Shown: in pieces, positions 1 through 64,000 of the stretch
Numbering within the stretch: position 1 is the first letter of the stretch
How the letters are laid out: the number at the start of each line of letters is the position of its first letter
Source: Flectonema sp. DT1601
Taxonomy: Eukaryota
Length of the DNA stretch: 64,000 nucleotides
NCBI GenBank assembly: GCA_964019425.1
Contig: OZ025785.1
Span: 992,001-1,056,000, forward strand
Direction: 5' to 3'
Position numbers and translations under genes: made by a program
The notes under the pieces: model-generated
Seen by the model: only the letters and a program-made list of their open reading frames with translations
The model's database searches: none
What the model was told of the DNA's origin: nothing

Positions 1-1472
1 TAGTGTTCTGGGTTCACTTTCAGGTTGGTAATTGTCAAGGCCAGGGATATCAGAGACATAGTCTATCCAGACATTCCATCCCATTTTGATTTTTCCCTCA
101 AAAATGAGCCTCTGTACTTGTACATTATTCCCCTAATCAAAATGGTGCAAAATCCGGTAAAAAACCAGGAGAAACACTAATGCACTTTCCGATTTTCACT
201 GCAACTGTAAATTTTCCCCAAGAGCCAGATTCCAAAAGTGACACAAGCAAGGCAGGAAGTGAAAACAACAATGAATAAAGAAGATCAGGAGTGTAACCAA
301 AAAGAGAGAGAGAAAAATTATTTTCAACTGAACGAGTCTGGTAGGCCGGTAGCAAGACTATTCTCAAGCACTGGATGAGTCAAGAAGGCGAGTGATCTGT
401 TGATGTTGACAGACCGGAAGCCCTGCACACATACCGTTCTTTGCATGCACTCAGTAAATTTTTCAGAGGCTGAGCACACTATCAGGACCTGACGAACAAC
501 CCAACCTTTCCGTGAGTACTTGTCTTTGCTAATCTCGTCAAGTCGGATGAACATCATACAAACGTTATCTCAACATCCGTGTGCGGGTGTTATCTTCCTC
601 ATCTCGGTTTAGCCCTGCACCATCTGCGGATTCTCGAAGGAAACTGGTAGCCTACGATGCTTCAGTAAAACGTTCAGGTTCCTAACCACAAACGTTTTTC
701 TCTCTAGGCTTTTACTCTTTTACTACGGACTCTCGCTTAAAGAGATTAAGAAAATCTCCAAGTGCGTAGCTGACTATGTGCACATATGAAAAAAGTTGGA
801 GGAATTGCTAGTTTGTTGGGTTATATTCGTAGCAGCTTCACGGTGACGGCGGCCTTACCGAGAATTATCCCTGGTTATTACGTGTTGAAAGTCACAGGTT
901 ATAGTGTCAAAATAATACTCGCGTGGGTGGTTGCTCTCTTCGGAGAGCATAACTTCAGACCCGTCAATTCACGGCGCTTATCTTTACGCACATCTTTAGT
1001 TGAACGAGTTCAAGTCACTTCCCTGCATAGCAGATCCGTGTCCTCTGTATTAACGCTATACTAAGTGTGACTGTGACTGATACACGTAATGGTTGGGTTC
1101 TTTAAGTACTCAGGACTGGTTGCTTGCTAATGTGAATGCTGACGTTCGAATTCCCCGACTTTCAAGTAAATTTAGGTGAATGATTTCTCTTGTTTTCTGT
1201 CTGACGCTTGTGATGCACCTCTTGTATTCTAAGTCACAGGTGTATGAGTAATAGAGTGCTTTTTTTTTTTTTTTTTGTGTGCACAGCAGGTTCCTTCGAC
1301 CTGCTTTGCTGTTTGCGCTGTTAGGCGCGGTTGTTCTTTCTTTCTTCTGTAAACTTTCTTTTTGTGGGGATTGGGGAGTGCTGCGGAATTTAGCAAATTT
1401 TTTTTGAAGGAAAATTAAAAATGGACAGACAGGAGGGGATGCAACTAAGTGAATATTTTTTCTCCTTTCAGA

Positions 1473-1479
1473 GCCGCTT

Positions 1480-1528
<49 letters not shown>

Positions 1529-1545
1529 AATCCCAGGTGGTGGCA
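1473..1545 (+). tRNA. tRNA-Phe (GAA)
   Basis: GCCGCTT-TAGCTCAGTTGGGAGAGC-G-TCAGA-CTGAAGA-TCTGA-...-CCTGG-TTCAATC-CCAGG-TGGTGGCA cloverleaf, 73 nt, followed by TTTTT (Pol III terminator). The acceptor stem has two G-U pairs and one U-U mismatch. Confidence 0.93.
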
Positions 1546-1802
1546 TTTTTGATATTCTGTCAAAATGAAGAGATGATGCAGGTGTGTTAACAAACACTAA
1601 TTAATGTTCGAAACGAATTTTAAACTTTTGCTGCAAAGCTGCATACGATTTGCATCGTGAATGTTAATAAGATTAAACTAAACTGAGGGAAGTGAAAAAA
1701 AAAAAAAAACATCCTAAACGATGTGCAATTGGTGTCTGAGACTGGTAAGTGGAACACAGCTGCCCACTATTTAGTTTATCACTAAGTGTTTGTCATGGCA
1801 CC

Positions 1803-3322
1803 CTAGTAGTGGTAGATTCCAAATACAGTTGCTATAGCAAATAATCCCTGTTTTTTTGTTTCGGTGGAAGTCTGTTGATAGTAAAAAGAATTGGCTTTAT
1901 CTAACCCTTACACCTAAAAAAAAAAAATCGCTATTTCGCAGGAGAGGTATTGAGGGCACTTCCATCTATGTCAAATGGTAAATTTTCCATTTGCTAAAGC
2001 TGGCCGATTTGTCACTTGACAAAGTATCTGACCCCAAATGGGGGAATGCTTGCAAGTCGGAGCTGCAGGTTTTTGAGTTTTTCTTCAGAGGACAGTTTTC
2101 CAGAAAAACTCTGAAGGGAAGAAAATTTAAACTGGCCGCACCTCCTCATAAAATCTAACCTAAAGGATACTAAAGTTTGACTCTTTGCGCTTAACTTTAC
2201 TTTCAACAGGTATCACACCACAAAATTCCTTGTGATGTTCCTAACCGACTTCCCAAAAATCCAGCATGCCGATTGAGATGGTAAAGAAGAAGTTAGAGAT
2301 CCAGCCCAACACAGTAGCTGCAAATGAAGTTCCATGATCATGGATCGATGTTATTTATATTTTTCAAGCCTGTGTCAACCCCGAATCCTCCTACCTGCTG
2401 TGCCATGATGTGGGATGTTTGCGTATTTTCCGCTACCAATTTGCAGGTTTGCAGGCAAAAAACAGGGGGAAATCTGATTTTTCAATTAATATTGACCGTG
2501 ATTTGGCATTCTCTTTACTTGGGCTCCCTTTGACACGATGTTGTGTAGAAACATCCTTTCAAAATACAGGGAGCTATTAATGGAAAGTGTTGAATACACT
2601 GCCGACCTTATTATTAGTTCTGCTGAATGTGCAACAACGCACCAACGTACGCACCGTCAGGTGTGCGGGTGACTGGTGCTATTGACATTGTAGTTGTGTA
2701 CCAACCGGACACAGGTTTTCTGGGGTACCTTTTCTCTTTTTGAAAAAACAGTAAAAAATTGTACCCGTTATTTTAGTGGTGTAAGGGTTAAACTATGCAG
2801 AAAATAGTAATTCCAATTTGTTTGTGCACGACACCGTGAACCGACCCAAACTAATAAAGCTAAAGGAGGTTTACATGTGCAGCCAACATTCTAGTTCATT
2901 CTTTACAATACTTGTTAAATGCACTATGTAAAACATCTTGAAAATAAAGGTGACATACCTTATTCATATAAATATCTTGTGCATAGCTATCTGTGTCCTC
3001 GTCCCAAAAGCAGCGACACCCCTGTTGTTTATTGATTGGTCAAGCAGTTGATTAATAATTTCACATTTATAACACATACCATCTTAACACCATCACCTTT
3101 TTGCTCACAAATGAAAACATTTACTATTAGTTTGTAACGGTCATATTCTTCATGTTTCAGGCGGTCTCGTATAAGGTCTGCTACCTCTTTAGTTAAGCTG
3201 CTTACCGAATCAGCATTGTATTCTCCACCGTCTAACTTCTCAACTAGTACTTGTCTGATTGTCTCCCTAACCTGTGTGGGCCGAAACTTCCGACGGAAGT
3301 CCGGCCTGAGACTGATCGACAT
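1803..3322 (-). CDS. Tctex-1 family dynein light chain (TCTEX1D2-like); 3 coding exons 3322-3080, 3021-2959, 1847-1803
   Basis: ORF has the RYKLIVNVFICEQKGDGVKM motif. GT-AG splicing adds in-frame GCRCFWDEDTDSYAQDIYMNK and GLFAIATVFGIYHY*, the typical Tctex-1 C-terminus. An additional upstream exon cannot be excluded. Confidence 0.9.
1905..2787. mobile_element. Non-autonomous piggyBac-type element (MITE-like) inside the last Tctex-1 intron
   Basis: Left end CTAA|CCCTTACACCTAAAA (1901-1919) and right end TTTTAGTGGTGTAAGGG|TTAA (2771-2791) form an inverted repeat starting CCC, flanked by CTAA/TTAA. No long ORF inside. Confidence 0.75.
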
Positions 3323-5892
3323 GGTTCCGCTAATTGTTGCGAATATTCCTGTTAAGAGTAAATTATTAATACCGGAAATCTAGAATACACAACCGCAGTG
3401 CTGACCCTAAATATTTGTCCTGCTTGTTGATGAAGTAGCTACCATTGTCGAAATATTTCTATCAATCTCTCTCACCAACTTAAAGTGAAGACGAGGCTAA
3501 TTAATGTTAGTAAATGCACGAAAAAGTGAATCACGCATTACATCATTGGGTCAATATCACAAGAGAGCGGCGTTGTTCAGTTTCTAACTTGTTCAAAAGT
3601 AACGAAGTCATGCGTATCGGAATGGCAACGTGACTTGATTCCCTAGAAAAAGCGCCGTACAAAAAATGAATAGAATGCGCACGCAAATCACACGGCGAGT
3701 TACAATTTTAGTATTAGACTCAAGCTAACGATAGCAAGTGTCAGAATGTAAAAGAATAATGCACTTTGCTGTTCCATTTAACACTGATACTGAGGCTTTA
3801 ATACTCCTCCCCTTCATCAGTTTTTAAATTTTATAGGATTTATCAATGGTACTATTTCCAAAGAGTTAGTATTTGTCTATTAACGAGATGGGACATCAAA
3901 CAAATGATGGGCAATTTTTTTTTTTTAAAAAAAATCTTTCCCCCTCAGTGAAGAAATAAGTGTCAAGAAAAGAAGTGATTAGGAATGCATTTTTGTCGGA
4001 CAACAGAAAGTAAGGAAACTTGTCCAACTTTGTGTAGGACAGTTCATTCCTAAAAACTGAACAGTAGAATTAGTTAATATGTGAATCAAAAATCACAGTA
4101 GCATCTCAGACGGCAAACAATAAACGAATCGACAGGCGTACAATTCACACTAACAAAGATTTCCAATTATTCAACAAAAGACGCTTTTCCTCAGTCGACT
4201 TGGAAAGTTGTTGTTAACAGAATTGGGAAAGCTCGCCTTGCCACGCCCACCCCTAGACTAAGTTAGAGTAAAAAGGAAAAAAACAACGAAAGGATTTTTC
4301 GTTTTCTGTTTTGCAAAAATCAGTTTTGATATTTTATCAAGTTTTTAATTGGTTGATTTGAATAAGACAAGATACAAATAGAAGAGTTCATTCATCGATG
4401 CAGAAATACAACTCTCTTCTTTGCTTGAAGCAAACAAGATTATGTTTTCGAAAGATAAATGTCGATCCGAAGATAGCCAAATTACAAGAAAAAACGGAAT
4501 AAAGGGTTCACATGTTCACATGGCCATGCAAAGGGCTTTTTTAAAAAAAAATAAGGTGGACAGAAATATCAGAACGATACAAGAATCTGGTTAATAAATT
4601 GACAACAAAAGATGTACCAGAAATTAATTTCCCTAAACAAAAGTACTAATGTGTGCAGAAAAGCTGCACATTAAAAGAACAAAAAGACTAAATGGTTCTC
4701 ACCTTGTTTTTGTTTGTACGCAAGGTGTTTAGCGTGTTTCTTTCGCTTGTAAAACATGTCTTAGAGACGAAAAACAAGTTAGTATTAATAATTATCAGTC
4801 AATCAAAAAAAAAAGGCAAAAAATCGTAGGACAACAAACAAGTTGGTTTCGGCTAAGATTAAAAACAATATTTCTTCGGACCATTAACCCCTTACCAGCC
4901 CTCTTCAGCGAAGAAAGCAAGGGGGACACTGCGGTGTCAGGCCTGTCCTACCCATCGAAATGGAAAACATAGTTAGTATTAAAGTTAGCAAAGAGTCAAT
5001 TAAAAAAATTGTGGGATAATAAACAAATAATGGTTTCGGGCTAAAATCAAGTTGTTAGAATATAAGTTTATTATAAAAAAAGTGTGCCAAATTAAAATAT
5101 TTTTTTTTTTTTTTTTTTAATAGTATAATTAAAATTAGACCCTTCGAGTAATTTTTAGTTTTGGTACTTGTCCACGGCTGAGCTGATTTAGTAAACCACA
5201 AAATCTCTTTTCTCAATTCGGGAGACAAGTATGTGATGCCAACCTCCCGATTTCGGACGGAAATGAACCCAACGATGCAGCGCATTAAAATGCCGCTTCG
5301 ATCGAAATTTTTACAATTTTTTTTTGAAAAAATTTTTCAGTGTCCAGAATTTGTTCGCAAAAAAAAGGAATGACTGATATTCCCAAGTGAAAGAAAGGTT
5401 ACTACGATTCTCGTTCACAAAAAAAAAAAAAAAAAGAGGAAAAAAACCATTCAAAATAGCCTTCTATTTCGTTGAACGCAGACAGAATCCTTCGGGGAAA
5501 TAACATCATAAGAAATAACAGCTTTAATTCTGAATAGTTTCCTCTCCGACTACGTCGGTACAACAAAAAAAGAAAAATGACATCTCACTCATTAGTTTCA
5601 CGTTTTCCTCCACCAAAAACACTTTTTCAGAAACTCGTAGACAGAGCAAAAAAATTCTGCTCTCCTTACTTACGTAGAAAAGCGCGTCTTGTAAGAAGTA
5701 GCTACGCAACTACATTTGTTGTAAGCAGAAACTGAATAAGCTGTACGACGTGTCCTTGTGAGGTGCAAGAGAAGGAAAACAGAGAAGACACGCTAAAAAT
5801 AAACGATAAGGAAGGTTTCGTAATAACCAAAGACAGAAATGAAATAATTTTATATTATGCTACCAGGACGTACTCGTAAGAGTCGTCTTTAT

Positions 5893-8526
5893 TTATTCAA
5901 CCAACACCTGATCAACAGAGATTCTACTCGGCAATGGTACAATTTTCGGAGTCAATGAATTCTCGACGTCAACTGGCTTTGCCTTTTGCCTTTTCGCTTT
6001 TAAAAAAACTGCTGTGACAATAGCAGCGAACGGTCTCTCAACCAAAATCCAAATAACAAGTGATGCCAAAAAGGACATTGCCAGAATACTGAGCCAGCTA
6101 TAAAATATCCAAAAGTCTGTGTAATTAATCGGATGATTAAGTAGAGCACCCTGACCATAAATTATAATTGGATGTACTAAATAAACTCCATAAGAAAGTT
6201 TACCAAGTGACGACCACACTGGGTGAGACATACCTCCCAAGACTGTTCCACCATTCCCTAAACAGAACTGAATGCAACATATGCTCAGGCCAAGTCCCCA
6301 TGCCAGTAAATAATAAATATTCATTGCCTTGTGACTGCGGTCGCTCCAATCGTCACCCTTTTCGTGAGCAGATTCCCTCTTGAATAAGAGAAATACTGCA
6401 GACAACATCAGTCCAGCACTAATTAAAAAGCTGCCGTAGATCTGAACTTGTTTTCTGCTAAGCCAACGCTTCTTTTTGTTCTTCCCAGCTGAAGTATCTC
6501 CCCTTGGGAGTTTCGTGTCTCCATTTTTATATAAAACTTCGTTCATTTCCACAGAAGGGTCCTGCTGGTTTTTTGGTTTCCAAAACAGTAAAAAATGCTT
6601 GAGACGGCCTTGAACTGAGCAACAATCGAGAAAAATCGCCGATGCAACCCCAAATAACCAAGGAGCTATCCGAAGGTACGGACGCACGTAGGTATCGTCA
6701 AGGCGAGTTAGCTTCTCGGTATAAGCAAGAATCAAGTTGATGATCAGAAAGGTAAAAATGGAAAAAGAAACGCACCCGCGGAGAATTGAACTGGAATCTC
6801 GAAGCTTAACATACGGAATGACAACGAATGGCAGTAAGAGTGAAAATTGAAAATCACAAGGCAGGTACCAAAGCCATCCAAAGCAAGTCTTATTTGGCCA
6901 ATCAAACAGATTACTAATCATGAGTACATTCCTCCACCAATACTTATCACAGTAATTAGGTTCAGAGATGAAAAGCTGCAATTTGTATAAATACCAGTTG
7001 GGGCCAAATCCAAGATCAGGTATCAGCTTTGCGCCAACCAACATCACAAATCCCATGGCTGGTATAATTCTTAAGTATCTTTGGAAGTAGGAGATGGCAA
7101 CGGCAGGCGCAATGGTTTTCGGACTTGAAAATACTTTTGGGTTCTTAACTACAACGTTGCTGAGGATAAGCGTACCTAGGAACCCAGACATCCAGAAAAA
7201 AGAATCCACGGCGTACTCCGAAGCGGGTATCGGAGCTGAGCGAAGACTGGTGATGTGATTGAGTTCATAAGTTGGATTTCCAAAACTTGGTGATGTTGAA
7301 AAAAAGAGATAAGTATGCCCGAGTGCAATCCAAGAGACTGAGATCGTTCTCACACAATCAAGAAAAGCTGTCTCACCACCTCTACTTGATAACAGTTGGC
7401 ACATACTTGTTCGGAGATCAAATGCTGTTGTGAATCGCTGAGTGTAACTCACAGATGTATTAACAAACACCATTCCAATTAGAATGATTACCACAGCAGC
7501 TGAGATTTTAAATCCGCTTGAAGTAAATCGTTCGTCTTCATCATCGAGTTCACACGTTGCGTCAATTGTTCCCAAATAAGTTCCAACAGTGAGTTCTCTG
7601 TAAAGATCCTTCACATCTTTTGATGAACATTCCTTGGGAACACAAAGTGATATTTGTGCTGCGAATAAATGACATGTCTGAGAACCAGCCTTGCTATCGA
7701 GGCCGAGTTCGTAGCAGCTTGAGGGATCTCCGTGGTATCCACCTCTGATGTAGCCTTTCAGTAGACGGCGTAGGTCAGGATTACTAGACCCTGAAGCATA
7801 TTGGTAATAATCATTAACAGCAAACTCGCGACATTTATGTGCATCTCCGGTCCTGTTTGGACACGTCCCACACATGTGGGGACACAACTCCTTTACAAGT
7901 ACTTTTTCTACTGATTGATTGAAATATGAAACATCGTAGTTACAGCCGTAGGTGCCTAAAGCAGTGCAGTTGCTCCCCGCTTTTTGAAGCTGCCCGTTTG
8001 GATCATCAGAACAGAATACAAAATCACGTTTACGATCACAAGTCTTACACGAAGAAGGACAATACACCCAAAGAGGTTCATTCCCCGCACTTGTATTATG
8101 AAGAGAAAGACAACCAGAACTATTAACCATTTCCTCACAAGGTTTATTATACAACTCCTTTATTAATTCGAATGGATCGTCCTGGCAATTTTCTCTTGGA
8201 GAGGATCGAACTGGACAGTTTTTACACGAGTTTTGACACAATATATTCGCGGGAGCGGTGTAGTTGTAGCCAGTGTCTATCTCATCTGTGCAGGATATGT
8301 CAGTACAGTTTAATACATCGTCGCACGTTAAGTCTGGTGGACAATTTGTACAGGCAACGGGACAGATTTCCTTTACAATCAGATCTGGTGGAGCGTAGTA
8401 CCCAACTGGCTGATTACACATTCCAGAATACAAACGGAATTGACAGGTGTCGTTTCCTGACAACCATTTCCCGTGATTATCAACACAGCTTGACGTCATT
8501 AGTATGAGTAAATAAACGATAGTCAT
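5893..8526 (-). CDS. Multi-pass acyltransferase-3 (NRF-6/O-acyltransferase-like) with N-terminal ShK-like Cys-rich repeats
   Basis: 877-aa ORF: signal-like N-terminus; four Cys repeats ending CPxxCxxC/CQxxCxxC; AT3 motifs FLDCVRTISVSWIALGH, AVDSFFWMSGFL, RYLRIIP, WLWYLPCDFQF, LGKLSYGVYLVH, VERPF. Confidence 0.88.
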   Translation of the reverse strand: MTIVYLLILMTSSCVDNHGKWLSGNDTCQFRLYSGMCNQPVGYYAPPDLIVKEICPVACTNCPPDLTCDDVLNCTDISCTDEIDTGYNYTAPANILCQNSCKNCPVRSSPRENCQDDPFELIKELYNKPCEEMVNSSGCLSLHNTSAGNEPLWVYCPSSCKTCDRKRDFVFCSDDPNGQLQKAGSNCTALGTYGCNYDVSYFNQSVEKVLVKELCPHMCGTCPNRTGDAHKCREFAVNDYYQYASGSSNPDLRRLLKGYIRGGYHGDPSSCYELGLDSKAGSQTCHLFAAQISLCVPKECSSKDVKDLYRELTVGTYLGTIDATCELDDEDERFTSSGFKISAAVVIILIGMVFVNTSVSYTQRFTTAFDLRTSMCQLLSSRGGETAFLDCVRTISVSWIALGHTYLFFSTSPSFGNPTYELNHITSLRSAPIPASEYAVDSFFWMSGFLGTLILSNVVVKNPKVFSSPKTIAPAVAISYFQRYLRIIPAMGFVMLVGAKLIPDLGFGPNWYLYKLQLFISEPNYCDKYWWRNVLMISNLFDWPNKTCFGWLWYLPCDFQFSLLLPFVVIPYVKLRDSSSILRGCVSFSIFTFLIINLILAYTEKLTRLDDTYVRPYLRIAPWLFGVASAIFLDCCSVQGRLKHFLLFWKPKNQQDPSVEMNEVLYKNGDTKLPRGDTSAGKNKKKRWLSRKQVQIYGSFLISAGLMLSAVFLLFKRESAHEKGDDWSDRSHKAMNIYYLLAWGLGLSICCIQFCLGNGGTVLGGMSHPVWSSLGKLSYGVYLVHPIIIYGQGALLNHPINYTDFWIFYSWLSILAMSFLASLVIWILVERPFAAIVTAVFLKAKRQKAKPVDVENSLTPKIVPLPSRISVDQVLVE

Positions 8527-8814
8527 GAGTGACTACCTCCCCTCGCTCCCCAAGTACTGAATTAGAATTAAATAATTAAACTATCTCACACAAATACTCT
8601 CTTGGACACAAAGCAAGCTTTCAATATTCATTCAAGACCTGTAGACAAGGGTGGGAGTTATTCATAAATAATAATAGGAACTGAAACTAATCTAACTTAA
8701 CTGAGATGGTGTAGAGTTTGTAAAAACAATAGAATGTACGTGCGATATAAATTATTATTTTTTTAATCTCCGAGCTGAACATAACACCAGCAGGTTGTTG
8801 AGACTGCCGTAGAA

Positions 8815-10781
8815 TCAACAACAACCCACAGTAGTGGTGTCAATATTGTTATTTTTGCTGCTGTTGGAAGCTGACTGACAATCATCCGAACCGTCGGCAG
8901 CGGAGACGTCTGCGGATTCAGTCTGCGGTAGTTGAGGTACTACTCTACCAACACCAACACGAGTTATCTCCGCCAACTTCTTCCAAATGTCTTCCTTCGT
9001 GGTGACGACTACACGTCTGCGATGAGTCTTCACTCGAAGGGCTTCAGGTGGACGTTTTGAATGAATTGTCGCCTTCTCGAACATCAACAACGAAGAGTCT
9101 TCTAAAAACTTATCATCTTCTTGAGTGATGTTGTTCACGTAGTTTAGTTTTACTTGACGACATGCACCGCCGACTATGTGAGACCCGGTCCTGGTTGGAT
9201 CATTTTTAATTATTTTACGAGACAGCCAGGGTGATGACCTCACAACCTGACTAACTTGATCACCACTCTGTGAGCTACCCCTAACAATGGTATCACATCT
9301 CGGTGAAGGAGGGATCGGAGTTGGAGTGCAACTGCGAATACGACCAAAAGGAGAAGGTGACTTCAATACAATTCCCTGACTAACAGATCTCCAGGTACAT
9401 AACGTGTGATTGACTTCAGTATCAGCTGCACTTACTGTTGACTGAACACCCAAACTATAATCACAATTCGGTGGTGTTGATACTTTCTTATATCTTTTTC
9501 CATGTGACGGAACAACCGGAGGCATTGGACTGTATCTCAGTACCTCATCTGCTGCAGACGATAAGGTACCCGAAAATCTTCTCTCCAATGGTTCACTGGG
9601 TTGATCTTTATTTACTATCTTTAGGGATATTTCCTTTAGACCTTTTATGTTTGTTTGTTCTTCACACAATGAGAATACATACAACAATACAATTAGTGTA
9701 AGAAAGTAATTCAAACCTTCGCTTGGTTTTGAAGTATTTGTTGGTTTTCTTTGAGTCAATAATTTGCTTTTTGGTCGAACTTTCTCACCCTCTCTGGGAA
9801 CACCTGTCGGACTACTAACGTAGCGTTTGCGAGTTGCATATGAAATCAGCCGAGCGCGACCTATTGTGGTGCTATTGCTGTTAACGGTGGTCAGCTGCTT
9901 GAAGATTGGACACTTGTCAGCTGGAGTACCTGTTGTTAATTATTACTTTATTACTTTATTAACAACAACTCGTCTTAAAAGGAGTTCACTACTATACCTG
10001 GAGGTGTTACCGGCTCTGGGAAGTCATCTGATATTCGCAACCCTTTATTTAAACAATGATTATAGCCATTGTAATAAACTCCATATGTACCTGGTGGTAC
10101 CGTTGGTGGAATACTACTTTGAGATGACAACATATAAACATCAGCTAATCGATGTGAGTACACAACGTGAAGTTGTTTAGCTTCTTGTCTTGGACAGTTA
10201 CCTGTTACAAGTCGACAGGACGCACTGAACGCTCTTAAGTTGTAAGGATTAAAGAACAGTTCTTTGTATTGCTGTGCTAATGGTGCCATGTCTAACAGAA
10301 GAGACACATGTGCTGAAACAGCTGCAGATTTTGGAGGTAGCAACTGAGGTGGTTGCCAGTTCTTTATCGCAGCGTGTAGGGCAACTCTGTGAACTTTTGC
10401 TATGGAACTTAACAATTTATAAGATTTTGGTCCCTTCGTTCCGCCGTGTGATATCTGTGACATTAATTTACATATTGTTTGACGTCGCTTGACTGCGTAC
10501 CTAGTCATCGCCTTCACAATCCGTTTTACAGCGTTGAGCATTCTCCTCATGGAGAATACAAATTTTCTCTTCGCTAAGTCTCTCAGGAATTGAATTATTA
10601 ATCCTCTTGATGATGAAGCAAACCCGGCATTCGGTAAGGGACGTTGCAACAAAATAGCACCAACGAAGTCAACAAGAAGATGATCTCTACAAAATGTGTA
10701 CCACTCCTGATGTCCGATCCATTGTTTGCTAACAGGAGTAAATCGAGTTCCTTTTCCCAAAACTTCCTGCATAGTACTCAT
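8815..10781 (-). CDS. Hypothetical protein; the ORFs at 9975-10781 and 8815-9759 are probably one spliced gene
   Basis: GT-AG intron 9997-9930 (CCAG|GTATAG...CAACAG|GT) joins the two ORFs in frame. Further in-frame intron-like segments are likely. No recognisable domain. Confidence 0.6.
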
Positions 10782-11019
10782 CTATCATTTCTTTCTGTTT
10801 TTTTGAGTCTTCATTCAAAGTAGCACATAATCGACTATTGCTGAGGGGGGTCAGAAATGATTACGTTGGTTTACTTTCAAAAAAAAGATGTATCATATTA
10901 GAGGTCATTGTTGAGTACTACTGAAGAGTGAATGAAACTTTAAACCGAGAAAAGAAAAAAAAACAACTTATTCTCTTTTTCTTACTATTAAATTAGAACG
11001 TAAAGTTTGGCAAGATGCT

Positions 11020-14000
11020 TCAAATTAATAATATTGAGCTATTGTAAGTAAAGAAGGCACATCCCTGTCTTGGAATAGAGGAACTTGGAGAATACTGACA
11101 GGTATCAGGTCCAATAACTGAACCAACACTGCTGTTGGTGACAACAGTTGACTCAGCGAGAACATCAGCAGTGTTTCCACGAACTACCAGACCACCGTTA
11201 TTGAGAATTCTGTTTCCACGAAATATAATAAATCTATTCAAAGGGAATGTAAAAGGAAGGTTTTCATCGTACTGGTCTGAAGCCAGAACACCAAATGAAA
11301 ATGGCTCCACCACCTTACCATGTGGATGAACATAAGAACCATTGTAGTTGTAAACATGGTTTCCTTCTTCTACTATGTTACCAATAAATTGGTTTTGTAA
11401 GTTAGGAGTGTATTGACCAGAAACTGCTCTTCCCCATGACAACAGTCCCCCTGCTCTGACTAAACTCATTTCTGATATCACAGCATTCATTGCATAGCTG
11501 TAGAGTTGAAAGGCACCTCCGTCTAAATATCTATTTCTGTGGAATAAAAAATTCCCTCGAAAAGGTCCGACATTTACAACAGAATGGATCCCCACACCAC
11601 AACAGAATTCTCTGTCAATTCTCAACAGGCCTTCAGTTTTATTAAAATAAGTTATCCTTCTATACTGACCAGTACCGGGACCGCTCAATACAGCTACTGA
11701 TCCTCCAAGTTCAGTGCCCGATCCGGTCCACTTTTCAGAATTCGGAATGTGGATTGTATTTCCCGACACTAGCGTGGGTTTGCTGTTTTATTTGATAAAA
11801 AGTTTTCTGCTCCTAACTAAGCAGGCCAATGAATTATTAGTGAAGAAAGGATATGTAGACGTTCCTCTTGAGCACATCTCTAAGTACTTGGATGCAATCT
11901 TGACTGAATGTGCGAGTGGTAGAGATCTTAGAACTAGTTTCTACCAGGTTGAGATACCACTTGATACAAGGAAGTACTTTAGATTTAAGACCGATGACGA
12001 TCATTGGTATGAACTTACTAGATTGCCGATGGGTCATTCTTGTGCCCCGGAAATAATGCACACTCTAACCTGGTCATCCAGATTATGTGAAGTCAATCAG
12101 CAATGTCAGAGTCGGATGTTTGGATAGATAACATTCGTTACTCCGGATTGAGAGAGAATACTAAAACCAAAACCAAAGAACTTGATGCAGTTGTATGTAA
12201 AGCATCTGCGACTTGGAAACGAAACAGGAATCGTTTGATACATGCAAATTATGACTTTTTTGGTGTTCAGAAAATTTTTGGTGCCAGACTTTCAAAAAAT
12301 CACAGCAAGTGAATTGGAGTCTTTAATGAGAAGGTTAATGCATGCCTCTGCTGTGTCAGGAGTATCGCCAGGTAAGTTTTGGTTCTCTCTTAAGTTTATT
12401 AGAAGGATAACGCGTGGCTGACAGTAGTCTCGCAACAGAGTCTGCATTCACAACATTTTGTTTCTTCTTCAGTTAATGAGGTCCGGAACACGATGCAAAT
12501 GATTAGAGGCAGTCACAGGAAAGTTTAAATTAGTTGATTTCGAGTTGTCTTTCTAAACAATACATACCCAAAATAATAAGAGCCGAGGTTATCGGTTGTC
12601 ATCACCTCGCGATCGTTCCCCCAAATCTGCTCAAATGTATTGTGCGAATGGTAAATATTTTGTGCGTATCCACCGCCGTACGTGTCAATGTTATTTCCCA
12701 TTGCCATTAATGATATTCCAGTCATGTGGTTGTTTTCAAAGATTACTTGTTTCATCTGATCGAACCAATGAGCTGCTCCTCCGCTCCAAATTCTGTTCCC
12801 TGAAATGAGTCCAAAGCGAGCCCCTGTTATTAGAATCAATAAATGTGATACAAATCAACAATACTAATAGTGTATAAGAAACACATACCAGGTCCTGAAG
12901 TCCAAATCGCATTATAAGAAGAATAGATGTCGCTGTCAACAATTCTGAAATTCGATCCATGAACCACCAACACTGGCCCAACCTGTTCCCAAGTATAGTT
13001 TGCAATTCTATCGCCCCGACCCACCAAATGGGGACCGTTCATGCAATGGTAAGCGTTTGCCCGGATTCGAACTTGAGACATTGAAAATCCGGAGTGATCA
13101 GCATCAACAGTGATAACACTATTATAAAACATCGTGACATAAAGTGTCAAGTCAGAAACTTCATTCGGACCAGTCCCGTTAAACGATACGTAGGCCGGAG
13201 GGGCATTTGTAAAACGCGGTGTCTGAGACTTAAGCTGCTGTTCCTTAAAGTAAATGCTGACAAGTTCCATTCCCTCTCCCCGAAGAGATACATTGCTATA
13301 CAACGGAGGCATGCCAGCGTTGGTTTGACCCAAGTAGTATACTCCTCTGGGAAAATAAATTTCAACTTTCTCCCCAGAAGCAGCCCTCTTATTAGCTTCT
13401 TGAACCGCACGTTGAACTGCTGCTGTGGAATCACAATCAACGGTACCACAACATCCGAAGTCTGTAACAAGTAGACGAGATTTAACAATTGGATCAGAAG
13501 GCTCTATGTTAATAAATTTATAGATCGGATCTTTGGCAGAAAGGAAGAAAGCCATTTGATACCACGCAACACCACCATCATTAGAAACAGAAACTTCGTA
13601 CCTATTCGGAGGAAACTCAGAGTCGATATGGAACATGTTTGACCAGGTTGCTTCTGAACCTGTTTTGTGGGTTGAAAGACGTGTACCCAGTGGAGATATT
13701 AATAAATAATAAATCACACACCTGTTGTATTACTGCGGAGGATAATCGAGGTCTCGTCACTAACAAGACGGAGCAGTGTCGTTGTCGATGTACTGCGATC
13801 TCGTTTCTGAAACTCTCCCAGTTTGCCTGCAATAACTGAAGCAGCACTAAAATCCATCCTTCGCAATGCAGCTTCTAAAGCAGTCTTTGAGTCAGCTTGT
13901 TGTTTGTGATCATCGTTCGTTATATTTATAGAAGCGATCCCTTCCAGCGAGAGAGTATTTCCAAATATCCGAATCCAACCTGACTGACTGGCTCGTTGTC

Positions 14001-14407
14001 CCAAGTTACCCTGCGACCATAATATCTGATTTGTGTGTTGTGTGTTGTGTAAGTCAGAGTAATGATTTCGATAATATAAATACAAAACATACCTGCGGAG
14101 TATTGATTTGTATTTCAGAAGGTTCACCACAACCGAATACCGTAAGATTATAAATACGCATTGCGGTGGGAAATTCTTTCGGTATTCTCAACTTCACTGA
14201 GTACTCCGACGGTTGAATGGGTTCAAGTGTTCTGCTGATACTTCCATCAGATGTTTTTAGTTCGTATCTACAGCTGACATTATTAAAACCGGTCCCTTGG
14301 ACAACAATAACTTGACCAGTTGTTACTGGTTGTGATATCCAACCAATATTACTACACGTCGTAGTGGTTGTTATTATTAATATTAATAAAGTAGTATTCT
14401 TAATCAT
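11020..14407 (-). CDS. Secreted pectate-lyase-superfamily (right-handed beta-helix) carbohydrate-active protein; exons 14407-14093, 14025-13722, 13659-12889, 12823-12568, 11782-11020
   Basis: Four GT-AG introns (67, 62, 65, 785 nt) join five ORF pieces in frame. Signal peptide present. Motif VTDFG..G..DSTAAVQRAV...IYFPRGVY...NVSLRGEG is typical of the Pectate_lyase_3/GH55-like N-terminus, followed by Asn-ladder beta-helix sequence. Confidence 0.82.
11800..12480 (+). pseudogene. Degenerate reverse transcriptase fragment of a tyrosine-recombinase retrotransposon (TATE/DIRS-like), antisense inside the 785-nt intron
   Basis: Translates as DLRTSFYQVEIP...YFRF...LTRLPMGHSCAPEIM and, after a frameshift, VWIDNIRY...YDFFGV. 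These are RT motifs with an xIDN catalytic variant. Boundaries approximate. Confidence 0.78.
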
Positions 14408-14554
14408 CAATATTGTGTAAATGGTAGCTTTTTATAATGAAAAAGTTATATTTCAATTTTGTGACACCAGTCTGAGAGTCATACACAACTTACATGAGTT
14501 CGGTTTTTTGTTTTCGTATCTTCCTTTCTTTTTTTTTTTTGGCTGATTGACTTA

Positions 14555-14592
<38 letters not shown>

Positions 14593-16310
14593 TAATAATA
14601 GACAAAACTCACTGAATGTAAGAACATTTCCTCTGCTGATCAAAGTCGCACAATTCACATGAGAAGTCAGGGAAAACAAGTTCGTGAAAGTACCCAATGA
14701 CTGGTAGAAGTTAATGAATTAGGAAAGCCGCATTACAACTGTCAGTGGGCCACAAGGCTAACATATTCTTTGTAACGAGATACCCTTCTATTATATCCTA
14801 AAATCTAAATACTAAAAAAGTTATGAATAAAACAAAATAAAAAAGAAACAAAAGCAGAAGATGCTGTCGATCTATTGGGGAAACAAAACATCAAAACTAA
14901 ATAGTACTAACAATACAAAGTTAAAAAGGGAGGGGTGTGCGGAACAAGTTCTTGTTGTTGCTTATTTGTATCAAGCCCGGAATAGAATGATTTTTTGCAA
15001 AAAATTATTTTATTAAAAAAAAGGGTTTTATCACTCTCACAAAAAAAAAAAGATGAGGAGAAAAAAAAAAAAAAAAAAGCGAATCACTACTAATTGTGAA
15101 CAAAAAATACTCTCACCCCTCTTCAAGTAAGTTTTAAAAAATAAGAGGATTCACCCCCTCCTTCCATCTCACACATACACATACAACATAGTAATAACTT
15201 AACAAATCGCTGGCATTTAATCAGGGCACAGGGGTTCATTAGGGAAACAAGAAGTGAGAGTAGTAATGGTAATAAAGAGTCTATTCACATCGCACAGGTC
15301 TCCAGATTGAAATTTGCTTCTAATCAGTTTGAAGGGCACTTTAATACTTTTCAGAAGTATTATATTATCCGCTGCAAGAGGGAGAAAAGGAAAAAAAAAA
15401 AAAAAAAAAAAAAAAAGGGCGAACACCTCTTGCCTATGTAAACCTTAACATCCCTGAAAATAGTCATACAAATAAACAAATAAAGGGAGGGTTAACTGCT
15501 TGAGTATACCAATAAAACAATAATTAGTAATTTATGAATATAATTGACTGAAGGTAATGTGAACACTCTACATATGTCGTAAACGACTTTACACTATAAT
15601 TAGGAGGAAAGGGGAAAAGAAAAAAAAAAAAAAAAAAAAAGGGGAATTATGGTTTTTTTTTTCCTTCTAACAATCTGAATAACAAAAAAAGATTTTTTTT
15701 TTTTAAAAAGGACCTTCTTAAAGTAGAAAAAAAACTAAATCTTTTCTTCTGACTACCTTAGACGTCCCAGTATTTGCGGGTAATGAAAAAAAAAAAGAAC
15801 CGAAACCGAAATTGAAAAAACTAAGTCACACCAACCAGAGTACTTAAACGCTGTTTGGTTCCTATGCTTCCTTATTACAAATAACTGAGTGAAACTTCTT
15901 CTCAAGGCCAGTATAATCTGATCGTTGCGAATGAAGGAGGTAATTTGATACTGTATTTTCAAGCTCAAAAGGAACAACAATTTCTCCGACAATCTTGAGG
16001 GAGGGGGGAAAAGAAAACTATTATTCACCATAAGATGAGGTAACAATCCTTTGCAGGTTACGATAGCTCGCTATTTGTACCCCGAAGTTGATGTTTGCAG
16101 TCATTCAGGCTTTCTTTTTTTTTTTTTTTTTTTTTTTTTTTTCCAGTTTCTTATTATAATTTATTCCTTTTTGACGATATCAATTATGTGAAATAATTAC
16201 AGACAAAAAGAAAACCATATTTTCTATTTTTGACTGCAGACTTAACTTCCTACTTCGAGATACCCTCCTCACCAAAGGTCAACTATAAAGTGATCTCTGT
16301 ACTCACACTA

Positions 16311-17759
16311 CTACACTAGCGGTGATAGTGGTGGGGCTGACGACTCTTTAAAACCGACCGACGCAGACGAAGACTTTACTGGTTCCGGATACTCAAAAGG
16401 AAGAGATTTAAACGGCGCTTGTGCGCTGCTTTTATTTAGTTGCGAAGAACTCTCAAGATTTCCGAAATTGCTATTAATCACATTTGCTGAAGCACCGCGA
16501 GAAGGTGAAGGCGGAAAGGCAGAATCTAAATTAGGACTAGTCGGAGAGACAACCTGAACCTGTCTTAAATTATTAATACTCATCGTGCCATTGTGTTCTA
16601 TGTAGACAACTGGCGCAGTAGCTGCAGGAAACTCTTCGTTGCCTGCTGGGGGTTCACCTGGAAATCTGGCTGACGAAAGGGTACTAAAATCTCTTTGAGG
16701 CAACACAGGTGGATAACGACTAAATTGTGGAGAATTGATAACTCGGTAGTCATTAAAAAACTTAGCGGCCCCCCACGATTCACTTTGAACCCAAACACCT
16801 GTTTCATTAGTGTCAACAATAATCCCTTGGACCATTTCTTTATCATCTCCTGACACTTCAACAGTGTCACCCTTTTGAGCAGCGGATTTCATTTCTTCGA
16901 GTGTTTCTCCTTCTCTGTAGGACTTTCCTTGGGTGTAGCCGCCTCCCATACCTCCTCTAAAAATCAAAACTACAATTAATAAAATACAACACCCGCATGC
17001 AATTCCTATTATTAACCATCCCCAACCTGGTACACCTCCCCAGTGAGAACCATCATCATCACTTGAAGCAGGTGGTGGTATTCTAGGAGGTGGAGTGTAA
17101 CCAGGGCAACACGCAAGACTATATTTTGGAATAGTTTCTGTAACAGTTGAGCTAATCATAACAACAGTGTTGGAAGCTACAGTCGATCCAGTTGAAGGAA
17201 TTGAAAGAGATTTCGATAATGTCTTACTGGATGTTAATGTACGAGATAGAGACAGCGATGAACTCAACGAACTAGTACGGGAAACAGTCATCGTATTCGA
17301 TAACGAATTTGATATACTTCGAGAGAATGTGACGGTTCCAGTTCTCAATGTACTGCTTTCTGTTGCAGTACGAAGTGTTGGAGTATTTAAAGTTGATGTC
17401 AAAGTTGCAGTTGGAAGACTAGCAGTGGAACTCAAAGACTGCGTACTAGTTGAGGTCACAGGTAAAGTTCTTGTTATCGAGTTTGATATTGTCCTTGAGG
17501 GAGTGTTAATTAACAAGTTTGATATCGATCTGGTTGGAGACATACTTCTTGTTCGACTAACCAGCGTCCTGGTTGCGATTGATGAACTATCATCCCGACA
17601 TAAACATCCAATATTCCTCGTCATAGAACCTGTCTCTCTCACTATTGTCTGTGACGTCGTCGCCGTCCTTGTGCTGTAACTTACCGTCGTGGTGCTTGTC
17701 GCTAAGGCTGAAGTACAACACATCCACAACACGAGTGCATATTTAAGGAAAACTATCAT
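16311..17759 (-). CDS. Mucin-like type I membrane protein
   Basis: Signal peptide from MIVFLKYALVLW (ATG 17759), long Ser/Thr-rich stalk, single TM (WGWLIIGIACGCCILLIVVLIF), Pro/Ser-rich cytoplasmic tail. Confidence 0.8.
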   Translation of the reverse strand: MIVFLKYALVLWMCCTSALATSTTTVSYSTRTATTSQTIVRETGSMTRNIGCLCRDDSSSIATRTLVSRTRSMSPTRSISNLLINTPSRTISNSITRTLPVTSTSTQSLSSTASLPTATLTSTLNTPTLRTATESSTLRTGTVTFSRSISNSLSNTMTVSRTSSLSSSLSLSRTLTSSKTLSKSLSIPSTGSTVASNTVVMISSTVTETIPKYSLACCPGYTPPPRIPPPASSDDDGSHWGGVPGWGWLIIGIACGCCILLIVVLIFRGGMGGGYTQGKSYREGETLEEMKSAAQKGDTVEVSGDDKEMVQGIIVDTNETGVWVQSESWGAAKFFNDYRVINSPQFSRYPPVLPQRDFSTLSSARFPGEPPAGNEEFPAATAPVVYIEHNGTMSINNLRQVQVVSPTSPNLDSAFPPSPSRGASANVINSNFGNLESSSQLNKSSAQAPFKSLPFEYPEPVKSSSASVGFKESSAPPLSPLV

Positions 17760-18011
17760 TTCTCTTGGGAAAACCCGAAGGTGTTGGGAGGGGGTGTTCC
17801 CCGATCCTGTTAATAAAATATATTCACAAAAAGACGGTACCACAATTCAGATCACCGAGTGCTCGCATGCCACTAATTATGACATAGGTTAGAACACATT
17901 AAAAACATTAAATAAGATTCAACTATCAGTGTAGCTGTTCCTCCTCATGAATAGTATCCCAGAGACAACACATCAGGTGGTTTATAATACCAGTTCTCCT
18001 ACAGAAGAATA

Positions 18012-18767
18012 TTACAAAACTAAATACGGCGTCTCGTCATCATCATCATTTCTATCCTTCTTTTTCTGCTTTACATTCTTGTTAGCACTTCGCTTAGGTT
18101 TAGAATGAATTTTCGTATTCGATGTATTTGTCTTATGAGTAACCAGGCCTGCTGGTACTTTTATAAACGGGTGTAAACTAAGCATTGCAGTATGAGCTCC
18201 AGTAATTGCGTTATTTAATGTTTGTAATGTTTTTGAGGAGATACTCGTTGAAGGAGTCGCATTGAAACACTTCGAAGATAAGAACTCAACATCAGAACAA
18301 ACGGATATGAATCTTGAGATTAAAGGAAGACTGTTCCGACATGACGAAAGAAAATCATCAAAACCACAATCAGCAACAAACGAACAAAACAAATGTTGTT
18401 GTCTCTGATGGCTATCAGAACTTATTAGGTCGGTTAGTTCAAAACCGATTCGAGGTTTCTGCACTCCATGACAATTGTAAAATTGTTTTTTAATCTTCCT
18501 CGTTGTTTTTTTACACAATCCCTCAAGCAGTCCGACGTCTAACCGAATTCTCTCATTCGTTGATTTGAGTTCTTCACAACTTTCTAACAACCACATACTC
18601 TCCCAATACCGAGAAGAATCACATCTCATGTCTACGGGACCCGTTTTCGCTATTAATTGCATACCCCCGATATGACTATTCTTTGTGAGCATTGGAGTGA
18701 TATCGAGTAGTCCACATTGCAGTTGGAGACCAGTTACGATTAATAAAACAGGTATCAGGTGGATCAT
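18012..18767 (-). CDS. Hypothetical protein with signal-peptide-like N-terminus, Cys-rich
   Basis: 251-aa ORF on the cluster strand with a hydrophobic N-terminus; no family recognised. Confidence 0.6.
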   Translation of the reverse strand: MIHLIPVLLIVTGLQLQCGLLDITPMLTKNSHIGGMQLIAKTGPVDMRCDSSRYWESMWLLESCEELKSTNERIRLDVGLLEGLCKKTTRKIKKQFYNCHGVQKPRIGFELTDLISSDSHQRQQHLFCSFVADCGFDDFLSSCRNSLPLISRFISVCSDVEFLSSKCFNATPSTSISSKTLQTLNNAITGAHTAMLSLHPFIKVPAGLVTHKTNTSNTKIHSKPKRSANKNVKQKKKDRNDDDDETPYLVL

Positions 18768-19589
18768 TATAAAAAAGAAAATATTCTTCTGGAAGGATGA
18801 TTATTATTATTTAATTTCCCCATTTTTTTTAAAAGACAGACAACAATCTCATTCACAGTCTCATTTTAAGTGCTGAACAAGGGAAGCGTAATGATGATAA
18901 AACTAACAAACACAAACACTAACAAACTTATTATTATAGATGATCGTGCTTTGGGGATGTGAATGGGGGAAGCGGGGGAGAAACAATAACGTTTTGAAGG
19001 GATCCCGGGTTTAATTTTTTTTTTTTTTTTTTTAAATTTTTTTGCTATGCTTTTTTTTTCTCCAGAGCAGGGCTTTGTGCGGTACTAAACCCAATAAAAG
19101 ACCCACTAAGAAAGTCATCCGCGCACAAAAATGCTGACGTGATACCGAAAAAGAGTCCGCTCTGTTAATTTTGTGCTTCTTGTTTCTGGTATTGCTGTTG
19201 TTGTTGTTGTTATTTTTTTTTCTTCTTCATTTCTTTTATAAGTTGTTTTTACATCGAAAGGCAGCCCCAATACCGCAAAGAAGTACCTTCGTAAATCCTC
19301 AGGAGGGCCATTTTCCTCCCAAAACACGCTGGCACAGATCCTCTTTGCAGTAAAATAAGATACGCAATCATCACTAGTTTTCTTTCAGTATTTTATAAGG
19401 CGTTTAAGAACGAGGGGGGATGGGGTCTGAAGAGTGGCATATTCCTGTTCACGGGTGCCCGTCACAAGAAAGAAAAACTGCCCCATCAGACACCCGAAGA
19501 CCGAGTGTGAGAGAAGGGTAAACACTGATTTATTTAATTTTTTTTTTTCCTTATTTTTTCGTTCTTAAATTTAATCCAACTTCCAAGGT

Positions 19590-19624
<35 letters not shown>

Positions 19625-22106
19625 AAAGAAAAGAAAATAAGTACACCCACCTCCCTGTGGGCAAGGATCATAAGCTAACACTACGTAGCTACTGCACAAT
19701 TGAAAGGTAAATCTCAATAACCATAAAGGCACAAAAGCAACTTCCCAATAGGTTATTCATGTTTTTTTTTTCAAAGAAAAGATAAAACATGGAATCGCTT
19801 CTTTTCTGTGTTCTGCTTTTGTTCAAAAAAGCTGTAAAAAGAAAAATTAAAAAGACAAGGCAAGAATAATAATATGTTTTGCCTTCTCAAGAAATGGGAA
19901 AAGAAAAAAAGAAAAACTGGGACCGAAAAGAGAAAACAGGGAAGGGAGAAAAAGTCCACTAGTCTGGCCACTTGTTTTTTTTTTTTAAATAATTCTTTTT
20001 TTTGTTTTTTTTTTCGATGACTATAATAATTGATGTGTTGCATTTAAACCATCCCACTAGCAGATCATATGAAGCGTACAGCAGCTGTTGAATGCCAATG
20101 ACTTGTCTTTATTGTTTTGACAAATAACACATACACCGCAGGCTCCAACCACTGACACTGAGGAGGGGAATTGCGCGTGTAATAAAACCATCCATAAATA
20201 TGAGCTGGCCAACACTAATTGTCCACTATTTTTTTTTTTATTGAAGTCGCTCGTGTAATGTAAGGGAGCATCTTGTATTCACATAAAAAAAGGGTTTTCT
20301 TCGTTCCATGGGAAAAGGGGAGGCTGCGCAATGGACACTAACCACTATTTTTTTTTTTTTTTTTTTTTTTTTTTGATAAATTTACACTGAGACACTTTTC
20401 CCAGGAGATTGAAATTGCTGTCCGGTTTCATCCACACTTTGTCATTACCGTGTATTGTACAACAAAACACTATATCTCCTGAGAATCTATGTAGATACAG
20501 GTACAGTGTTCAATAACTCGCCGCAACTGTTAAAACGTAGCGAGAGTATCATGAATGATATGAATTAAATATAAAGGGGGAAATATCCACCAAAAAAAAC
20601 GGCTTCCCCCGTCAGGGATACAAAATCCCCTATTGGAAGAGCATCGCTTTTATACATTAAGTTAGTTGCCACAGTTCCTAGTGACAACAAAATTATAATA
20701 TAAGCTTGAGATGACCTCTCTTTTTTTTTTTTTTTTTTTTTTTTCTCATTCAAATGTTTTTTTTTTTTCCACTCAACCTTGCACTAGGGCAAAAAAAAGC
20801 GTACACTACGCTGTCGAATCGAATAGAAATTTGAACAAAAAAAAAAAAAAAAAAAAAAGAGATGAAAGCTCTTGCAAAAAAAAAAAAAAAAAAAAAAAAA
20901 AGAGAGAATTAATAAAGAAAACAAAGCTGACGGGGTCACCCTCGCACAACAACGGTGCTTCATACTTCCACGGCAACCATCTAACATCGAAAACTTGTCG
21001 AGAGCATTAGTTTTCCTTTAATAAAAAAAATAAGAGGGGGGAAGAAAAAAGAAAAACGACGCTATATATGATGAGGTTCAGCATCGACTTGACCACAGAA
21101 TAACGAGAACAACGCCAAGTAATATCCAGCCATGTCTTAAATATATTTTATTGAGCGAAGGAGTTCAGCAAACTTGAGTACTCTCACAAGATGGGGGGAG
21201 AGGGGGGGTAACTTGATACTAATATTAAATGGAGAGCAACTTGAAACTGGCTAAAACGGCCAAACCTGGTTGCAATATAAGAAAATTAACAGTTGGTATC
21301 GATGAAAAGTCCCATATGTGCTATCGAATATGGGAATTCGGGGGCCACGTACTACAGGTTGAGCGCCCCATGCCCTGTAGCCCGTTACAGCTTAAAATAG
21401 TATTCCTTGAGATGGGGGAGAGGGGGGGGGGGGGGGGGGACTTGGCGACAGAACAACCAAGAGCTAAGAATTATAGTCATAAATGATAGTTTTCGTTTCT
21501 TTTCTTCTCTGTTTTTTCCTTTCCTTTTTTATTTAGTTTAGTGAACTCAGTTAGAATCCAATTAGTGGATTCTCATTTACGAGTCTCTTCCTGTTTCGGT
21601 CTTGTGTCTTTTTTTTTTCGTGTGTTTTTGATTAGGGTTGAAAAGGTTACCCACAACACATCACATAATGACCTTTGAACCACAGTAAGCTGGCGAAGGA
21701 AGAGCAAACAAACAAACTAGCACTAGCGGTGAGCAATCAGTAAAAAAATAAAATAAAATAAATAACACAACACAAGAGCTGCCACCTACATAGGGGCATC
21801 GGGGAGGGACAGATCTGCAAATAGCCAGTACCTTGCGAGCTAATATTGCTACAAGTAGGCAGACCGAAAGAGTAAAAGAAGAAGAACAAATACACGATTC
21901 AGATGCCTAACTTCAGAAAACCGAACCCAATCAATGAGCGGATTTAATTCGTTGGCAGCCCTGGAGTCGATAGCCACAAGGCAGCACGAATTACGAATGA
22001 GCGCAGACCTGTTAAACGACATTTAACGCGATTCAGTTCTGTTTTGTTTGCTTTTTGTGATTGACCATCATTGACTATGTTGGTCTAAAGAAAGGTGTTT
22101 TTAACT

Positions 22107-23303
22107 TTACTTCATAAATCTAAAAATAACAACATACCCACTGAATTCACCAGAAGGACCACGGTACATTTCTTGCGGGTACTCATGGTATTCCTGGTAG
22201 TAGGCATCATATTCTTCATAATATCCATTTCCATTCGGTGCACCATTACCATTTCCGTTAGGTCCACCGCCATTGTAGTAGTTTGAATCAAAGTCACTGC
22301 TACCTGGGTACGATTCACTTCCACTGTGATTTCTGCCGTACCCATGATGTGGATGTTCTTCAAAAGTGTTTTCTCCTTGCGGTTCCCTTGCTGTTTGCAT
22401 CACCTGCTGCATGAACTTTTCCTTCATGTGCTCTGGAACATGCACATTGCTAGGCTGCTCGTTTCCCCGTTCGTGACTAAATTGACAACCTGAGCCTTTC
22501 ATGCACGCTCCGTTTTGAAAATATCTACACAGGACTTTGCTGTCACCATTTGCGGAACCCCCCTGATGCGGAGGGGTTTGCTGGCCATTTTTTAAAGCAC
22601 GATCCTCGTGGTGCATTTCCATCCTACGGTGGGTGTGGTGATGCGGATGGTGATGATGGTGATGGTGATGATGATGATGATGGTGATGGTGAGGATGATG
22701 GCCGTGTGGGTGGTGTGGGTGGTGATGGTGGTGATGGTGATGGTGCATTTCATCGAACATTTCACGACTGTGCGGGTGAAGATGGTGATGGTGGTGGTGG
22801 TGGTGGTGGTGAGGATGGTGATGGTGGTGGTGATGGTGTGGTGGCAGAACACGTGCTCCCCTCCACCCAGCATGCGGCATTCCATATGCAGCTGGACTTG
22901 GAGGATATCCTGCTGGAACACGTCGCCCGTATGCCCACTTTGACCGTCCACCAGGTGAACCCGGCTGCATCGGCGGTACTACATCATACGGAATCGAACC
23001 CGCCCGTCCTATCCTTCCCCACTGTGCGCCATTGGGGTAACCACTAGGCTCGGGATTCCTTTGTGGTGCACTTGGCAACTCCGGCCTGTCTGATAATGGT
23101 AAAGCTTCGTATTCTTCGATGTGCCAGTAAACACATCCACCATTAAATCTGCAGTCTTCCAGTCTGACATGTCTGCACCACTTGTTTTTCTTAACTACAG
23201 CATCCTGTGTGTTTGGGGATCCCCACTTCTCCGGATGATTAAATTTGCACTTTTCCCCTAAACGGCACTTCCCTTTTTGCCAATGCCTACACACACTATC
23301 CAT
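22107..23303 (-). CDS. CCCH zinc-finger RNA-binding protein with poly-His region (3' end probably spliced)
   Basis: Three CCCH fingers (CRHWQKGKCRLGEKCKFNH; CRHVRLEDCRFNGGCVYWH; CRYFQNGACMKGSGCQFSH) and His tracts. A GTATGT donor-like site near 22138 suggests the true C-terminus lies in a further exon. Confidence 0.85.
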   Translation of the reverse strand: MDSVCRHWQKGKCRLGEKCKFNHPEKWGSPNTQDAVVKKNKWCRHVRLEDCRFNGGCVYWHIEEYEALPLSDRPELPSAPQRNPEPSGYPNGAQWGRIGRAGSIPYDVVPPMQPGSPGGRSKWAYGRRVPAGYPPSPAAYGMPHAGWRGARVLPPHHHHHHHHPHHHHHHHHHHLHPHSREMFDEMHHHHHHHHHPHHPHGHHPHHHHHHHHHHHHHHHPHHHTHRRMEMHHEDRALKNGQQTPPHQGGSANGDSKVLCRYFQNGACMKGSGCQFSHERGNEQPSNVHVPEHMKEKFMQQVMQTAREPQGENTFEEHPHHGYGRNHSGSESYPGSSDFDSNYYNGGGPNGNGNGAPNGNGYYEEYDAYYQEYHEYPQEMYRGPSGEFSGYVVIFRFMK

Positions 23304-23485
23304 ATCTGATGACTGCGGAGGGTTTAGTAGCTATATTAGCGAGACACAAATAAATAAATACAATCGTAAATTACTTTGTCCCACTCCAATGGACAGATTA
23401 TTGTAAATCTTAAAAAGAGGGTGAAAATATTGCGATCTCTTTATATCTTTTAAGAAATAAAGAGAAGTCCTCTTTTTCTTCCAGA

Positions 23486-23558
23486 GCCCCGTTGGCGCAA
23501 TGGATAGCGCGTTGGACTTCGAATCCAAAGGTTGCGGGTTCGAGTCCCGCACGGGGTT
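23486..23558 (+). tRNA. tRNA-Arg (TCG)
   Basis: GCCCCGT-TGGCGCAATGGATAGCGC-G-TTGGA-CTTCGAA-TCCAA-AGGTT-GCGGG-TTCGAGT-CCCGC-ACGGGGT-T; all stems pair; T-run downstream. Confidence 0.95.
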
Positions 23559-24387
23559 TCTTTTTAAGGTGTATCACCTGTCATGTGACATTTGTATCTG
23601 TGGAAACAAATTAGAAATTAGATAAGTAACAAGCAAATAGAAAGTTTTTGAAAGGGTCTTGCAGGCTGGACACAATGAAGAAACAAGGTGCCTTCGAGTG
23701 TTCTGGACCACAACACTGATTCTTCTGACATTTACAATACAAAAAAGCTAATTTTACTAGACAGCACATTTCAGAAAAAAAAAGAAAGGGTTACAGAGTT
23801 GTGAAACCAAGCAAATCACATTTGATACCGGCAGGAATCAAACTGGGCACGCAAAAAGTGACGTAGCATATGTTCGTTTTTTCTTTTTCCTTTATTATTA
23901 TTCAAGTACTTCCTCAGCCTTGTTTTTAAAACAAGGCTGCAGGAAAGAAGGGGAAACTCAATTCCTCACAAAAATTGCATAAATCTTGTGAGCTTTCGAA
24001 AGTTCTGTTGTGGTAGCAAACTTTGTGGAAATAGATAAAAAAGAGACTGGGAAGACTTAACCTATTACATAACGAAGAAAACTAAAAGAGAAAGGGGGAA
24101 GATGATGAAGGTTTGAAAAAACTGCAAGAATGCAAAATACTGATGAAAATAACATTGACCGACTGTTTAACACAATAGATGTTGTTGTTAGATCTGCAGA
24201 CAAACATAAATACAACACAAGTACATGAACGATAAGGTTTGACTCCAACGCAGCACAGCAAAGACAGCAGGAAAATTCAAGATTATCAGTACCCTGGATA
24301 CTGATAGTGCGGGTAGGTAGGAGACCTGTTTGTTGTTTGAATATTTTATTTTGCATCAAACAATGTCGCAGTGTGAACAAGGCAATT

Positions 24388-26313
24388 TTAACAACAGCAA
24401 GTTACATACATCTCTCGATAAGTTGGTGATTGCGGACGTCTTCCATTCGATCGACCCCGTCTTGGAGGGGAGGGGCGAGTCCAGGTTGTTTGATTTGTTA
24501 ACGTGTTATAGTAATAGGGAACACCCTGTGCAGTGTAAAAGGTTTGGAGGTGCGAAGTTGCCGGAGGTGGTGACGTCCGACCACGACGCTCATCAGCTTT
24601 AATGTCAGAGAGACGTTGGAGTAGAAGATCTCGTCGGGAAGATGGAGGAGGAGAGTGAACACGAGAGTCATTTCTAACTCTGGATTTCCATCTGCATATT
24701 TCTTGGAAGTCAAATGCTTTGGCATCCTCCCAACGAGATTCCCATTCTGATGGATTTCCAGCCCTATCAAGCAAACGAACTTCTTCCCATTTCCTCTCTA
24801 ATTCCTTTTCCCTTCGGAGAGCTCGTTCATCTTCGTACTTCATCTGACTCATCAGTTGCTCAAGGTCGTTTCTCTCTGTCTGATGCTGATAATCCATTCC
24901 TCTAATCCAGTCATGTGATGGTGGAGGATGATGAACATCCTGAAAAACTTGATGGTCTCCATGATGCTCACTGAAATTCTGCACCCGGTCTGGCCTACCT
25001 TTCATGCGTTCTATTTCAACCATTATTCTTTTCTTTGCTCCCAGTGACTGTACACCTATTTCAGCCAACTCAGCCTCAGTAAGGCTGACAAGTGTCTCCA
25101 TATCAATATCAGATGACAAGAATCTCTGAGTGTACTTTTGCAATCCAATTCTAGACAGAAAGTCAGCAACCTGTTGACCAGTTGCATCCAACCGACTGCG
25201 AGGGATGGTTCCCTCATCAGATGGAGATGAACCATGTTGTGGGGTGCTTTTCCCAAGTCTCGGGTTTTCGATCGATTCGATCAATCCTGCCACCTCAAGC
25301 ATATTCCTGGCAGCTGGACTATTTTTGTTACTCTTCGCCCACTTAGCAACAGGACTTCTGCTTCGCTCACGACCAAGTCCCCTGTAGTACTCTCTTTCAT
25401 CCGATGGCTTCATTGACAACTCTGTCATGATTGCTCCGAGTACTCCGCCAACACCGTCACTCTCTCCACGTTTCTTCATTCCAAGCTCTTTAATTTCCTC
25501 GATGAATGCCTCCACCGCACTTCCTTGGTTGTCATCACCGTCTTCGACTTTTGTTTTGCTGTTTGGCGGAAGGGGTTGGTGAGGAGACTTCTCAGGTTCC
25601 TTTTCCTTGATTGCTGGTGTTGGTAATGGAGCTACAGTGTGTGGTTGTGTTGGGGCGGCAGTTTTTACCTGTGGCTCTGATGAGGGAGGCGCAGGAGGCG
25701 GCTGGGCAACGTCTTGAACTGTAGCAGCAGCAGCGGGAGCAGCCGGCGGTATCGGGGCAACTGATACTGGTTGTTGGACTTCTGCTGGTGGTGGAATAGC
25801 AATAGCAGGGGTTGGTGGAGCCGGTGGACTAGCTGCTGGAGGAGGGGGGGGGGCAACAGCAGGAGCTGGCGGAGGAGCAACAGCAGGAGTTGGCGGAGGA
25901 GCAACAGCAGGAACAGCAGGAGTTGGCGGAGCCGGTGGCGGATCAGCCGCTGGAGGAGGCGGCTCCGCAGGCGCTGCAGGTGCCGCTGGCGTTGGTGGCT
26001 TCGCTGCCTTGACTTCCTCAGGTGCGTTTGGCGGAGCCCCTCTCTTCTTTACATAAATAAAATCATCTGCAGAAACATTTTGTTTATTAAATGCAATTTT
26101 AGGATTTAACTTTTCTGTCAGCACCAACAGCTTTGGGTTTTTTGCCCTTTTTGCAGCCTTCTGATCAGCAACTAGCCAAAGATCATGTCTTGCTATCCCA
26201 GACTTTGTCCCAATTGATTTCGTAAACCGCGAAATTGGGTCCCCCAAAGTGACGCTCAAGAAGGCCTTGTCCTTCTCTGCCTTTGTGTCGGTGAGCAGTT
26301 TTATCACAACCAT
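24388..26313 (-). CDS. Pro-rich protein with SAM domain and C-terminal WW domain
   Basis: SAM: VADFLSRIGLQKYTQRFLSSDIDMETLVSLTEAELAEIGVQSLGAKKRI. WW-like: TAQGVPYYYNTLTNQTTWTRP. First ATG at 26313; the last codons are probably intronic. Confidence 0.85.
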   Translation of the reverse strand: MVVIKLLTDTKAEKDKAFLSVTLGDPISRFTKSIGTKSGIARHDLWLVADQKAAKRAKNPKLLVLTEKLNPKIAFNKQNVSADDFIYVKKRGAPPNAPEEVKAAKPPTPAAPAAPAEPPPPAADPPPAPPTPAVPAVAPPPTPAVAPPPAPAVAPPPPPAASPPAPPTPAIAIPPPAEVQQPVSVAPIPPAAPAAAATVQDVAQPPPAPPSSEPQVKTAAPTQPHTVAPLPTPAIKEKEPEKSPHQPLPPNSKTKVEDGDDNQGSAVEAFIEEIKELGMKKRGESDGVGGVLGAIMTELSMKPSDEREYYRGLGRERSRSPVAKWAKSNKNSPAARNMLEVAGLIESIENPRLGKSTPQHGSSPSDEGTIPRSRLDATGQQVADFLSRIGLQKYTQRFLSSDIDMETLVSLTEAELAEIGVQSLGAKKRIMVEIERMKGRPDRVQNFSEHHGDHQVFQDVHHPPPSHDWIRGMDYQHQTERNDLEQLMSQMKYEDERALRREKELERKWEEVRLLDRAGNPSEWESRWEDAKAFDFQEICRWKSRVRNDSRVHSPPPSSRRDLLLQRLSDIKADERRGRTSPPPATSHLQTFYTAQGVPYYYNTLTNQTTWTRPSPPRRGRSNGRRPQSPTYREMYVTCCC

Positions 26314-26667
26314 GTTGAAAGATACCTTCCTGAAGAACAAAGCTGAGATTTGGTGTTATTAGTTTTAATTCTACGAAACACAATACTATTTGTACCAATA
26401 ATAAAATCTTTGTCGGCCGTGGTAAAGTAAATCTGCATGCAAACTTGTAAGATTTGGTTTTACAGAGTCCACTACTCGCAACAGACACAGATCAATATTA
26501 GTAGGGTCTTTAATAATTTCACTAAACAATAACAAAGTACAATACAATGCAAACGGGTTGCAAAGAGCAGAAACATATTGGATTTAGTGGTAAAGGCAAG
26601 ACTTACCAGTCACCAATAATCAAATACTTAAACAAAAAACTATGTCACTGCAGGTGACGTTCAGCAA

Positions 26668-27849
26668 TTAAGTGTCAGTTCTGATGATCAGCTCAACTCC
26701 GGCAGGGGAATAGATTGCAAATCGCCAACCATCACCACCAATGGTTGGGATCTCCGCCGTGTGGAGTGGAACTTGTCTCCAGGATGCGGAATCTTGTTGA
26801 TGTGAATTAAATATTTTCAACTGCCCAGGTTGCCCAGGTACAGACCAAGAAGCTAACATCATCAATGTGAAATCAACGCACCCCATCAACGGAACAGAAA
26901 ATTTTGACCTGTCAGAGGTATCACAACGAAATCCAATCCCATTTCTTGAATCTCCTGTAAGACATTCTGGTGGAGATCCGTTTATTAAGCCACACTCTAA
27001 TTCGAGTCCTGATTGAATTCCAATTATGTCTATTTCGATGCATTCGCCCCCTGTGATAATCTCATCTGTGTAGACAGGCACTAAAAGACTGTCACCCACC
27101 TTAGGAATTGCCTTCTTGTTGTAGCTGCTGAGAAAACACGAAGACATGTCATTCCATGACCAAGACACATTCCTCTGTGCCGATTTTGGTCGGACACCAG
27201 ATAATGTTGGTAATTCCATAACTAGCGAAAAGTCATCAGGTCTCCCATGAATGTAATGATCAGCAGGTACTAATACAGGTGTTTCAACAGTGTTTGGTAA
27301 ACAAAAAGACCTCGGACTCACCGACCCTGGTAGAACCGCAGGCGAATTTTGCTGCAAGACATATTTTGTTAGTCCATAGTACTCTATCTCTGATAAGAGA
27401 AGTCGTTCTTCAACTTCTGTTGTTGGAGGAGTGTGCCATTTTCCAGTCCGTAACCAGTTTAAAATTGACAGAAACGGCTTCGCAGGTCTGTCAATAAATA
27501 TTTTACCCAAAGAATCAGTCGTGAGAGGAAACTTCCCACTGAACATTGCCGATAAGAAGGTCTGATCGTATTTTGTAAGAGTGCTTCGGAGAGTAGCGGT
27601 AGTCTCGCCGCCAATATTCAGTTCGATAACTTCTTCTAACTTAGGGATCTTTTCAGCCATAATGTCATCAGCTGCTTTATTTCTCTCTAATGCTGTTTCC
27701 CTCTTCCGAAGTTCTGCGTGCCTTTTGTTCAATTCCTCCTCACGCAGGTCGAGCTGCTGTTCTCTTGTTACTAATACCTTGTTGCTTTGGCGAACCTGAG
27801 ACATTATTTCCTCAAGACTTGTGAGCCCCGTTTCGATGTCAAATGACAT
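26668..27849 (-). CDS. BTB/POZ (KCTD-type) domain protein with N-terminal coiled coil
   Basis: VIELNIGGETTATLRSTLTKYDQTFLSAMFSG...IFIDRPAKPFLSILNWLRTG...EIEYYGL matches the T1-type BTB pattern. Confidence 0.88.
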   Translation of the reverse strand: MSFDIETGLTSLEEIMSQVRQSNKVLVTREQQLDLREEELNKRHAELRKRETALERNKAADDIMAEKIPKLEEVIELNIGGETTATLRSTLTKYDQTFLSAMFSGKFPLTTDSLGKIFIDRPAKPFLSILNWLRTGKWHTPPTTEVEERLLLSEIEYYGLTKYVLQQNSPAVLPGSVSPRSFCLPNTVETPVLVPADHYIHGRPDDFSLVMELPTLSGVRPKSAQRNVSWSWNDMSSCFLSSYNKKAIPKVGDSLLVPVYTDEIITGGECIEIDIIGIQSGLELECGLINGSPPECLTGDSRNGIGFRCDTSDRSKFSVPLMGCVDFTLMMLASWSVPGQPGQLKIFNSHQQDSASWRQVPLHTAEIPTIGGDGWRFAIYSPAGVELIIRTDT

Positions 27850-28147
27850 TTTTTAAGTTAAATCAAAAACTGATTAGGGTTGAAATAATTTAAATACTTA
27901 ACAATTGCATTATTATTAGGAAATACAACTGTTGCTTCAATTGCTTCAATTGCTTCAAGGAAAACAAGGTATGGTGAAAAACTGGACAGGGGAAGGGTTT
28001 GATAATTTAACTCTTTTGCGAATATAGTTGAATATAATAACCTGCAGGAAGGTAGTTAACACTTATTTAAGATTACTAACCGCAAATATGAGATAGCACA
28101 AAAATGAAACAAATGTAATGACAAATAAAATTTGAAGAATAAAAATA

Positions 28148-29401
28148 TCAATTCGAATCATCTTCTGCAATCAGCACCCCGCCAGCTACCCGTTTTTGTT
28201 CAGCAAGAGCTCTGGCACCGTGGATGAAAACCGGGAATGACACACCGCGATCGGAAGCAGCCTGGACAAATTGAATATTTGCTGTTATTGTAACAGCCTT
28301 GTGAGTATCTCCAGTACCAAATATTATTACCTGGCGAGGTTTGATTCTATTAGATGGTGGTAGGGATAAGAACCTTTGACTAGGTGAGTCAGGTACAACT
28401 TCAATCTGCTCCAGGAGTTTCGATGCACGTGAGCACTCCCCCTTCCCAGCAACAGTCGCGCAGATCTTAAGAAAATTATCAACTGCGGTCTGACATGAAA
28501 TCACTCTCTTCCCAGCTAGGAAGTCATCGAGAATTGGTTTTAAAGGCTTCTGACGATCCTCAACTGCCTGAGCATTCAAAACAGGATGACTCGGAAATTC
28601 ATAAATCCCTTCGCTGTTTGTCAAATCCGATACAAGTGCAAACAATGCCGTTATATCTAAATTTGCAGCTGGTTGGTAGTCTTCTTCACTGTCGCTGAAA
28701 GACATGCCATCTCCTAATTCTTCAGCAAGTTGCCGTTGTGTAATTTCACTGCAACACTCATCAATTGATTGCGGAGTCACACCTTGTTCTGATATCTCCA
28801 TTGAAACATCTGCTGGAATTGGATTTGTAAACACGAGGTAGCAAGACGGAGTACCATACTGATGTGGATGATCATTCGCAATGGATACCATTTCTTGTGC
28901 GAGTTCGCCAACTGACTTGTCGGAGTGACGCCCGCGCCCTTTTGATGAGTCTTCGATATTACGAGAAGACATGCTCTTTATTTTTATCCATTTGCCACCA
29001 CCCTCAGTAACAATACTAATATCAGATGTCATGTGCTTTGTGTTTGTTGTGAAGGTTTGACCAACAGCCGTGACTTGAGTCATGTCTTCACATTGTAAAA
29101 TTTTTAATATGCCACCATACACTCCGAGGTTGCTGCTCCAAACTCGCCCAGCAGTCATCTCAACACTTCCGCTCAGCATTTTATCCAAAAAACCTTTTTC
29201 AGTTTCAACCTTCTTTCTTAACCTGATAATTCCTTCCAGTGCTGTTGAGTTGTTGTGTAGCTCTCGAAGTCCATTCCGCTGTGGTCGTGTTCCCTCTTCA
29301 ATCGAGTTACCGATATCTTGTAATCCTTTTATTATTCGCGCTGCTTCTAATACCAGCTCGCGAGTCTTATCTGGAAGGCAAGTACGTGTTTCGATATCCA
29401 T
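28148..29401 (-). CDS. UPF0415/C7orf25-like (DUF1308) protein
   Basis: Motifs SSNL, GGKWIKIK, NLDITALFALVSDLTN, IFGTGD...TITANIQFVQAA..GV...IHGARALAE recalled as typical of this family. Confidence 0.8.
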   Translation of the reverse strand: MDIETRTCLPDKTRELVLEAARIIKGLQDIGNSIEEGTRPQRNGLRELHNNSTALEGIIRLRKKVETEKGFLDKMLSGSVEMTAGRVWSSNLGVYGGILKILQCEDMTQVTAVGQTFTTNTKHMTSDISIVTEGGGKWIKIKSMSSRNIEDSSKGRGRHSDKSVGELAQEMVSIANDHPHQYGTPSCYLVFTNPIPADVSMEISEQGVTPQSIDECCSEITQRQLAEELGDGMSFSDSEEDYQPAANLDITALFALVSDLTNSEGIYEFPSHPVLNAQAVEDRQKPLKPILDDFLAGKRVISCQTAVDNFLKICATVAGKGECSRASKLLEQIEVVPDSPSQRFLSLPPSNRIKPRQVIIFGTGDTHKAVTITANIQFVQAASDRGVSFPVFIHGARALAEQKRVAGGVLIAEDDSN

Positions 29402-31119
29402 TTAAATATTCCGCATGCTTGAAGATTTGAAATACTACGCAGGGAAATTTTCGTATTTTTGTTTATGTAATCACTGAATCCATAACTTTTAAAGGAAACG
29501 ATCCTATCCTCACAAAGATATTGATTGAACACTGAAAAAAATTAAGAGTTAGTATTATTAATTTTAGTATAGATAAAAAAAATAGAGATAAGCTAACGAA
29601 AAGTATTCATTTCTGCAGTTTCCTAACATCCAGGGTAATAGAATTTGTAGTTTCAGGCCTTAATCTTATACTACCTTGTCCCTTTTTAGGCCTTCAATCA
29701 GTAAGTTCTAAGAGACGTCATTTTATGTTGAAGTTGCTATCGTTCTAAGATAAAAATCCATCGGAGCTCGTCAGGATAGGGCTAGCAATGTTCATTTGCT
29801 TTTTGTTCAACTTAAACTTACATCTTCGACGTCTGCTTGTTTCACTATTACAGCCGAGTCATCCATTTTGCATTTAATTTTATCTTCGCATACCATCAAT
29901 AGTCTTAGAATACACAGGTACCATTGCAACATCTGTATCAGACTGAGCATTTGTCAATATCATATGGAAACTAAAATCTGTAGTTCGGTACATCTCGTCA
30001 AATGATCGAAAGGGAGTCTTTGATTTTTTTGTCTTTAAGAGATCACGCACCAATAACTCCACCATCGTTATCCAAGATACCTATCCAGTGCCTCACGACA
30101 GTGCCATCTGCTCAACTCTTTTTTGCTGTGAATGCAGTACGTCCTGCATTTCCATACTTGTGCAAAAAGCTAAAAGCTAAAGCTAAGCTTTTTTTAGCTT
30201 TTTTTTGAATTTTTTTTTTTTTAAATTTTGGCATGTTTCTGTACTTTTTTGATATTTTTTTTGGTTTTGTGAGGAAAAAAAGTGTGGGGGAAAAAAAAAA
30301 ACACCAACTATAATATTTCCAGTATCCACCACTACAGGTTTTTGTGTGTTTTTTGGCTCATTTAAGCTGTTAAGTGACGTGATTTTTCGATATTTGCGCA
30401 ACCTGGTATCTACAAAGATAACATTTCATAATTCAACTATGTGTACTGTTGGGAGAGAAATATGTTTTTTTTTTTGATATGACAGGCAAATTATTACTTA
30501 TTACAATCAACACTGAGTATGATTTTTCGCCATACTTGCCTTAACACACATTTTCCCTACCTGGATTAAAAAAATGTCACTAAAAGGAGGAGATATCCAT
30601 AAATTCACTAAATAATTATACCACAGAAGTAGTAAAATACAAGCTAGAAAGACATGTGATATCAGTTATTAGAAGAGGGTAGAAAGGAATTATTAAACTT
30701 GGGAAAGTTCGTCTTTAACCCTCTTCACAGCAGGGCCTTCTGCTTGTCTTCTTCCTTATTGGGTCAGCAGCACACACTTTAAACATGTTGCACGCTACTT
30801 GCAGCATAGCATCAACATGTCTGTGAACCATTCTTCTCTCAACCTCTCCCGTACAAAGTCCAACCTGAAAAACAAATTTGCTACTAATGGATGATTAAGC
30901 TGGGAAGAGTGCAAGCCCCCCCCCAACCCCCCCTAAGGGGGGGGGAGCCACTAATAAAAGCCAACCTCTCCCGTACAAAGTCTGCCTATCCCGTAGAAAG
31001 TCCAACTTCAATCCTGACCAACATCCTTTTTTTTTCACCCTGAAAAGCTAAGTAAAAAGTCAAGGACAAGTTAGATAAGGATGACACTCAATCAAGGACA
31101 CTCAAATTAATTAACTAAA

Positions 31120-32869
31120 TTATTCCACTTTAGGTCTTTTTATTTCACTACTTTCTGGTTTTACTTTTCGAGGTCGCTTACATCCTCTGCTGTTATGGCC
31201 TTTGGTGTTGCAATTGCTGCATGTCACTGTTGACGTTTCACTCTTTTTCCTGATGCGGAGATGCGGACGGCGACCTACGCTCGGCTTCACAACAGGAGGC
31301 AAGGTATCATCAGGGATCAGGTCTCCAAGTTCCGCAGTTTCAGGTAGCACTTGCATGCTGTAGAAACGTCTGAAACTCTCGACACGCAAGAAAGGCAGAC
31401 AGGCAGCGGGATCAGTCAAGGTGTCCAAACCAAGGTGCATTAGTACCTTCGTTGTGTGTGCACAAGGAAGGTTGCTCTTACGGAAGTCGTAGCAATTACA
31501 TGTCAAACAACCATCAATCAATCGAACTGTTTTGCTCGCTAGGGACTGTCGTAGCTCCCACAACCGCTTGCTCAGTTGTGTTACTTCCCACAGCGAAGCG
31601 TCTGCTGCCTGCTCCCGTATATGCTTTTCCACAGAGGGTACTGGGGATTCTGGCTGTAGAGTTGCAGCAAGCAGACCCTGTCGCTTAGCGAGCGTGTCTG
31701 TAGTCCATCTGCGGGTGTCCTGGATGAGAGTCAGCAGGCTTCCCTTGCGAGCTTCCCGAAAAATCGAATTAACGCACTCAACTGCGTTGGAGGTGTAGGT
31801 ATTAAACCTTGGAACACCTTTTGGCCAGTACGCATCTGACCACCGAGAAAGCTGTGTTTTCTTGATGTAAACGGTGGCGGTTTTACTGACAATGCTGTTC
31901 AACAGCTTCACGGCTTCCTTCTGCGACTTGGCTTTGGCTATCTGCCACATTATGGTGGAAGCGGAACCCTTTGGCAGCTGGGTGCTATTCGCAACGTTGT
32001 CAACAAGGTAGTTGAGACAGCAGGCATGGTGGAGAATTTTGTTTTCAAGGGTGGTGTCGCCTTCCAATCCCTTTTGTCTGTCTGAGAACAAGACTGCCCT
32101 CTCCAGCGACTTGCCGAAGTGAGCAGCCATCTGAGAATGGTGGTATGCCCACCCGTCCTTGTTCTCCGACACATTGCTTGTTGAGAAACACAAAGGGAAA
32201 ATGTGTCTCTCAGCATCCATCCCAACCGTGATGTACAGGGTACCACGGAATGCGCCTGACAGGTGGCAAGCGTCGCTGTGGATTATCGGAGAGAGAGTCG
32301 GAAATGCCCTACCATCCAAAAAACACCAAAACGCTCTTGTGAAGGTGCTTTGTGTCTTGACTATGTCGTATGACATTGCAGGGTTGACGGATTTCAAATT
32401 CTGCAGAAAAGCAGCTATCAACCCGAATTGATCACCCTGACTGCCAAGAACCTTCTGGCGTGTGTTCCTTAGCGCCTTGGTGATGATGTGTGTCGAGACA
32501 TCGACGGAACCGAAAGTTGTAAGATCTTTGGCAACTTCGCTCGGATAAAGCATAGGCTTTTGTCCTAACCTTCTGCTCTACCCGGTTGGCTACGAACTTG
32601 CATAACCCGTAGGTTACTTGCTTCGCTGCTCCAGGTGAACAAGTGTGCTCTTCCACATGCCACACACGACAGTTCCCTTGGTCCATCTTTGTTTTTACTG
32701 CCCACTGGCAGGCATCCACCGGACATGTAAAATTCATGTACGTCCGGTCCCTTTTTCCCCTTGCGAAACTGTGCCCACTCTGGTGGGAAATCTCCAGCAG
32801 GTGTATCTCAAACTTTTCCCTAGTGTCAAACACTTGTCCAACAGAAAGACTCTGAACAGGGACAGGCAT
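31120..32869 (-). mobile_element. Mutator/MULE transposase gene split by one frameshift near 32550
   Basis: ORF 32432-32869 gives a MuDR-type N-terminal domain (VGQVFDTRE...CPVDACQWAV). ORF 31120-32553 gives the DDE core (HSDACHL, FSDRQKGL, SNAVE), SWIM finger (CNC...LPCAH) and CCHC knuckle (CSNCNTKGHNSRGC). No TIRs identified. Confidence 0.88.
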
Positions 32870-32969
32870 GTTAGATATTGTTGCGAGTTAAAGCGAAGGC
32901 TGTAAAGAAATGCAAAAATGATAGATTAATAAAAAAAAAAAAAATAAAAAAAAAACTGAATAAAAAAAA

Positions 32970-32993
32970 TGCCCTCACCCAGGATCGAACTGG
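32970..32993 (-). other. tRNA 3'-end-like fragment (T-loop/B-box plus acceptor strand)
   Basis: Minus strand CCAGTTCGATCCTGGGTGAGGGCA followed by a T-run, similar to the 3' end of the tRNA-Phe at 1521-1545. No 5' half is visible. Confidence 0.45.
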
Positions 32994-33084
32994 ACGGTTT
33001 ACAGCCATTTTGGATTTTGTAATGAATGGTTAGTTCTGAAACTATTTGTGTAGGAAAGACCCCTTTACCCTTTTTTTTATTTAA

Positions 33085-33980
33085 CCCTTTAAGTTGCCCA
33101 TGACTATCCCATGTTTTCAGCCAAAAATTAAAATCCCTAAAACTATTTCCATCGAAAATGATTCAGTAGGGTCACCTATCCCAGATTTGGGTGCTCCTGA
33201 GTCTTCTTCGAGCGATGAAAAGAGTACAATAGAGCCAAGCATTTCCCCTCTGAAATGGAGCAAGAAAATCACCAAGGTAAAACGACACACGTTTCGGCGG
33301 TCCTTGCAGAACATGTCAGACCTGAAATTGATGAAGGAACTGCAGAAATTTGAACTTGTGTTCACCCTAAAGGTGATGAGATGATTTCGCACTGCAGCAA
33401 CAACTAGGCACTCAATCTTAACTTAGGACTCAATATCCTCGTGAGTCTCTGTGATAAGCCAAATATCTCAGATTACAGGAACGGTATATCAGACCCAGCG
33501 TACACACCCCACTTCGCTTCCTGAGATCGGTTCCTCTAAATTCGAACCAATCTAAAGTTTTACACTGTCACCAACCCCGTACCTGCTGACAAGCTCTACA
33601 AAATCCGCAGCTTTTGGGAAACAATAGTTCCCAAATGGTCCGAGATCAATAAGGCGGAGGCGCAGGGACGGGTGGAGAAGTTCTCTGCCTCGTACTTTCA
33701 GTCCTAGCACAATGTGCATCACATAAATTCAGGGGCAATCCAAAAGAAGTACATGTCTTCAGCACATTGCCTCTCGAGGAGAATTATGAGACAGCCACGT
33801 GATGGACTAAAATAAGGAAATCTATCAAAAAGTGACCATCGACTTACCGGTACAGATCCATCAGTACAACAAACTGATGGGTGGTGTTGACCTTGTAGAC
33901 GGTATCAGGGGGAAGGCAAGAAGAACTCTGATGACAAAACGCTGCACCCTGAAAGTCTTTCACTGCTTGTTAGAGATTTC
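33085..33980 (+). pseudogene. piggyBac transposon remnant (left terminus plus decayed transposase)
   Basis: TTAA|CCCTTT at 33081. Translations include S*DRFL*IRTNLKF...DKLYKIRSFW (about 33520-33620) and PVQIHQYNKLMGGVDLVD...LKVFHCLLEISI (about 33845-33980), which are piggyBac transposase motifs. In-frame stops and internal deletion present. Confidence 0.85.
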
Positions 33981-34575
33981 TATCTTCCGACACTCTCGCC
34001 GCGCCCACCCAGCACAGCACGATAGCCAGCTGCGTATCTCCGTCTACCTCCTTTCGCAACGCACCCAGCACCTGCTCCCCCACCGCAGGTATCGCCTGTT
34101 TCTGCGGTCGCTCTCTTCAGAGCTCTCATGTAGTCGATCAGCATCTGACCTCCAACACTTGATGCTCCCGTCCGTCGCAGCGCCGCTTGGGCTCGCCCCA
34201 CGTACTCGAGCGCTGAGGAATTTGAAATCGGACCCTTGGTCCGAGACCTTTGCCTTTCTACCCAGTAGATGATGGCTAGGTCCCACGACAACAATACTCC
34301 TGTTGCCTCGTGCCAGTTGTTCCGGAACTGGACCAAACGTCGTTGAGCTGCCTCCAGAGACCGCCTCCTCGAATTCGACAGCGCATCCCCCACCACCCGC
34401 AACGCCGATTTTGTCAGTGACACTGCACTCTTCTTCGTCACCGCACCTTCCCGTGTCCTCGGCCGTCCAACATCCTTCACCGAGAGCACGCCTAACCCTT
34501 CTAACATGGAGGTCAGTGGCGACTCTTCGTTGCGGGGTTCCTCTGTGGCTGTGTCTTCTCTGCTTCCCTTTCTTC
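33980..34575 (-). pseudogene. Truncated tyrosine recombinase of a TATE/DIRS-like retrotransposon
   Basis: GC-rich. SSALEYVGRAQAALRR...LIDYMRALKR, then after a frameshift RPQKQAIPAVGEQV...AIVLCWVGAARVSE, containing the first catalytic Arg motif (AARxxE/D). Truncated at the piggyBac junction. Confidence 0.72.
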
Positions 34576-34774
34576 CCTGGTCAAGACGCTAAACTGATTG
34601 TTTTTTTTTTTTTTTTTTTCTTAAAATAATTAAAAGGATTTAAAAAAAAAAAAAAAAAAATAAAAAAATAAACAATGTTATCATTGTTTTTTTTCTATCG
34701 ATCGACTATGTCGATTAATTTCTATTTTCCGTCCTGATCGAGACGCTAAACTGATTGTTTCCTTTTTTTAAATA

Positions 34775-34806
<32 letters not shown>

Positions 34807-34810
<4 letters not shown>

Positions 34811-35208
34811 ATCTCCCTGCTATCCTCATATCCCCACAATAATATTATACCTTTTCATTTTCTCTTTCCTTTTCTGGTCTTTTTTTTTCTTTTTTTCCTT
34901 TTTCATACAACGTTTTTTATTTATATTTATATTTTATTTCTTTTTTTTTTTTTCATGTTTGATTATTTCCTCTTCATATTTTTTTTCTATTCTTTCTTTT
35001 TTTTTTTTTTTTTTTTCTCTACCTCTCTCTTAATTCTGTTCGTTTCTTTGAAACGAAAATTCATTTGAATATTATTCCTTGGTCAGCAACCATCATTGTC
35101 GCCCTTTGGGCCTGTTAAAAAAAAAAAAAAAATAAAAAGAAAGTTTACATCGGGAATAGGGCAGGAGCCAAAAGCTCCCAGTCCGTTACTTCCCACTTTA
35201 TCGAAATT
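34807..35208. repeat. Block Z; other copies at about 50371-50631, 55017-55423 and 56211-56402
   Basis: Shared core ...TTCTGTTCGTTTCTTTGAAACG...GGGAATAGGGCAGGAGCCAAAAGCTCCCAGTCCGTTACTTCCCACTTTATCGAAATT. Confidence 0.93.
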
Positions 35209-36235
35209 CAACCCCACATAGCCCGCAGAAAAGGCGGGACGGCGGGCATCCTCCATCTCCTGCGCGGTCGTCCAGCGGCCTCCCGTCACCCCCTCTCTCA
35301 GCACTTCCAGACGAGCCACGTTCGCCTTCGCTAAGTCGGCCAGCAGCCGTTCCGCGTCCTCCAGGCTTTCGACAGCCGGTAATCTCGACATCAGCATGCC
35401 GAGCTCTCTTAGGCGCGCCTGCGCTTCGTGTGCCTGTGGTCGGGGGTTCGTTCCTGCCTTCGCTTCCAGCAGTTCTCTGCACGTCCGCCCCTCCGCCCCA
35501 CCAAGCATCTACGTCGATGGAGGACAATCCTCCCATCAACAGACCCATCTCCGGCTGTGCGTCGTCGCCTCCCCCGCCACCGGTAGCCGGGGGGCCTTCG
35601 TTTCCCGCAACCAGGCGACGTAACTGCGCCTCCAACTCTGCCTTCTCAGTCTCTTCTCGTACCCTCTGCCGTAAGTTAGCCAGCTCTCCTGAGTTTGCGT
35701 AGGAAGATGAGACGGGGTTGGGCACCAAAGTAGCCTTCGTAGGTGATAACTTTGCCATCCGTTTTTCCAGCTCGAGCTGGGCCTGCAGCGCAGACACTTC
35801 CGCGTGGTGTCGTGCCTCCAGCTTGGCCTTCGCCTCCGCTTCGTTCACCAGGATTCCGGCCTGGTTCCGTGCCGCGTCCACATCCCTCCCTTGGGCTTGC
35901 GTTACCGCCAAACCGGCTTGGGCCCGCACCGCGTCCACCTCCCTCCCTGCTTGTGCTTGCGTTACCGCTGCGCCGGCTTGGGCCCAAGCTGAGTCGCAAC
36001 CAGCTTGCGCATGCATGATCGCTTGAGCCGCCATGGACTGCGTGGCAGCTATTGCAGAGTTCCCCTCTGCTACCAGAGCCCTCCGGTCTCCGGCCGCTAC
36101 CACCTCCGTGGCCATCGCCTGCGTCTCCGCGGAGTGCGCTGCCATTGCAGCTTGGGCAACGAACGTTGGTGTTGCTTGTCCTCTTCCGGCCCCTGGAGTG
36201 AGGGCTACGACGGTGTTTGGGTCGACGCCAGACAT
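35209..36235 (-). pseudogene. GC-rich Ala/Gln-rich coiled-coil ORF, probable first (gag-like) ORF of the same YR retroelement; frameshift near 35510
   Basis: Same strand and similar GC content as the YR fragment, separated from it only by an AT-rich inserted block (34576-35208). Internal AQAG repeats. Function is inferred from position only. Confidence 0.45.
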
Positions 36236-36734
36236 TTTTGTTGATCGCAGCTAGTTTTACTGGCGCACAGGGAAAATAGATAACATGACATAATAAATAA
36301 CGGCTCTTAATCTGAATAGTTTGCTTTTCTGGGATAATCCCTGCCAGAGGGGCGAGTATTCTCTATCTGTTCTGATCTGTTACTTCATTTGTCTTGTTTA
36401 ACTTCAGTTATATGCATTTTACTTTTTATTGTTTCCCATCTACTTTTTATTTTCTATTAGTTCTGGTCAGAAACTCCTGGGCAGCAAGAAGGAAAGTAGT
36501 TAAGTACTTCTGGGTGTTTGGCATCACCCCCCATAGTGAGCAAGTACAACAGGTAGCATTGGTAGTCTGTTGATCCTGAGTGATCCCAGCTACAGTTTTG
36601 TTTTTCTTTCTTTTTTTTAGAAGAAGATCAGGACATCCAAGCACTGCTGGATAGTTGCTGAATGCAGGGCCTGCCTGTGGCATTATAATAACAGGCTAAG
36701 TCATTTGTAGTTCATAGTTTACCTTTGATTTTAT

Positions 36735-39700
36735 TTTCTATTTTCCGTTTTTTTTTTTCTTTAAAAAATAAATAAAAAGAATTTAAAATAAAAAAAAGAA
36801 TAAACAATGTTATCATTGTTTTTTATCGATCGACTATGTCGATCACTTTCTATTCTCCGTCCTGGTCAAGACGCTAAACTGATTGTTTTTTTTTTCAAAA
36901 TTAATAAAAAAGAATATTAAAAAAAATACAAAAAAAAAAAGAATAAACAATGTTATCATTGTTTTTTTTTATCGTTCGACTTTGTCGACTAATTTCTATT
37001 TTCCGTTTTTTTTCTTTAAAAAATAAATAAAAAGAATATAAAATAAAAAAAAAGAATAAACAATGTTATCATTGTTTTTTTTTATCGATCGACTATGTCG
37101 ATTACTTTCTATTTTCCGTCCTGGTCAAGACGCCAAACTGATTGTTTTTTTTTCAAAATTAATAAAAAAGAATATTAAAAAAAATACAAAAAAAAAAGAA
37201 TAAACAATGTTATCATTGTTTTTTTTTATCGTTCGACTTTGTCGACTAATTTCTATTTTCCGTTTTTTTTCTCTAAAAAATAAATAAAAAGAATTTAAAA
37301 TAAAAAAAAAGAATAAACAATGTTATCATTGTTTTTTTTTATCGATCGACTATGTCGATTACTTTCTATTTTCCGTCCTGGTCAAGACGCTAAACTGATT
37401 GTTTTTTTTTTTTTTCAAAATAAAAAAAAATATTAAAAAAAAAAAAAATAAAAAAAAAGGAATAAACAATGTTATCATTGTTTTTTTATCGATCGACTAT
37501 GTCGATTACTTTCTATTTTCCGTCCTGGTCAAGACGCTAAACTGATTGTTTTTTTTTTCAAAATAAAAAAAAATATTAAAAAAAAAAAATAAAAAAAAAG
37601 AATAAACAATGTTCTCATTGTTTTTTTTTATCGTTCGACTTTGTCGACTAATTTCTATTTTCCGTTTTTTTTCTCTAAAAAATAAATAAAAAGAATTTAA
37701 AATAAAAAAAAAGAATAAACAATGTTATCATTGTTTTTTTTATCGATCGACTATGTCGATTACTTCCTATTTTCCGTCCTGGTCAAGACGCTAAACTGAT
37801 TGTTTTTTTTTCAAAATTAATAAAAAAGAATATAAAAAAATAAAAAAAAGAATAAACAATGTTATCATTGTTTTTTTTTATCGTTCGACTTTGTCGACTA
37901 ATTTCTATTTTCCGTTTTTTTTTTTTTTTCTTTAAAATAAATAAAAAGAATTTAAAATAAAAAAAAAAAAGAATAAACAATGTTATCATTGTTTTTTTTT
38001 ATCGATCGACTATGTCGATTACTTTCTATTTTCCGTCCTGGTCAAGACGCTAAACTGATTGTTTTTTTTTCAAAATTAATAAAAAAGAATATAAAAAATA
38101 AAAAAAAAAAGAATAAACAATGTTATCATTGTTTTTTTTTTATCGTTCGACTTTGTTGACTAATTTCTATTTTCCGTTTTTTTTTCTTTAAAAAATAAAT
38201 AAAAAGAATTTAAAAAAAAAAAAAAAAAAAAAAGAATAAACAATGTTATCATTGTTTTTTTATCGATCGACTATGTCGATTACTTTCTATTTTCCGTCCT
38301 GGTCAAGACGCTAAACTGATTGTTTTTTTTTTTTTTTTTTTTCAAAATTAATAAAAAAGAATATAAAAAAAAAAAATAAAAAAAAGAATAAACAATGTTA
38401 TCATTGTTTTTTTATCGTTCGACTTTTCCGTTTTTTTCTCTTAAAAAATTAATAAAAAAGAATATAAAAAAAAAAAAATAAAAAAAAGAATAAACAAAGT
38501 TATCATTGTTTTTTTATCGTTCGACTTTGTCGACTAATTTCTATTTTCCGTTTTTTTTTTCTTAAAAAATAAATAAAAAGAATTTAAAAAAAAAAAAAAA
38601 AAAAAAAGAATAAACAATGTTATCATTGTTTTTTTATCGATCGACTATGTCGATTACTTTCTATTTTCCGTCCTGGTCAAGACGCTAAACTGATTGTTTT
38701 TTTTTTTTTTTTTTTTTCAAAATTAATAAAAAAGAATATAAAAAAAAAAAATAAAAAAAAGAATAAACAATGTTATCATTGTTTTTTTATCGATCGACTT
38801 TGTCGACTAATTTCTATTTACCGTCCTGGTCAAGACGCTAAACTGATTGTTTTTTCTAAATAAATAAAAAGAATAAAAAAAAAAAAAAAAAAAAAAAAGA
38901 TTAAACAATGTTATCATTGTTTTTTTTTATCGATCGACTATGTCGATTACTTTCTATTTTCCGTTTTTTTTTCTTTTCCTGTCTGACTGACTGTTTTTTC
39001 TTTAAAAAATAAATAAAAAGAATAAAAAAAAAAAAAAAAAAAAAAAGAATAAACAATGTTATCATTGTTTTTTTATCGATCGACTTTGTCGACTAATTTC
39101 TATTTACCGTCCTGGTCAAGACGCTAAACTGATTGTTTTTTCTAAATAAATAAAAAGAATAAAAAAAAAAAAAAAAAAAAAAAAAGATTAAACAATGTTA
39201 TCATTGTTTTTTTTTATCGATCGACTATGTCGATTACTTTCTATTTTCCGTTTTTTTTTCTTTTCCTGTCTGACTGACTGTTTTTTCTTTAAAAAATAAA
39301 TAAAAAGAATAAAAAAAAAAAAAAAAAAAAAAGAATAAACAATGTTATCATTGTTTTGTTATCGATCGACTTTGTCGACTAATTTCTATTTTCCGTCCTG
39401 GTCAAGACGCTAAACTGTTTGTTTTTTCTTTAAAAAATAAATAAAAAGAATAAAAAAAAAAAAAACAAAAAAAAAAAGAATAAACAATGTTATCATTGTT
39501 TTTTTATCGATCGACTATGTCGATCACTTTCTATTTTTCGTCCTGGTCAGGACGCTAAACTGATTGTTTTTTCTTTAAAAATAATAAAGAATTTCGATAA
39601 GAAGGATTTAAAAAAAAAAAAAAAAAAAAAGAATAAACAATGTTATCATTGTTTTTTTTTATCGATCGACTATGTCGATCACTTTCTATTTTCCGTCCTG

Positions 39701-40428
39701 GTCAAGACGCTAAACTGATTGTTTTTTTTCAAAATTAATAAAAAAGAATACAAAAAAAAATAAAAAAAAAAGAATAAACAATGTTATCATTGTTTTTTTT
39801 TATCGATCGTCTATGTCGATCACTTTCTATTTTCCGTCCTGGTCAAGACGCTAAACTGATTGTTTTTTTTTCAAAATTAATAAAAAAGAATATAAAAAAA
39901 AAATAAAAAAAAAAGAATAAACAATGTTATCATTGTTTTTTTTTATCGATCGTCTATGTCGATCACTTTCTATTTTCCGTCCTGGTCAAGACGCTAAACT
40001 GATTGTTTTTTTTCAAAATTAATAAAAAAGAATACAAAAAAAAATAAAAAAAAAAGAATAAACAATGTTATCATTGTTTTTTTTTATCGATCGTCTATGT
40101 CGATCACTTTCTATTTTCCGTCCTGGTCAAGACGCTAAACTGATTGTTTTTTTTCAAAATTAATAAAAAAGAATACAAAAAAAAATAAAAAAAAAAGAAT
40201 AAACAATGTTATCATTGTTTTTTTTTATCGATCGTCTATGTCGATCACTTTCTATTTTCCGTCCTGGTCAAGACGCTAAACTGATTGTTTTTTTTTCAAA
40301 ATTAATAAAAAAGAATATAAAAAAAAATAAAAAAAAAAGAATAAACAATGTTATCATTGTTTTTTTTTTTTATTGTTCGACTTTGTTGACTGGTCAAGAC
40401 GCTAAACTGATTGTTTTTTCTTTAAAAA
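36735..40428. repeat. AT-rich satellite array 1; monomers A (about 120 bp) and B (about 100 bp), often alternating
   Basis: A = GAATAAACAATGTTATCATTG(T)nATCGATCGACTATGTCGATYACTTTCTATTTTCCGTCCTGGTCAAGACGCTAAACTGATTG(T)nCAAAATTAAT(A)n... B has ATCGTTCGACTTTGTCGACTAAT and lacks the CCTGGTCAAGACGCTAAACTG segment. Confidence 0.97.
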
Positions 40429-40439
40429 GAAGATTTCAT

Positions 40440-43400
40440 TTGGAACTGAATGGAAGGACATCGACGTTTCTGCTGCAGAAAAACTTCAAACTTTCTCCGT
40501 CGAAACAGAAAACTCTTCAAAACCTGCCGACCAACTTGATAAACTACTCAAAACGGTTTATCAAATATGTAGCGGTTTCTTTGAAGAAACAAAGCGGAAT
40601 TTACCCCGCAAACAGAAATCAAGGGAAGAGGTCATCCTCGACCAAGAAAAACTTGAATGTCGTCTGGAAATGAAACAGCTAAGACAGGAGCTCCGCAAAT
40701 CTGGGCCTTCTATAGAGAACGCTGTCAAATGGAAAGAGGCAAGAACGAGAATGAAAAGGATTTTCCGAATGTATCGGAATTTAGAAAAGAAAAATCTATT
40801 CAAAAAATTACAAGATAAATTTCGTCAAAATCCGTTTTCTGCCATAAAAGAAGAACTCCAAAAAGAAGATCCTCAACCCCCCTCCCTTGATATTCCAGAG
40901 GAAAAAATAATTGAACATTTTAGAAACAATTATTGTGACAATGAAAAAAAAAAAACTGATTTCACCCATCCCTCTTTTTTACCTAAGTCTGACTACAAGA
41001 CAATGGATGATATCCAGTTCCCGAGCTTCGAACAGTTTGGTATTCTCTTATCAAAGAAAAAAAACAAATGTGCCCCTGGTCCCAATTGCATACCTTATGT
41101 TGTATGGAAAAAGGTCCCAACTTTTATGGAAGCACTTTACAAGGTATTAAAGAGAATTTTCGAACTCAAGGCCTATCCGGATAGTTGGGGCTTAGCATTT
41201 GTAACAATGCTCCCAAAGCCCAACTCCGATGGGAAAGACATCTCGAAAACGAGACCGATAGCTGTGGGCAACTGCGACGGGAAAATTTTTAATACGGTTA
41301 TTCAGGAAGCCGTCGCAAACCACACTCTTTCTAAATTTAATTTTCAAAAAGGCTTTAGGAAAGGTGTCTCTGGGTGTATCGAACATGCCACGATCACCTC
41401 AGAGATTTTTAAAGAAGTGAAAGCTCTCCGGAAAAACCTAACAATTGTCTGGGTGGATTTGGCAGATGCTTTCGGCTCAGTCAAACATCAATTAATTTTC
41501 TTTGCTTTAAAATATTTCGGAATTCACGAAAGAATAATCGGTTTCTATAAAAGGTATTATTCCTCCATGCGCGTCCAAATCAGAGTTGGAGAAGGCCTGA
41601 CGCCCACTATCCCTTTTGAAGTTGGTGTCTTTCAAGGCTGCGTTTCCTCCCCAACCCTTTTTAATTTGGTATTCCAACTACTGCTCTTTTCCTTAGCAGT
41701 TCATCAACAGGAAGCCTACGAGTTTAACAATAAATCCCTCCAACTATTAGTTGCAGCTTTTGCTGATGATTTACAACTTACCACGTCATCAAAGGCGGGG
41801 GCAAAATTGCTAATCAAGTCGCTCGAACAGTTTCTTTCCTGGTCTCGTGGTATGAAAGCGAAACCCCAGAAATGCATTGCCCACAGCTTTGTACAAGGGA
41901 AACCAGCTAACCCGGACCTGAAGATTAACAATGTTCCGATTACGAATCTCCAGGAAGCTGGAGAGTTCAAATACCTCGGGCGTTGGTTTGAGCCGAACGC
42001 CAAAGAACAGAAATTGCGAGAGCGCCTGACCACTTTTACCAGGAATTTTTTAAAAAAAGTCGACGCCATGCCACTATATGGGTCTCAGAAGGCTTGGTCT
42101 GTCCAACACTTGTTATTGTCAAGGTTAACATGGAGTTTAATGATCCATGACTTATCTCTCCCTTTTGCCAAAAAAATGGACAAAATTATTAAACCTTTTT
42201 TGAAGAAATGGTGGGGATTTGTCCGCTCTGCGAACACAGTCATCCTTTTTACCGGTTCAAAGAACACTGTTGGTCTCAGACACAAAAGAGTTGAGACGCT
42301 ATATAAACAAGCGCAATCAATTAAACTAGACATCCACAGATCCTCACAGGACTCTGACATGCACGGTGTCTACAATGTTATTATGGAGAAATCGTCCAAC
42401 TGGTCGAAAAAGTTTTCAGCTTCTGCTGAGTGGGAGCGCCTTATTAAGTTTTTTTCTTACCGTTCTCTTGCGAAGCAATCAGCTGGTCTTGGTCACCGAT
42501 TGCGCGATCTACGTACTACTCGCCCCGATCTCCTTAAGCGTTTTGAAGTGGAAGCCACAGATGAACTACTGAACTCTTTGAATAAATTACAAGTCCAAGG
42601 TCAGTGGAAGGAGTGGTCTAAATGTATGATAAACGATTTCACCTGGAATAAGGTACTTAGGGAGGGAAATCCTGCCTATATCTCATTTCAACTGAAAGCG
42701 GTTACAAACACCCTCCCCTCACAAGATAATTTAAAGAGGTGGAACATCACCAATGTGGACCAAAATTGTGTTTTGTGTGGCAAAGTGAATCCTACCCTCA
42801 GGCATGTCTTAACAGGCTGTCCTGTCTCTTTAACACAAGGGAGGTTCACGTGGCGTCACGACAGCGTTCTAAAACGCATTGTTATCTTCTTGGAAGAGTT
42901 GATAATAAAAGCCAACAAAAGAAAAGAAAACCTCCCGCCTCCCTCTCAAACTTTTTTAAAAACAGGGGAAAATAAACCCCTAGAAAGAATTTCTAAAGAG
43001 ACAGGCGAACTTTCACTAGCGAATGATTGGGTCATCCTCGACGATGTCGGTGATAACCGCCTAATTGTTCCTCTTGAAGTGTGCCATGTCTCGTCCTCTC
43101 TAAGACCAGACATTTTTATTTATTCTTTTTTTGCGAAAAGAGCACTGATTCTGGAGCTGACGTGTCCAAATGAAGATCGTTTCGAAACCTCTCATGTCTT
43201 AAAGGAAAAGAAATACCTAAAGCTAAGAGACTCGATCATCGCTAATGGCTTCGACTGTAACATTTTTACTATTGAAGTTGGCGTACGAGGAAACATCTGC
43301 ATGGACCAGCTGAACATCTGGACACGTCACATCGGTTCACCTTTAGCACCAACAAAAGCTTTATTTTGTGAATGCACCAGAATCGCCAGACAGTGCTCAT

Positions 43401-45468
43401 ATGTTCTGTTCCAGACGAGGAACCTCCCCACGTGGCATTCAAGACCACTAATGCGCAGCATTAAAGAAGAACCTGCCACTGCAAGTTTTATAAAAGATGG
43501 TAAAGAAATCTTCCCTGTGGAAGAAGTCAAAATCCACAAAGTAACAAAACTGAAAACGATCGAAAAGCTCACCATTGAAAGATCGTGGCTTGAGAAATGT
43601 TTTATCTGGCAAACTTGTTACGCATCGGCTCTTTCTATTCTACTTATTGCCAATGGTTCTTCCTCCCCGGCCCCTTCTGTTTTGTTAGATGAGGATGAGC
43701 TCACTGGACTCTCCTTGTCATTCTCTTCTATTTCTTCCATCTCTTTCCAGACTCCCCCACCTGAACTCATGTCAACGGGATCGCAAACACTTCCTGCTGA
43801 TTTCGCTATAGTGATAAGAACTCAATCTGACATGGGTTCTCAAACCCCCTTGTACAAAAAAAAAGAAGGAAAATTAAGGCTGAAACTTTCCTTGAAATGC
43901 CAGATTTTAGAAAACGAATTAGAGCAAATGAAAGAACGAATTTTTTATGTTCTATTTTTATTTTACTTTAATGCGATGTCAGCCTCCCTCGAGAAAGACA
44001 AGCAGTTACTAAATGGATTACCTGTTGAGATCAAAGCTACCAACCAGGATCCATCCTCACTTCCTCCTGCGCCCCCTGTTTTAATTATTGAAAAAGATAG
44101 AAAAGAATATGAACTTCTGGAAGGAGTAATTCAACGGTTAACAGCAGAACGCGATGAATCGAAGACTTCTCTTTCTGCACTAGTTCGACAATATGACTTA
44201 GTGGAAGATTACAGGAAACGTGAGCTCGCAAATCTGACTCAGAGAGCAGACCTATCGGAAATGGCGCTCTTTAATTACCATCAAAGGTTTGTTCTTCTGT
44301 CGAACGAATTGGAGACCAAATGTAATGAGGAAAGAGAAAGTAAAATAAGACTTTTCTATACTCAACAGGAGGTCGAGAGTTTGCGTGCCGCGCGTCCCCG
44401 TATGACCCACTTTAGTCAACAAGTTTCCCCCCGAACCCCCGTTCTGTATGAATCTGTTGCTATGATGAAGATAGCAAAGAACTACCTCTCGCTCTTTACA
44501 ACTACGAGTAGTCTTTTTACTCCTCTTATTAAACCCCTTATCCCTACCCTTAATTATATCACCCCTCTTTGTCCTCTAGCCTCAATTCCTCCGACAATGC
44601 CGCAGAGTGAAGCTCTCGACCGCACGCCGACCAAGATTTTACGACAAGAGAGTCACGTTATCTCCGTTAAAGAGAATACACCTATTGCGAGACAATGGTC
44701 CGAGGGTAGGATTGACTTACTCGAGAATTACTGTCGAGCAGTAGATGACTCTCTCGAAACAAACGAGAAAGCGGCAGAGCTCTCAGAACAACTTCTGGAT
44801 GCCCAACTTCGCCTCTCGGAGCTGAATCACCAACGGTGTACAACTCACGCAGAGCAGCTTGAGCAATCCATGATGTTAACGGGACTGGCGAGCGATTTAA
44901 ATGCTCAACTCGCCTTGGCACGGTCTCAAATTGCGGCCCTGAAGTTCCAATTAGCTTCATGGGCAGAAGGTTTGAGTCCGCCAGACACAGAAGAACATGA
45001 GGAAAATGAAACTCCGCCGAGAAAGTCTGAGCGTTCAACTCTGAAAAAACGAACCCCTCCATCAAGATATCGTTACAATCGAAGGAGATGTTCTGCTGAT
45101 GACGTTCACGGTGACTCCACCCCCTTGTAATTCTCTTTTTCCTTACTTTCACATCACTTTGTTTATTTAGTTTTTTAGCTTATTTATTATTTATTGTTCG
45201 TTTTTGTTTGTATTATTTTATCGATATGTTTATGTCCGTCAGATCATAACGTTAATCTGGTTAATTGTTAATTGTTAATTATAAATGGTCTAAACCCCAA
45301 TCCAAGTTCCCAAGGCTTGGCATAGATTTGAGTGACGCCTTACTGGCCTCCTCATCCTCTATGAGTGGTGAGGGGGCCAGCAATGGTTTTTTTTTTTTTT
45401 TTTCTCTTATTTCTTTTTTTCTTTTTCTTTTACTCTAATATGAAATATTTTTGAACAAAATGTGATTA

Positions 45469-45499
<31 letters not shown>
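40440..45499 (+). mobile_element. 5'-truncated non-LTR retrotransposon of RLE type (HERO-clade-like) with 3' UTR and poly(A)
   Basis: The frame is open from the satellite junction (GTEWKDID...) to the stop at 45130, followed by about 345 nt of UTR and an A-run at 45476-45499. No clear target-site duplication. Confidence 0.85.
40670..45130 (+). CDS. RT + CCHC zinc knuckle + restriction-like endonuclease polyprotein with about 560-aa C-terminal extension
   Basis: RT motifs APGPNCIPY, TRPIA, QKGF, WVDLADAFGSV, GVFQGCVSSP, FADD (41759-41770), KYLG. Also CVLC..LRHVLTGC..SLTQGRFTWRHDSVL (HERO-like) and RLE RPD..ILELTCP..KEKKY..IEVGVRG. Confidence 0.93.
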   Translation: MKQLRQELRKSGPSIENAVKWKEARTRMKRIFRMYRNLEKKNLFKKLQDKFRQNPFSAIKEELQKEDPQPPSLDIPEEKIIEHFRNNYCDNEKKKTDFTHPSFLPKSDYKTMDDIQFPSFEQFGILLSKKKNKCAPGPNCIPYVVWKKVPTFMEALYKVLKRIFELKAYPDSWGLAFVTMLPKPNSDGKDISKTRPIAVGNCDGKIFNTVIQEAVANHTLSKFNFQKGFRKGVSGCIEHATITSEIFKEVKALRKNLTIVWVDLADAFGSVKHQLIFFALKYFGIHERIIGFYKRYYSSMRVQIRVGEGLTPTIPFEVGVFQGCVSSPTLFNLVFQLLLFSLAVHQQEAYEFNNKSLQLLVAAFADDLQLTTSSKAGAKLLIKSLEQFLSWSRGMKAKPQKCIAHSFVQGKPANPDLKINNVPITNLQEAGEFKYLGRWFEPNAKEQKLRERLTTFTRNFLKKVDAMPLYGSQKAWSVQHLLLSRLTWSLMIHDLSLPFAKKMDKIIKPFLKKWWGFVRSANTVILFTGSKNTVGLRHKRVETLYKQAQSIKLDIHRSSQDSDMHGVYNVIMEKSSNWSKKFSASAEWERLIKFFSYRSLAKQSAGLGHRLRDLRTTRPDLLKRFEVEATDELLNSLNKLQVQGQWKEWSKCMINDFTWNKVLREGNPAYISFQLKAVTNTLPSQDNLKRWNITNVDQNCVLCGKVNPTLRHVLTGCPVSLTQGRFTWRHDSVLKRIVIFLEELIIKANKRKENLPPPSQTFLKTGENKPLERISKETGELSLANDWVILDDVGDNRLIVPLEVCHVSSSLRPDIFIYSFFAKRALILELTCPNEDRFETSHVLKEKKYLKLRDSIIANGFDCNIFTIEVGVRGNICMDQLNIWTRHIGSPLAPTKALFCECTRIARQCSYVLFQTRNLPTWHSRPLMRSIKEEPATASFIKDGKEIFPVEEVKIHKVTKLKTIEKLTIERSWLEKCFIWQTCYASALSILLIANGSSSPAPSVLLDEDELTGLSLSFSSISSISFQTPPPELMSTGSQTLPADFAIVIRTQSDMGSQTPLYKKKEGKLRLKLSLKCQILENELEQMKERIFYVLFLFYFNAMSASLEKDKQLLNGLPVEIKATNQDPSSLPPAPPVLIIEKDRKEYELLEGVIQRLTAERDESKTSLSALVRQYDLVEDYRKRELANLTQRADLSEMALFNYHQRFVLLSNELETKCNEERESKIRLFYTQQEVESLRAARPRMTHFSQQVSPRTPVLYESVAMMKIAKNYLSLFTTTSSLFTPLIKPLIPTLNYITPLCPLASIPPTMPQSEALDRTPTKILRQESHVISVKENTPIARQWSEGRIDLLENYCRAVDDSLETNEKAAELSEQLLDAQLRLSELNHQRCTTHAEQLEQSMMLTGLASDLNAQLALARSQIAALKFQLASWAEGLSPPDTEEHEENETPPRKSERSTLKKRTPPSRYRYNRRRCSADDVHGDSTPL

Positions 45500-45503
<4 letters not shown>

Positions 45504-45621
45504 AATGAATAATAAAAAAAAAAAAAAAAAAACATGCCTTGGGAATACAACCAAAGCCCCAATTAATCGGTCCTTTCTTTTTTCCTTCTTGTCAAGTGAT
45601 CGCTCCACTCGTCGATCACCA

Positions 45622-46051
45622 AAACCGATTGTATTTATATCTGTTCTTTTCTCAACGATCGGCTATACCGATCATTTTTTTTAAAAACAATTGTTTTCTT
45701 CTTCTCGACGATCAGATCCAATTGATCGACCTTTTCTTTTTTTTTCCTTTATTCCTTCCATCCCTCCCGCTCCCCTTATTTTAATAAAAACAAGATCAGC
45801 TCAGCTTGATCGTTAAACTTTTTTTTTTTTTATTTATTTATTTTTTTTTTTTTTATTTAAACTGATTGTATTTATATCTGGTTATTTTTCTCAACGATCG
45901 GCTATGCCGATCGACCTTTAAAATAATTGTCTTCTTCTTCTCGACGACCAGATCCAATTGATCGACCTTTTCTTTTTTTTTCCTTTATTCCTTCCATCCC
46001 TCCCGCTCCCCTTATTTTAATAAAAACAAGATCAGCTCAGCTTGATCGTTA
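45622..46051. repeat. Two diverged tandem copies (period about 237 bp) containing satellite-related motifs
   Basis: Both copies start AAACYGATTGTATTTATATCTG, contain GATCGGCTATRCCGATC and end GATCAGCTCAGCTTGATCGTTA. Confidence 0.9.
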
Positions 46052-46330
46052 TTTATTTATTTATTTATATTTTTTTTTTTGTTGGTCCTAGTCAAGACCT
46101 TAAACTGACTAATCGGTCTTAACTTTAACTAAGTGAATGAACCCTTTCCGTTTTCCTTTTCCCTTTATTACTCTCTATCTGGTCTGTTATGTCATAAATC
46201 TCATTTAATTTTATCATTCATTTTAATTTTCACTGTTTCCCATCTACATTTTATTTTCAAATAGTTCCGGTCTGTCTCTGATGATAAATAAAACTGATCA
46301 TGTTAACTCAATATTTTTTTTTATTATGTG

Positions 46331-46432
46331 CAAGAGATACCAACACGCAAGAGATACCAACGCACATACGAGATACCAGCACTTCCGAGATACCGACACA
46401 CAAGAGATACCAAGACACTTAAGATACCAGCA
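46331..46432. repeat. Minisatellite, six AGATACC cores at 17-19 bp spacing
   Basis: AGATACC at 46335, 46352, 46371, 46388, 46405 and 46422. Confidence 0.85.
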
Positions 46433-46699
46433 AGGACAGTGAGAGGTAGAATGAACTCTCCTCCTTGTGTCCGATCCTGATTATTTTTTGTTGAATTGGT
46501 AGTGTTACCTCAGTTTGCTACTCTCGTATCTGTGTTGTGTTAACTCATGTAAGTGATCTTAACTCCTGTTAAATAAAAAAAAAAATTTCAAAAAAAAAGA
46601 AATTAAAAAAGAAGAATTTTCAAATGAAGTTATATCAACCCCTGCCACCCATTATGATCAATTCCGCTTGTTTTTTTTTTTTTTTTTTTTCTTCTTTCT

Positions 46700-49248
46700 T
46701 TTCTTCAAATATAAAAAAAAATTAAAAAATATAAAAGATGAAACAATGTTATCATTGTTTTTTTTATCGATCGACTATGTCGATTACTTCCAGTTTTCCG
46801 TCCTGGTCAAGACGCTAAACTGATTGTTTTTTTTTTTTTTTTTAAAAAATTAATAAAAAGAATATAAAAAAAAAAAAAAAAAAAGAATAAACAATGTTAT
46901 CATTGTTTTTTTTTTATCGTTCGACTTTGTCGACTAATTTCTATTTTCCGTTTCTTTTCTTTAAATAATAAATAAAAAGAATTTAAAATAAAAAAAAAGA
47001 ATAAACAATGTTATCATTGTTTTTTTATCGATCGACTATGTCGATTACTTTCTATTTTCCGTCCTGGTCAAGACGCTAAACTGATTGTTTTTTTTTTCAA
47101 AATTAATAAAAAAGAATATAAAAAAAAAAAAAAAAAAAAAAGAATAAACAATGTTATCATTGTTTTTTTTTATTGTTCGACTTTGTTGACTAATTTCTAT
47201 TTTCCGTTTTTTTTCTTTAAAAAATAAATAAAAAGAATTTAAAATAAATAAAAAAGAATAAACAATGTTATCATTGTTTTTTTATCGATCGACTATGTCG
47301 ATCACTTTCTATTTTCCGTCCTGGTCAAGACGCTAAACTGATTGTTTTTTTTTCAAAATTAATAAAAAAGAATAAAAAAAAAAAAAAAAAAAAAGAATAA
47401 ACAATGTTATCATTGTTTTTTTTATCGTTCGACTTTGTTGACTAATTTCTATTTTCCGTTTTTTTTCTTTAAAAAATAAATAAAAAGAATTTAAAATAAA
47501 AAAAAAGAATAAACAATGTTATCATTGTTTTTTTATCGATCGACTATGTCGATCACTTTCTATTTTCCGTCCTGGTCAAGACGCTAAACTGATTGTTTTT
47601 TTTTCAAAATTAATAAAAAAGAATATAAAAAAAAAAAAAAAAAAAGAATAAACAATGTTATCATTGTTTTTTTTTTATCGTTCGACTTTGTCGACTAATT
47701 TCTATTTTCCGTTTCTTTTCTTTAAAGAATAAATAAAAAGAATTTAAAATAAAAAAAAAAATAAACAATGTTATCATTGTTTTTTTATCGATCGACTATG
47801 TCGATCACTTTCTATTTTCCGTCCTGGTCAAGACGCTAAACTGATTGTTTTTTTTTCTCAAAATTAATAAAAAAGAATATAAAAAAATACAAAAAAAAGA
47901 ATAAACAATGTTATCATTGTTTTTTTTATCGTTCGACTTTGTCGACTAATTTCTATTTTCCGTTTTTTTTTTCTTTAAAAAATAAATAAAAAGAATTTAA
48001 AATAAAAAAAAAAAAAAAGAATAAACAATGTTATCATTGTTTTTTTATCGATCGACTATGTCGATCACTTTCTATTTTCCGTCCTGGTCAAGACGCTAAA
48101 CTGATTGTTTTTTTTTCAAAATTAATAAAAAAGAATATAAAAAAAAAAAAAAAAAAAGGAAAAACAATGTTATCATTGTTTTTTTTATCGTTCGACTTTG
48201 TCGACTAATTTCTATTTTCCGTTTCTTTTCTTTAAAGAATAAATAAAAAGAATTTAAAATAAAAAAAAAGAATAAACAATGTTATCATTGTTTTTTTTTA
48301 TCGATCGACTATGTCGATCACTTTCTATTTTCCGTCCTGGTCAAGACGCTAAACTGATTGTTTTTTTTTTCAAAATTAATAAAAAAGAATATAAAAAAAT
48401 ACAAAAAAAAGAATAAACAATGTTATCATTGTTTTTTTTATCGTTCGACTTTGTCGACTAATTTCTATTTTCCGTTTTTTTTTTCTTTAAAAAATAAATA
48501 AAAAGAATTTAAAATAAAAAAAAAGAATAAACAATGTTATCATTGTTTTTTTATCGATCGACTATGTCGATCACTTTCTATTTTCCGTCCTGGTCAAGAC
48601 GCTAAACTGATTGTTTTTTTTTCAAAATTAATAAAAAAGAATATTAAAAAAAATACAAAAAAAAAAAGAATAAACAATGTTATCATTGTTTTTTTTTTAT
48701 CGTTCGACTTTGTCGACTAATTTCTATTTTCCGTTTTTTTTCTTTAAAAAATGAATAAAAAGAATTTAAAATAAAAAAAAAGAATAAACAATGTTATCAT
48801 TGTTTTTTTTTATCGATCGACTATGTCGATTACTTTCTATTTTCCGTCCTGGTCAAGACGCTAAACTGATTGTTTTTTTTTTCAAAATAAAAAAAAAATA
48901 TTAAAAAAAAAAAAATAAAAAAAAAGAATAAACAATGTTATCATTGTTTTTTTTTTATCGTTCGACTTTGTTGACTAATTTCTATTTTCCGTTTTTTTTC
49001 TTTAAAAAATAAATAAAAAGAATTTAAAAAAAAAAAAAAAAAAAAGAATAAACAATGTTATCATTGTTTTTTTTATCGATCGACTATGTCGATTACTTTC
49101 TATTTTCCGTCCTGGTCAAGACGCTAAACTGATTGTTTTTTTTTCAAAATTAATAAAAAAGAATATAAAAAAATACAAAAAAAAGAATAAACAATGTTAT
49201 CATTGTTTTTTTTATCGATCGACTATGTCGATTACTTTCTATTTTCCG
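46700..49248. repeat. Satellite array 2 (regular A-B dimers)
   Basis: Same monomers and orientation as array 1, with nearly strict A/B alternation. Confidence 0.97.
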
Positions 49249-50409
49249 TGCAAGGGAACAGTCCAAAGCATAAGTCCGAACAGCCCTAAGGCCAGTGAAC
49301 GCACTGATTGTTAGGTATTGTATTCCAGGGAAAGTTTGGTTTGTATACTTTATTTTTATTTTATTTTATTTAATTTGTTAAAAGAAAACAGGTAACTTTA
49401 CATGAGCATCGGCTCGAACGGCTCTGGCGAAGCGAGTGAACGAGTCTGATTGCTGAGTATTGTATTCTGTTTTCTTGTTCTTTTTTTAATTTATTTCAAA
49501 CAGGGCAACAGGGGGAAAGTTTGGTTTGTATCCCCTGGGTGTTTAGCGTCACCTGTTGAGGTGTAATGTATTCTGTTTACTTCTATCCCTTTTTTTTTTT
49601 TTTTTTTTTTTTTTATTTCAAACAGGACAGCAGGGGGAAAGTTTGTTTCGTACCCCCCGGGTGCTTAGCGTCACCCTCCATGCGATGCTTGCGCAGGGAG
49701 AGCCAAGGGTCGAGAACCCTGGAGATTACCTTTGTTTCTTTTTGTGACTGGATTGCAGTGGCGCAACCCATCACCCCACCTGTTGGTATCTTTTTATTTT
49801 TTTTATTTAAAGAAAAAAGCAGGCTAAGTCGCCTGAGCTGGCATCGCCAGAATATTTAACTTCACATGGCAATGTCAGCTCGTGAAGGGATCCAGTTGGA
49901 TCAAAGGTTTTCTCCCCCCCACTCTATTTATCGTCATTGGTGCGCACCTTCGAACAGGAAGGCCAACACTGACGGAATTTTTTACTTCTCTTCCCAGGGT
50001 TGAACCTTGGGAAAAAAACAAACAATAAACACAGTGTAGACAAACACCCGCCGGACATCTGCAGAGCAGCGATCGATGTCGATGTCTTCGTTGTCGAACT
50101 TCCTGGCGTTTATGTTTTTGTTTTTAACAACAACACAACACCAACTAACAGGTTTGTCTCATTGCCCGTTCTTTCTTGTTTCCCTTTGCCGCCGGAAGAA
50201 CGAAGGTCGACGGAGGTCCGAAGCATTGCTTGCGATGATGTTCCGGTATGTGTTGCGTCTCTGTTGACGCTAAACTGATTGTTTTTTTTTCAAAATTAAT
50301 AAAAAAGAATATAAAAAAATACAAAAAAAAGAATAAACAATGTTATCATTGTTTTTTTTTATCGTTCGACTTTTTCATGTTTGATTATTTCCTCTTCATT
50401 TTTTTTTTC

Positions 50410-50440
<31 letters not shown>

Positions 50441-50632
50441 CCTCTGCCTCTCTCTTAATTCTGTTCGTTTCTTTGAAACGAAAATTCATTTGAATATTAT
50501 TCCTTGGTCAGCAACCATCATTGTCGCCCTTTGGGCCTGTTAAAAAAAATAAAAATAAAAAGAAAGTTTACATCGGGAATAGGGCAGGAGCCAAAAGCTC
50601 CCAGTCCGTTACTTCCCACTTTATCGAAATTC

Positions 50633-53600
50633 TTAGAAACTAGGAAACTAGGTTAACACTTAGTTAAAATTAAGACCGGTTAGTCAGTTTAAGGTCTTGT
50701 CTAGGACCAACATTCTTGTTTAACTTCAGTTATATTCATTTTACTTTTTATTGTTTCCCATCTGTTTTTATTTTCTATTAGTTCTGGTCAGAAACCCCTG
50801 GGCAGCAAGAAGGAAAACAGTTTAGTACTTCTGGGTGTTTGGCATCACCCCCCATAGTGAGCAAGTACAACAGGTAGCATTGGTAGTCTGTTGATCCTGA
50901 GTGATCCCAGCTACAGTTTTGTTTTTCTTTCTTTTTTTTAGAAGAAGATCAGGACATCCAAGCACTGCTGGATAGTTGCTGAATGCAGGGCCTGCCTGTG
51001 GCATTATAATAACAGGCTAAGTCATTTGTAGTTCATAGTTTACCTTTGATTTTATAACTTCACACAGGGTACTATGAACGATGAGAGATCCAGTGGGATC
51101 ACTCAGGGTCTAGTAGAGACCACCAATGTTGTGCGTTGATAGGCAAGGTGACCAACCTTGACATTCTTTCTTTTCTCTCCTGTTGTGACAAACACAAAAT
51201 ACACACACAGCTTACAGTGTGTTCTTTGTGTATGTTTTCTTCAGGTGTGAGTAGTTTTTTTGTTCTTGCTCTTCAGGGAGGGCCTTAGCCAAAAGCTAAC
51301 AGTCCAAATCTCACCTGGAAATTCAACTCATTAAAAGGTTAAAAAAAAAAAAAAAAAAAAAAAAAGATTAATCAATGTTATCATTGTTTTTTAATCGATC
51401 GACTATGTCGATCACTTTCAATTTTCCGTCCTGGTCAGGACGCTAAACTGATTGTTTTTTCTTTAAAAATAAATAAAAAGAATAAAAAAAAAAAAAAAAA
51501 AGGAATAAACAATGTTATCATTGTTTTTATTTTATCGATCGACTATGTCGATTACTTTCTATTTTCCGTCCTGGTCAAGACGCTAAACTGATTGTTTTTT
51601 CTTTAAAAAATAATAAGAAGGATTTAAAAAAAAAAAAAAAAAAAAAAAAAGAATAAACAATGTTATCATTGTTTTTTTATCGATCGACTATGTCGATCAC
51701 TTTCTATTTTTCGTCCTGGTCAGGACGCTAAACTGATTGTTTTTTCTTTAAAAATAATAAAGAATTTCGATAAGAAGGATTTAAAAAAAAAAAAAAAAAA
51801 AAAGAATAAACAATGTTATCATTGTTTTTTTTTATCGATCGACTATGTCGATCACTTTCTATTTTCCGTCCTGGTCAAGACGCTAAACTGATTGTTTTTT
51901 TTCAAAATTAATAAAAAAGAATACAAAAAAAAATAAAAAAAAAAGAATAAACAATGTTATCATTGTTTTTTTTTATCGATCGTCTATGTCGATCACTTTC
52001 TATTTTCCGTCCTGGTCAAGACGCTAAACTGATTGTTTTTTTTCAAAATTAATAAAAAAGAATACAAAAAAAAATAAAAAAAAAAGAATAAACAATGTTA
52101 TCATTGTTTTTTTTTATCGATCGTCTATGTCGATCACTTTCTATTTTCCGTCCTGGTCAAGACGCTAAACTGATTGTTTTTTTTTCAAAATTAATAAAAA
52201 AGAATATAAAAAAAAATAAAAAAAAAAGAATAAACAATGTTATCATTGTTTTTTTTTTTTATTGTTCGACTTTGTTGACTGGTCAAGACGCTAAACTGAT
52301 TGTTTTTTCTTTAAAAAGAAGATTTCATATTAGAAACTAGGAAACTAGGTTAACACTTAGTTAAAATTAAGACCGGTTAGTCAGTTTAAGGTCTTGTCTA
52401 GGACCAACATTCTTGTTTAACTTCAGTTATATTCATTTTACTTTTTATTGTTTCCCATCTGTTTTTATTTTCTATTAGTTCTGGTCAGAAACCCCTGGGC
52501 AGCAAGAAGGAAAACAGTTTAGTACTTCTGGGTGTTTGGCATCACCCCCCATAGTGAGCAAGTACAACAGGTAGCATTGGTAGTCTGTTGATCCTGAGTG
52601 ATCCCAGCTACAGTTTTGTTTTTCTTTCTTTTTTTTAGAAGAAGATCAGGACATCCAAGCACTGCTGGATAGTTGCTGAATGCAGGGCCTGCCTGTGGCA
52701 TTATAATAACAGGCTAAGTCATTTGTAGTTCATAGTTTACCTTTGATTTTATAACTTCACACAGGGTACTATGAACGATGAGAGATCCAGTGGGATCACT
52801 CAGGGTCTAGTAGAGACCACCAATGTTGTGCGTTGATAGGCAAGGTGACCAACCTTGACATTCTTTCTTTTCTCTCCTGTTGTGACAAACACAAAATACA
52901 CACACAGCTTACAGTGTGTTCTTTGTGTATGTTTTCTTCAGGTGTGAGTAGTTTTTTTGTTCTTGCTCTTCAGGGAGGGCCTTAGCCAAAAGCTAACAGT
53001 CCAAATCTCACCTGGAAATTCAACTCAGTCCTTGTCAGTTTTGGCATCAAACTTGTAATGGTTTAATCATTACAGGTTATTTACTGAAATATTTGTTCTA
53101 AAAGTTGCTAAGTATTTCTCACTTAGAAATTTTTTATTTTTTTATTTTCAGCTTAATTAGCTACAAATTGTTTCTACTAAGTGTTTCTCGCTTAGTTTTT
53201 TTTTTTTGCTTTTCAGCTCCTTAAAAGCTGCTAAGTGTTTCTGCTAAGTGTTTCTCACTTAGAATTTTATTTTTATGTTCGTTTTCTATCCCTTCTCCTA
53301 TCCCTTTTGTTCAAAATAAGCGGGAGGAAATTCTCTCATTCACGCTAAGATGCACTCTGAACTTTGATTTTTTGATCTGAGTGTGAGGGAATGACCTGTT
53401 AGTGCATTGGGCATAGGCTGGGCTGCAGTTTAGATGTCTTAGGTGTTAATAGGGGGTTCCTCTTAGCATTTTTCTTTGTTCCCACCTTATGATTTTCTTG
53501 AAGAAAAAAAATAGAAGTCATAATGGTGCTTCCCTCTGGAAGGGTTGTAAGCCATGGTGTCCAACTAAATTAAAGGACAAGTCTGGGATAATCCCTGCCA

Positions 53601-54552
53601 GAGGGGCGAGTATTCTACCATGGTTGAAATACTCTGGCAACTGATCTTCAATTTTATGTTGTTTGTTAGCTGCTGGTGTATCTCGATCATGTGTTGATAC
53701 TTGCATTTTTTTTTATTTGTAATCTTTTACTACAATAACTCTTGCAATTATCTTTTCTTTTTTATTCTCTATCTGTTCTGGTCTGTTTCTTCATTTTTTT
53801 TACATTAATAATTACATTTTGTTCAAAAAGAAAAAAAAAGAAAAAGATTTCATATTAGAAACTAGGAAACTAGGTTAACACTTAGTTTAAATTAAGACCG
53901 GTTAGTCAGTTTAAGGTCTTGTCTAGGACCAACATTCTTGTTTAACTTCAGTTATATTCATTTTACTTTTTATTGTTTCCCATCTGTTTTTATTTTCTAT
54001 TAGTTCTGGTCAGAAACCCCTGGGCAGCAAGAAGGAAAACAGTTTAGTACTTCTGGGTGTTTGGCATCACCCCCCATAGTGAGCAAGTACAACAGGTAGC
54101 ATTGGTAGTCTGTTGATCCTGAGTGATCCCAGCTACAGTTTTGTTTTTCTTTCTTTTTTTTAGAAGAAGATCAGGACATCCAAGCACTGCTGGATAGTTG
54201 CTGAATGCAGGGCCTGCCTGTGGCATTATAATAACAGGCTAAGTCATTTGTAGTTCATAGTTTACCTTTGATTTTATAACTTCACACAGGGTACTATGAA
54301 CGATGAGAGATCCAGTGGGATCACTCAGGGTCTAGTAGAGACCACCAATGTTGTGCGTTGATAGGCAAGGTGACCAACCTTGACATTCTTTCTTTTCTCT
54401 CCTGTTGTGACAAACACAAAATACACACACAGCTTACAGTGTGTTCTTTGTGTATGTTTTCTTCAGGTGTGAGTAGTTTTTTTGTTCTTGCTCTTCAGGG
54501 AGGGCCTTAGCCAAAAGCTAACAGTCCAAATCTCACCTGGAAATTCAACTCA
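50633..54552. repeat. Block X (about 700 bp): near-identical direct copies at 50633-51329, 52329-53027 and 53854-54552; partial copy at about 36392-36733
   Basis: The identical short ORF MPQAGPAF... is reported four times in the ORF track and the nucleotide sequences match by eye. Copies 2 and 3 are 1525 bp apart. Confidence 0.93.
53794..53934 (-). mobile_element. About 140-nt A-tailed retro-insertion sharing its 3' end with the HERO-like element
   Basis: Minus strand ends TCTAATATGAAATC...TTTTTGAACAAAATGTAATTATTAATGT(A)8, matching 45434-45499. Absent from the homologous site at about 36385-36395. Confidence 0.65.
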
Positions 54553-54842
54553 TTAAAAGGTTAAAAAAAAAAAAAAAAAAAAAAAAAGATTAATCAATGT
54601 TATCATTGTTTTTTAATCGATCGACTATGTCGATCACTTTCAATTTTCCGTCCTGGTCAGGACGCTAAACTGATTGTTTTTTCTTTAAAAATAAATGAAA
54701 AGAATAAAAAAAAAAAAAAAAAAAAAAAAGAATAAACAATGTTATCATTTTTTTTTTATCGATCGACTATGTCGATTACTTTCTATTTTCCGTCTTGGTC
54801 AAGACGCTAAACTGATTGTTTTTTCTTTAAAATAATTAAAAG

Positions 54843-54875
<33 letters not shown>

Positions 54876-54988
54876 ATAAACAATGTTATCATTGTTTTTT
54901 TTCTATCGATCGACTATGTCGATTAATTTCTATTTTCCGTCCTGATCGAGACGCTAAACTGATTGTTTCCTTTTTTTAAATAATAAAT

Positions 54989-55020
<32 letters not shown>

Positions 55021-55444
55021 ATCTCCCTGCTATCCTCATATCCCCACAATAATATTATACCTTTTCATTTTCTCTTTCCTTTTCTGGTCTTTTTTTTTCT
55101 TTTTTTCCTTTTTCATACAACGTTTTTTTATTTATATTTATATTTTTTTTTTTTTTTTTTTTTTTCATGTTTGATTATTTCCTCTTCATATTTTTTTTTT
55201 TCTATTCTTTCTTTTTTTTTTTTTTTTTTCTCTGCCTCTCTCTCAATTCTGTTCGTTTCTTTGAAACGAAAATTCATTTGAATATTATTCCTTGGTCAGC
55301 AACCATCATTGTCGCCCTTTGGGCCTGTTAAAAAAAAAAAAAAAAAATAAAAAGAAAGTTTACATCGGGAATAGGGCAGGAGCCAAAAGCTCCCAGTCCG
55401 TTACTTCCCACTTTATCGAAATTTTTTAAAAAATAAATAAAAAG

Positions 55445-55484
<40 letters not shown>

Positions 55485-55731
55485 AATGTTATCATTTTTT
55501 TTTTATCGATCGACTATGTCGATCACTTTCAATTTTCCGTCCTGGTCAGGACGCTAAACTGATTGTTTTTTCTTTAAAAATAAATGAAAAGAATAAAAAA
55601 AAAAAAAAAAAAAAAAAAGAATAAACAATGTTATCATTTTTTTTTTATCGATCGACTATGTCGATTACTTTCTATTTTCCGTCTTGGTCAAGACGCTAAA
55701 CTGATTGTTTTTTCTTTAAAATAATTAAAAG

Positions 55732-55764
<33 letters not shown>

Positions 55765-57950
55765 ATAAACAATGTTATCATTGTTTTTTTATCGTTCGAC
55801 TTTTCCGTTTTTTTCTCTTAAAAAATAAATAAAAAGAATTTAAAAAAAAAAAAAAAAAAAAAAGAATAAACAATGTTATCATTGTTTTTTTATCGATCGA
55901 CTTTGTCGACTAATTTCTATTTACCGTCCTGGTCAAGACGCTAAACTGATTGTTTTTTCTAAATAAATAAAAAGAATAAAAAAAAAAAAAAAAAAAAAAA
56001 AAGATTAAACAATGTTATCATTGTTTTTTTTTATCGATCGACTATGTCGATTACTTTCTATTTTCCGTTTTTTTTTCTTTTCCTGTCTGACTGACTGTTT
56101 TTTCTTTAAAAAATAAATAAAAAGAATAAAAAAAAAAAAACAAAAAAAAAAGAATAAACAATGTTATCATTGTTTTTTTATCGATCGACTATGTCGATTA
56201 CTTTCTATTTCTCTGCCTCTCTCTTAATTCTGTTCGTTTCTTTGAAACGAAAATTCATTTGAATATTATTCCTTGGTCAGCAACCATCATTGTCGCCCTT
56301 TGGGCCTGTTAAAAAAAAATAAAAAATAAAAAGAAAGTTTACATCGGGAATAGGGCAGGAGCCAAAAGCTCCCAGTCCGTTACTTCCCACTTTATCGAAA
56401 TTCATCACTTTCTATTTCTCGTCCTGGTCAGGACGCTAAACTGATTGTTTTTTCTTTAAAAATAAATAAAAAGAATAAAAAAAAAAAAAAAAAAGGAATA
56501 AACAATGTTATCATTGTTTTTATTTTATCGATCGACTATGTCGATTACTTTCTATTTTCCGTCCTGGTCAAGACGCTAAACTGATTGTTTTTTCTTTAAA
56601 AAATAATAAGAAGGATTTAAAAAAAAAAAAAAAAAAAAAAAAAGAATAAACAATGTTATCATTGTTTTTTTATCGATCGACTATGTCGATCACTTTCTAT
56701 TTTTCGTCCTGGTCAGGACGCTAAACTGATTGTTTTTTCTTTAAAAATAATAAAAAGGATTTAAAAAAAAAAAAAAAAAAAAAGAATAAACAATGTTATC
56801 ATTGTTTTTTTTTATCGATCGACTATGTCGATCACTTTCTATTTTCCGTCCTGGTCAAGACGCTAAACTGATTGTTTTTTTTCAAAATTAATAAAAAAGA
56901 ATACAAAAAAAAATAAAAAAAAAAGAATAAACAATGTTATCATTGTTTTTTTTTATCGATCGTCTATGTCGATCACTTTCTATTTTCCGTCCTGGTCAAG
57001 ACGCTAAACTGATTGTTTTTTTTTCAAAATTAATAAAAAAGAATATAAAAAAAAAATAAAAAAAAAAGAATGAACAATGTTATCATTGTTTTTTTTTATC
57101 GATCGTCTATGTCGATCACTTTCTATTTTCCGTCCTGGTCAAGACGCTAAACTGATTGTTTTTTTCAAAATTAATAAAAAAGAATACAAAAAAAAATAAA
57201 AAAAAAAGAATAAACAATGTTATCATTGTTTTTTTTTATCGATCGTCTATGTCGATCACTTTCTATTTTCCGTCCTGGTCAAGACGCTAAACTGATTGTT
57301 TTTTTTTCAAAATTAATAAAAAAGAATATAAAAAAAAAATAAAAAAAAAAGAATAAACAATGTTATCATTGTTTTTTTTTATCGATCGTCTATGTCGATC
57401 ACTTTCTATTTTCCGTCCTGGTCAAGACGCTAAACTGATTGTTTTTTTTCAAAATTAATAAAAAAGAATACAAAAAAAAATAAAAAAAAAAGAATAAACA
57501 ATGTTATCATTGTTTTTTTTTATCGATCGTCTATGTCGATCACTTTCTATTTTCCGTCCTGGTCAAGACGCTAAACTGATTGTTTTTTTTTCAAAATTAA
57601 TAAAAAAGAATATAAAAAAAAAATAAAAAAAAAAAAATAAACAATGTTATCATTGTTTTTTTTTTTTATTGTTCGACTTTGTTGACTAATTTCTATTTTC
57701 CGTTTTTTTTTCTTTTTAAAAAGTAAATAAAAAGAATTTAAAAAAAAAAAAAAAAAAAAAGAATAAACAATGTTATCATTGTTTTTTTTTATCGATCGAC
57801 TATGTCGATTACTTTCTATTTTCCGTCCTGGTCAAGACGCTAAACTGATTGTTTTTTTTTCAAAATTAATAAAAAAGAATATAAAAAAAAACAAAAACAA
57901 AAAGAATAAACAATGTTATCATTGTTTTTTTTTTATCGTTCGACTTTGTC

Positions 57951-58150
57951 NNNNNNNNNNNNNNNNNNNNNNNNNNNNNNNNNNNNNNNNNNNNNNNNNN
58001 NNNNNNNNNNNNNNNNNNNNNNNNNNNNNNNNNNNNNNNNNNNNNNNNNNNNNNNNNNNNNNNNNNNNNNNNNNNNNNNNNNNNNNNNNNNNNNNNNNNN
58101 NNNNNNNNNNNNNNNNNNNNNNNNNNNNNNNNNNNNNNNNNNNNNNNNNN
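57951..58150. other. Assembly gap (200 N)
   Basis: Run of N; true size and adjacency of the flanks are unknown. Confidence 1.
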
Positions 58151-61100
58151 TTTCCCCGATTGCACTTGAAGTCTATGGAGGTTTAGGCCCACAAGCTGTG
58201 AGGACCCTGAGCCGACTGTCGCAGCTGCGAGCCATTGCCACAACAGTACCCCTACGGGAGGTTGCAGGCCTGTATGCCAGGAGGGTCTCAACCCAAGTGG
58301 TGGTCTGCACTGCAGAAGCCCTCAGGGCAAGAGGAGCATCGCTCATACACCAGGCAGCGTTATCCGCTAGTAAGCCGCACACGCCACACATGCCGCCTGC
58401 ACCGAGCACATCCGATGACGTGTCATTGTCCGCATCGACCCCACAACCTATGGATCCAACTCCAGACCCAACCACACCGGATGCCGGAGGGATCGGCCGG
58501 TCAGCGGAACCCGAGGGGGATACAGTTACCAGGCCGGCCACGAAGCCAGAGGAACCCGCAACGAGTCTAGTAACTCCACAACACAAAGCTGGAGTGCCGA
58601 GGGAGTTCGAATCGACACCAGTGCCGGCCCCGCAACCGACCACGACTGACGACGGAGGACCCGTTCCGATAGCTACATCGGTGTCCGTTCCAGCCGCTAC
58701 CCTGTCAACCGAAGGACGGAACGAGACCGCATCGTTTGATCCAACTACCGCTGCCCCGACACCTCCTGGCCCAATCATATCTACCGCCGGAGGTTTAGAG
58801 GTATCGGAGCCTGTGCTGAGTCCTTCGACTAGTCCGCAAGGGGTGTCCGCCGAACCCACTATGAGCCTCACAACTCCACTACACAAAGCCGGAGAGCCGA
58901 GAGAGCTCGAACCAGTGCCGGCGCAGGCCCCGTTACCGACCACGACTGACGATGGAGGATCCGACCCGACAGCCACACCAGTGTCCGCACCGATGGCACC
59001 CTTACCAGCTGGAGGGAGAAACGAGAAAACATCGACTGAACCAGTCACCGCTGCCCCGACCCCTCCTGGCCCAACCATATCCATCGCCGGAGGTTTAGGG
59101 ATATCGGAGCCTGTGCCGAGTCCGTCGACTAGTCCGCAAGGATTGCCCGCAGAACCCGCTACGAGTGTCGCAATTCCACTACACAAAAACGGAGAGCCGT
59201 GTGAGTACGAATCAACACCAGTGCCGACCCCGTTACCGTACACGACTGACGACGGAGGACCCGACCCGACAGCCACACCAGTGTCCGCTCCGACGGCTTC
59301 CTTACCAGCTGGAGGGAGAAACGAGAAAACATCGACTGAACCAGCCACCGCTGCCCCGACCCCTCCTGGCCCAACCATATCCATCGCCGGAGGTTTAGGG
59401 ATATCGGAGCCTTTGCCGAGTCCGTCGACTAGTCCGCAAAGATTGCCCGCAGAACCCGCTACGAGTGCCGCAATTCCACTACACAAAGACGGAGAGCCGT
59501 GTGAGTACGAATCAACACCAGTGCCGACCCCGTTACCGTACACGACTGACGACGGAGGACCCGATCCGACAGCCACACCAGTGTCCGCTCCAGCTGCCTC
59601 CTTGCCAGCCGTCGGACCGAACGAGTTCACGTTGCACGTTCCAGCCACCGCTGCCCCGACCCCTCCTGGCCCAACCACATCCATCGCCGGAGGTTTAGAG
59701 GTATCGGAGCCCGGGCTGAGACTGCCACTCAACAGACCTCTAGAAGCGCCGGTTGATCCGGCATCAGCTGTAGACGTAACTTCCTCGCCAGCCGCTAAAC
59801 GAACCGAGACGGATCAGACCGCTCCAGTCACCGCTGTCCCTACTCCTCCGGGCCCAACCAGATCCATTGCCGGAAGTTTAGAGTTACCGGAGCCGGAGCC
59901 GAGACCGTCTTTTCGCCCGCAAGGAGCGCCGGTTGAACCCACAATGGAAACAGGCAATCCTTCACTGCCAATAGGCGGACGGAATGTATTCATATTGATC
60001 GACCCAGCCGCTGCTGTCCCTATGCCCCCTGGCCCTTCCAAATCCACTGCCGGAGGTTTAGAGATATCGGAGACCGGGCTGAGGCCGCATGAATCGCCCA
60101 CTGATCCAATCGCTACGCACGGTGGAGAGATAACGCCGAACGAAGCCGCCCTGTCTGTTCCAGACTCTGCCGTCATGCACCTTCCTGGCCCAATAACAAC
60201 TTCTGACGGACGATGGCAGGAACCGGAGTCGGTCCCGGGTACGCCCTTGACACAGAGAGGGCCGTCACTCACTTCGAAACCCGAGAGTCCAGCAATAGAA
60301 CACCCTCCGACCTTCATACCCTTTGGAGTAGGCCTGGAGGGGATTCAGAATCTCGGGGATTCCTGCTACATGAACGCAGCGCTGCAGTGCCTATGCAAGG
60401 GCATGCCTCTTCCGGAATGCAACAAATTGCCGGAACACTCAGCAGACTGTGTCTTATGCACCCTGAGGGAGCTGAAGCGATCGGGGTCTGTTTTGGCAGC
60501 GAAGAAGATATGGGAATGGATGAAACCACGCTGCGGTCCGGGACAATCAGAAGCCGAACATGCACTGTCAGAGCTGCTCGAAGCAATCGTTGAGGCGGGA
60601 GCTCCACCAGTCGACTTCGTGTCCACGGTAACGCAAATCCGCACGTGTCAAGTCTGCGAAGACATACACACGGTACGGTATAGAACGCCCATCCTCAGAC
60701 TGGAACCAGACCAAAAGACAGCTTCTGCCCTTGACGAAACGACGACAAGCCCGACAGACTTCACCTGCCCGAGTTGTAAATCGTGCTCAGCGGAGATCGT
60801 TACATCGGTAGACGAGCCAGCCCGTTCGCTGTTCCTTGGGTTCAAAGAGGGACATTTCGGAGATACCAAACCCGATGAAGTCACCCTTCCAGAATCCTTC
60901 ATAGACGCATCGAGCCGCCTCTACACCCTGACTGGAATGATCCAACACGTCAGATTAAACGAGGTCTCGGGGCACTATGTGTCGTATACGACAAATGGAA
61001 GGGGGGGATGGCTGAAACAAGACGATTCTGCCGAGGGAATCTACACGTCGAAGGTCACACAAGTAAAGCCCTGCGTCGCCCTGTACCTGAGACGAGAGCA

Positions 61101-63321
61101 GCTACCCTCCTCCACCCAGGATCCAAGACGGATTTTAGCACCCTCCAACAGGAAGCCATCTTTCTTCTACGGAGTCGCCGAAGGCAGATCCCCGGGAGTC
61201 TATACCACGTGGGAGGAAACGAAGAGGGAGGTGCACAAATACAGAGGCGCCGTCCACCAAAGATTCGTCCTCCGCGAGTCGGCCCAGCGATTTGTCGAGA
61301 GGTACAACCCACCATCAGGGGATACCAAAGTCGCTCCACCGCCGGGCAGCAAATGGTACGCAGTAGTCAGGGGCCGAAAGTCCGGTCTGTACGACTGCTG
61401 GCGCGAAGCGAGCTCGATGGTAAACGAGTTCACCAGAAGCCGGTACAAGGCCTTCAACTCGCGATTGGAAGCCTCTCTATACTGGTGGGACCACATGGCA
61501 GGGGGACCTCAACAGGACTCGCCTCGCATGTGCCTATTCTTTGCCAGTCATAGGAACTTGAACACTGGGAGGACGGGGGCGGCCGCCTGCCTGTTGGACA
61601 CGCAACTGCACAAGTTGACGGCCAGCTGGGGTGCGACGCTCGACACTGCAGACCTCGGGCTAGCCTCCTACTATGCTGCCCTCAAGGGGATACAGAAGAT
61701 GAGTCAACAGGATAGAAATGCCACCTGGAGTTGCAGAGGAAATATGAACACGTGGAGTGCGACAACACGGACGGGACTGGCGGGGGCTGTGCCGGACACA
61801 TGGAGCTTCCTCAACACACCAAACGTCGCCAACAACTGTGCGCAGTTCAAGGCGGAAGAGGTGTCCTCTCGAGATTACTGCTCGCTGATGGACGTGTTGA
61901 GACGTACCTCAGAACTGGAAGGGGAGCTGGGATTACGGTTAACCAAGAAACCGAGATCCCCAGATTCCGATTCGCAGGGAGAGTCTGCCTCGGTCAAAAA
62001 ACCAAAGGCTGAGGCAGACCATCCACCGCCCGCCATAGCCGACCCCGTTAGAAGCCCAACGCCACCGGCCAGTCCGAGGAGCAAGAAGCAGTGGTCCCCT
62101 GGTTCAGATTCGCAAGACGAGCCTGTATCAGTGAAGAAGCCGAAGACGTCCGCACCTGAAGTGGCCCGAGAAGACTCAGTGACTTCAGAAGGCCCCCCAC
62201 TAGTAGATAACCAACGGAACCCGACGGTCACGACGGAGATAGAAAATGTAGCGCCGACCGCCTCACCTGTTGAAACTGCAGTTACAACCAATGTCGGCCA
62301 GAGTAAGCCGGAGCCAAAGGAAACCGACATCCCACCGCCGAATGCAAGTCAGGAATTGGAAGATGCCACGGCCAGCGCCACACCAGTCACTAGACCGACA
62401 GATTTGCCCACCGAAGGCAGTCCCCTGCCGTCAGCCAGTCTAAGGACGATAGTTGCAACCATAGACCCGCCGGAGAAAGGTGAACACGATGCCTCCGAAG
62501 ATACAGTAAACACCCTCAAGGAAGAAGTATATGATGCCCCTGGAGATCAGACAGACACCCTCACCGGGGAAGTACGCGATGCCTCCGAAGAACCAGCGGA
62601 TATTCTTACCGAAGTAGAACATGATGCCGCCGGAGAACTAGCAGACACCCTCGCCGAAGAAGTGCGCGATACCGCCGAACAACCAGCAGACATCCTTACC
62701 GAAATAGAACAGGATGCCTCCGGAGAACTAGCGGACGCCCTCGACAATGAAGTGTGTGACACCTCTGAAGAACCAGTAGACATCCTCACCAAGGAGGAAC
62801 GCGACTTGTCCAGCCCGTCATCGCAGTTACAAGCATACGACAAGGAGACCCACACTCCCCCTGTGGCCAGAACGCTAGACCTCGACAGCCATAACAGCTC
62901 TACAGAAGATCCGACACCGAAGACCAGAAGAGCAAGGAGCAGCCCACCCCGGACGGGGACAAGTAGCTCCGATGTCTCCACAAACGATACCGAAGATACC
63001 CGACCGACATGTGACCATGCACCGCCGTTGCAAAAGGGACCAAGGGTCAAATGCGACTTCTGCCATAGATTGTTGCAACGGAAATGGTTCAGGAGCAGAT
63101 GCACGAAGTGCCAGATAACGACCTGTCGAAGATGTTGGACCGCCGGAGTGGAGACCGCCTCCAGAGCCTTGGATCACCCAGACAGTACACCAAGACACAG
63201 GAGGACGAGGTCGTGCCCATCCTCGAACGAGAAGACAAAGAAGAAGATATCGCCATACAGTTCCGCGGACTCAGAGAAGACCAACCTGAGTCCGGGGAAG
63301 AGACTTAAAGACGACTGCTGA
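58151..63321 (+). CDS. C-terminal about 1720 aa of a probable RLE non-LTR retrotransposon polyprotein: RLE C-terminus, Pro/Thr repeats, USP (peptidase C19), 2x RNase H1 hybrid-binding domain, degenerate RNase H, acidic repeats, Cys finger
   Basis: xSPIALEVYGGLGPQAVRTLSRL...RRVS (RLE end); GIQNLGDSCYMNAALQCL and GHYVSY...WLKQDDS (USP); FYGVAEGRSPGVYTTWEE and WYAVVRGRKSGLYDCWRE (HBD); CDFC..CTKC..CRRC. No stop codons; the 5' part is lost in the gap. Confidence 0.85.
58540..59730 (+). repeat. Four 300-bp (100-aa) coding tandem repeats, followed by shorter diverged copies to about 60200
   Basis: Sequence lines at 58561, 58861, 59161 and 59461 align; repeated peptide PLHK.GEP.E.E...TTDDGG.DPTATPVS...AAPTPPGPT.S.AGGL. 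Confidence 0.95.
62482..62796 (+). repeat. Seven 45-bp (15-aa) acidic coding repeats
   Basis: EHDASEDTVNTLKEE / VYDAPGDQTDTLTGE / VRDASEEPADILTEV / EHDAAGELADTLAEE / VRDTAEQPADILTEI / EQDASGELADALDNE / VCDTSEEPVDILTKE. Confidence 0.9.
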
Positions 63322-63954
63322 GATCTGTGGGTGTACTCACACGTCCCCTCCCCCTCCTCCTCCCCCACCCCCCCCCTTTATACCCACCGGAATAGATAAT
63401 TTCTTTTAAAAGTGTCACTGTGAGACCTCAAAGAAAGCCGCACGTCCTCGGCAAAAAGAAGCCTGAGATGCTGACAAAAAGTCGATCTGTTAGTGAAACC
63501 TTGCCACTTAGCTTAGCTCTTCCAAAAACAACCAAGGCGGAACAAGATTGACTGCGTCGAAGGTGGAAACCGACAGCGTGCGAAGAAGAAAAAAGTAAAA
63601 GACTTAGGTAAAGCATACAACAGGTTATTAGGGAATAACCGCCGTCACACGGAAGAGTGATGAGTAAACCAGGGGCAATAATTACAACTTGGTCCACCGG
63701 GCTGGTGACAATGTTCCAACGTAGCATGCTAGGGCTAAGACAAGAGATGCGCCTGACGCGGGTGGAGTAGAGTCTTGTTATATTTTGGAGAGCAACGTTT
63801 TCGAACTACCCACAATATACCCGTCAGGAGGCAACTTGTACTTGGCTTACAATTTTAAAGACTACCGGTTTTCTCAGATAGAATTCCAGCAGACAAAGAA
63901 AAGTAAAAGAACTGTACTAGCATGTGGTTTCTTCCCGGCATCTTCGCTTCGGCG

Positions 63955-64000
<46 letters not shown>

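Follow-up and report, generated by a model that had tools for sequence, protein, structure and literature searches.

In the satellite DNA of Flectonema sp. DT1601, the third dyad of the longer monomer (H3) plus the 12 bases that follow it are predicted to form an H-type pseudoknot similar to the coremin RNAs of viruses. In our estimate there is about an even chance that this coremin-type pseudoknot comes from a retroelement-linked RNA, in which it would act as a roadblock to decay, and that it later became a passenger of a satellite whose other hairpins, H1 and H2, are unselected. Direct support comes from the match to a natural motif, the covariation among its relatives, the presence of two fold-keeping versions in the host and the decay of H1 and H2. 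The analysis covers a single 64,000-nt locus, the whole of which we call the window (contig OZ025785.1, positions 992,001 to 1,056,000).

Table 1. Features of the window (coordinates count from its first nucleotide).
Feature	Position	Strand	Remarks
Satellite array I	36735..40430	+	monomers A (~140 bp; H1, H2, pseudoknot) and B (~113 bp; no pseudoknot); limits approximate
Satellite array II	46690..49248	+	A and B alternate; first monomer diverged; limits approximate
Satellite array III	51338..52325	+	extra short piece at 50262-50375
Satellite arrays IV and V	54560..56205	+	400-bp repeat (55017-55423) in between
Satellite array VI	56404..57950	+	runs up to a 200-N assembly gap (57951-58150)
Outlying 1.5 monomers	34573..34806	+	followed by 400-bp repeat (34807-35209); between two GC-rich minus-strand ORFs
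700-bp non-coding repeat	50633..51337	.	copies at 52330-53027 and 53855-54559, part at 36392-36734; leads into arrays
H1 hairpin, example copy	36802..36821	+	8 bp, 4-nt loop; no covariation
H2 hairpin, example copy	36828..36844	+	7 bp, 3-nt loop; frequently broken elsewhere
Two-copy 236-bp repeat	45622..46079	+	H2 relatives at 45657-45673 (one mismatch) and 45896-45912 (perfect)
Non-LTR retrotransposon ORF	40439..45130	+	RT plus zinc knuckle and RLE-type motifs; joined to array I by its truncated 5' end; frame stays open back to 40406
Predicted pseudoknot, satellite form (H3 plus tail)	36858..36885	+	37 identical copies; 3 G.U pairs in second stem; 35.7 bits
Predicted pseudoknot, fully Watson-Crick form (H3 variant)	46084..46111	+	31.0 bits
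Inverted pseudoknot copy in 700-bp repeat	50681..50708	-	one loop-tail pair broken; also at 52378-52405 and 53903-53930

Every array in the window lies on the plus strand, the strand of the RT ORF (Table 1). Monomer A folds better than 198 of 200 shuffled sequences (z -2.35) and contains two perfect arms of at least 6 bp versus 0.23 expected (7 of 300 shuffles). Short inverted repeats are also abundant in the neighbouring non-coding DNA. Contigs of three out of four public runs, one of them possibly the source of the window itself, contain the monomer; it was not seen in the fourth, X3, possibly as an effect of filtering. Searches with the exact monomer pattern in metagenome contigs and with an H2-H3 pattern in viral contigs gave no matches, and Rfam detected only two tRNAs in the window. 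With its AT-rich ~140-bp monomer, dyads below 10 bp and higher-order alternation of A and B, the array resembles satellites with short dyad symmetries, such as those of PMC5889037; the pseudoknot is not accounted for by dyad symmetry of that kind. The evidence does not establish a function of the satellite array as such.

A sequence-only reading of this DNA had described the monomer as a chain of three conserved hairpins. The three dyads are present, and the H2 and H3 variants that it cited, at 45896-45912 and 46084-46110, are exactly as claimed. Conservation of the chain is nevertheless not supported: nine stem sites (four in H1, five in H2) vary in the array, all without compensation, and 26 of the 75 monomers lack a full H3; these uncompensated changes were omitted from that reading, as was the pairing of the H3 loop with the tail. 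Variable positions make up 9 of the 30 stem sites of H1 and H2, no different from non-stem sites (p 0.11). No covariation was found in H1, the 20-mer of which occurs 68 times in the window, always on the plus strand, and covariation in H2 amounts to one compensatory event with a score reached by 19 of 500 shuffles. The form of H2 that it gave is real (16 exact copies) but in the minority; 23 copies end in GATT and 11 carry an unpaired A>T change. Likewise, the proposed diverged relatives are more similar to the monomer than any of 300 shuffles, at sites picked by eye and post hoc, but they are not diverged monomers: they lie in the separate two-copy 236-bp repeat, which also has the pseudoknot tail without its hairpin, and in a motif that also occurs in the 700-bp repeat. 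A conserved multi-hairpin RNA would combine covariation with few breaks, and H1 and H2 lack this combination. Neither hairpin shows a sign of conservation, and the DNA-level reading considered below is a sufficient account of both.

The same reading further took the structure, not the sequence, to be what is maintained, and saw in this a sign of a structured RNA; the claim fails for H1 and H2 and holds for H3, as a pseudoknot with its tail. In the predicted fold, stem 1 pairs (C/G)GUC with GAC(G/C), and the 8-nt loop begins with C, its next six bases pairing with the hexamer 3' of a YUAAAC linker. The H3 16-mer is found 39 times and the tail 52 times in the window, all on the plus strand, and the wobble-weakened pseudoknot is present in 49 of the 75 monomers. 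The satellite copy and the copy at 46084 differ at 6 of 28 sites with all ten pairs kept. Random sets of six changes keep the pairs in 1-19% of trials, the upper value, for changes that are all transitions, being not significant, and keep the core letters as well in 0.004-0.2%, a figure that is partly circular because the search patterns fixed letters common to both window copies. Within the array, the pseudoknot varies at 6 of 28 sites and non-stem sequence at 14 of 27 (p 0.026). A loop-tail pair is broken in one array copy and in the three inverted copies of the 700-bp repeat. The second stem of the satellite form is weak, a weakness matched by just 15 of 81 natural copies, and both of its inner G.U pairs occur in one of these 81. 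A T-run and then an A-run come after each array motif; only A-U stems (-1.2 to -3.7 kcal/mol) follow the three satellite copies folded, and an interrupted stem (-3.8) follows the copy at 46084. The structure of H3 is supported by its viral and bacterial relatives and by one non-array copy rather than by the array.

Several other candidates were discarded. A hairpin at 45596-45619 with AAAC after it is motif-like to the eye but scores under 8 bits in the profile described below. Array junctions counted by eye fall inside the pseudoknot in two out of seven cases, as its length predicts. An inference of strand from G.U pairs in the H2 and H3 hairpins was dropped because any transition yields G.U on one strand. 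Hammerhead, snoRNA box, Pol III box B, spliced-leader and pistol elements were set aside by eye and had no match in Rfam.

The natural relatives of the motif are found in phages, bacteria and RNA viruses. A pattern derived from the window matches about 340 stretches of IMG/VR, versus one for the reversed pattern, and about 140 stretches of prokaryotic DNA; with the loop left free, it matches ~2200 stretches versus ~680 for the reversed control. Among the distinct motifs of the loop-free set, 81 of 118 have an 8-nt loop, and loop and tail pair over at least 4 bp in 72 of these 81. Three loop-tail positions are Watson-Crick in 74, 72 and 60 of the 81, compared with shuffle maxima of 49, 57 and 47. 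For 74 viral and two window motifs, the covariation score is 0.307 versus 0.125 (0 of 500 shuffles; slid controls at most 0.106), the shuffles ignoring kinship among phages. A profile built from the loop-free set gives the window copies 27-37 bits, and the best of 20 shuffled windows 7.1. The unnamed 8-nt-loop pseudoknot of phages and bacteria agrees with the window copies in length, core letters and pairing register, and their scores fall inside its natural range (31-36 bits versus the null of 7.1). Rfam, run on 27 motif-bearing loci, returned weak unrelated matches only and assigned no family.

The natural copies are few per genome and lie mostly just past stop codons, 63 of 85 viral copies being at most 30 nt downstream of one. 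By contrast, the window copies are eukaryotic and sit in non-coding DNA, either ~950 nt past the RT stop, in DNA linked to the transposon, or in the tandem satellite. RNA-virus contigs carry the motif just past the RdRp/replicase stop: in a picorna-like contig (L006) it is followed by poly(A), and in two others (L065 and L070) by a coat gene. Only two loci in viral contigs show the motif followed by poly(A), one of them being in L006, so that a general position at the 3' end is not supported. A downstream stem lies near 25 of 91 viral copies.

Coremin (xrRNA-C) is known from BNYVV RNA3 and other RNA viruses (PMC6546385, PMC10520033), with a GUC/GAC stem and an AAACU spacer (PMC10520033), bases of which are essential (PMC6546385). 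The window pseudoknot shares its hp1 stem of 3-4 bp, its NYUAAACU spacer including the essential A-A-C-U, and the pyrimidine that opens the loop; natural variants of both tolerate a flipped basal pair and C as the first spacer base. However, the window has G at the position of coremin A20, the last of the essential spacer bases A16-A20 (A-A-C-U-A). The coremin loop is YGAD or YGNNAD, with G second, whereas the window loops, CUGGUCAA and CUAGUCAA, have 8 nt with U second; the loop contact is non-canonical in coremin and a canonical six-pair loop-tail helix in the window. A second hairpin directly follows the coremin spacer, while the window copies have no clear or stable one; both the YGAD/YGNNAD loop and this hairpin are required for Xrn1 stalling by the tested coremins. 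Coremin is moreover a viral RNA, and Xrn1 resistance of the chromosomal motif is predicted by likeness. A second known form is xrRNA-WCC (PMC10321173), in which a coremin stem and spacer are combined with a covarying antiparallel Watson-Crick loop-spacer pseudoknot. Its loop has 4 nt and starts with G, and its second stem comprises 2-3 bp with hp2 needed for Xrn1 resistance, in contrast to the 8-nt loop starting with C and the 5-6 pairs of the window motif. In the literature searched, no coremin-like motif is reported from phages, transposons or eukaryotic chromosomes, although the figure alignments and supplements of the Dilweg papers might list cases with an 8-nt loop.

The possible source of the motif is suggested by the neighbouring retrotransposon, which may be Hero-like. 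Its ORF matches Pfam RVT_1 and zf-RVT, and a motif scan places a CCHC knuckle and the restriction-like endonuclease motifs RHD, PD, ELxxP and KxxKY after the RT. The order of motifs and the 5' truncation are those of RLE-type (R2-group) elements, from which it differs by a 500-aa extension after the nuclease. In contigs of three public runs, the match begins at 40439 with different sequence upstream. The pseudoknot at 46084 lies 3' of this ORF in the same sense and is a candidate part of its transcript: one public contig links the ORF to 45724, diverged copies of 46088-46660 occur in two runs, and no public contig spans 45724-46088. No relatives of this RT were confirmed in viral contigs. Protein searches aimed at the host taxon gave no close relative with a name, one EukProt protein matching at 70%; 'diplonemid' and 'TATE-like' are tentative labels. 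No xrRNA-like motif in RLE-type retrotransposons was found in the literature searched. We suggest that a retroelement-linked RNA, transcribed from the plus strand, brought the motif into the genome within its non-coding part, where the pseudoknot is predicted to block 5'-to-3' decay, as the likeness to coremin suggests for Xrn1. The fold would have been under selection in the host lineage, and a piece bearing it would then have multiplied to form the satellite, the pseudoknot being a passenger and H1 and H2 free of selection.

An unlikely alternative is that some foreign RNA, such as the 3' end of an RNA virus, was the source from which the motif was retro-copied once or twice, that it has been functionless since and that the array is a mere junk satellite. 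At 25 of 25 bases, the picorna-like end of L006 is identical to the 46084 copy, and a T-run and poly(A) come next, as they do in the monomer. If functional motifs were captured twice, two pairing-consistent versions would result without selection in the host, and the weak satellite stem and the absence of the motif from a third of the monomers fit as well. On the other hand, the window holds no remnant of viral protein (10 motif-flanking viral ORFs, tblastn, none at E<=0.01), and the flanks show no similarity to 390 loci beyond one match at E 0.009. The satellite stem, moreover, has three wobble pairs and no mismatch, and the pseudoknot is less variable than the linkers. Quite unlikely, in our view, is a functional array RNA, in which Xrn1 would trim read-through transcripts to each pseudoknot, leaving short, stable RNAs terminated by the A-rich tract. 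The common strand of arrays and RT ORF, the T- and A-runs, the 37 identical copies and the loop-tail pairing kept in four of five array point-variant types are consistent with it. Recent amplification by itself predicts identity among copies, however, and the motif has a weak second stem, is missing from 26 monomers and is cut through by three junction types (one at 50262).

It is improbable that the dyads act at the level of DNA, as cruciforms or protein-binding sites (for example, of a centromere-type satellite), with the double changes made by palindrome-templated template switching. Such switching can make and repair a stem in one event, as described in PMC8794818, and two array variants (7 and 2 copies) do turn H3 into a perfect 7-bp palindrome, resembling the hairpins of that work in perfecting a quasi-palindrome. 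The surrounding non-coding DNA is rich in inverted repeats, and an array meets the assembly gap. Nevertheless, the cruciform offered by the sequence-only reading fails to explain the loop-to-tail pairing of H3, the DNA-level reading does not say why H3 and its tail match a natural motif of 28 nt, and coordinated loop-tail changes between two host versions are not expected from a hairpin-templated event. Chance resemblance or an assembly artefact is very improbable and, within the reach of our tests, refuted: the motif is short and the initial patterns came from the window itself, but the profile scores far exceed the null maximum, the reversed pattern is nearly without matches, and the monomer recurs in the public runs noted above.

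In the literature found, RNA viruses are the only source of coremin-type RNAs, and their fold there is unsolved. We found no prior paper on this pseudoknot inside a eukaryotic chromosome. The retrotransposon might use the minimal exonuclease-blocking pseudoknot of RNA viruses and phages, the host might have multiplied it into the satellite, and Xrn1 might trim satellite transcripts into stable short RNAs, making the array a tandem chromosomal series of xrRNAs, a doubtful extension. The long-loop, canonically paired form is common to phages, bacteria, RNA viruses and a eukaryotic transposon/satellite, and its covariation-defined fold and natural variants are open to direct assay. If the motif stalls Xrn1, nuclease roadblocks reach nuclear mobile elements, and this satellite would derive from a functional RNA module.

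The host genes in the window are eukaryotic (Pfam Acyl_transf_3, DUF1308 and BTB), and a protein search with a window gene recovered one EukProt relative (70%). Positions 36735-57950 interleave AT-rich satellite arrays with a non-LTR retrotransposon ORF and with non-coding repeats of 400 and 700 bp, and the interval closes on the right at a 200-N gap. The satellite monomer is no assembly invention, since it is present in contigs of three out of four public sequencing runs, one of which may be the window's own source. Among 75 monomers of the studied interval bearing the dyad H1, 49 contain the full dyad H3 and its tail. The 400-bp repeat ends on the right at an identical base in all four copies (35209, 50632, 55423 and 56403), resembling a mobile-element terminus, whereas its left ends vary; its last 12 bases are inserted, reverse-complemented, in two monomers (39589-39600 and 51762-51773). 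Other elements are listed in the table. The GC-rich ORFs, which resemble pieces of tyrosine-recombinase retroelements (TATE/DIRS-like), have no Pfam matches; the larger is interrupted by satellite and the 400-bp repeat, and no target duplication was seen. Behind its tail, the 1722-aa frame has Pro/Thr repeats, one ubiquitin hydrolase (UCH) domain and a pair of RNase H1 N-terminal domains; it probably represents a mobile element of unusual type that includes a deubiquitinase.

Features of the window, in window positions
Feature	Position	Strand	Remark
tRNA gene	1473-1545	+	Rfam
GC-rich ORF	11669-12127	+	
CCCH-finger protein	22107-23330	-	long His runs
tRNA gene	23486-23558	+	Rfam
MULE transposase in two frames	31120-32887	-	Pfam E 3e-4, below cut-off
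GC-rich ORF	33980-36250	-	
Non-LTR retrotransposon ORF	40406-45130		RT and zf-RVT domains (Pfam); RLE-type motifs (motif scan)
1722-aa frame after gap	58153-63321	+	endonuclease-like tail at start (by eye)

A sequence search located the three dyads of monomer A (H1, H2 and H3) and the cited variants of H2 (45896-45912) and H3 (46084-46110) where the sequence-only reading had placed them. The monomer A fold beats 198 of 200 shuffles, but short inverted repeats are also enriched in neighbouring non-coding DNA at 45131-45860 (8 versus 2.2 expected), in the 700-bp repeat (12 versus 5.0) and at 29400-31100 (10 versus 2.9). Within the array, four H1 and five H2 stem sites vary with no compensatory pair; an A>T change breaks H2 in 11 array copies, and the second H2 pair is broken in monomer B. 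Together, H1 and H2 stem sites are variable at 9/30, versus 14/27 non-stem sites (p = 0.11). An alignment of eight H2 types contains one pair in which both partners change; it occurs in the two sister copies of a single 236-bp repeat, and the H2 covariation score is matched or exceeded by 19 of 500 shuffles. The sister copy of the H2 variant has an inner mismatch, and its outer pair is broken in a contig of run X1 (45672). With H1 and H2 stems broken without compensation and a single double change in H2, the proposed three-hairpin structured RNA is unsupported: both are real dyads whose conservation the evidence does not support. Template switching suffices to account for them; a single event of this kind can create or restore a stem (excerpt of PMC8794818).

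By contrast, maintenance of structure holds for H3, as a pseudoknot with its tail, on the evidence of loop-tail covariation in relatives. In this 28-nt element, the 8-nt loop pairs with the tail after a YUAAAC linker. A search pattern that combines both window versions matched five viral contigs and a single metagenome contig; in these, the loop is complementary to the sequence downstream of the AAAC linker. A looser pattern matched about 340 viral stretches (126 among the matches listed), versus one for the reversed pattern, and a near-identical pattern about 140 prokaryotic stretches (120 among the matches listed). Because these patterns build in the window's own loop, we also searched with the loop left free, obtaining about 2200 stretches (136 among the matches listed; reversed control, about 680). 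The matches listed comprise 118 distinct motifs, of which 81 carry a loop of 8 nt; 74, 72 and 60 of these 81 are Watson-Crick at three loop-tail positions, versus shuffle maxima of 49, 57 and 47. When the two window forms are added to 74 distinct viral 28-mers, pairing is present in 93.7% of cells and the covariation score is 0.307 versus 0.125, reached by none of 500 shuffles, with slid controls at or below 0.106, although both kinds of control disregard phage relatedness. The basal stem pair flipped in the H3 variant is C-G in 37, A-U in 11, U-G in 9, U-A in 4 and G-C in 3 sequences of this set. With a profile from the loop-free set, intact window copies score 27-37 bits, against 7.1 for the best site of 20 shuffled windows. 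No Rfam family matched the pseudoknot in the window or the motif-bearing loci. As a motif match and fold, a coremin-like pseudoknot in this eukaryotic transposon/satellite region is well supported.

Many of 80 titles for the prokaryotic loci (L269-L388, among the matches listed) are Omnitrophota, Desulfobacterales/Deltaproteobacteria or Planctomycetales. Locus L001 has two copies (417-443 and 612-638, minus strand); behind each of them lie another conserved element and a ribosome-binding site. In phage loci L008, L022, L044, L050, L053 and L069, the pseudoknot lies, by eye, a few bases upstream of a putative tRNA gene.

Coremin (xrRNA-C) of plant viruses stalls Xrn1 and scanning ribosomes and, in the excerpts of PMC10520033 and PMC6546385, requires both a downstream hairpin and a loop of the form YGAD/YGNNAD. 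The window motif shares the coremin stem (GUC/GAC) and spacer (AAACU), although position 20 is G here where coremin has A, and the loop-spacer pairing of Watson-Crick coremin (xrRNA-WCC; excerpt of PMC10321173) parallels the loop-tail pairing here. However, the WCC loop is 4 nt long and starts with G, and the window motif has an 8-nt loop outside the coremin rule and no clear second hairpin; it is therefore not assigned to either class. By analogy, the motif likely works as these RNAs do. Phage locus L062 links the two types, with an 8-nt-loop form directly followed by a canonical coremin-like form with the 6-nt loop CGAAAU, a type shown to resist Xrn1 (excerpt of PMC10520033). In RNA-virus contigs the motif lies 3' of the replicase stop, before poly(A) in L006 and before the coat gene in L065 and L070. 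A stop codon lies within 30 nt in 63 of 85 viral copies, unlike in the window. We found no published coremin-like motif in a chromosome, transposon or phage, a point on which figures and supplements may bear.

The retrotransposon ORF is about 30-35% identical to relatives outside its own family. Contigs of runs X1, X2 and X3 start to match at 40439, with 178-529 different bases upstream, which shows the window copy to be 5'-truncated where it meets array I. One X1 contig spans 43960 to 45724, and diverged copies of 46088-46660 occur in X1 and X2 contigs; judging by length and depth, the X2 record (748 bases, depth 3.3) is apparently also the match to a monomer start. None of the public-run contigs was found to bridge 45724-46088. 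Given the X1 and X2 matches, the motif at 46084-46111 (+) and a first monomer are plausibly part of the 3' region of the element, in the sense orientation. Positions 46113-46121 can pair with the 3' side of stem 1 of this motif; the pseudoknot would then face competition from this alternative MFE fold.

In the 46084 copy all six loop-tail pairs are Watson-Crick and their strength is typical, with 55 of 81 natural copies equally weak or weaker. The satellite copy, free of mismatches but with three G.U pairs, ranks among the weaker ones (15/81). The two differ at six of 28 sites with all 10 pairs kept, an outcome of 1%, 5% or 19% of 200,000 random trials depending on transition bias; pairs and core letters are both kept in 0.004-0.2%, where the core-letter part is partly circular. 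Within the array, 6/28 pseudoknot sites vary (p = 0.026 versus non-stem sites), and a loop-tail pair is broken in one single-copy array variant and in three inverted copies of the 700-bp repeat.

Several explanations must be weighed against this background. The motif might have been retro-copied from a foreign RNA and been functionless in the host since, the array being junk satellite; no viral coding remnant was found in the window, and we regard such inert capture as unlikely. Satellite transcripts cut back by Xrn1 to each pseudoknot could instead act as functional RNA, which appears less likely still. Lower again we place a role at the DNA level, with the dyads as cruciform or protein-binding sites and the double changes arising by palindrome-templated template switching; two array variants (7 and 2 copies) have a perfect H3 palindrome, as template switching predicts. 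Chance resemblance or an assembly artefact is highly improbable, the latter being countered by the monomer's occurrence in the public runs. The best explanation as a whole, to which we give about even odds (roughly 0.5), is that a predicted roadblock pseudoknot derived from a retroelement-linked RNA was amplified into the satellite as a passenger, its function in this eukaryotic region being a prediction.

What the first reader, a model, noticed from the sequence alone, without database searches (positions are those of the whole stretch)
45434..53934. Chain of homology linking the satellite to a retroelement 3' end: a possibly RT-built array
Seen: (i) the last about 40 nt before the HERO-like poly(A) (TCTAATATGAAAT..TTTTTGAACAAAATGTGATTATTAATTT-An, 45434-45499) recur on the minus strand at 53794-53859 with their own A-tail. 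(ii) That same about 140-nt insert begins with GTTGGTCCTAGACAAGACCTTAAACTGACT, a relative of satellite H3, and its 55-nt head also occurs on the plus strand at 46081-46135. (iii) The insert is missing from the homologous site near 36390. (iv) Every satellite monomer ends in a variable A-tract and has the same polarity as the RT ORF. Inference: a short H3-bearing RNA is mobilised by the HERO-like RT, and the satellite may derive from, or be extended by, repeated reverse transcription of such hairpin-plus-A-tail units.
Basis: partly seen in the sequence, partly recalled or inferred. Interest (0 to 1): 0.75.

Follow-up and report, generated by a model that had tools for sequence, protein, structure and literature searches.

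The report
LINE carrying a pseudoknot satellite tail
The satellite here lies inside the 5.5-kb tail of a jumping gene that likely copies blocks of it around the genome, and most of its repeat units carry a small RNA knot, shared with many viruses, that is predicted but not shown to block RNA decay.

Summary
The homologies are real; the mechanism needs revision. The A-tract at 45476 is not the retroelement's end. 40440-50632 (10,193 nt: truncated RT ORF, 236-nt repeats, 'head', satellite, 400-nt module B) is one insertion: its flanks match an intact site elsewhere in the window with one base lost. Module B ends at the same place in six junctions, and 34576-35211 (satellite plus B) interrupts a gag-like gene that is whole in other copies. 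So the satellite lies within the LINE's 3' region and likely moves in blocks by target-primed reverse transcription. Monomer-by-monomer synthesis is not supported: A-tract lengths are inherited in exact duplicated blocks. The 139-nt insert is an inverted, low-copy head+tail piece, absent in three public runs. H3/head is a 28-nt H-type pseudoknot with covariation in both stems across viruses and bacteria, close to the Xrn1-resistant coremin motif but failing its loop rule. Both clean short inserts begin within 6 nt of it, a weak hint that nuclease-trimmed RNAs were the templates. New variant of a known kind.

The parts
40440..50632 (+). One 10,193-nt insertion: 5'-truncated RLE-type LINE with its whole 3' region
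   Evidence: Left flank identical for 486 nt to the sequence ending 52328, right flank identical for 698 nt to that starting 52330; one base lost
40440..45130 (+). RT ORF, N-terminus missing: RT, CCHC finger, PD..D/E-type endonuclease motif, then about 550 aa extension
   Evidence: Pfam RVT_1 E 4.9e-26, zf-RVT 6e-07; best solved relatives R2 proteins; motifs and two N-terminal fingers in P0044
45434..45499 (+). 'Tail' and internal A-tract (not the element end)
   Evidence: X1 contig bridges it into 45543-45724; homology to insert
45622..46080 (+). Two 236-nt hairpin-rich repeats, weakly related to satellite H2
   Evidence: TRF; alignment to satellite reached by 1 of 300 shuffles; fold z -3.5
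46084..46111 (+). 'Head' pseudoknot, 4-bp stem 1 and 6 of 6 Watson-Crick pairs in stem 2
   Evidence: 26 of 26 nt identical to L002
46136..46700 (+). Spacer; its start is homologous to the D/A junction
   Evidence: Score 98 versus shuffle maximum 52; head-to-satellite distance kept in an X2 contig
46711..49249 (+). Satellite array inside the LINE, alternating 140-nt (with H3) and 113-nt (without H3) monomers
49250..50265 (+). Module E, sits in place of 9 nt of an H3 loop; distantly related to A
50375..50632 (+). Module B (shortened copy), the LINE's 3' terminus with a stem-loop about 30 nt before the end
34576..35211 (+). 636-nt 5'-truncated copy (starts in H3, one more monomer, full module B) interrupting a gag-like gene
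   Evidence: Gene end is contiguous in P0095, P0101, P0103, P0106; 0-2 nt duplication
55017..55423 (+). Module B, full copy preceded by satellite
   Evidence: 612 identities, 7 mismatches to 34576-35208
56211..56403 (+). Module B, short copy within satellite
53797..53935 (-). The 139-nt insert: 69-nt head piece joined to a 70-nt tail piece with a short A run
   Evidence: partial copies at 50633-50713 and 52316-52410 come from block duplication (exact blocks of 808, 698, 664 nt)
53031..54552 (+). D+A unit (about 1.35 kb without the insert), tandem or circular; ends in the same stem-loop as B
   Evidence: Joint 54545->53040 in X1, X2, X4; two compensatory pairs
36735..40439 (+). Satellite array upstream of the LINE; its right part is the target flank
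51336..57950 (+). Satellite arrays punctuated by A, D, insert and B modules

Best explanation
The satellite lies inside the 5.5-kb 3' region of an RLE-type LINE that ends in module B, and the LINE's reverse transcriptase likely spreads blocks of it as 5'-truncated copies. Shown: 40440-50632 and 34576-35211 are clean insertions ending at the same B terminus. Inferred: the enzyme recognises the terminal stem-loop, primes on nicked DNA without a fixed target, and often lands in older copies, which builds the mosaic; D+A is a non-coding partner with the same stem-loop. DNA-level slippage and block duplication then expand and copy the arrays. The 139-nt insert is likely a rare product primed at the internal A-tract, with the head added by a template jump or taken from a sister subfamily. 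H3/head is a real RNA pseudoknot (shown by covariation elsewhere) that is predicted to stall 5'-3' exonucleases; this is untested.
For: Flanks of the 10.2-kb block joined give 1387 identities, 0 mismatches to 51640-53027; gaps (285) equal two extra monomers plus the one lost base. B ends within 2 nt of one place at 35209-35211, 50632, 55423, 56403 and, at codon resolution, in P0036 and P0041 where it is inverted on an RT copy; its left ends vary. The gag-like gene is contiguous in 4 near-identical and 3 related proteins of 9 examined. Order RT -> 236 repeat -> head -> satellite recurs in runs X1, X2, X4. A and B ends share a 9-pair stem-loop with 2 compensatory pairs; the motif occurs 7 times, 0 expected; shared 3' stem-loops mark stringent LINE/SINE pairs (PMC3747384). 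Exact blocks of 486 nt at 11.9 kb and 432 nt at 17.4 kb include the A-tract lengths.
Against: No whole genome was held, so only one long copy was read. B was never laid on public runs, and in the 10.2-kb copy the satellite-to-B joint (50374) differs from that at 34806 and 55017, and E intervenes. P0036 has B's left part followed by RT, which a simple 5'-truncated insertion does not explain. The insert has head before tail, the reverse of the element, and ends at the A-tract, not at B. Arrays at 36735-40439 and 56405-57950 have no B end in view. No RNA run was listed. The X2 head-to-satellite link rests on two records of equal length and depth in two answers.
Confidence: 0.7

Rival explanations
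1. The satellite is the LINE's preferred target, not part of it; the LINE ends near 46700 and B belongs to another small element that landed at 50632 separately.
For: RT fragments follow satellite sequence in the window and in P0039, P0047; some HERO families target microsatellites (PMC4640811); three joints fall at the H3 hairpin (34576, 49249, 50266); E and an altered joint lie between satellite and B.
Against: It needs B to end by chance one base from the RT's 5' joint on the same target; B-ended copies sit in a gag-like gene and in RT ORFs, sites with no visible common sequence; 34576-35211 carries satellite with B into non-satellite DNA.
Confidence: 0.13
2. The mosaic is made at DNA level only (templated repair insertions, gene conversion, unequal exchange), or partly by mis-assembly; no RNA step is needed.
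For: Exact block duplications are common; near-identical donors for 34576-35211 lie 20 kb away; joints have 0-3 nt of microhomology where both parents are known.
Against: Repair insertions would not share one precise end in six joints; A and B keep a covarying terminal stem-loop; an RT-to-A joint also occurs in an X2 contig, so such joints are not peculiar to this assembly.
Confidence: 0.1
3. One reading: a short hairpin-plus-A-tail RNA is reverse transcribed again and again, each round adding one monomer with its own tail.
For: All 76 monomers share the RT's polarity; A-tracts range from 6 to 26; the 139-nt insert does end in an A run and starts at an H3 relative.
Against: 19 of 68 monomers have exact twins; monomers with the same substitutions differ by 0.6 A on average versus 6.9 for other pairs; 65 of 68 carry a fixed linker after the tract; long and short monomers alternate as a 253-nt higher-order unit; no run showed head joined to tail.
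Confidence: 0.07

Closest known systems
RLE-encoding non-LTR retrotransposons (R2 group; HERO clade by resemblance)
   Same: N-terminal fingers, RT, CCHC finger, PD..D/E motif; 5'-truncated copies without target duplication; apparently no fixed target (HERO is described as mostly non-specific, PMC4640811).
   Different: About 550-aa C-terminal extension; 5.5-kb 3' region holding a satellite; no poly(A) at the inferred end; clade not tested against named HERO sequences.
Satellites arising from retroelement 3' UTR repeats (PisTR-A from Ogre, HeT-A-derived satellite, cetacean common satellite from L1; PMC9659126)
   Same: Tandem repeat inside a retroelement's 3' non-coding region that also forms arrays.
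   Different: Here an RLE-type LINE, with clean truncated insertions that carry the monomers, and a conserved RNA pseudoknot in most monomers.
Coremin motif xrRNA-C and its Watson-Crick variant xrRNA-WCC (PMC6546385, PMC10520033, PMC10321173)
   Same: GUC/GAC hairpin, C at loop position 1, YUAAAC spacer; the viral relatives match 17 of the 20 coremin letters; position just after stop codons; loop-spacer pseudoknot as in xrRNA-WCC.
   Different: 8-nt loop with U, not G, at position 2; 5-6 bp second stem; no conserved second hairpin; found in phages, bacteria and here in a LINE; nuclease resistance untested.
Stringent LINE/SINE pairs with a shared 3' stem-loop (PMC3747384)
   Same: D+A and B share a terminal stem-loop with compensatory changes.
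   Different: D+A is about 1.35 kb, tandem or circular, and its promoter is unknown.

Membership tests
RLE-type non-LTR retrotransposon | RT domain followed by CCHC finger and PD..D/E endonuclease motif | tested here: met
RLE-type non-LTR retrotransposon | Fixed 3' end, variable 5' truncation, little or no target duplication | tested here: met
   Six B-end joints, two clean insertions; few copies seen
HERO clade | Groups with named HERO elements in an RT tree | tested here: inconclusive
   Groups with unnamed P0003-P0008 (support 0.94), apart from Caenorhabditis NeSL-like proteins; no named HERO among 26 sequences; P0010, P0020, P0022 left out
HERO clade | Non-specific or microsatellite target | tested here: inconclusive
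   Six flanks show no common sequence by eye; too few
Poly(A)-ended SINE family (the 140-nt insert) | Dispersed copies with own tails and target duplications | tested here: not met
   One event plus duplicated parts in the window; no duplication; head only in native context in 3 runs. Low-depth contigs drop rare copies and the tool skipped 53821-53851, so absence is not proven
xrRNA-C (coremin) | 3-5 bp first hairpin, Y at loop position 1, conserved spacer | tested here: met
   Stem covaries 85, 85, 86 of 87; C in 99 of 99 when left free
xrRNA-C (coremin) | Loop YG(N)nAD | tested here: not met
   Position 2 is U in 90 and C in 9 of 99, U in all window copies aligned
xrRNA-C (coremin) | Second hairpin after the spacer | tested here: not met
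   35 of 90 viral loci at or below -3 kcal/mol, mean -2.8 versus -2.4 shuffled; window copies -0.2 to -1.7
xrRNA-WCC | Watson-Crick loop-spacer pseudoknot | tested here: met
xrRNA-WCC | Tetraloop with G at loop position 1 | tested here: not met
   Octaloop with C
Any xrRNA | Stalls a 5'-3' exoribonuclease | not testable with these tools
   Needs an enzyme assay

The most novel reading that the evidence does not exclude
This LINE carries a run of exonuclease-resistant pseudoknots in its 3' region. Xrn stalls at them and leaves stable 3' RNAs that still bear the RT-binding end, so the retrotransposon makes its own short non-autonomous templates, as flaviviruses make sfRNA, and the satellite is an amplified array of xrRNAs whose positions preset where copies are truncated.
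Probability: 0.25. Interest if true: 0.82.

Novelty: new variant of a known kind. Interest (0 to 1): 0.62.

Why it matters
It gives a readable case of a satellite that lives in, and is moved by, a LINE, with filled and empty sites side by side. It also places a virus-type RNA pseudoknot in a eukaryotic retrotransposon and satellite, a context I did not meet in the papers or scan notes searched. If the knot resists Xrn, 5' truncation of these copies would be set by RNA decay and not only by a failing enzyme, which one enzyme assay and one genome-wide count of 5' joints can test.

Tried and rejected
No whole genome was held. Rfam gave no family for the satellite, head or motif (window 33000-58000; 20 loci each). 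No RNA holder was listed; this says nothing on expression. Depths were not used as copy numbers. The host could not be placed: the closest named relatives of one gene are 30-34% identical. The Atlas gave only coiled-coil look-alikes for the C-terminal extension, below its recognition threshold. H3 as a mere DNA palindrome was rejected because the second stem covaries. Pair 6:28 shows no covariation. Pistol and HDV-like ribozymes (features recalled, no call) were rejected by eye: no conserved sequence follows the knot. A 14-bit model hit at 63443 was treated as chance. An inverted homology between spacer and D+A was not significant (3 of 200 shuffles). The automatic joint script found both parents for only a minority of joints. 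Scan look-ups by sequence and place found nothing.
Full report
Setting. The window is from an unidentified eukaryote; no whole genome was held.

Observation. The tail and head homologies are real and beyond chance. The insert is 53797-53935 on the minus strand and replaces one base without a target duplication. The empty site is seen at 36357-36410 and in runs X1, X2 and X4 (three studies, one of which may be the source; X3 does not cover it). In those runs the 69-nt head lies only in a context like 46040-46180, and D+A closes on itself as a tandem or circular unit. Point (iv) holds for polarity (76 of 76) but not for independent tails: 24 of 68 monomers have a pure run of 18 or more A, 65 of 68 have a fixed linker after it, 19 of 68 have exact twins, and monomers with the same substitutions differ by 0.6 A versus 6.9 for other pairs.

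The RT. It has RVT_1, zf-RVT and a PD..D/E-type motif; R2 proteins are the best solved relatives. Two clusters of 235 and 47 members hold its copies. P0044 shows that 176 N-terminal residues with two fingers are missing here. Of 30 listed members (of 282), 11 have 13 foreign ends of 11 aa or more; 9 ends map to satellite, A, B or D (7 by tblastn, 2 by eye), one is read-through, one probably a frameshift, two are unplaced. A tree of 26 RT domains sets it apart from Caenorhabditis NeSL-like proteins but held no named HERO.

Where the element ends. One X1 contig runs through the 45476 A-tract into the 236-nt repeat. The head follows that repeat in X1, X2 and X4, and a 748-nt X2 contig appears to hold both head and first satellite hairpin at the window's spacing (same length and depth in two answers, so inferred to be one record). 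The decisive result is in the window: the DNA left of 40440 is identical for 486 nt to that ending at 52328, and the DNA right of 50632 is identical for 698 nt to that starting at 52330. So 40440-50632 is one insertion with one base lost, and it ends at the right end of module B. That end recurs at 35209-35211, 55423 and 56403 and, inverted, in P0036 and P0041, while left ends vary. 34576-35211 is a second clean case: it starts inside H3, carries one more monomer and all of B, and interrupts a gag-like gene whose end is contiguous in four near-identical and three related proteins of nine examined. A and B share a terminal stem-loop with two compensatory pairs, as stringent LINE/SINE pairs do (PMC3747384, passages).

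How the arrays grow. Both routes are seen. Truncated LINE copies carry blocks of monomers (inferred from the clean insertions). DNA-level copying is shown by exact blocks of 260-808 nt at 0.1-17 kb, tract lengths included, and by a 253-nt higher-order unit. The LINE's own target was such a duplicated block. Satellites derived from retroelement 3' regions are known (PMC9659126, passages).

The insert. It joins a head piece to a tail piece in the reverse of their order in the element and differs from both window copies, so it came from another copy. A template jump after priming at the internal A-tract (template jumping by R2-type enzymes is recalled, not read in a call) or a sister subfamily with another order would explain it; I could not decide.

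H3 is an RNA pseudoknot. A pattern covering head and H3 found 2 loci in JGI metagenomes. L002 is identical to 46085-46110 over 26 nt, 8 nt after the stop of the last ORF of a picorna-like contig (RdRP_1 E 7.8e-08; capsid hit below cut-off). A looser pattern gave 120 listed and about 180 estimated viral stretches (about 1.5 expected per 1e11 nt) and 98 bacterial loci (8.7 expected). With the loop left free, 70 of 98 distinct viral hits pair all three free loop bases with the downstream bases (14.6 in shuffles, 0 of 10,000). On 87 aligned rows 90% of cells pair and 108 change on both sides versus 34 shuffled. With stem 1 left free its inner pairs form in 85, 85 and 86 of 87 (42, 43, 78 shuffled). 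These shuffles ignore relatedness. 35 of 69 viral hits lie 4-16 nt after a stop codon versus 4 of 66 on the other strand; in bacteria 23 of 90 versus 10 of 86. Single cases lie just 5' of a cripavirus IRES, at the start of a GIR1 match and 5' of a DUF2800 RNA. The head has 6 of 6 Watson-Crick pairs in stem 2, the insert copy 5 of 6, the common satellite copy 3 plus 3 G-U, so the satellite form may be weakened.

Comparison. The closest described RNAs are coremin and xrRNA-WCC (PMC10520033, parts 1-4 of 6; PMC10321173, passages and section 14; PMC6546385, passages). The motif meets the hairpin, first-loop-base and spacer features and fails the loop rule and the second hairpin, so it is a relative, not a member. 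Xrn1 halts one base before the coremin hairpin. The insert starts 4 nt before the knot and the 636-nt copy 3-5 nt into it. For the latter, falling within 6 nt of the knot's start has a chance of about 9% in a 141-nt monomer; this is post hoc, and other 5' joints lie in the ORF or within B. It is a hint only.

Novelty. Not met in print in my searches: exact strings (0 papers) and topic searches read as listings only. Figures and supplements of the coremin papers were not seen and might list such a variant. PMC4640811 and PMC13580325 were read as passages. Earlier notes of this scan report the same knot in phages (152 findings), seen after my own tests; none holds it with a retrotransposon and satellite.

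Verdict. Observation partly confirmed, interpretation partly supported. Best reading (0.7): an RLE-type LINE with a satellite in a very long 3' region, spread by truncated, nested insertion plus DNA-level duplication. New variant of a known kind; interest 0.62.

Noticed in passing
window 58151-64000: A second retroelement-like ORF on +: it opens with what looks like the end of an endonuclease domain (recalled resemblance to CRE elements), then proline-rich repeats, a UCH peptidase and two RNase H1 N-terminal domains, a 630-nt 3' UTR and a true poly(A) at 63955-64000; its 5' side is lost in the 200-N gap next to the satellite.
   Followed up: partly
window 43481-45130: C-terminal extension of about 550 aa after the endonuclease motif; about 50-57% identical between the two RT subfamilies while the core is near-identical; only coiled-coil look-alikes.
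   Followed up: partly
window 45343-45381: Strong hairpin followed by a U run in the RT 3' UTR (z -5.8 for 45340-45476).
   Followed up: no
window 52316-54552: Candidate 5'-truncated D+A dimer inserted in a satellite monomer with 2-3 nt lost; the neighbours are of different monomer types, so not proven.
   Followed up: partly
window 39590-39600 and 51763-51773: An 11-nt inverted copy of the B terminus inside a satellite monomer.
   Followed up: no
window 49249/50266, 34576, 40388: Several joints and the deletion that makes the short monomer fall at the H3 hairpin; possible hot spot, not tested statistically.
   Followed up: partly
L054 1501-1599; L148 301-470; L032; L311: The pseudoknot occurs in two or three close copies in some viral and bacterial contigs (38-nt spacing in L054).
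   Followed up: no
L005, L008, L048, L075 and others: The pseudoknot directly precedes GIR1-like sequence in several small contigs; only L008 was matched by Rfam (E 7.4e-06, below the gathering score).
   Followed up: partly
L244-L323 titles; Bacterial hits are rich in Omnitrophota, Desulfobacterales and Clostridia, with no title naming a gammaproteobacterium among the 80 listed; a link to RNase J hosts is a guess.
   Followed up: no
window 31120-32887 and 33980-36250, 8815-12127: A MULE/SWIM transposase fragment and gag-like and recombinase-like fragments of other mobile elements (the latter by eye).
   Followed up: partly

What the first reader, a model, noticed from the sequence alone, without database searches (positions are those of the whole stretch)
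58151..64000. Probable non-LTR retrotransposon carrying a USP-family deubiquitinase downstream of its endonuclease
Seen: one stop-free frame starts at the gap with xSPIALEVYGGLGPQAVRTLSRL...RRVS...AEALRAR and runs about 1720 aa. It includes a complete USP core at about 60330-61090: Cys box QNLGDSCYMNAALQCL (Cys 60364), Zn ribbon CQVC/CPSC, His box GHYVSY (His 60973) and WLKQDD. The unit ends in UTR plus poly(A). Known: the P.A.E..G..G..A...L..L pattern closes the restriction-like endonuclease of CRE-type elements, and the RLE is normally the last domain. Ulp1-type proteases are known in NeSL elements, N-terminal to the RT. Inference: this element has acquired a catalytically intact C19 deubiquitinase C-terminal to the RLE, an architecture I do not recognise. 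It could protect the RNP from degradation, edit chromatin or repair ubiquitin marks at the target site, or process the polyprotein.
Basis: partly seen in the sequence, partly recalled or inferred. Interest (0 to 1): 0.9.

Follow-up and report, generated by a model that had tools for sequence, protein, structure and literature searches.

The report
Retrotransposon carrying two ubiquitin-type proteases
This is the tail of a multi-copy jumping gene whose one long protein carries, after its copying and DNA-cutting enzymes, a predicted ubiquitin-removing protease (related copies have a second one at the front) that likely shields or trims the element's own protein during insertion, a layout not found in the papers searched.

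Summary
Confirmed and extended. The frame 58153-63321 (1722 aa) is the 3' part of a young, multi-copy, CRE-like non-LTR retrotransposon, followed by a 633-nt UTR and poly(A). Near-identical database copies supply what the gap hides: P0016 has RT, restriction-like endonuclease (RLE) and USP in one frame. A sister family (RT 67% identical) is complete in 2840 aa: OTU protease, zinc fingers, RT, RLE, USP, RNase H modules. Both families keep the USP Cys-His-Asp triad at 33% identity but have lost other conserved USP motifs. By RT they form one clade (100/99) with Diplonema papillatum elements that also carry a post-RLE USP and with elements carrying OTU on both sides of RT-RLE. A P-x-x-[LF]-[AST]-G-G motif precedes the OTU in all five lineages that have one and occurs in 0 of 102 other relatives, hinting at self-cleavage. 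Activity, substrate, target site and donor are untested. New variant of a known kind.

The parts
57951..58150 (.). Assembly gap (200 N). The 5' part of the element (leader, OTU, zinc fingers, RT, most of the RLE) is missing here; its true length in this copy is unknown
   Evidence: missing parts seen in copies P0008, P0017, P0012, P0016, P0010
58153..63321 (+). Single open frame, 1722 aa plus stop: C-terminal part (just over half) of a polyprotein of roughly 3160 aa (sum of overlapping fragments)
58153..58338 (+). C-terminal end of the restriction-like endonuclease (RLE)
   Evidence: 62/62 identical to the RLE end of P0010 and P0016; full RLE motif set in those copies
58339..60330 (+). Pro/Thr/Ala-rich spacer with four 300-nt repeat units (58545-59744) and degenerate units; all repeat spacings are multiples of 3; eight xAGG motifs
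60331..61107 (+). USP (peptidase C19) domain: Asn733, Cys738 (60364), His941 (60973), Asp957 (61021); two CxxC pairs
   Evidence: Pfam UCH E 5.8e-10; PDB USP36/15/8 by sequence; Foldseek hits are USPs (low-confidence model)
61165..61293 (+). RNase H1 hybrid-binding domain 1 (Cauli_VI)
   Evidence: Pfam, residues 1005-1047; PDB 1qhk and 3bsu
61348..61488 (+). RNase H1 hybrid-binding domain 2 (Cauli_VI)
   Evidence: second Pfam stretch; model topology; 53% identical in the sister family
61525..61887 (+). RNase H-fold domain without the first catalytic Asp and the Glu (pseudo-RNase H)
   Evidence: AF2 from family-only alignment, pLDDT mostly 79-88; VIA-align Z 13.4, rmsd 3.7, 117 aligned to archaeal RNase H1 4e19; Foldseek E 3.7e-5; residue register from hhalign
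61936..62997 (+). Low-complexity acidic/Pro-rich tail with 45-nt repeats (62477-62825)
63052..63135 (+). C-terminal Cys8 zinc finger (CxxC-x13-CxxC-x4-CxxC); similar spacing in clade members P0211 and P0185
   Evidence: ZZ_ADA2 E 9e-4, below cut-off
63322..63954 (+). 3' UTR, 633 nt, no unusual folding (z 0.65)
63955..64000 (+). Poly(A) tail, 46 A, runs off the window; longest pure A run in the window (next longest 34)

Best explanation
This is the 3' part of a young, multi-copy CRE-like non-LTR retrotransposon whose single polyprotein reads OTU - zinc fingers - RT - RLE - spacer - USP - two hybrid-binding domains - dead RNase H fold - tail, and whose USP is likely an active Gly-Gly-specific protease that acts on the element's own particle during insertion. 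Shown: the domain order (sister family whole; this family by one RT-to-USP copy plus overlapping fragments), multi-copy status, the USP triad in both families, the RNase H fold without catalytic acids, and one RT clade in which every member with a complete C-terminus has a protease domain after the RLE. Inferred from general non-LTR biology: the RLE nicks the target and the RT copies the RNA there (target-primed reverse transcription). Inferred here: the hybrid-binding pair and pseudo-RNase H would hold the C-terminal module on the new RNA:DNA hybrid without cutting it. The tethered USP would then strip ubiquitin from the 3000-residue protein or from repair and chromatin proteins at the insertion site. 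The same chemistry may also cut the element's own Gly-Gly motifs. My odds: architecture 0.95, USP active 0.65, role at the element's own particle about 0.5.
For: P0016 has RVT_1 + RLE + UCH + Cauli_VI in one frame, 96% identical to the window. P0023 and P0031 have OTU + RVT_1 + UCH + Cauli_VI in one 2840/2836-aa frame. Fragments tile this family from OTU to the window at 92-100% identity. USP Asn/Cys/His/Asp, both His-box histidines, GHY and W are kept in both families although the domain is only 33% identical (RT 67%, RLE 61%). In a diverged subfamily (P0004) the USP start differs at 8/50 residues against 211/488 in the spacer. All six repeat spacings between and after the domains (300, 183, 180, 168, 135, 45 nt) keep the frame. 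RT clade support: SH 99 (110 rows), 100/99 (51 rows), 96 under a mixture model (32 rows). Diplonema P0187 has RT, RLE, then UCH (E 2.7e-7). Most relatives end at the RLE: 92 of 118 proteins with an RLE have a tail of 100 aa or less, and 0 of 80 metagenome loci have OTU, USP or RNase H. Ubiquitin/SUMO proteases recur in other transposons (PMC2836005 passages; PMC4640811 passages; PMC13405545 passages).
Against: The element USPs are strongly degenerate. They keep 28 (this family), 28 (sister) and 22 (Diplonema) of 49 columns conserved in 55 other USPs, whose median is 45 and minimum 29. The QxD..E and K-R-F motifs, which I recall as ubiquitin-contacting, are changed. The USP is the fastest-drifting enzyme domain between the families. 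The USP model is poor (pLDDT 43.5), so triad geometry is not shown. No single protein of this family spans OTU to USP. No DNA of other copies was available, so there is no dN/dS on the USP, no target site and no TSD. Nothing shows which substrate is used.
Confidence: 0.55

Rival explanations
1. The proteases are mainly polyprotein-processing enzymes. The OTU would cut the N-terminal leader at the conserved P-x-x-[LF]-[AST]-G-G, and the USP (or a C-terminal OTU in sister lineages) would cut at xAGG repeats in the spacer, freeing the RT-RLE core from the C-terminal module.
For: The motif lies just upstream of the first zinc finger or OTU in all 5 lineages with an N-terminal OTU, amid poorly alignable sequence, and occurs in 0 of 102 other relatives (31 with over 400 aa before the RT) and 0 of 21 long metagenome frames. 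AGG is enriched in the RLE-to-protease spacer: 8 vs 0.5 expected here, 7 vs 0.5 in P0004, 6 vs 2.2 in P0187, 5 vs 0.8 in P0196, and none in three post-protease tails. Loss of ubiquitin-contact motifs with the triad kept fits a change of substrate. Precedent: USP1 cuts itself at an internal diglycine (PMC4326527 passages).
Against: The motif was defined after seeing these five sequences, which share ancestry. Spacer AGGs sit in tandem repeats, so they are not independent, and one of the six aligned units has GS instead of GG. The sister family's 57-aa spacer and those of P0211 and P0185 have no AGG; P0186 is not significant (p 0.065).
Confidence: 0.25
2. The USP and RNase H modules are captured passengers in slow decay. 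The element moves by RT and RLE alone and the tail has no function.
For: USP and pseudo-RNase H are 25-33% identical between the families against 61-67% for RLE and RT. The RNase H active site is gone. Most relatives do without any tail.
Against: All catalytic USP residues survive two-thirds sequence turnover. The hybrid-binding domains are 47-53% identical. The 5-kb frame has no stop, and repeat expansions keep the frame. A protease after the RLE persists across a clade whose RTs are only 36-42% identical.
Confidence: 0.12
3. The USP acts in trans as a counter-defence or host-modulating enzyme, for example against ubiquitin-dependent silencing of the element, and not on its own insertion complex.
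For: Two different protease folds in one protein, and swapping between USP and OTU at the C-terminal slot within the clade, look like arms-race turnover. The nearest Atlas clusters are compact giant-virus USPs (0.95).
Against: The protease is fused to the RT protein and sits next to hybrid-binding domains, which favours action in cis. The viral USPs fetched are at most about 25% identical, and the USP tree is uninformative about a donor.
Confidence: 0.06
4. The fusion is an assembly or gene-calling artefact, or a domesticated single-copy host gene.
For: The window copy begins at a gap inside a patchwork of satellites and broken repeats.
Against: The same RLE-to-USP junction is in several near-identical copies on different contigs, in a sister family and in another named species. 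The unit ends in poly(A).
Confidence: 0.02

Closest known systems
CRE clade non-LTR retrotransposons (SLACS, CZAR, CRE1, CRE2)
   Same: Single ORF, N-terminal zinc fingers, RT, RLE, poly(A), internal repeats (PMC12278014 passages). The nearest named RT-RLE relatives are annotated 'Retrotransposable element SLACS 132 kDa protein'.
   Different: About 1700 aa follow the RLE, with USP, hybrid-binding domains, pseudo-RNase H and a zinc finger; there is an N-terminal OTU. Insertion into spliced-leader genes is not shown.
Diplonema papillatum SLACS-annotated proteins P0187, P0186, P0188, P0242
   Same: Same RT clade. N-terminal OTU (P0242) and RT-RLE-spacer-USP (P0187), with the Gly-Gly motifs.
   Different: No Cauli_VI or RNase H match in them. 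Their USP does not group with the USPs of the two families here, so one origin of the USP is not shown. The genome paper has no occurrence of 'ubiquitin' in its main text (PMC10161547 passages).
NeSL and Utopia-1_TSP (Ulp1 protease); oomycete Utopia (RNase H)
   Same: RLE-type elements with a ubiquitin-like-protein protease or an archaeal-type RNase H in the RT protein (PMC4640811 passages).
   Different: There the protease is Ulp1-type and N-terminal, and the RNase H is upstream of the RT with conserved catalytic positions. Here USP and a dead RNase H lie after the RLE.
Dualen/RandI and other ORF2-like proteins with Josephin or OTU domains
   Same: Deubiquitinase domains fused to a non-LTR RT protein (PMC13405545 passages).
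   Different: Josephin is N-terminal; no USP is mentioned in the passages seen.
Ginger1, Helitron and Mutator proteases; Trichomonas transposase XP_001314237 with peptidase C19
   Same: OTU, Ulp1 or C19 domains on a transposon protein, with a proposed role in repair signalling (PMC2836005 passages).
   Different: These are DNA transposons with one protease each.
Prp8 (recalled, not tested)
   Same: An RT-like and RLE-like core followed by an inactive RNase H fold and a deubiquitinase-type domain.
   Different: Prp8's domain is an inactive Jab1/MPN fold and the order differs. This is an analogy in accretion pattern only, not evidence of descent.

Membership tests
CRE-clade non-LTR retrotransposon | RT domain in the same ORF | tested here: met
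   RVT_1, QGDPLGP and YLDD in P0016 (96% identical to the window) and P0023; not visible in the window copy itself (gap)
CRE-clade non-LTR retrotransposon | RLE with CCHC finger, RHD, PD..D and E..K motifs after the RT | tested here: met
   the window holds its last 62 residues
CRE-clade non-LTR retrotransposon | Single ORF with N-terminal zinc fingers | tested here: met
   whole in sister family P0023/P0031; by overlapping fragments in this family
CRE-clade non-LTR retrotransposon | 3' poly(A) tail | tested here: met
   63955-64000; the genome has many A runs of 20-34
CRE-clade non-LTR retrotransposon | RT groups with curated CRE references | tested here: inconclusive
   Groups with automatically named SLACS proteins. 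No curated CRE1, CRE2, SLACS or CZAR sequence was in the trees.
CRE-clade non-LTR retrotransposon | Target-site duplication and specific target (spliced-leader genes in trypanosomatids) | not testable with these tools
   5' end in the gap, 3' flank outside the window, no genome held, no runs listed
USP / peptidase C19 | Cys box with oxyanion Asn, His box, catalytic Asp | tested here: met
   N733, C738, H941, D957 in the window and kept in the sister family; the Asp is assigned by recalled USP register
USP / peptidase C19 | Profile score above the curated cut-off | tested here: met
   Pfam UCH 39.6 bits vs 23.9
USP / peptidase C19 | Thumb-palm-fingers fold with aligned triad | tested here: inconclusive
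   model pLDDT 43.5; Foldseek top hits all USPs, E 2e-6, but rmsd about 14
USP / peptidase C19 | Conserved non-catalytic motifs (QxD..E, K-R-F); typical of the family, not strictly defining | tested here: not met
   QSE..H and KEG here; 28 of 49 conserved columns kept vs median 45
USP / peptidase C19 | Hydrolyses ubiquitin conjugates | not testable with these tools
   needs an assay
RNase H1 | RNase H fold plus hybrid-binding domain | tested here: met
   Z 13.4, rmsd 3.7, 117 aligned; Cauli_VI x2
RNase H1 | Catalytic D-E-D-D acids | tested here: not met
   first Asp and Glu positions align to non-acidic residues in the window domain; the sister family's first copy keeps only the Glu. Filed as pseudo-RNase H.
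NeSL/Utopia with Ulp1 protease | N-terminal Ulp1-type protease | tested here: not met
   Pfam finds OTU, not Ulp1, N-terminal in P0008 and P0023

The most novel reading that the evidence does not exclude
A previously undescribed lineage of RLE retrotransposons from several protist genomes makes a virus-like, self-processing polyprotein. One ubiquitin-type protease at each end of the RT-RLE core cuts at the element's own Gly-Gly sites and also deubiquitinates, while a dead RNase H with twin hybrid-binding domains clamps the reverse-transcription intermediate. The C-terminal slot is swapped between USP and OTU across the lineage.
Probability: 0.3. Interest if true: 0.87.

Novelty: new variant of a known kind. 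Interest (0 to 1): 0.72.

Why it matters
Proteases of ubiquitin-like proteins recur on many transposons, but their job has only been guessed at (PMC2836005). This lineage offers young, near-identical, apparently intact copies with two such proteases, candidate cleavage motifs that track the proteases across the clade, and a natural USP-versus-OTU swap. Processing, protection and repair-signalling models can therefore be told apart with point changes; Diplonema papillatum, which carries a member, is a named model species. It also shows that the RLE need not be the last domain, and that an RT-RLE protein can accrete a dead RNase H plus a deubiquitinase, the pattern recalled for Prp8.

Tried and rejected
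No genome is held for the window and no sequencing run was listed, so the gap, target site and expression stay open.

Earlier-findings look-ups by place, words and sequence returned nothing.

RT search of viral contigs found no relative. None of the 80 metagenome loci kept (best 80 of 495, from a scan of 15 of 64 parts) has OTU, USP or RNase H; 75 frames have an RLE and 2 have tails over 150 aa.

Donor of the USP: the Atlas points to giant-virus USPs, but 51 dereplicated viral and 4 cellular USP domains are at most about 25% identical and the element USPs are long branches. No donor and no single origin is claimed.

RNase H by sequence profile alone was not significant (hmmsearch E 0.8-0.9; hhalign probability 47.5; Atlas 0.86, lead only). 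Only the fold search settled it.

The USP fold model was too poor to check triad geometry. Whether the USP groove can take the spacer Gly-Gly peptide or ubiquitin was not modelled and stays open; no ubiquitin gene lay in the fetched loci.

Spliced-leader-like motif (recalled) in the window: 3 matches at 2 mismatches vs 1.8 expected, nothing real. Rfam finds no family at the gathering score in the satellite or UTR. UTR folding is ordinary. dN/dS among the four 300-nt spacer units is mixed (0.44-1.52) and not used.

P0217 and P0287 have OTU-like C-terminal stretches by eye only: Pfam and my first profile missed them. They lie outside the clade and are left as a lead.

Print searches: searches found nothing; some searches listed papers, none of which, as far as seen, describes a USP in a non-LTR element. 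Kojima's 2020 review is not held and Repbase could not be searched; I recall, unverified, that an OTU-bearing CRE element has been noted there. Paper supplements were not read and could bear on the novelty claim.

Full report
Observation. The frame 58153-63321 (+) is open for 1722 codons from the edge of a 200-N gap. Pfam finds a USP (UCH, residues 730-960, E 5.8e-10) and two RNase H1 hybrid-binding domains (Cauli_VI, E 6.8e-26). A 633-nt UTR and 46 A close the unit at the window's end. GC is 58% in the frame against 20-30% in the satellite before the gap.

Filling the gap with other copies. No genome or reads were available. The protein collection holds a cluster of 22 members; the 15 listed lie on contigs of 9 different lengths, and full-length matches are 96-99% identical to the window. 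P0016 carries RT (YLDD), the full RLE (CCHC, RHD, PAD, FDVT, E..K..KY), the spacer, the USP and both hybrid-binding domains in one frame. P0008 carries zinc fingers and an OTU protease (Pfam E 2.4e-12). P0008-P0017-P0012-P0016-P0010-window overlap at 92, 100, 93, 96 and 99%, which adds up to about 3160 aa. No single protein of this family spans the whole. Identity between the families is RT 67%, RLE 61%, OTU 51%, hybrid-binding 47 and 53%, USP 33%, RNase H-like 25-28%.

The domain after the hybrid-binding pair. It has no Pfam match, and profile tests were weak. A model built from family sequences only is confident there (pLDDT mostly 79-88). It matches RNase H1 structures best: Z 13.4, rmsd 3.7 over 117 residues to the Halobacterium enzyme 4e19, with RNase H domains filling the top 14 rows; Foldseek E 3.7e-5. 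The first catalytic Asp and the Glu are replaced. It is a pseudo-RNase H, and the sister family has two.

The USP. Both families keep the oxyanion Asn, Cys, His and Asp, but only 28 of 49 columns conserved in 55 viral and cellular USPs (median 45, minimum 29). The QxD..E and K-R-F motifs are changed. The fold model is poor (pLDDT 43.5), though its Foldseek hits are USPs. In the diverged subfamily P0004 the USP start differs at 8 of 50 residues and the spacer at 211 of 488. All repeat spacings in spacer and tail (300, 183, 180, 168, 135, 45 nt) are multiples of three. So the domain is kept in frame and catalytically plausible, but its ubiquitin-binding surface may have changed. No donor could be named.

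Distribution. Searching with RT and RLE gave 149 proteins of 913-2905 aa, 120 listed (only the 7988 best candidates were scored); the nearest named are SLACS-annotated proteins of Diplonema papillatum. Of 121 proteins scanned (118 of those hits plus P0016, P0023, P0004), 118 have an RLE and 92 of these end within 100 aa of it. Among the 118 hits, a USP follows the RLE in 3, all Diplonema (P0186 and P0188 partial; P0187 Pfam E 2.7e-7). An OTU-like domain follows it in P0192, P0194-P0201 (weak Pfam OTU in the 3 of these 8 scanned, E 0.0009-0.005), P0211 and, degenerate, P0185. Most of these also have an N-terminal OTU-like domain; my profiles included some of these sequences, so their self-scores are not evidence. 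All these RTs and the two families form one clade: SH 99 with 110 rows (2 short rows and 9 near-copies dropped), 100/99 with 51 rows, 96 with a mixture model on 32 rows. The USP-bearing subset has only 92/67 and is unresolved under the mixture model. None of 80 metagenome loci shows these domains.

Gly-Gly motifs. P-x-x-[LF]-[AST]-G-G sits just before the first zinc finger or OTU in all five lineages with an N-terminal OTU and in none of 102 other relatives. AGG is enriched in the spacer before the C-terminal protease in this family, P0004, P0187 and P0196, but absent from the short spacers of the sister family, P0211 and P0185. Ubiquitin-type proteases cut after Gly-Gly (established knowledge), and USP1 cuts itself at an internal diglycine (PMC4326527, passages). 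The motif was defined after the fact on related sequences, so it is a lead.

Mechanism. I commit to an autonomous element that inserts by target-primed reverse transcription (inferred from family knowledge). Its C-terminal module is held on the RNA:DNA intermediate by the hybrid-binding pair and pseudo-RNase H (inferred) and brings an active Gly-Gly protease (inferred from the triad) to deubiquitinate the element's protein or nearby repair and chromatin proteins. Self-processing is the main rival and may coexist. Decay and artefact are less likely for the reasons listed.

Known systems. Passages read: Ulp1 N-terminal in NeSL/Utopia and RNase H upstream of RT in oomycete Utopia (PMC4640811); OTU/Ulp1 in DNA transposons and one C19-transposase fusion in Trichomonas (PMC2836005); Josephin and OTU on ORF2-like proteins (PMC13405545); trypanosomatid CRE structure, with no occurrence of OTU, ubiquitin, protease or peptidase in the main text (PMC12278014); Diplonema genome paper naming SLACS RTs, with no occurrence of 'ubiquitin' (PMC10161547); PMC9940879 had nothing relevant. 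Nine novelty searches listed no paper that, as far as seen, describes a USP in a non-LTR element or a protease after the RLE. Subscription papers, supplements, Kojima's 2020 review and Repbase were not seen.

Context. The element follows arrays of a 141-143-bp AT-rich satellite and other repeats, but adjacency across the gap is not proven. Of 16 ATG-started ORFs of 110 aa or more in 1-33.5 kb, 14 are on the minus strand and several are long and uninterrupted. That is compatible with a euglenozoan-like host; this is inference.

Verdict. Real, multi-copy, and part of a wider clade. New variant of a known kind; interest 0.72.

Noticed in passing
window 40406-45130 (+): A second, 5'-truncated RLE-type non-LTR element of another clade (RVT_1 E 5e-26, zf-RVT, RHD/RPD motifs) in one 1574-aa frame. 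It also runs about 550 aa past its endonuclease; the tail has no Pfam family at cut-off. It starts directly after a satellite array, at a junction sequence that recurs near 52290 followed by different DNA.
   Followed up: partly
window 36735-40368, 46711-49249, 51346-52257, 54563-57950: Arrays of a 141-143-bp AT-rich satellite (with 253-286-bp higher-order units) holding short palindromes; no Rfam match at the gathering score. Possible centromeric or subtelomeric nest or target.
   Followed up: partly
window ~50630-51340, 52330-53030, 53860-54560 and ~34800-35210, 55020-55420, 56210-56400: Two dispersed non-coding repeats of several hundred bases recur in near-identical copies between the satellite arrays; possibly non-autonomous elements.
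   Followed up: no
window 31120-32869 (-): MULE/SWIM transposase-like ORF (weak Pfam matches) with an overlapping upstream frame.
   Followed up: no
window 5893-32869: 14 of 16 ATG ORFs of 110 aa or more are on the minus strand (acyltransferase, pectate-lyase-like pieces, CCCH, SAM-WW, BTB, DUF1308), as in directional gene clusters; tRNA genes at 1473 and 23486 on the plus strand.
   Followed up: partly
proteins P0194-P0201, P0211, P0185: Clade members with OTU-like domains on both sides of RT-RLE; P0211 and P0185 have a Cys-rich finger after it spaced like the window's terminal finger.
   Followed up: partly
proteins P0217, P0287: CRE-like proteins outside the clade with OTU-like C-terminal stretches seen by eye, suggesting an independent gain.
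   Followed up: partly
proteins P0008, P0023 (N-termini): Both families' called ORFs begin with a hydrophobic, signal-peptide-like stretch about 210-270 residues before the conserved Gly-Gly motif; it may be a leader or untranslated read-through.
   Followed up: no
proteins P0036, P0073: Unrelated proteins made of about 10 and 3 tandem USP domains.
   Followed up: no

Follow-up and report, generated by a model that had tools for sequence, protein, structure and literature searches.

Tandem hybrid-binding domains and a predicted RNase HI-like fold without catalytic acids in a CRE/SLACS-type non-LTR retrotransposon of Flectonema

Results

The element and its surroundings

The DNA analysed here, referred to as the window, is a stretch of 64,000 nucleotides from Flectonema sp. 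DT1601. At its end lies one copy of a CRE/SLACS-type non-LTR retrotransposon. A single uninterrupted ORF on the forward strand (58153-63321, stop codon 63319-63321) houses two hybrid-binding domains (HBDs) and the motifs downstream of them, all in frame. The features of this copy are as follows.

57951-58150, no strand: assembly gap of 200 N, which conceals the OTU domain, the zinc fingers, the RT, most of the RLE domain and the 5' junction
58153-58338, forward: C-terminal end (last helices) of the RLE domain, with 64% identity to the corresponding end in P0004 and P0023
58360-60318, forward: Pro/Thr-rich linker of ~650 residues with internal repeats, from translation and BLAST self-matches
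60334-61090, forward: USP/UCH (peptidase C19) deubiquitinase, Pfam PF00443, E 5.8e-10, above the cut-off
61162-61296, forward: HBD1, from PF01693, alignment to 1qhk and 6vrd, and a motif scan
61354-61488, forward: HBD2, from PF01693, alignment to 1qhk and 6vrd, and a motif scan
61525-61878, forward: predicted RNase HI-like fold without catalytic acids, from an AF2 model with structure searches and from residue alignment
61960-63321, forward: low-complexity tail, acidic and Ser-Pro-rich, ending in the stop codon, from translation
63322-64000, forward: 3' UTR and poly(A) tail; the A-run (63955-64000, 46 A) is cut by the end of the window

The 5' end of the copy is located inside the gap and its 3' flank past the window end. 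The hidden domains are supplied by sister proteins (P0011, P0017, P0013, P0018 and P0009), which form an overlapping chain at 92-100% identity and extend the protein upstream through endonuclease and RT (YLDD, QGDPLGP) to an N-terminal OTU domain. Upstream of the RLE end, P0017 contains CCHC, PxD, FDVTIVN and ExxKxxKY together with the RT motif YLDD. The order of domains in this family (family 1) is OTU, zinc fingers, RT, RLE, Pro-rich repeats, USP, HBD, HBD, RNase HI-like fold and tail, followed by poly(A). Several features of CRE-type elements are there: a single ORF with RT (RVT_1 in element proteins, Pfam E 7e-17; the RT of the window copy itself falls in the gap), a C-terminal CCHC finger and an RLE, with motifs in P0017 and P0023. 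Some CRE elements likewise contain regions of internal repeats (PMC12278014). A protein with 99% identity to that of the window, P0003, represents a cluster of 22 members, of which 15 are among the matches listed. The tail includes a Cys-rich finger-like stretch (63010-63138), and the tails of sisters P0010 and P0016 give weak ZZ/B-box Pfam matches below the cut-off.

The catalytic residues of the USP are in place (Cys738, 60364-66; His941, 60973-75; Asp957, 61021-23; P0001 numbering). Together with the OTU domain, the element would thus encode two putative proteases with catalytic residues. The original prediction had placed the HBDs next to a deubiquitinase in the context of TPRT, and both parts of this setting are borne out, the first by the USP and the second by RT and RLE of the sister copies. 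OTU and USP deubiquitinases also flank RT and RLE in Diplonema papillatum proteins P0228, P0234 and P0238, all three with a SLACS annotation. A non-LTR element with two deubiquitinases was not found described in the literature searched.

Other repeats are found elsewhere in the window. In a second, unrelated RT element (40406-45130, forward; RVT_1, E 5e-26, and zf-RVT), the C-terminal part is RLE-like and accompanied by a long extension, and A-runs lie at 45476-45532. The frame of this element begins inside a 141-bp repeat array, with the junction near 40439. AT-rich tandem repeats with units of ~113-145 bp extend over 36735-57950, without a match in Rfam; they contain a 12-base core in 63 exact copies and are broken by other repeated blocks, for example a ~700-bp unit at 50633, 52330 and 53855. 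The 141-bp repeat upstream of our element was considered as its insertion target and rejected, as it matches no Rfam family and the gap separates it from the element. On the reverse strand, a 485-residue ORF (31120-32577) looks by eye like a Mutator-type transposase with a SWIM-like finger and a terminal CCHC, and GC-rich ORFs at 33980-36250 look by eye like parts of a DIRS/TATE-like element. The sole Rfam matches in the window are tRNA genes at 1473-1545 and 23486-23558, both on the forward strand.

A second family with two copies of the fold

A second family of elements (family 2) is represented by P0004, whose 35-member cluster includes the full-length 2,840-residue proteins P0023 and P0031. 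Its order is OTU, zinc fingers, RT, RLE, USP, X1, HBD, HBD, X2 and tail. Both X1 and X2 resemble the domain that follows the HBDs in the window (here fold X), with 25-27% identity and z of 8-14 against shuffles. Identity between the families amounts to 66% in RT, 60% in RLE, 53% in OTU, 48-50% in the HBDs and 33% in USP; their tails are unalignable (z 0.4).

A quick RT tree without curated CRE1, SLACS or CZAR references unites the two families (SH-aLRT 99) within a group (93) that holds SLACS-annotated proteins of D. papillatum. The latter are the nearest named relatives, with ~36% identity over RT and RLE. OTU, RT, RLE and USP are present in them, and neither HBDs nor fold X were found. Because these relatives do without the HBDs and the fold, the module appears to be dispensable for such elements; judged from the sequences, it would be either a later addition or a part lost in the D. 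papillatum line.

Protein and representative searches, of which the word-based ones scored ~8,000 candidates each, did not find the fold outside the two families, whose module carriers all come from ENA contigs, possibly of one assembly. No relatives were found in metagenome contigs, and three short contigs from two sequencing runs do not reach over the fold. Other combinations of domains were observed in P0214 (RT, SET and RNase H) and P0211 (PHD, OTU and RT).

Two hybrid-binding domains

Pfam PF01693 (RNase H1 N-terminal/Cauli_VI) matches two stretches of the protein with E 6.8e-26 and 90.7 bits against a cut-off of 21. The PDB sequence matches of these stretches are N-terminal domains of RNase H1 from yeast (1qhk, E 4e-7) and human (3bsu, E 6e-5). 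On these matches, the presence of two HBDs in the element protein is certain, and the tandem of RNase H1 domains named in the original prediction is what the profiles return. Tandem HBDs as such are ordinary among active RNase H1 proteins, in which they occur in 2 to 8 copies, and a plant RNH1 has an HBD too (10.1101/572842). Elsewhere, tandem HBDs are fused to helicases, either Pif1-like (P0149) or with a UvrD C-terminal part (P0072).

In human RNase H1, substitution W43A abolishes hybrid binding and either K59A or K60A lowers it about 10-fold (PMC6846478). The equivalent of Trp43 is retained in 4/4 HBDs of both families, and that of Lys59 in both copies of HBD2. In the window, HBD2 accordingly has Trp43 and Lys59 equivalents (Y-K-A), and HBD1 has the Trp43 equivalent with H-Q-R at the positions of Phe58-Lys59-Lys60. 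Position 59 of HBD1 is Gln in both families, and position 60 is R in family 1 and S in family 2. Because Gln replaces Lys59 in both families, HBD1 may bind weakly. The same Gln is found in 23 of 200 other HBD motifs.

A predicted RNase HI-like fold

Sequence profiles do not connect the post-HBD domain to RNase H. There is no Pfam or NCBIfam RNase H match to it (PF00075/PF13456), hhalign against 26 RNase H domains gives a probability of 0.4%, a PDB sequence-profile search returns no RNase H among its matches, and tblastn of two of the folds against plasmids yields chance matches only (E 6-9). A single-sequence AlphaFold model of HBD-HBD-fold reached pLDDT 34 and was set aside.

The picture is different at the level of structure. 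An AF2 model of the fold was built from a 5-row alignment that contained element copies only and no RNase H rows (mean pLDDT 67, pTM 0.66; residues 71-100 below 50). Its three strands, long helix and C-terminal helices are superimposable on RNase HI. In Foldseek against PDB, the top rows are nearly all RNase HI with probability ~1.0, the best E being 1.8e-3 and none reaching E<=0.001; in a viral library, the best match is a pithovirus RNase H (E 5.4e-5). VIA-align gives Z 8.7 and rmsd 2.9 over 112 residues to LC11-RNase H1 (3u3g) and Z 8.4 to Halobacterium RNase H1 (4e19), values to be read with the warning of the tool that Z near 8 may reflect a common arrangement. In an unbiased VIA search over 48,161 chains, RNase H takes every one of ranks 1 to 12, and in a second look RNase H or RT-RNase H make up 50/50 among the matches listed. 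Features of the ESM Atlas also lead to RNase H clusters, with lead-level scores of 0.87 for fold X of the window and 0.90 for X1 of family 2.

Because of these uniform top rows, the location after two HBDs and the survival of A-E-Y in X1, the modelled domain is very likely homologous to RNase H. The RNase H fold anticipated by the original prediction is therefore supported by structure (Foldseek, VIA) and not by sequence profiles, and the predicted model did not contradict it. The span given in that prediction, 61160-61760, does contain the HBDs and motifs in frame, but stops short of the fold end at ~61878 and of the helix with the fourth acidic position. Archaeal-type enzymes give the best Z (3u3g, 4e19), and E. 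coli RNase HI ties with them within 1 in the second look (8.6 vs 8.4). Archaeal-type enzymes are marked by Arg in place of His. The original prediction had noted by eye a likeness to RNase HI motifs (FDGAS.GNPG.AGAG, AEY.AL..GL and GDS).

Lost catalytic residues

The first and second Asp are essential in RNase HI. The first, which we take to be D10 of the E. coli and D145 of the human enzyme, corresponds to Ala12 (61543-45) in the window fold, provided that the first strand is gapless. In the joint alignment, the catalytic Glu is replaced by Ser53 (61666-68), and the region of the second Asp holds no acid, the position being about Asn 61741-43. The last Asp falls on Gln112 (61843-45) by structural offsets, within one residue; in an alternative register, it aligns with the invariant Glu116 (61855-57). 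These assignments combine sequence alignment with range offsets, in which residue 3 of the model meets residue 1 of the E. coli enzyme and residue 1 of the model meets residue 134 of the human one, and the strand of the second Asp lies in the low-confidence part of the model.

The replacements are uniform among copies. In family 1 (14 proteins examined), Ala and Ser occupy the first Asp and the Glu position in 11/11 proteins that cover them, the third position is Asn in 12/12 and the fourth Gln in 13/13. In family 2 (8 examined), the catalytic positions read S/E/P/L in X1 (5/5 covering proteins) and A/R/S/T in X2 (7/7). The set D-E-D-(H/R)-D of active RNase HI is found in none of the three folds. 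Decay restricted to one copy, in which case sisters should retain D-E-D, is ruled out by the same losses in the sister copies that cover these positions; the absence of three conserved acids, noted by eye for the window copy (A/S/N), thus extends to its family. Since the loss is fixed in both families, it probably predates their split, as far as these alignments tell. The catalytic Glu that X1 keeps within A-E-Y would be a relic and supports the homology. Inactive forms of RNase H appear in PDB titles as D10A and D210N.

Besides the acids, the fold lacks the T/S-N-N/Q motif that precedes the catalytic Glu in 5/8 of the active enzymes aligned. This motif contacts the RNA:DNA hybrid, and because the fold has lost it, we suggest that the HBDs rather than the fold would grip the hybrid. 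The original idea of a non-cleaving hybrid reader is hence supported in its first half, the acids being gone, and would in its second half be shifted from the fold to the HBDs as the likely reader. Tethering, shielding and targeting, the functions that the original prediction had considered, are all candidates, and dsRNA is bound by domains of the HBD type as well. Net charge is uninformative here because the values of the folds (+2, -9 and -5) overlap the range of active enzymes (-6 to +4). An active RNase H profile detects nothing in the six frames of the window or in 10 element proteins, and misses X as well.

Might the fold still be a nuclease, using non-canonical or shared acids such as Glu of the last helix, or in family 2 with its two folds complementing each other? 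A-E is invariant in the three folds and matches the last catalytic Asp in one register, and X1 retains the catalytic Glu. Nevertheless, the first and second Asp are missing from all three folds, the structural offsets place Gln112 and not Glu116 at the last Asp, and family 1 has only one fold. We consider residual cleavage very improbable.

Constraint on the module

Four older copies of family 1 show 1-2 differing positions among the 117 residues of the fold, compared to 6-10% in the tail. The corresponding Fisher p-values (0.003, 0.005, 0.03 and 0.08) are not independent because the older copies are related to each other. A pooled test of variable sites (4/117 vs 68/351), in which the count for the tail is too high owing to frameshifted run-offs of several copies, was discarded in favour of these per-copy tests. 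In P0034, fold and HBDs together changed at 3/226 residues and the tail at 20/203 (p 7e-5). The three folds remain alignable (z 8-14) despite 25-27% identity, which makes them the fastest-changing ordered domain, and the core motifs G-A-A-A, W-S/G, Y-x-A-A-L-x-G and A-E are retained in all of them across the two families. From these comparisons, we read that the HBDs are apparently under real constraint and fold X under a weaker one that acts at the level of the fold.

The same data can be read less favourably. A captured RNase H1 that was formerly of use may have lost its activity and persisted for no other reason than that a domain within a long polyprotein has to remain in frame and fold without harm, with HBDs that have at most weak general affinity for nucleic acids. 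The fast change of the fold and the combined loss of catalytic acids and T-N-N would be expected in such a vestige. In P0060, the most divergent copy of family 1, the C-terminal half of the fold is kept no better than the tail (42/64 vs 87/137) and so shows no extra conservation, P0017 drops out of frame directly after HBD2, and the related elements of D. papillatum manage without the module. It speaks against this that core motifs persist in three folds across families with unalignable tails, that family 2 keeps a duplicate fold, and that fold and HBDs change less than the tail, as in P0034. A mere vestige seems to us rather unlikely.

Discussion

A possible role of the module

We propose, tentatively and with a probability of roughly 0.4, that the module clamps the RNA:DNA hybrid made by the element's own RT during insertion and does not cut it. 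A whole RNase H1 (HBD-HBD-catalytic domain) would have been captured by an ancestor of these elements behind the USP; for this step, we point to the archaeal-type enzymes as the closest solved structures to the fold. Cutting would then have been lost before the two families split. Such a loss is plausible, as premature cleavage of the template may be harmful, and strand displacement or the host RNase H could be used instead. Because RNase H is not needed by some non-LTR RTs for displacing their RNA template (PMC5603734), cutting may well be dispensable. The retained HBDs would hold the protein on the RNA:cDNA hybrid, where they would compete with host RNase H1 and keep the USP near the insertion site. 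The dead fold would more likely be a structural spacer or a protein-contact surface than a reader.

A somewhat unlikely possibility is an activity directed against RNase H. A dead RNase H1 with twin HBDs would coat the RNA:cDNA intermediate or chosen R-loops, exclude host RNase H and park two deubiquitinases at the insertion site. The module would then be the natural counterpart of the dead RNase H1 that serves as a laboratory probe for R-loops.

The HBDs may also take part in the choice of the target. In this case, they would bind genomic R-loops, for instance at arrays of small-RNA genes or at tandem repeats with high transcription, and guide the endonuclease to them, and the USP would remodel the chromatin nearby. 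HBDs are specific for RNA:DNA hybrids (PMC6846478), repeats are the usual targets of RLE elements, and those of the CRE clade enter spliced-leader genes (PMC4640811, PMC12278014). The window copy itself is situated at the end of a repeat-rich region. On the other hand, targeting by RLE elements is usually the task of N-terminal zinc fingers, and these are present in both families. We find a targeting role of the HBDs improbable.

Another process to be considered is defence against the host. The HBDs would bind dsRNA and shield the element RNA from Dicer or recruit a host factor, alongside two deubiquitinases that counteract ubiquitin-based restriction. OTU and USP are indeed both present in the element, and the set of RNAi components encoded by D. 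papillatum is complete (PMC10161547). Caulimovirus P6/TAV has a dsRNA-binding domain that binds TOR (PMC5670102), and the title of a paper cited there says that a P6 motif binds duplex RNAs. Still, silencing suppression maps to P6 residues 80-110, outside the dsRNA-binding domain (PMC5670102). The HBDs studied here are immediately followed by an RNase H fold, an order also found in cellular RNase H1, and the 3' UTR of the window copy is not unusually structured, its predicted fold being no better than that of shuffles (z -0.08). Counter-defence by dsRNA binding is thus doubtful in our opinion, and we return to the clamp on the RNA:DNA hybrid as the preferred reading.

Relation to known systems

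Cellular RNase H1 shares with the module the order HBD-HBD-RNase H, the Trp and Lys of the HBDs and the fold (Z 8.4-8.7 to 3u3g and 4e19). In contrast to it, the module has a very short linker, no catalytic acids and no T-N-N, sits after a USP in the polyprotein of a retrotransposon, and has its fold duplicated in family 2. With the CRE clade (CRE1/2, SLACS, CZAR), the element has in common a single ORF, zinc fingers, RT, RLE, internal repeats and poly(A). No RNase H is listed for CRE elements in the description available (PMC12278014). The D. papillatum proteins annotated as "SLACS 132 kDa protein" (P0184, P0185, P0228 and P0238) have the common order OTU-RT-RLE-Pro-rich-USP but not the HBDs and the fold. 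According to the genome paper of D. papillatum, its elements await rigorous study (PMC10161547).

Capture of RNase H by an RLE element has a parallel in oomycete Utopia, which recently acquired an archaeal-type RNase H. There, the domain lies upstream of RT, is shown with D-E-D-H/R-D, and no HBD or deubiquitinase is mentioned with it in the relevant part of the source (PMC4640811). In the window element, the fold is dead, accompanied by HBDs and positioned far downstream of RT.

An RNase H fold that outlives its catalytic residues is likewise familiar. Prp8 has an RNase H domain in which the fold is retained and the catalytic residues are lost. The connection or tether domain of retroviruses and the LTR elements Tat, Chronos and Archon provide further cases (PMC5348765, PMC5603734). 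In these retroviral and LTR systems, the dead domain is the old one and is accompanied by an active RNase H of more recent capture (PMC5348765), whereas our element has a dead domain that is itself the captured one and keeps HBDs, with no active partner detected in the window or in 10 element proteins.

Ubiquitin/SUMO proteases are known from several transposons: OTU and Ulp1 in Ginger1, Ulp1 in NeSL/Utopia and Mutator, OTU in Helitrons, and a peptidase C19 on a Trichomonas transposase (PMC2836005, PMC4640811). OTU and Ulp1 do not occur together in Ginger1, which has one or the other, unlike the window element with two classes of deubiquitinases (OTU and USP) in one non-LTR protein. There is therefore a precedent for each part: tandem HBDs, deubiquitinases on transposons, the capture of an RNase H, and an RNase H fold that is dead. 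In the literature searched, mostly open-access papers and not Repbase, we found no CRE element with HBDs, with a dead RNase H, or with OTU and USP together.

Taken together, the feature is real, conserved and narrow in its known distribution. RLE elements are under development for gene insertion, and for such work it would be of practical interest to have a natural add-on by which the RNA:cDNA intermediate is held or protected. The repeated capture of RNase H by non-LTR elements has been called enigmatic, the host enzyme being usable (PMC5348765). Because the captured enzyme was kept here after the loss of cutting, and no active partner was found, our data suggest that hybrid binding rather than cleavage can be the selected function.
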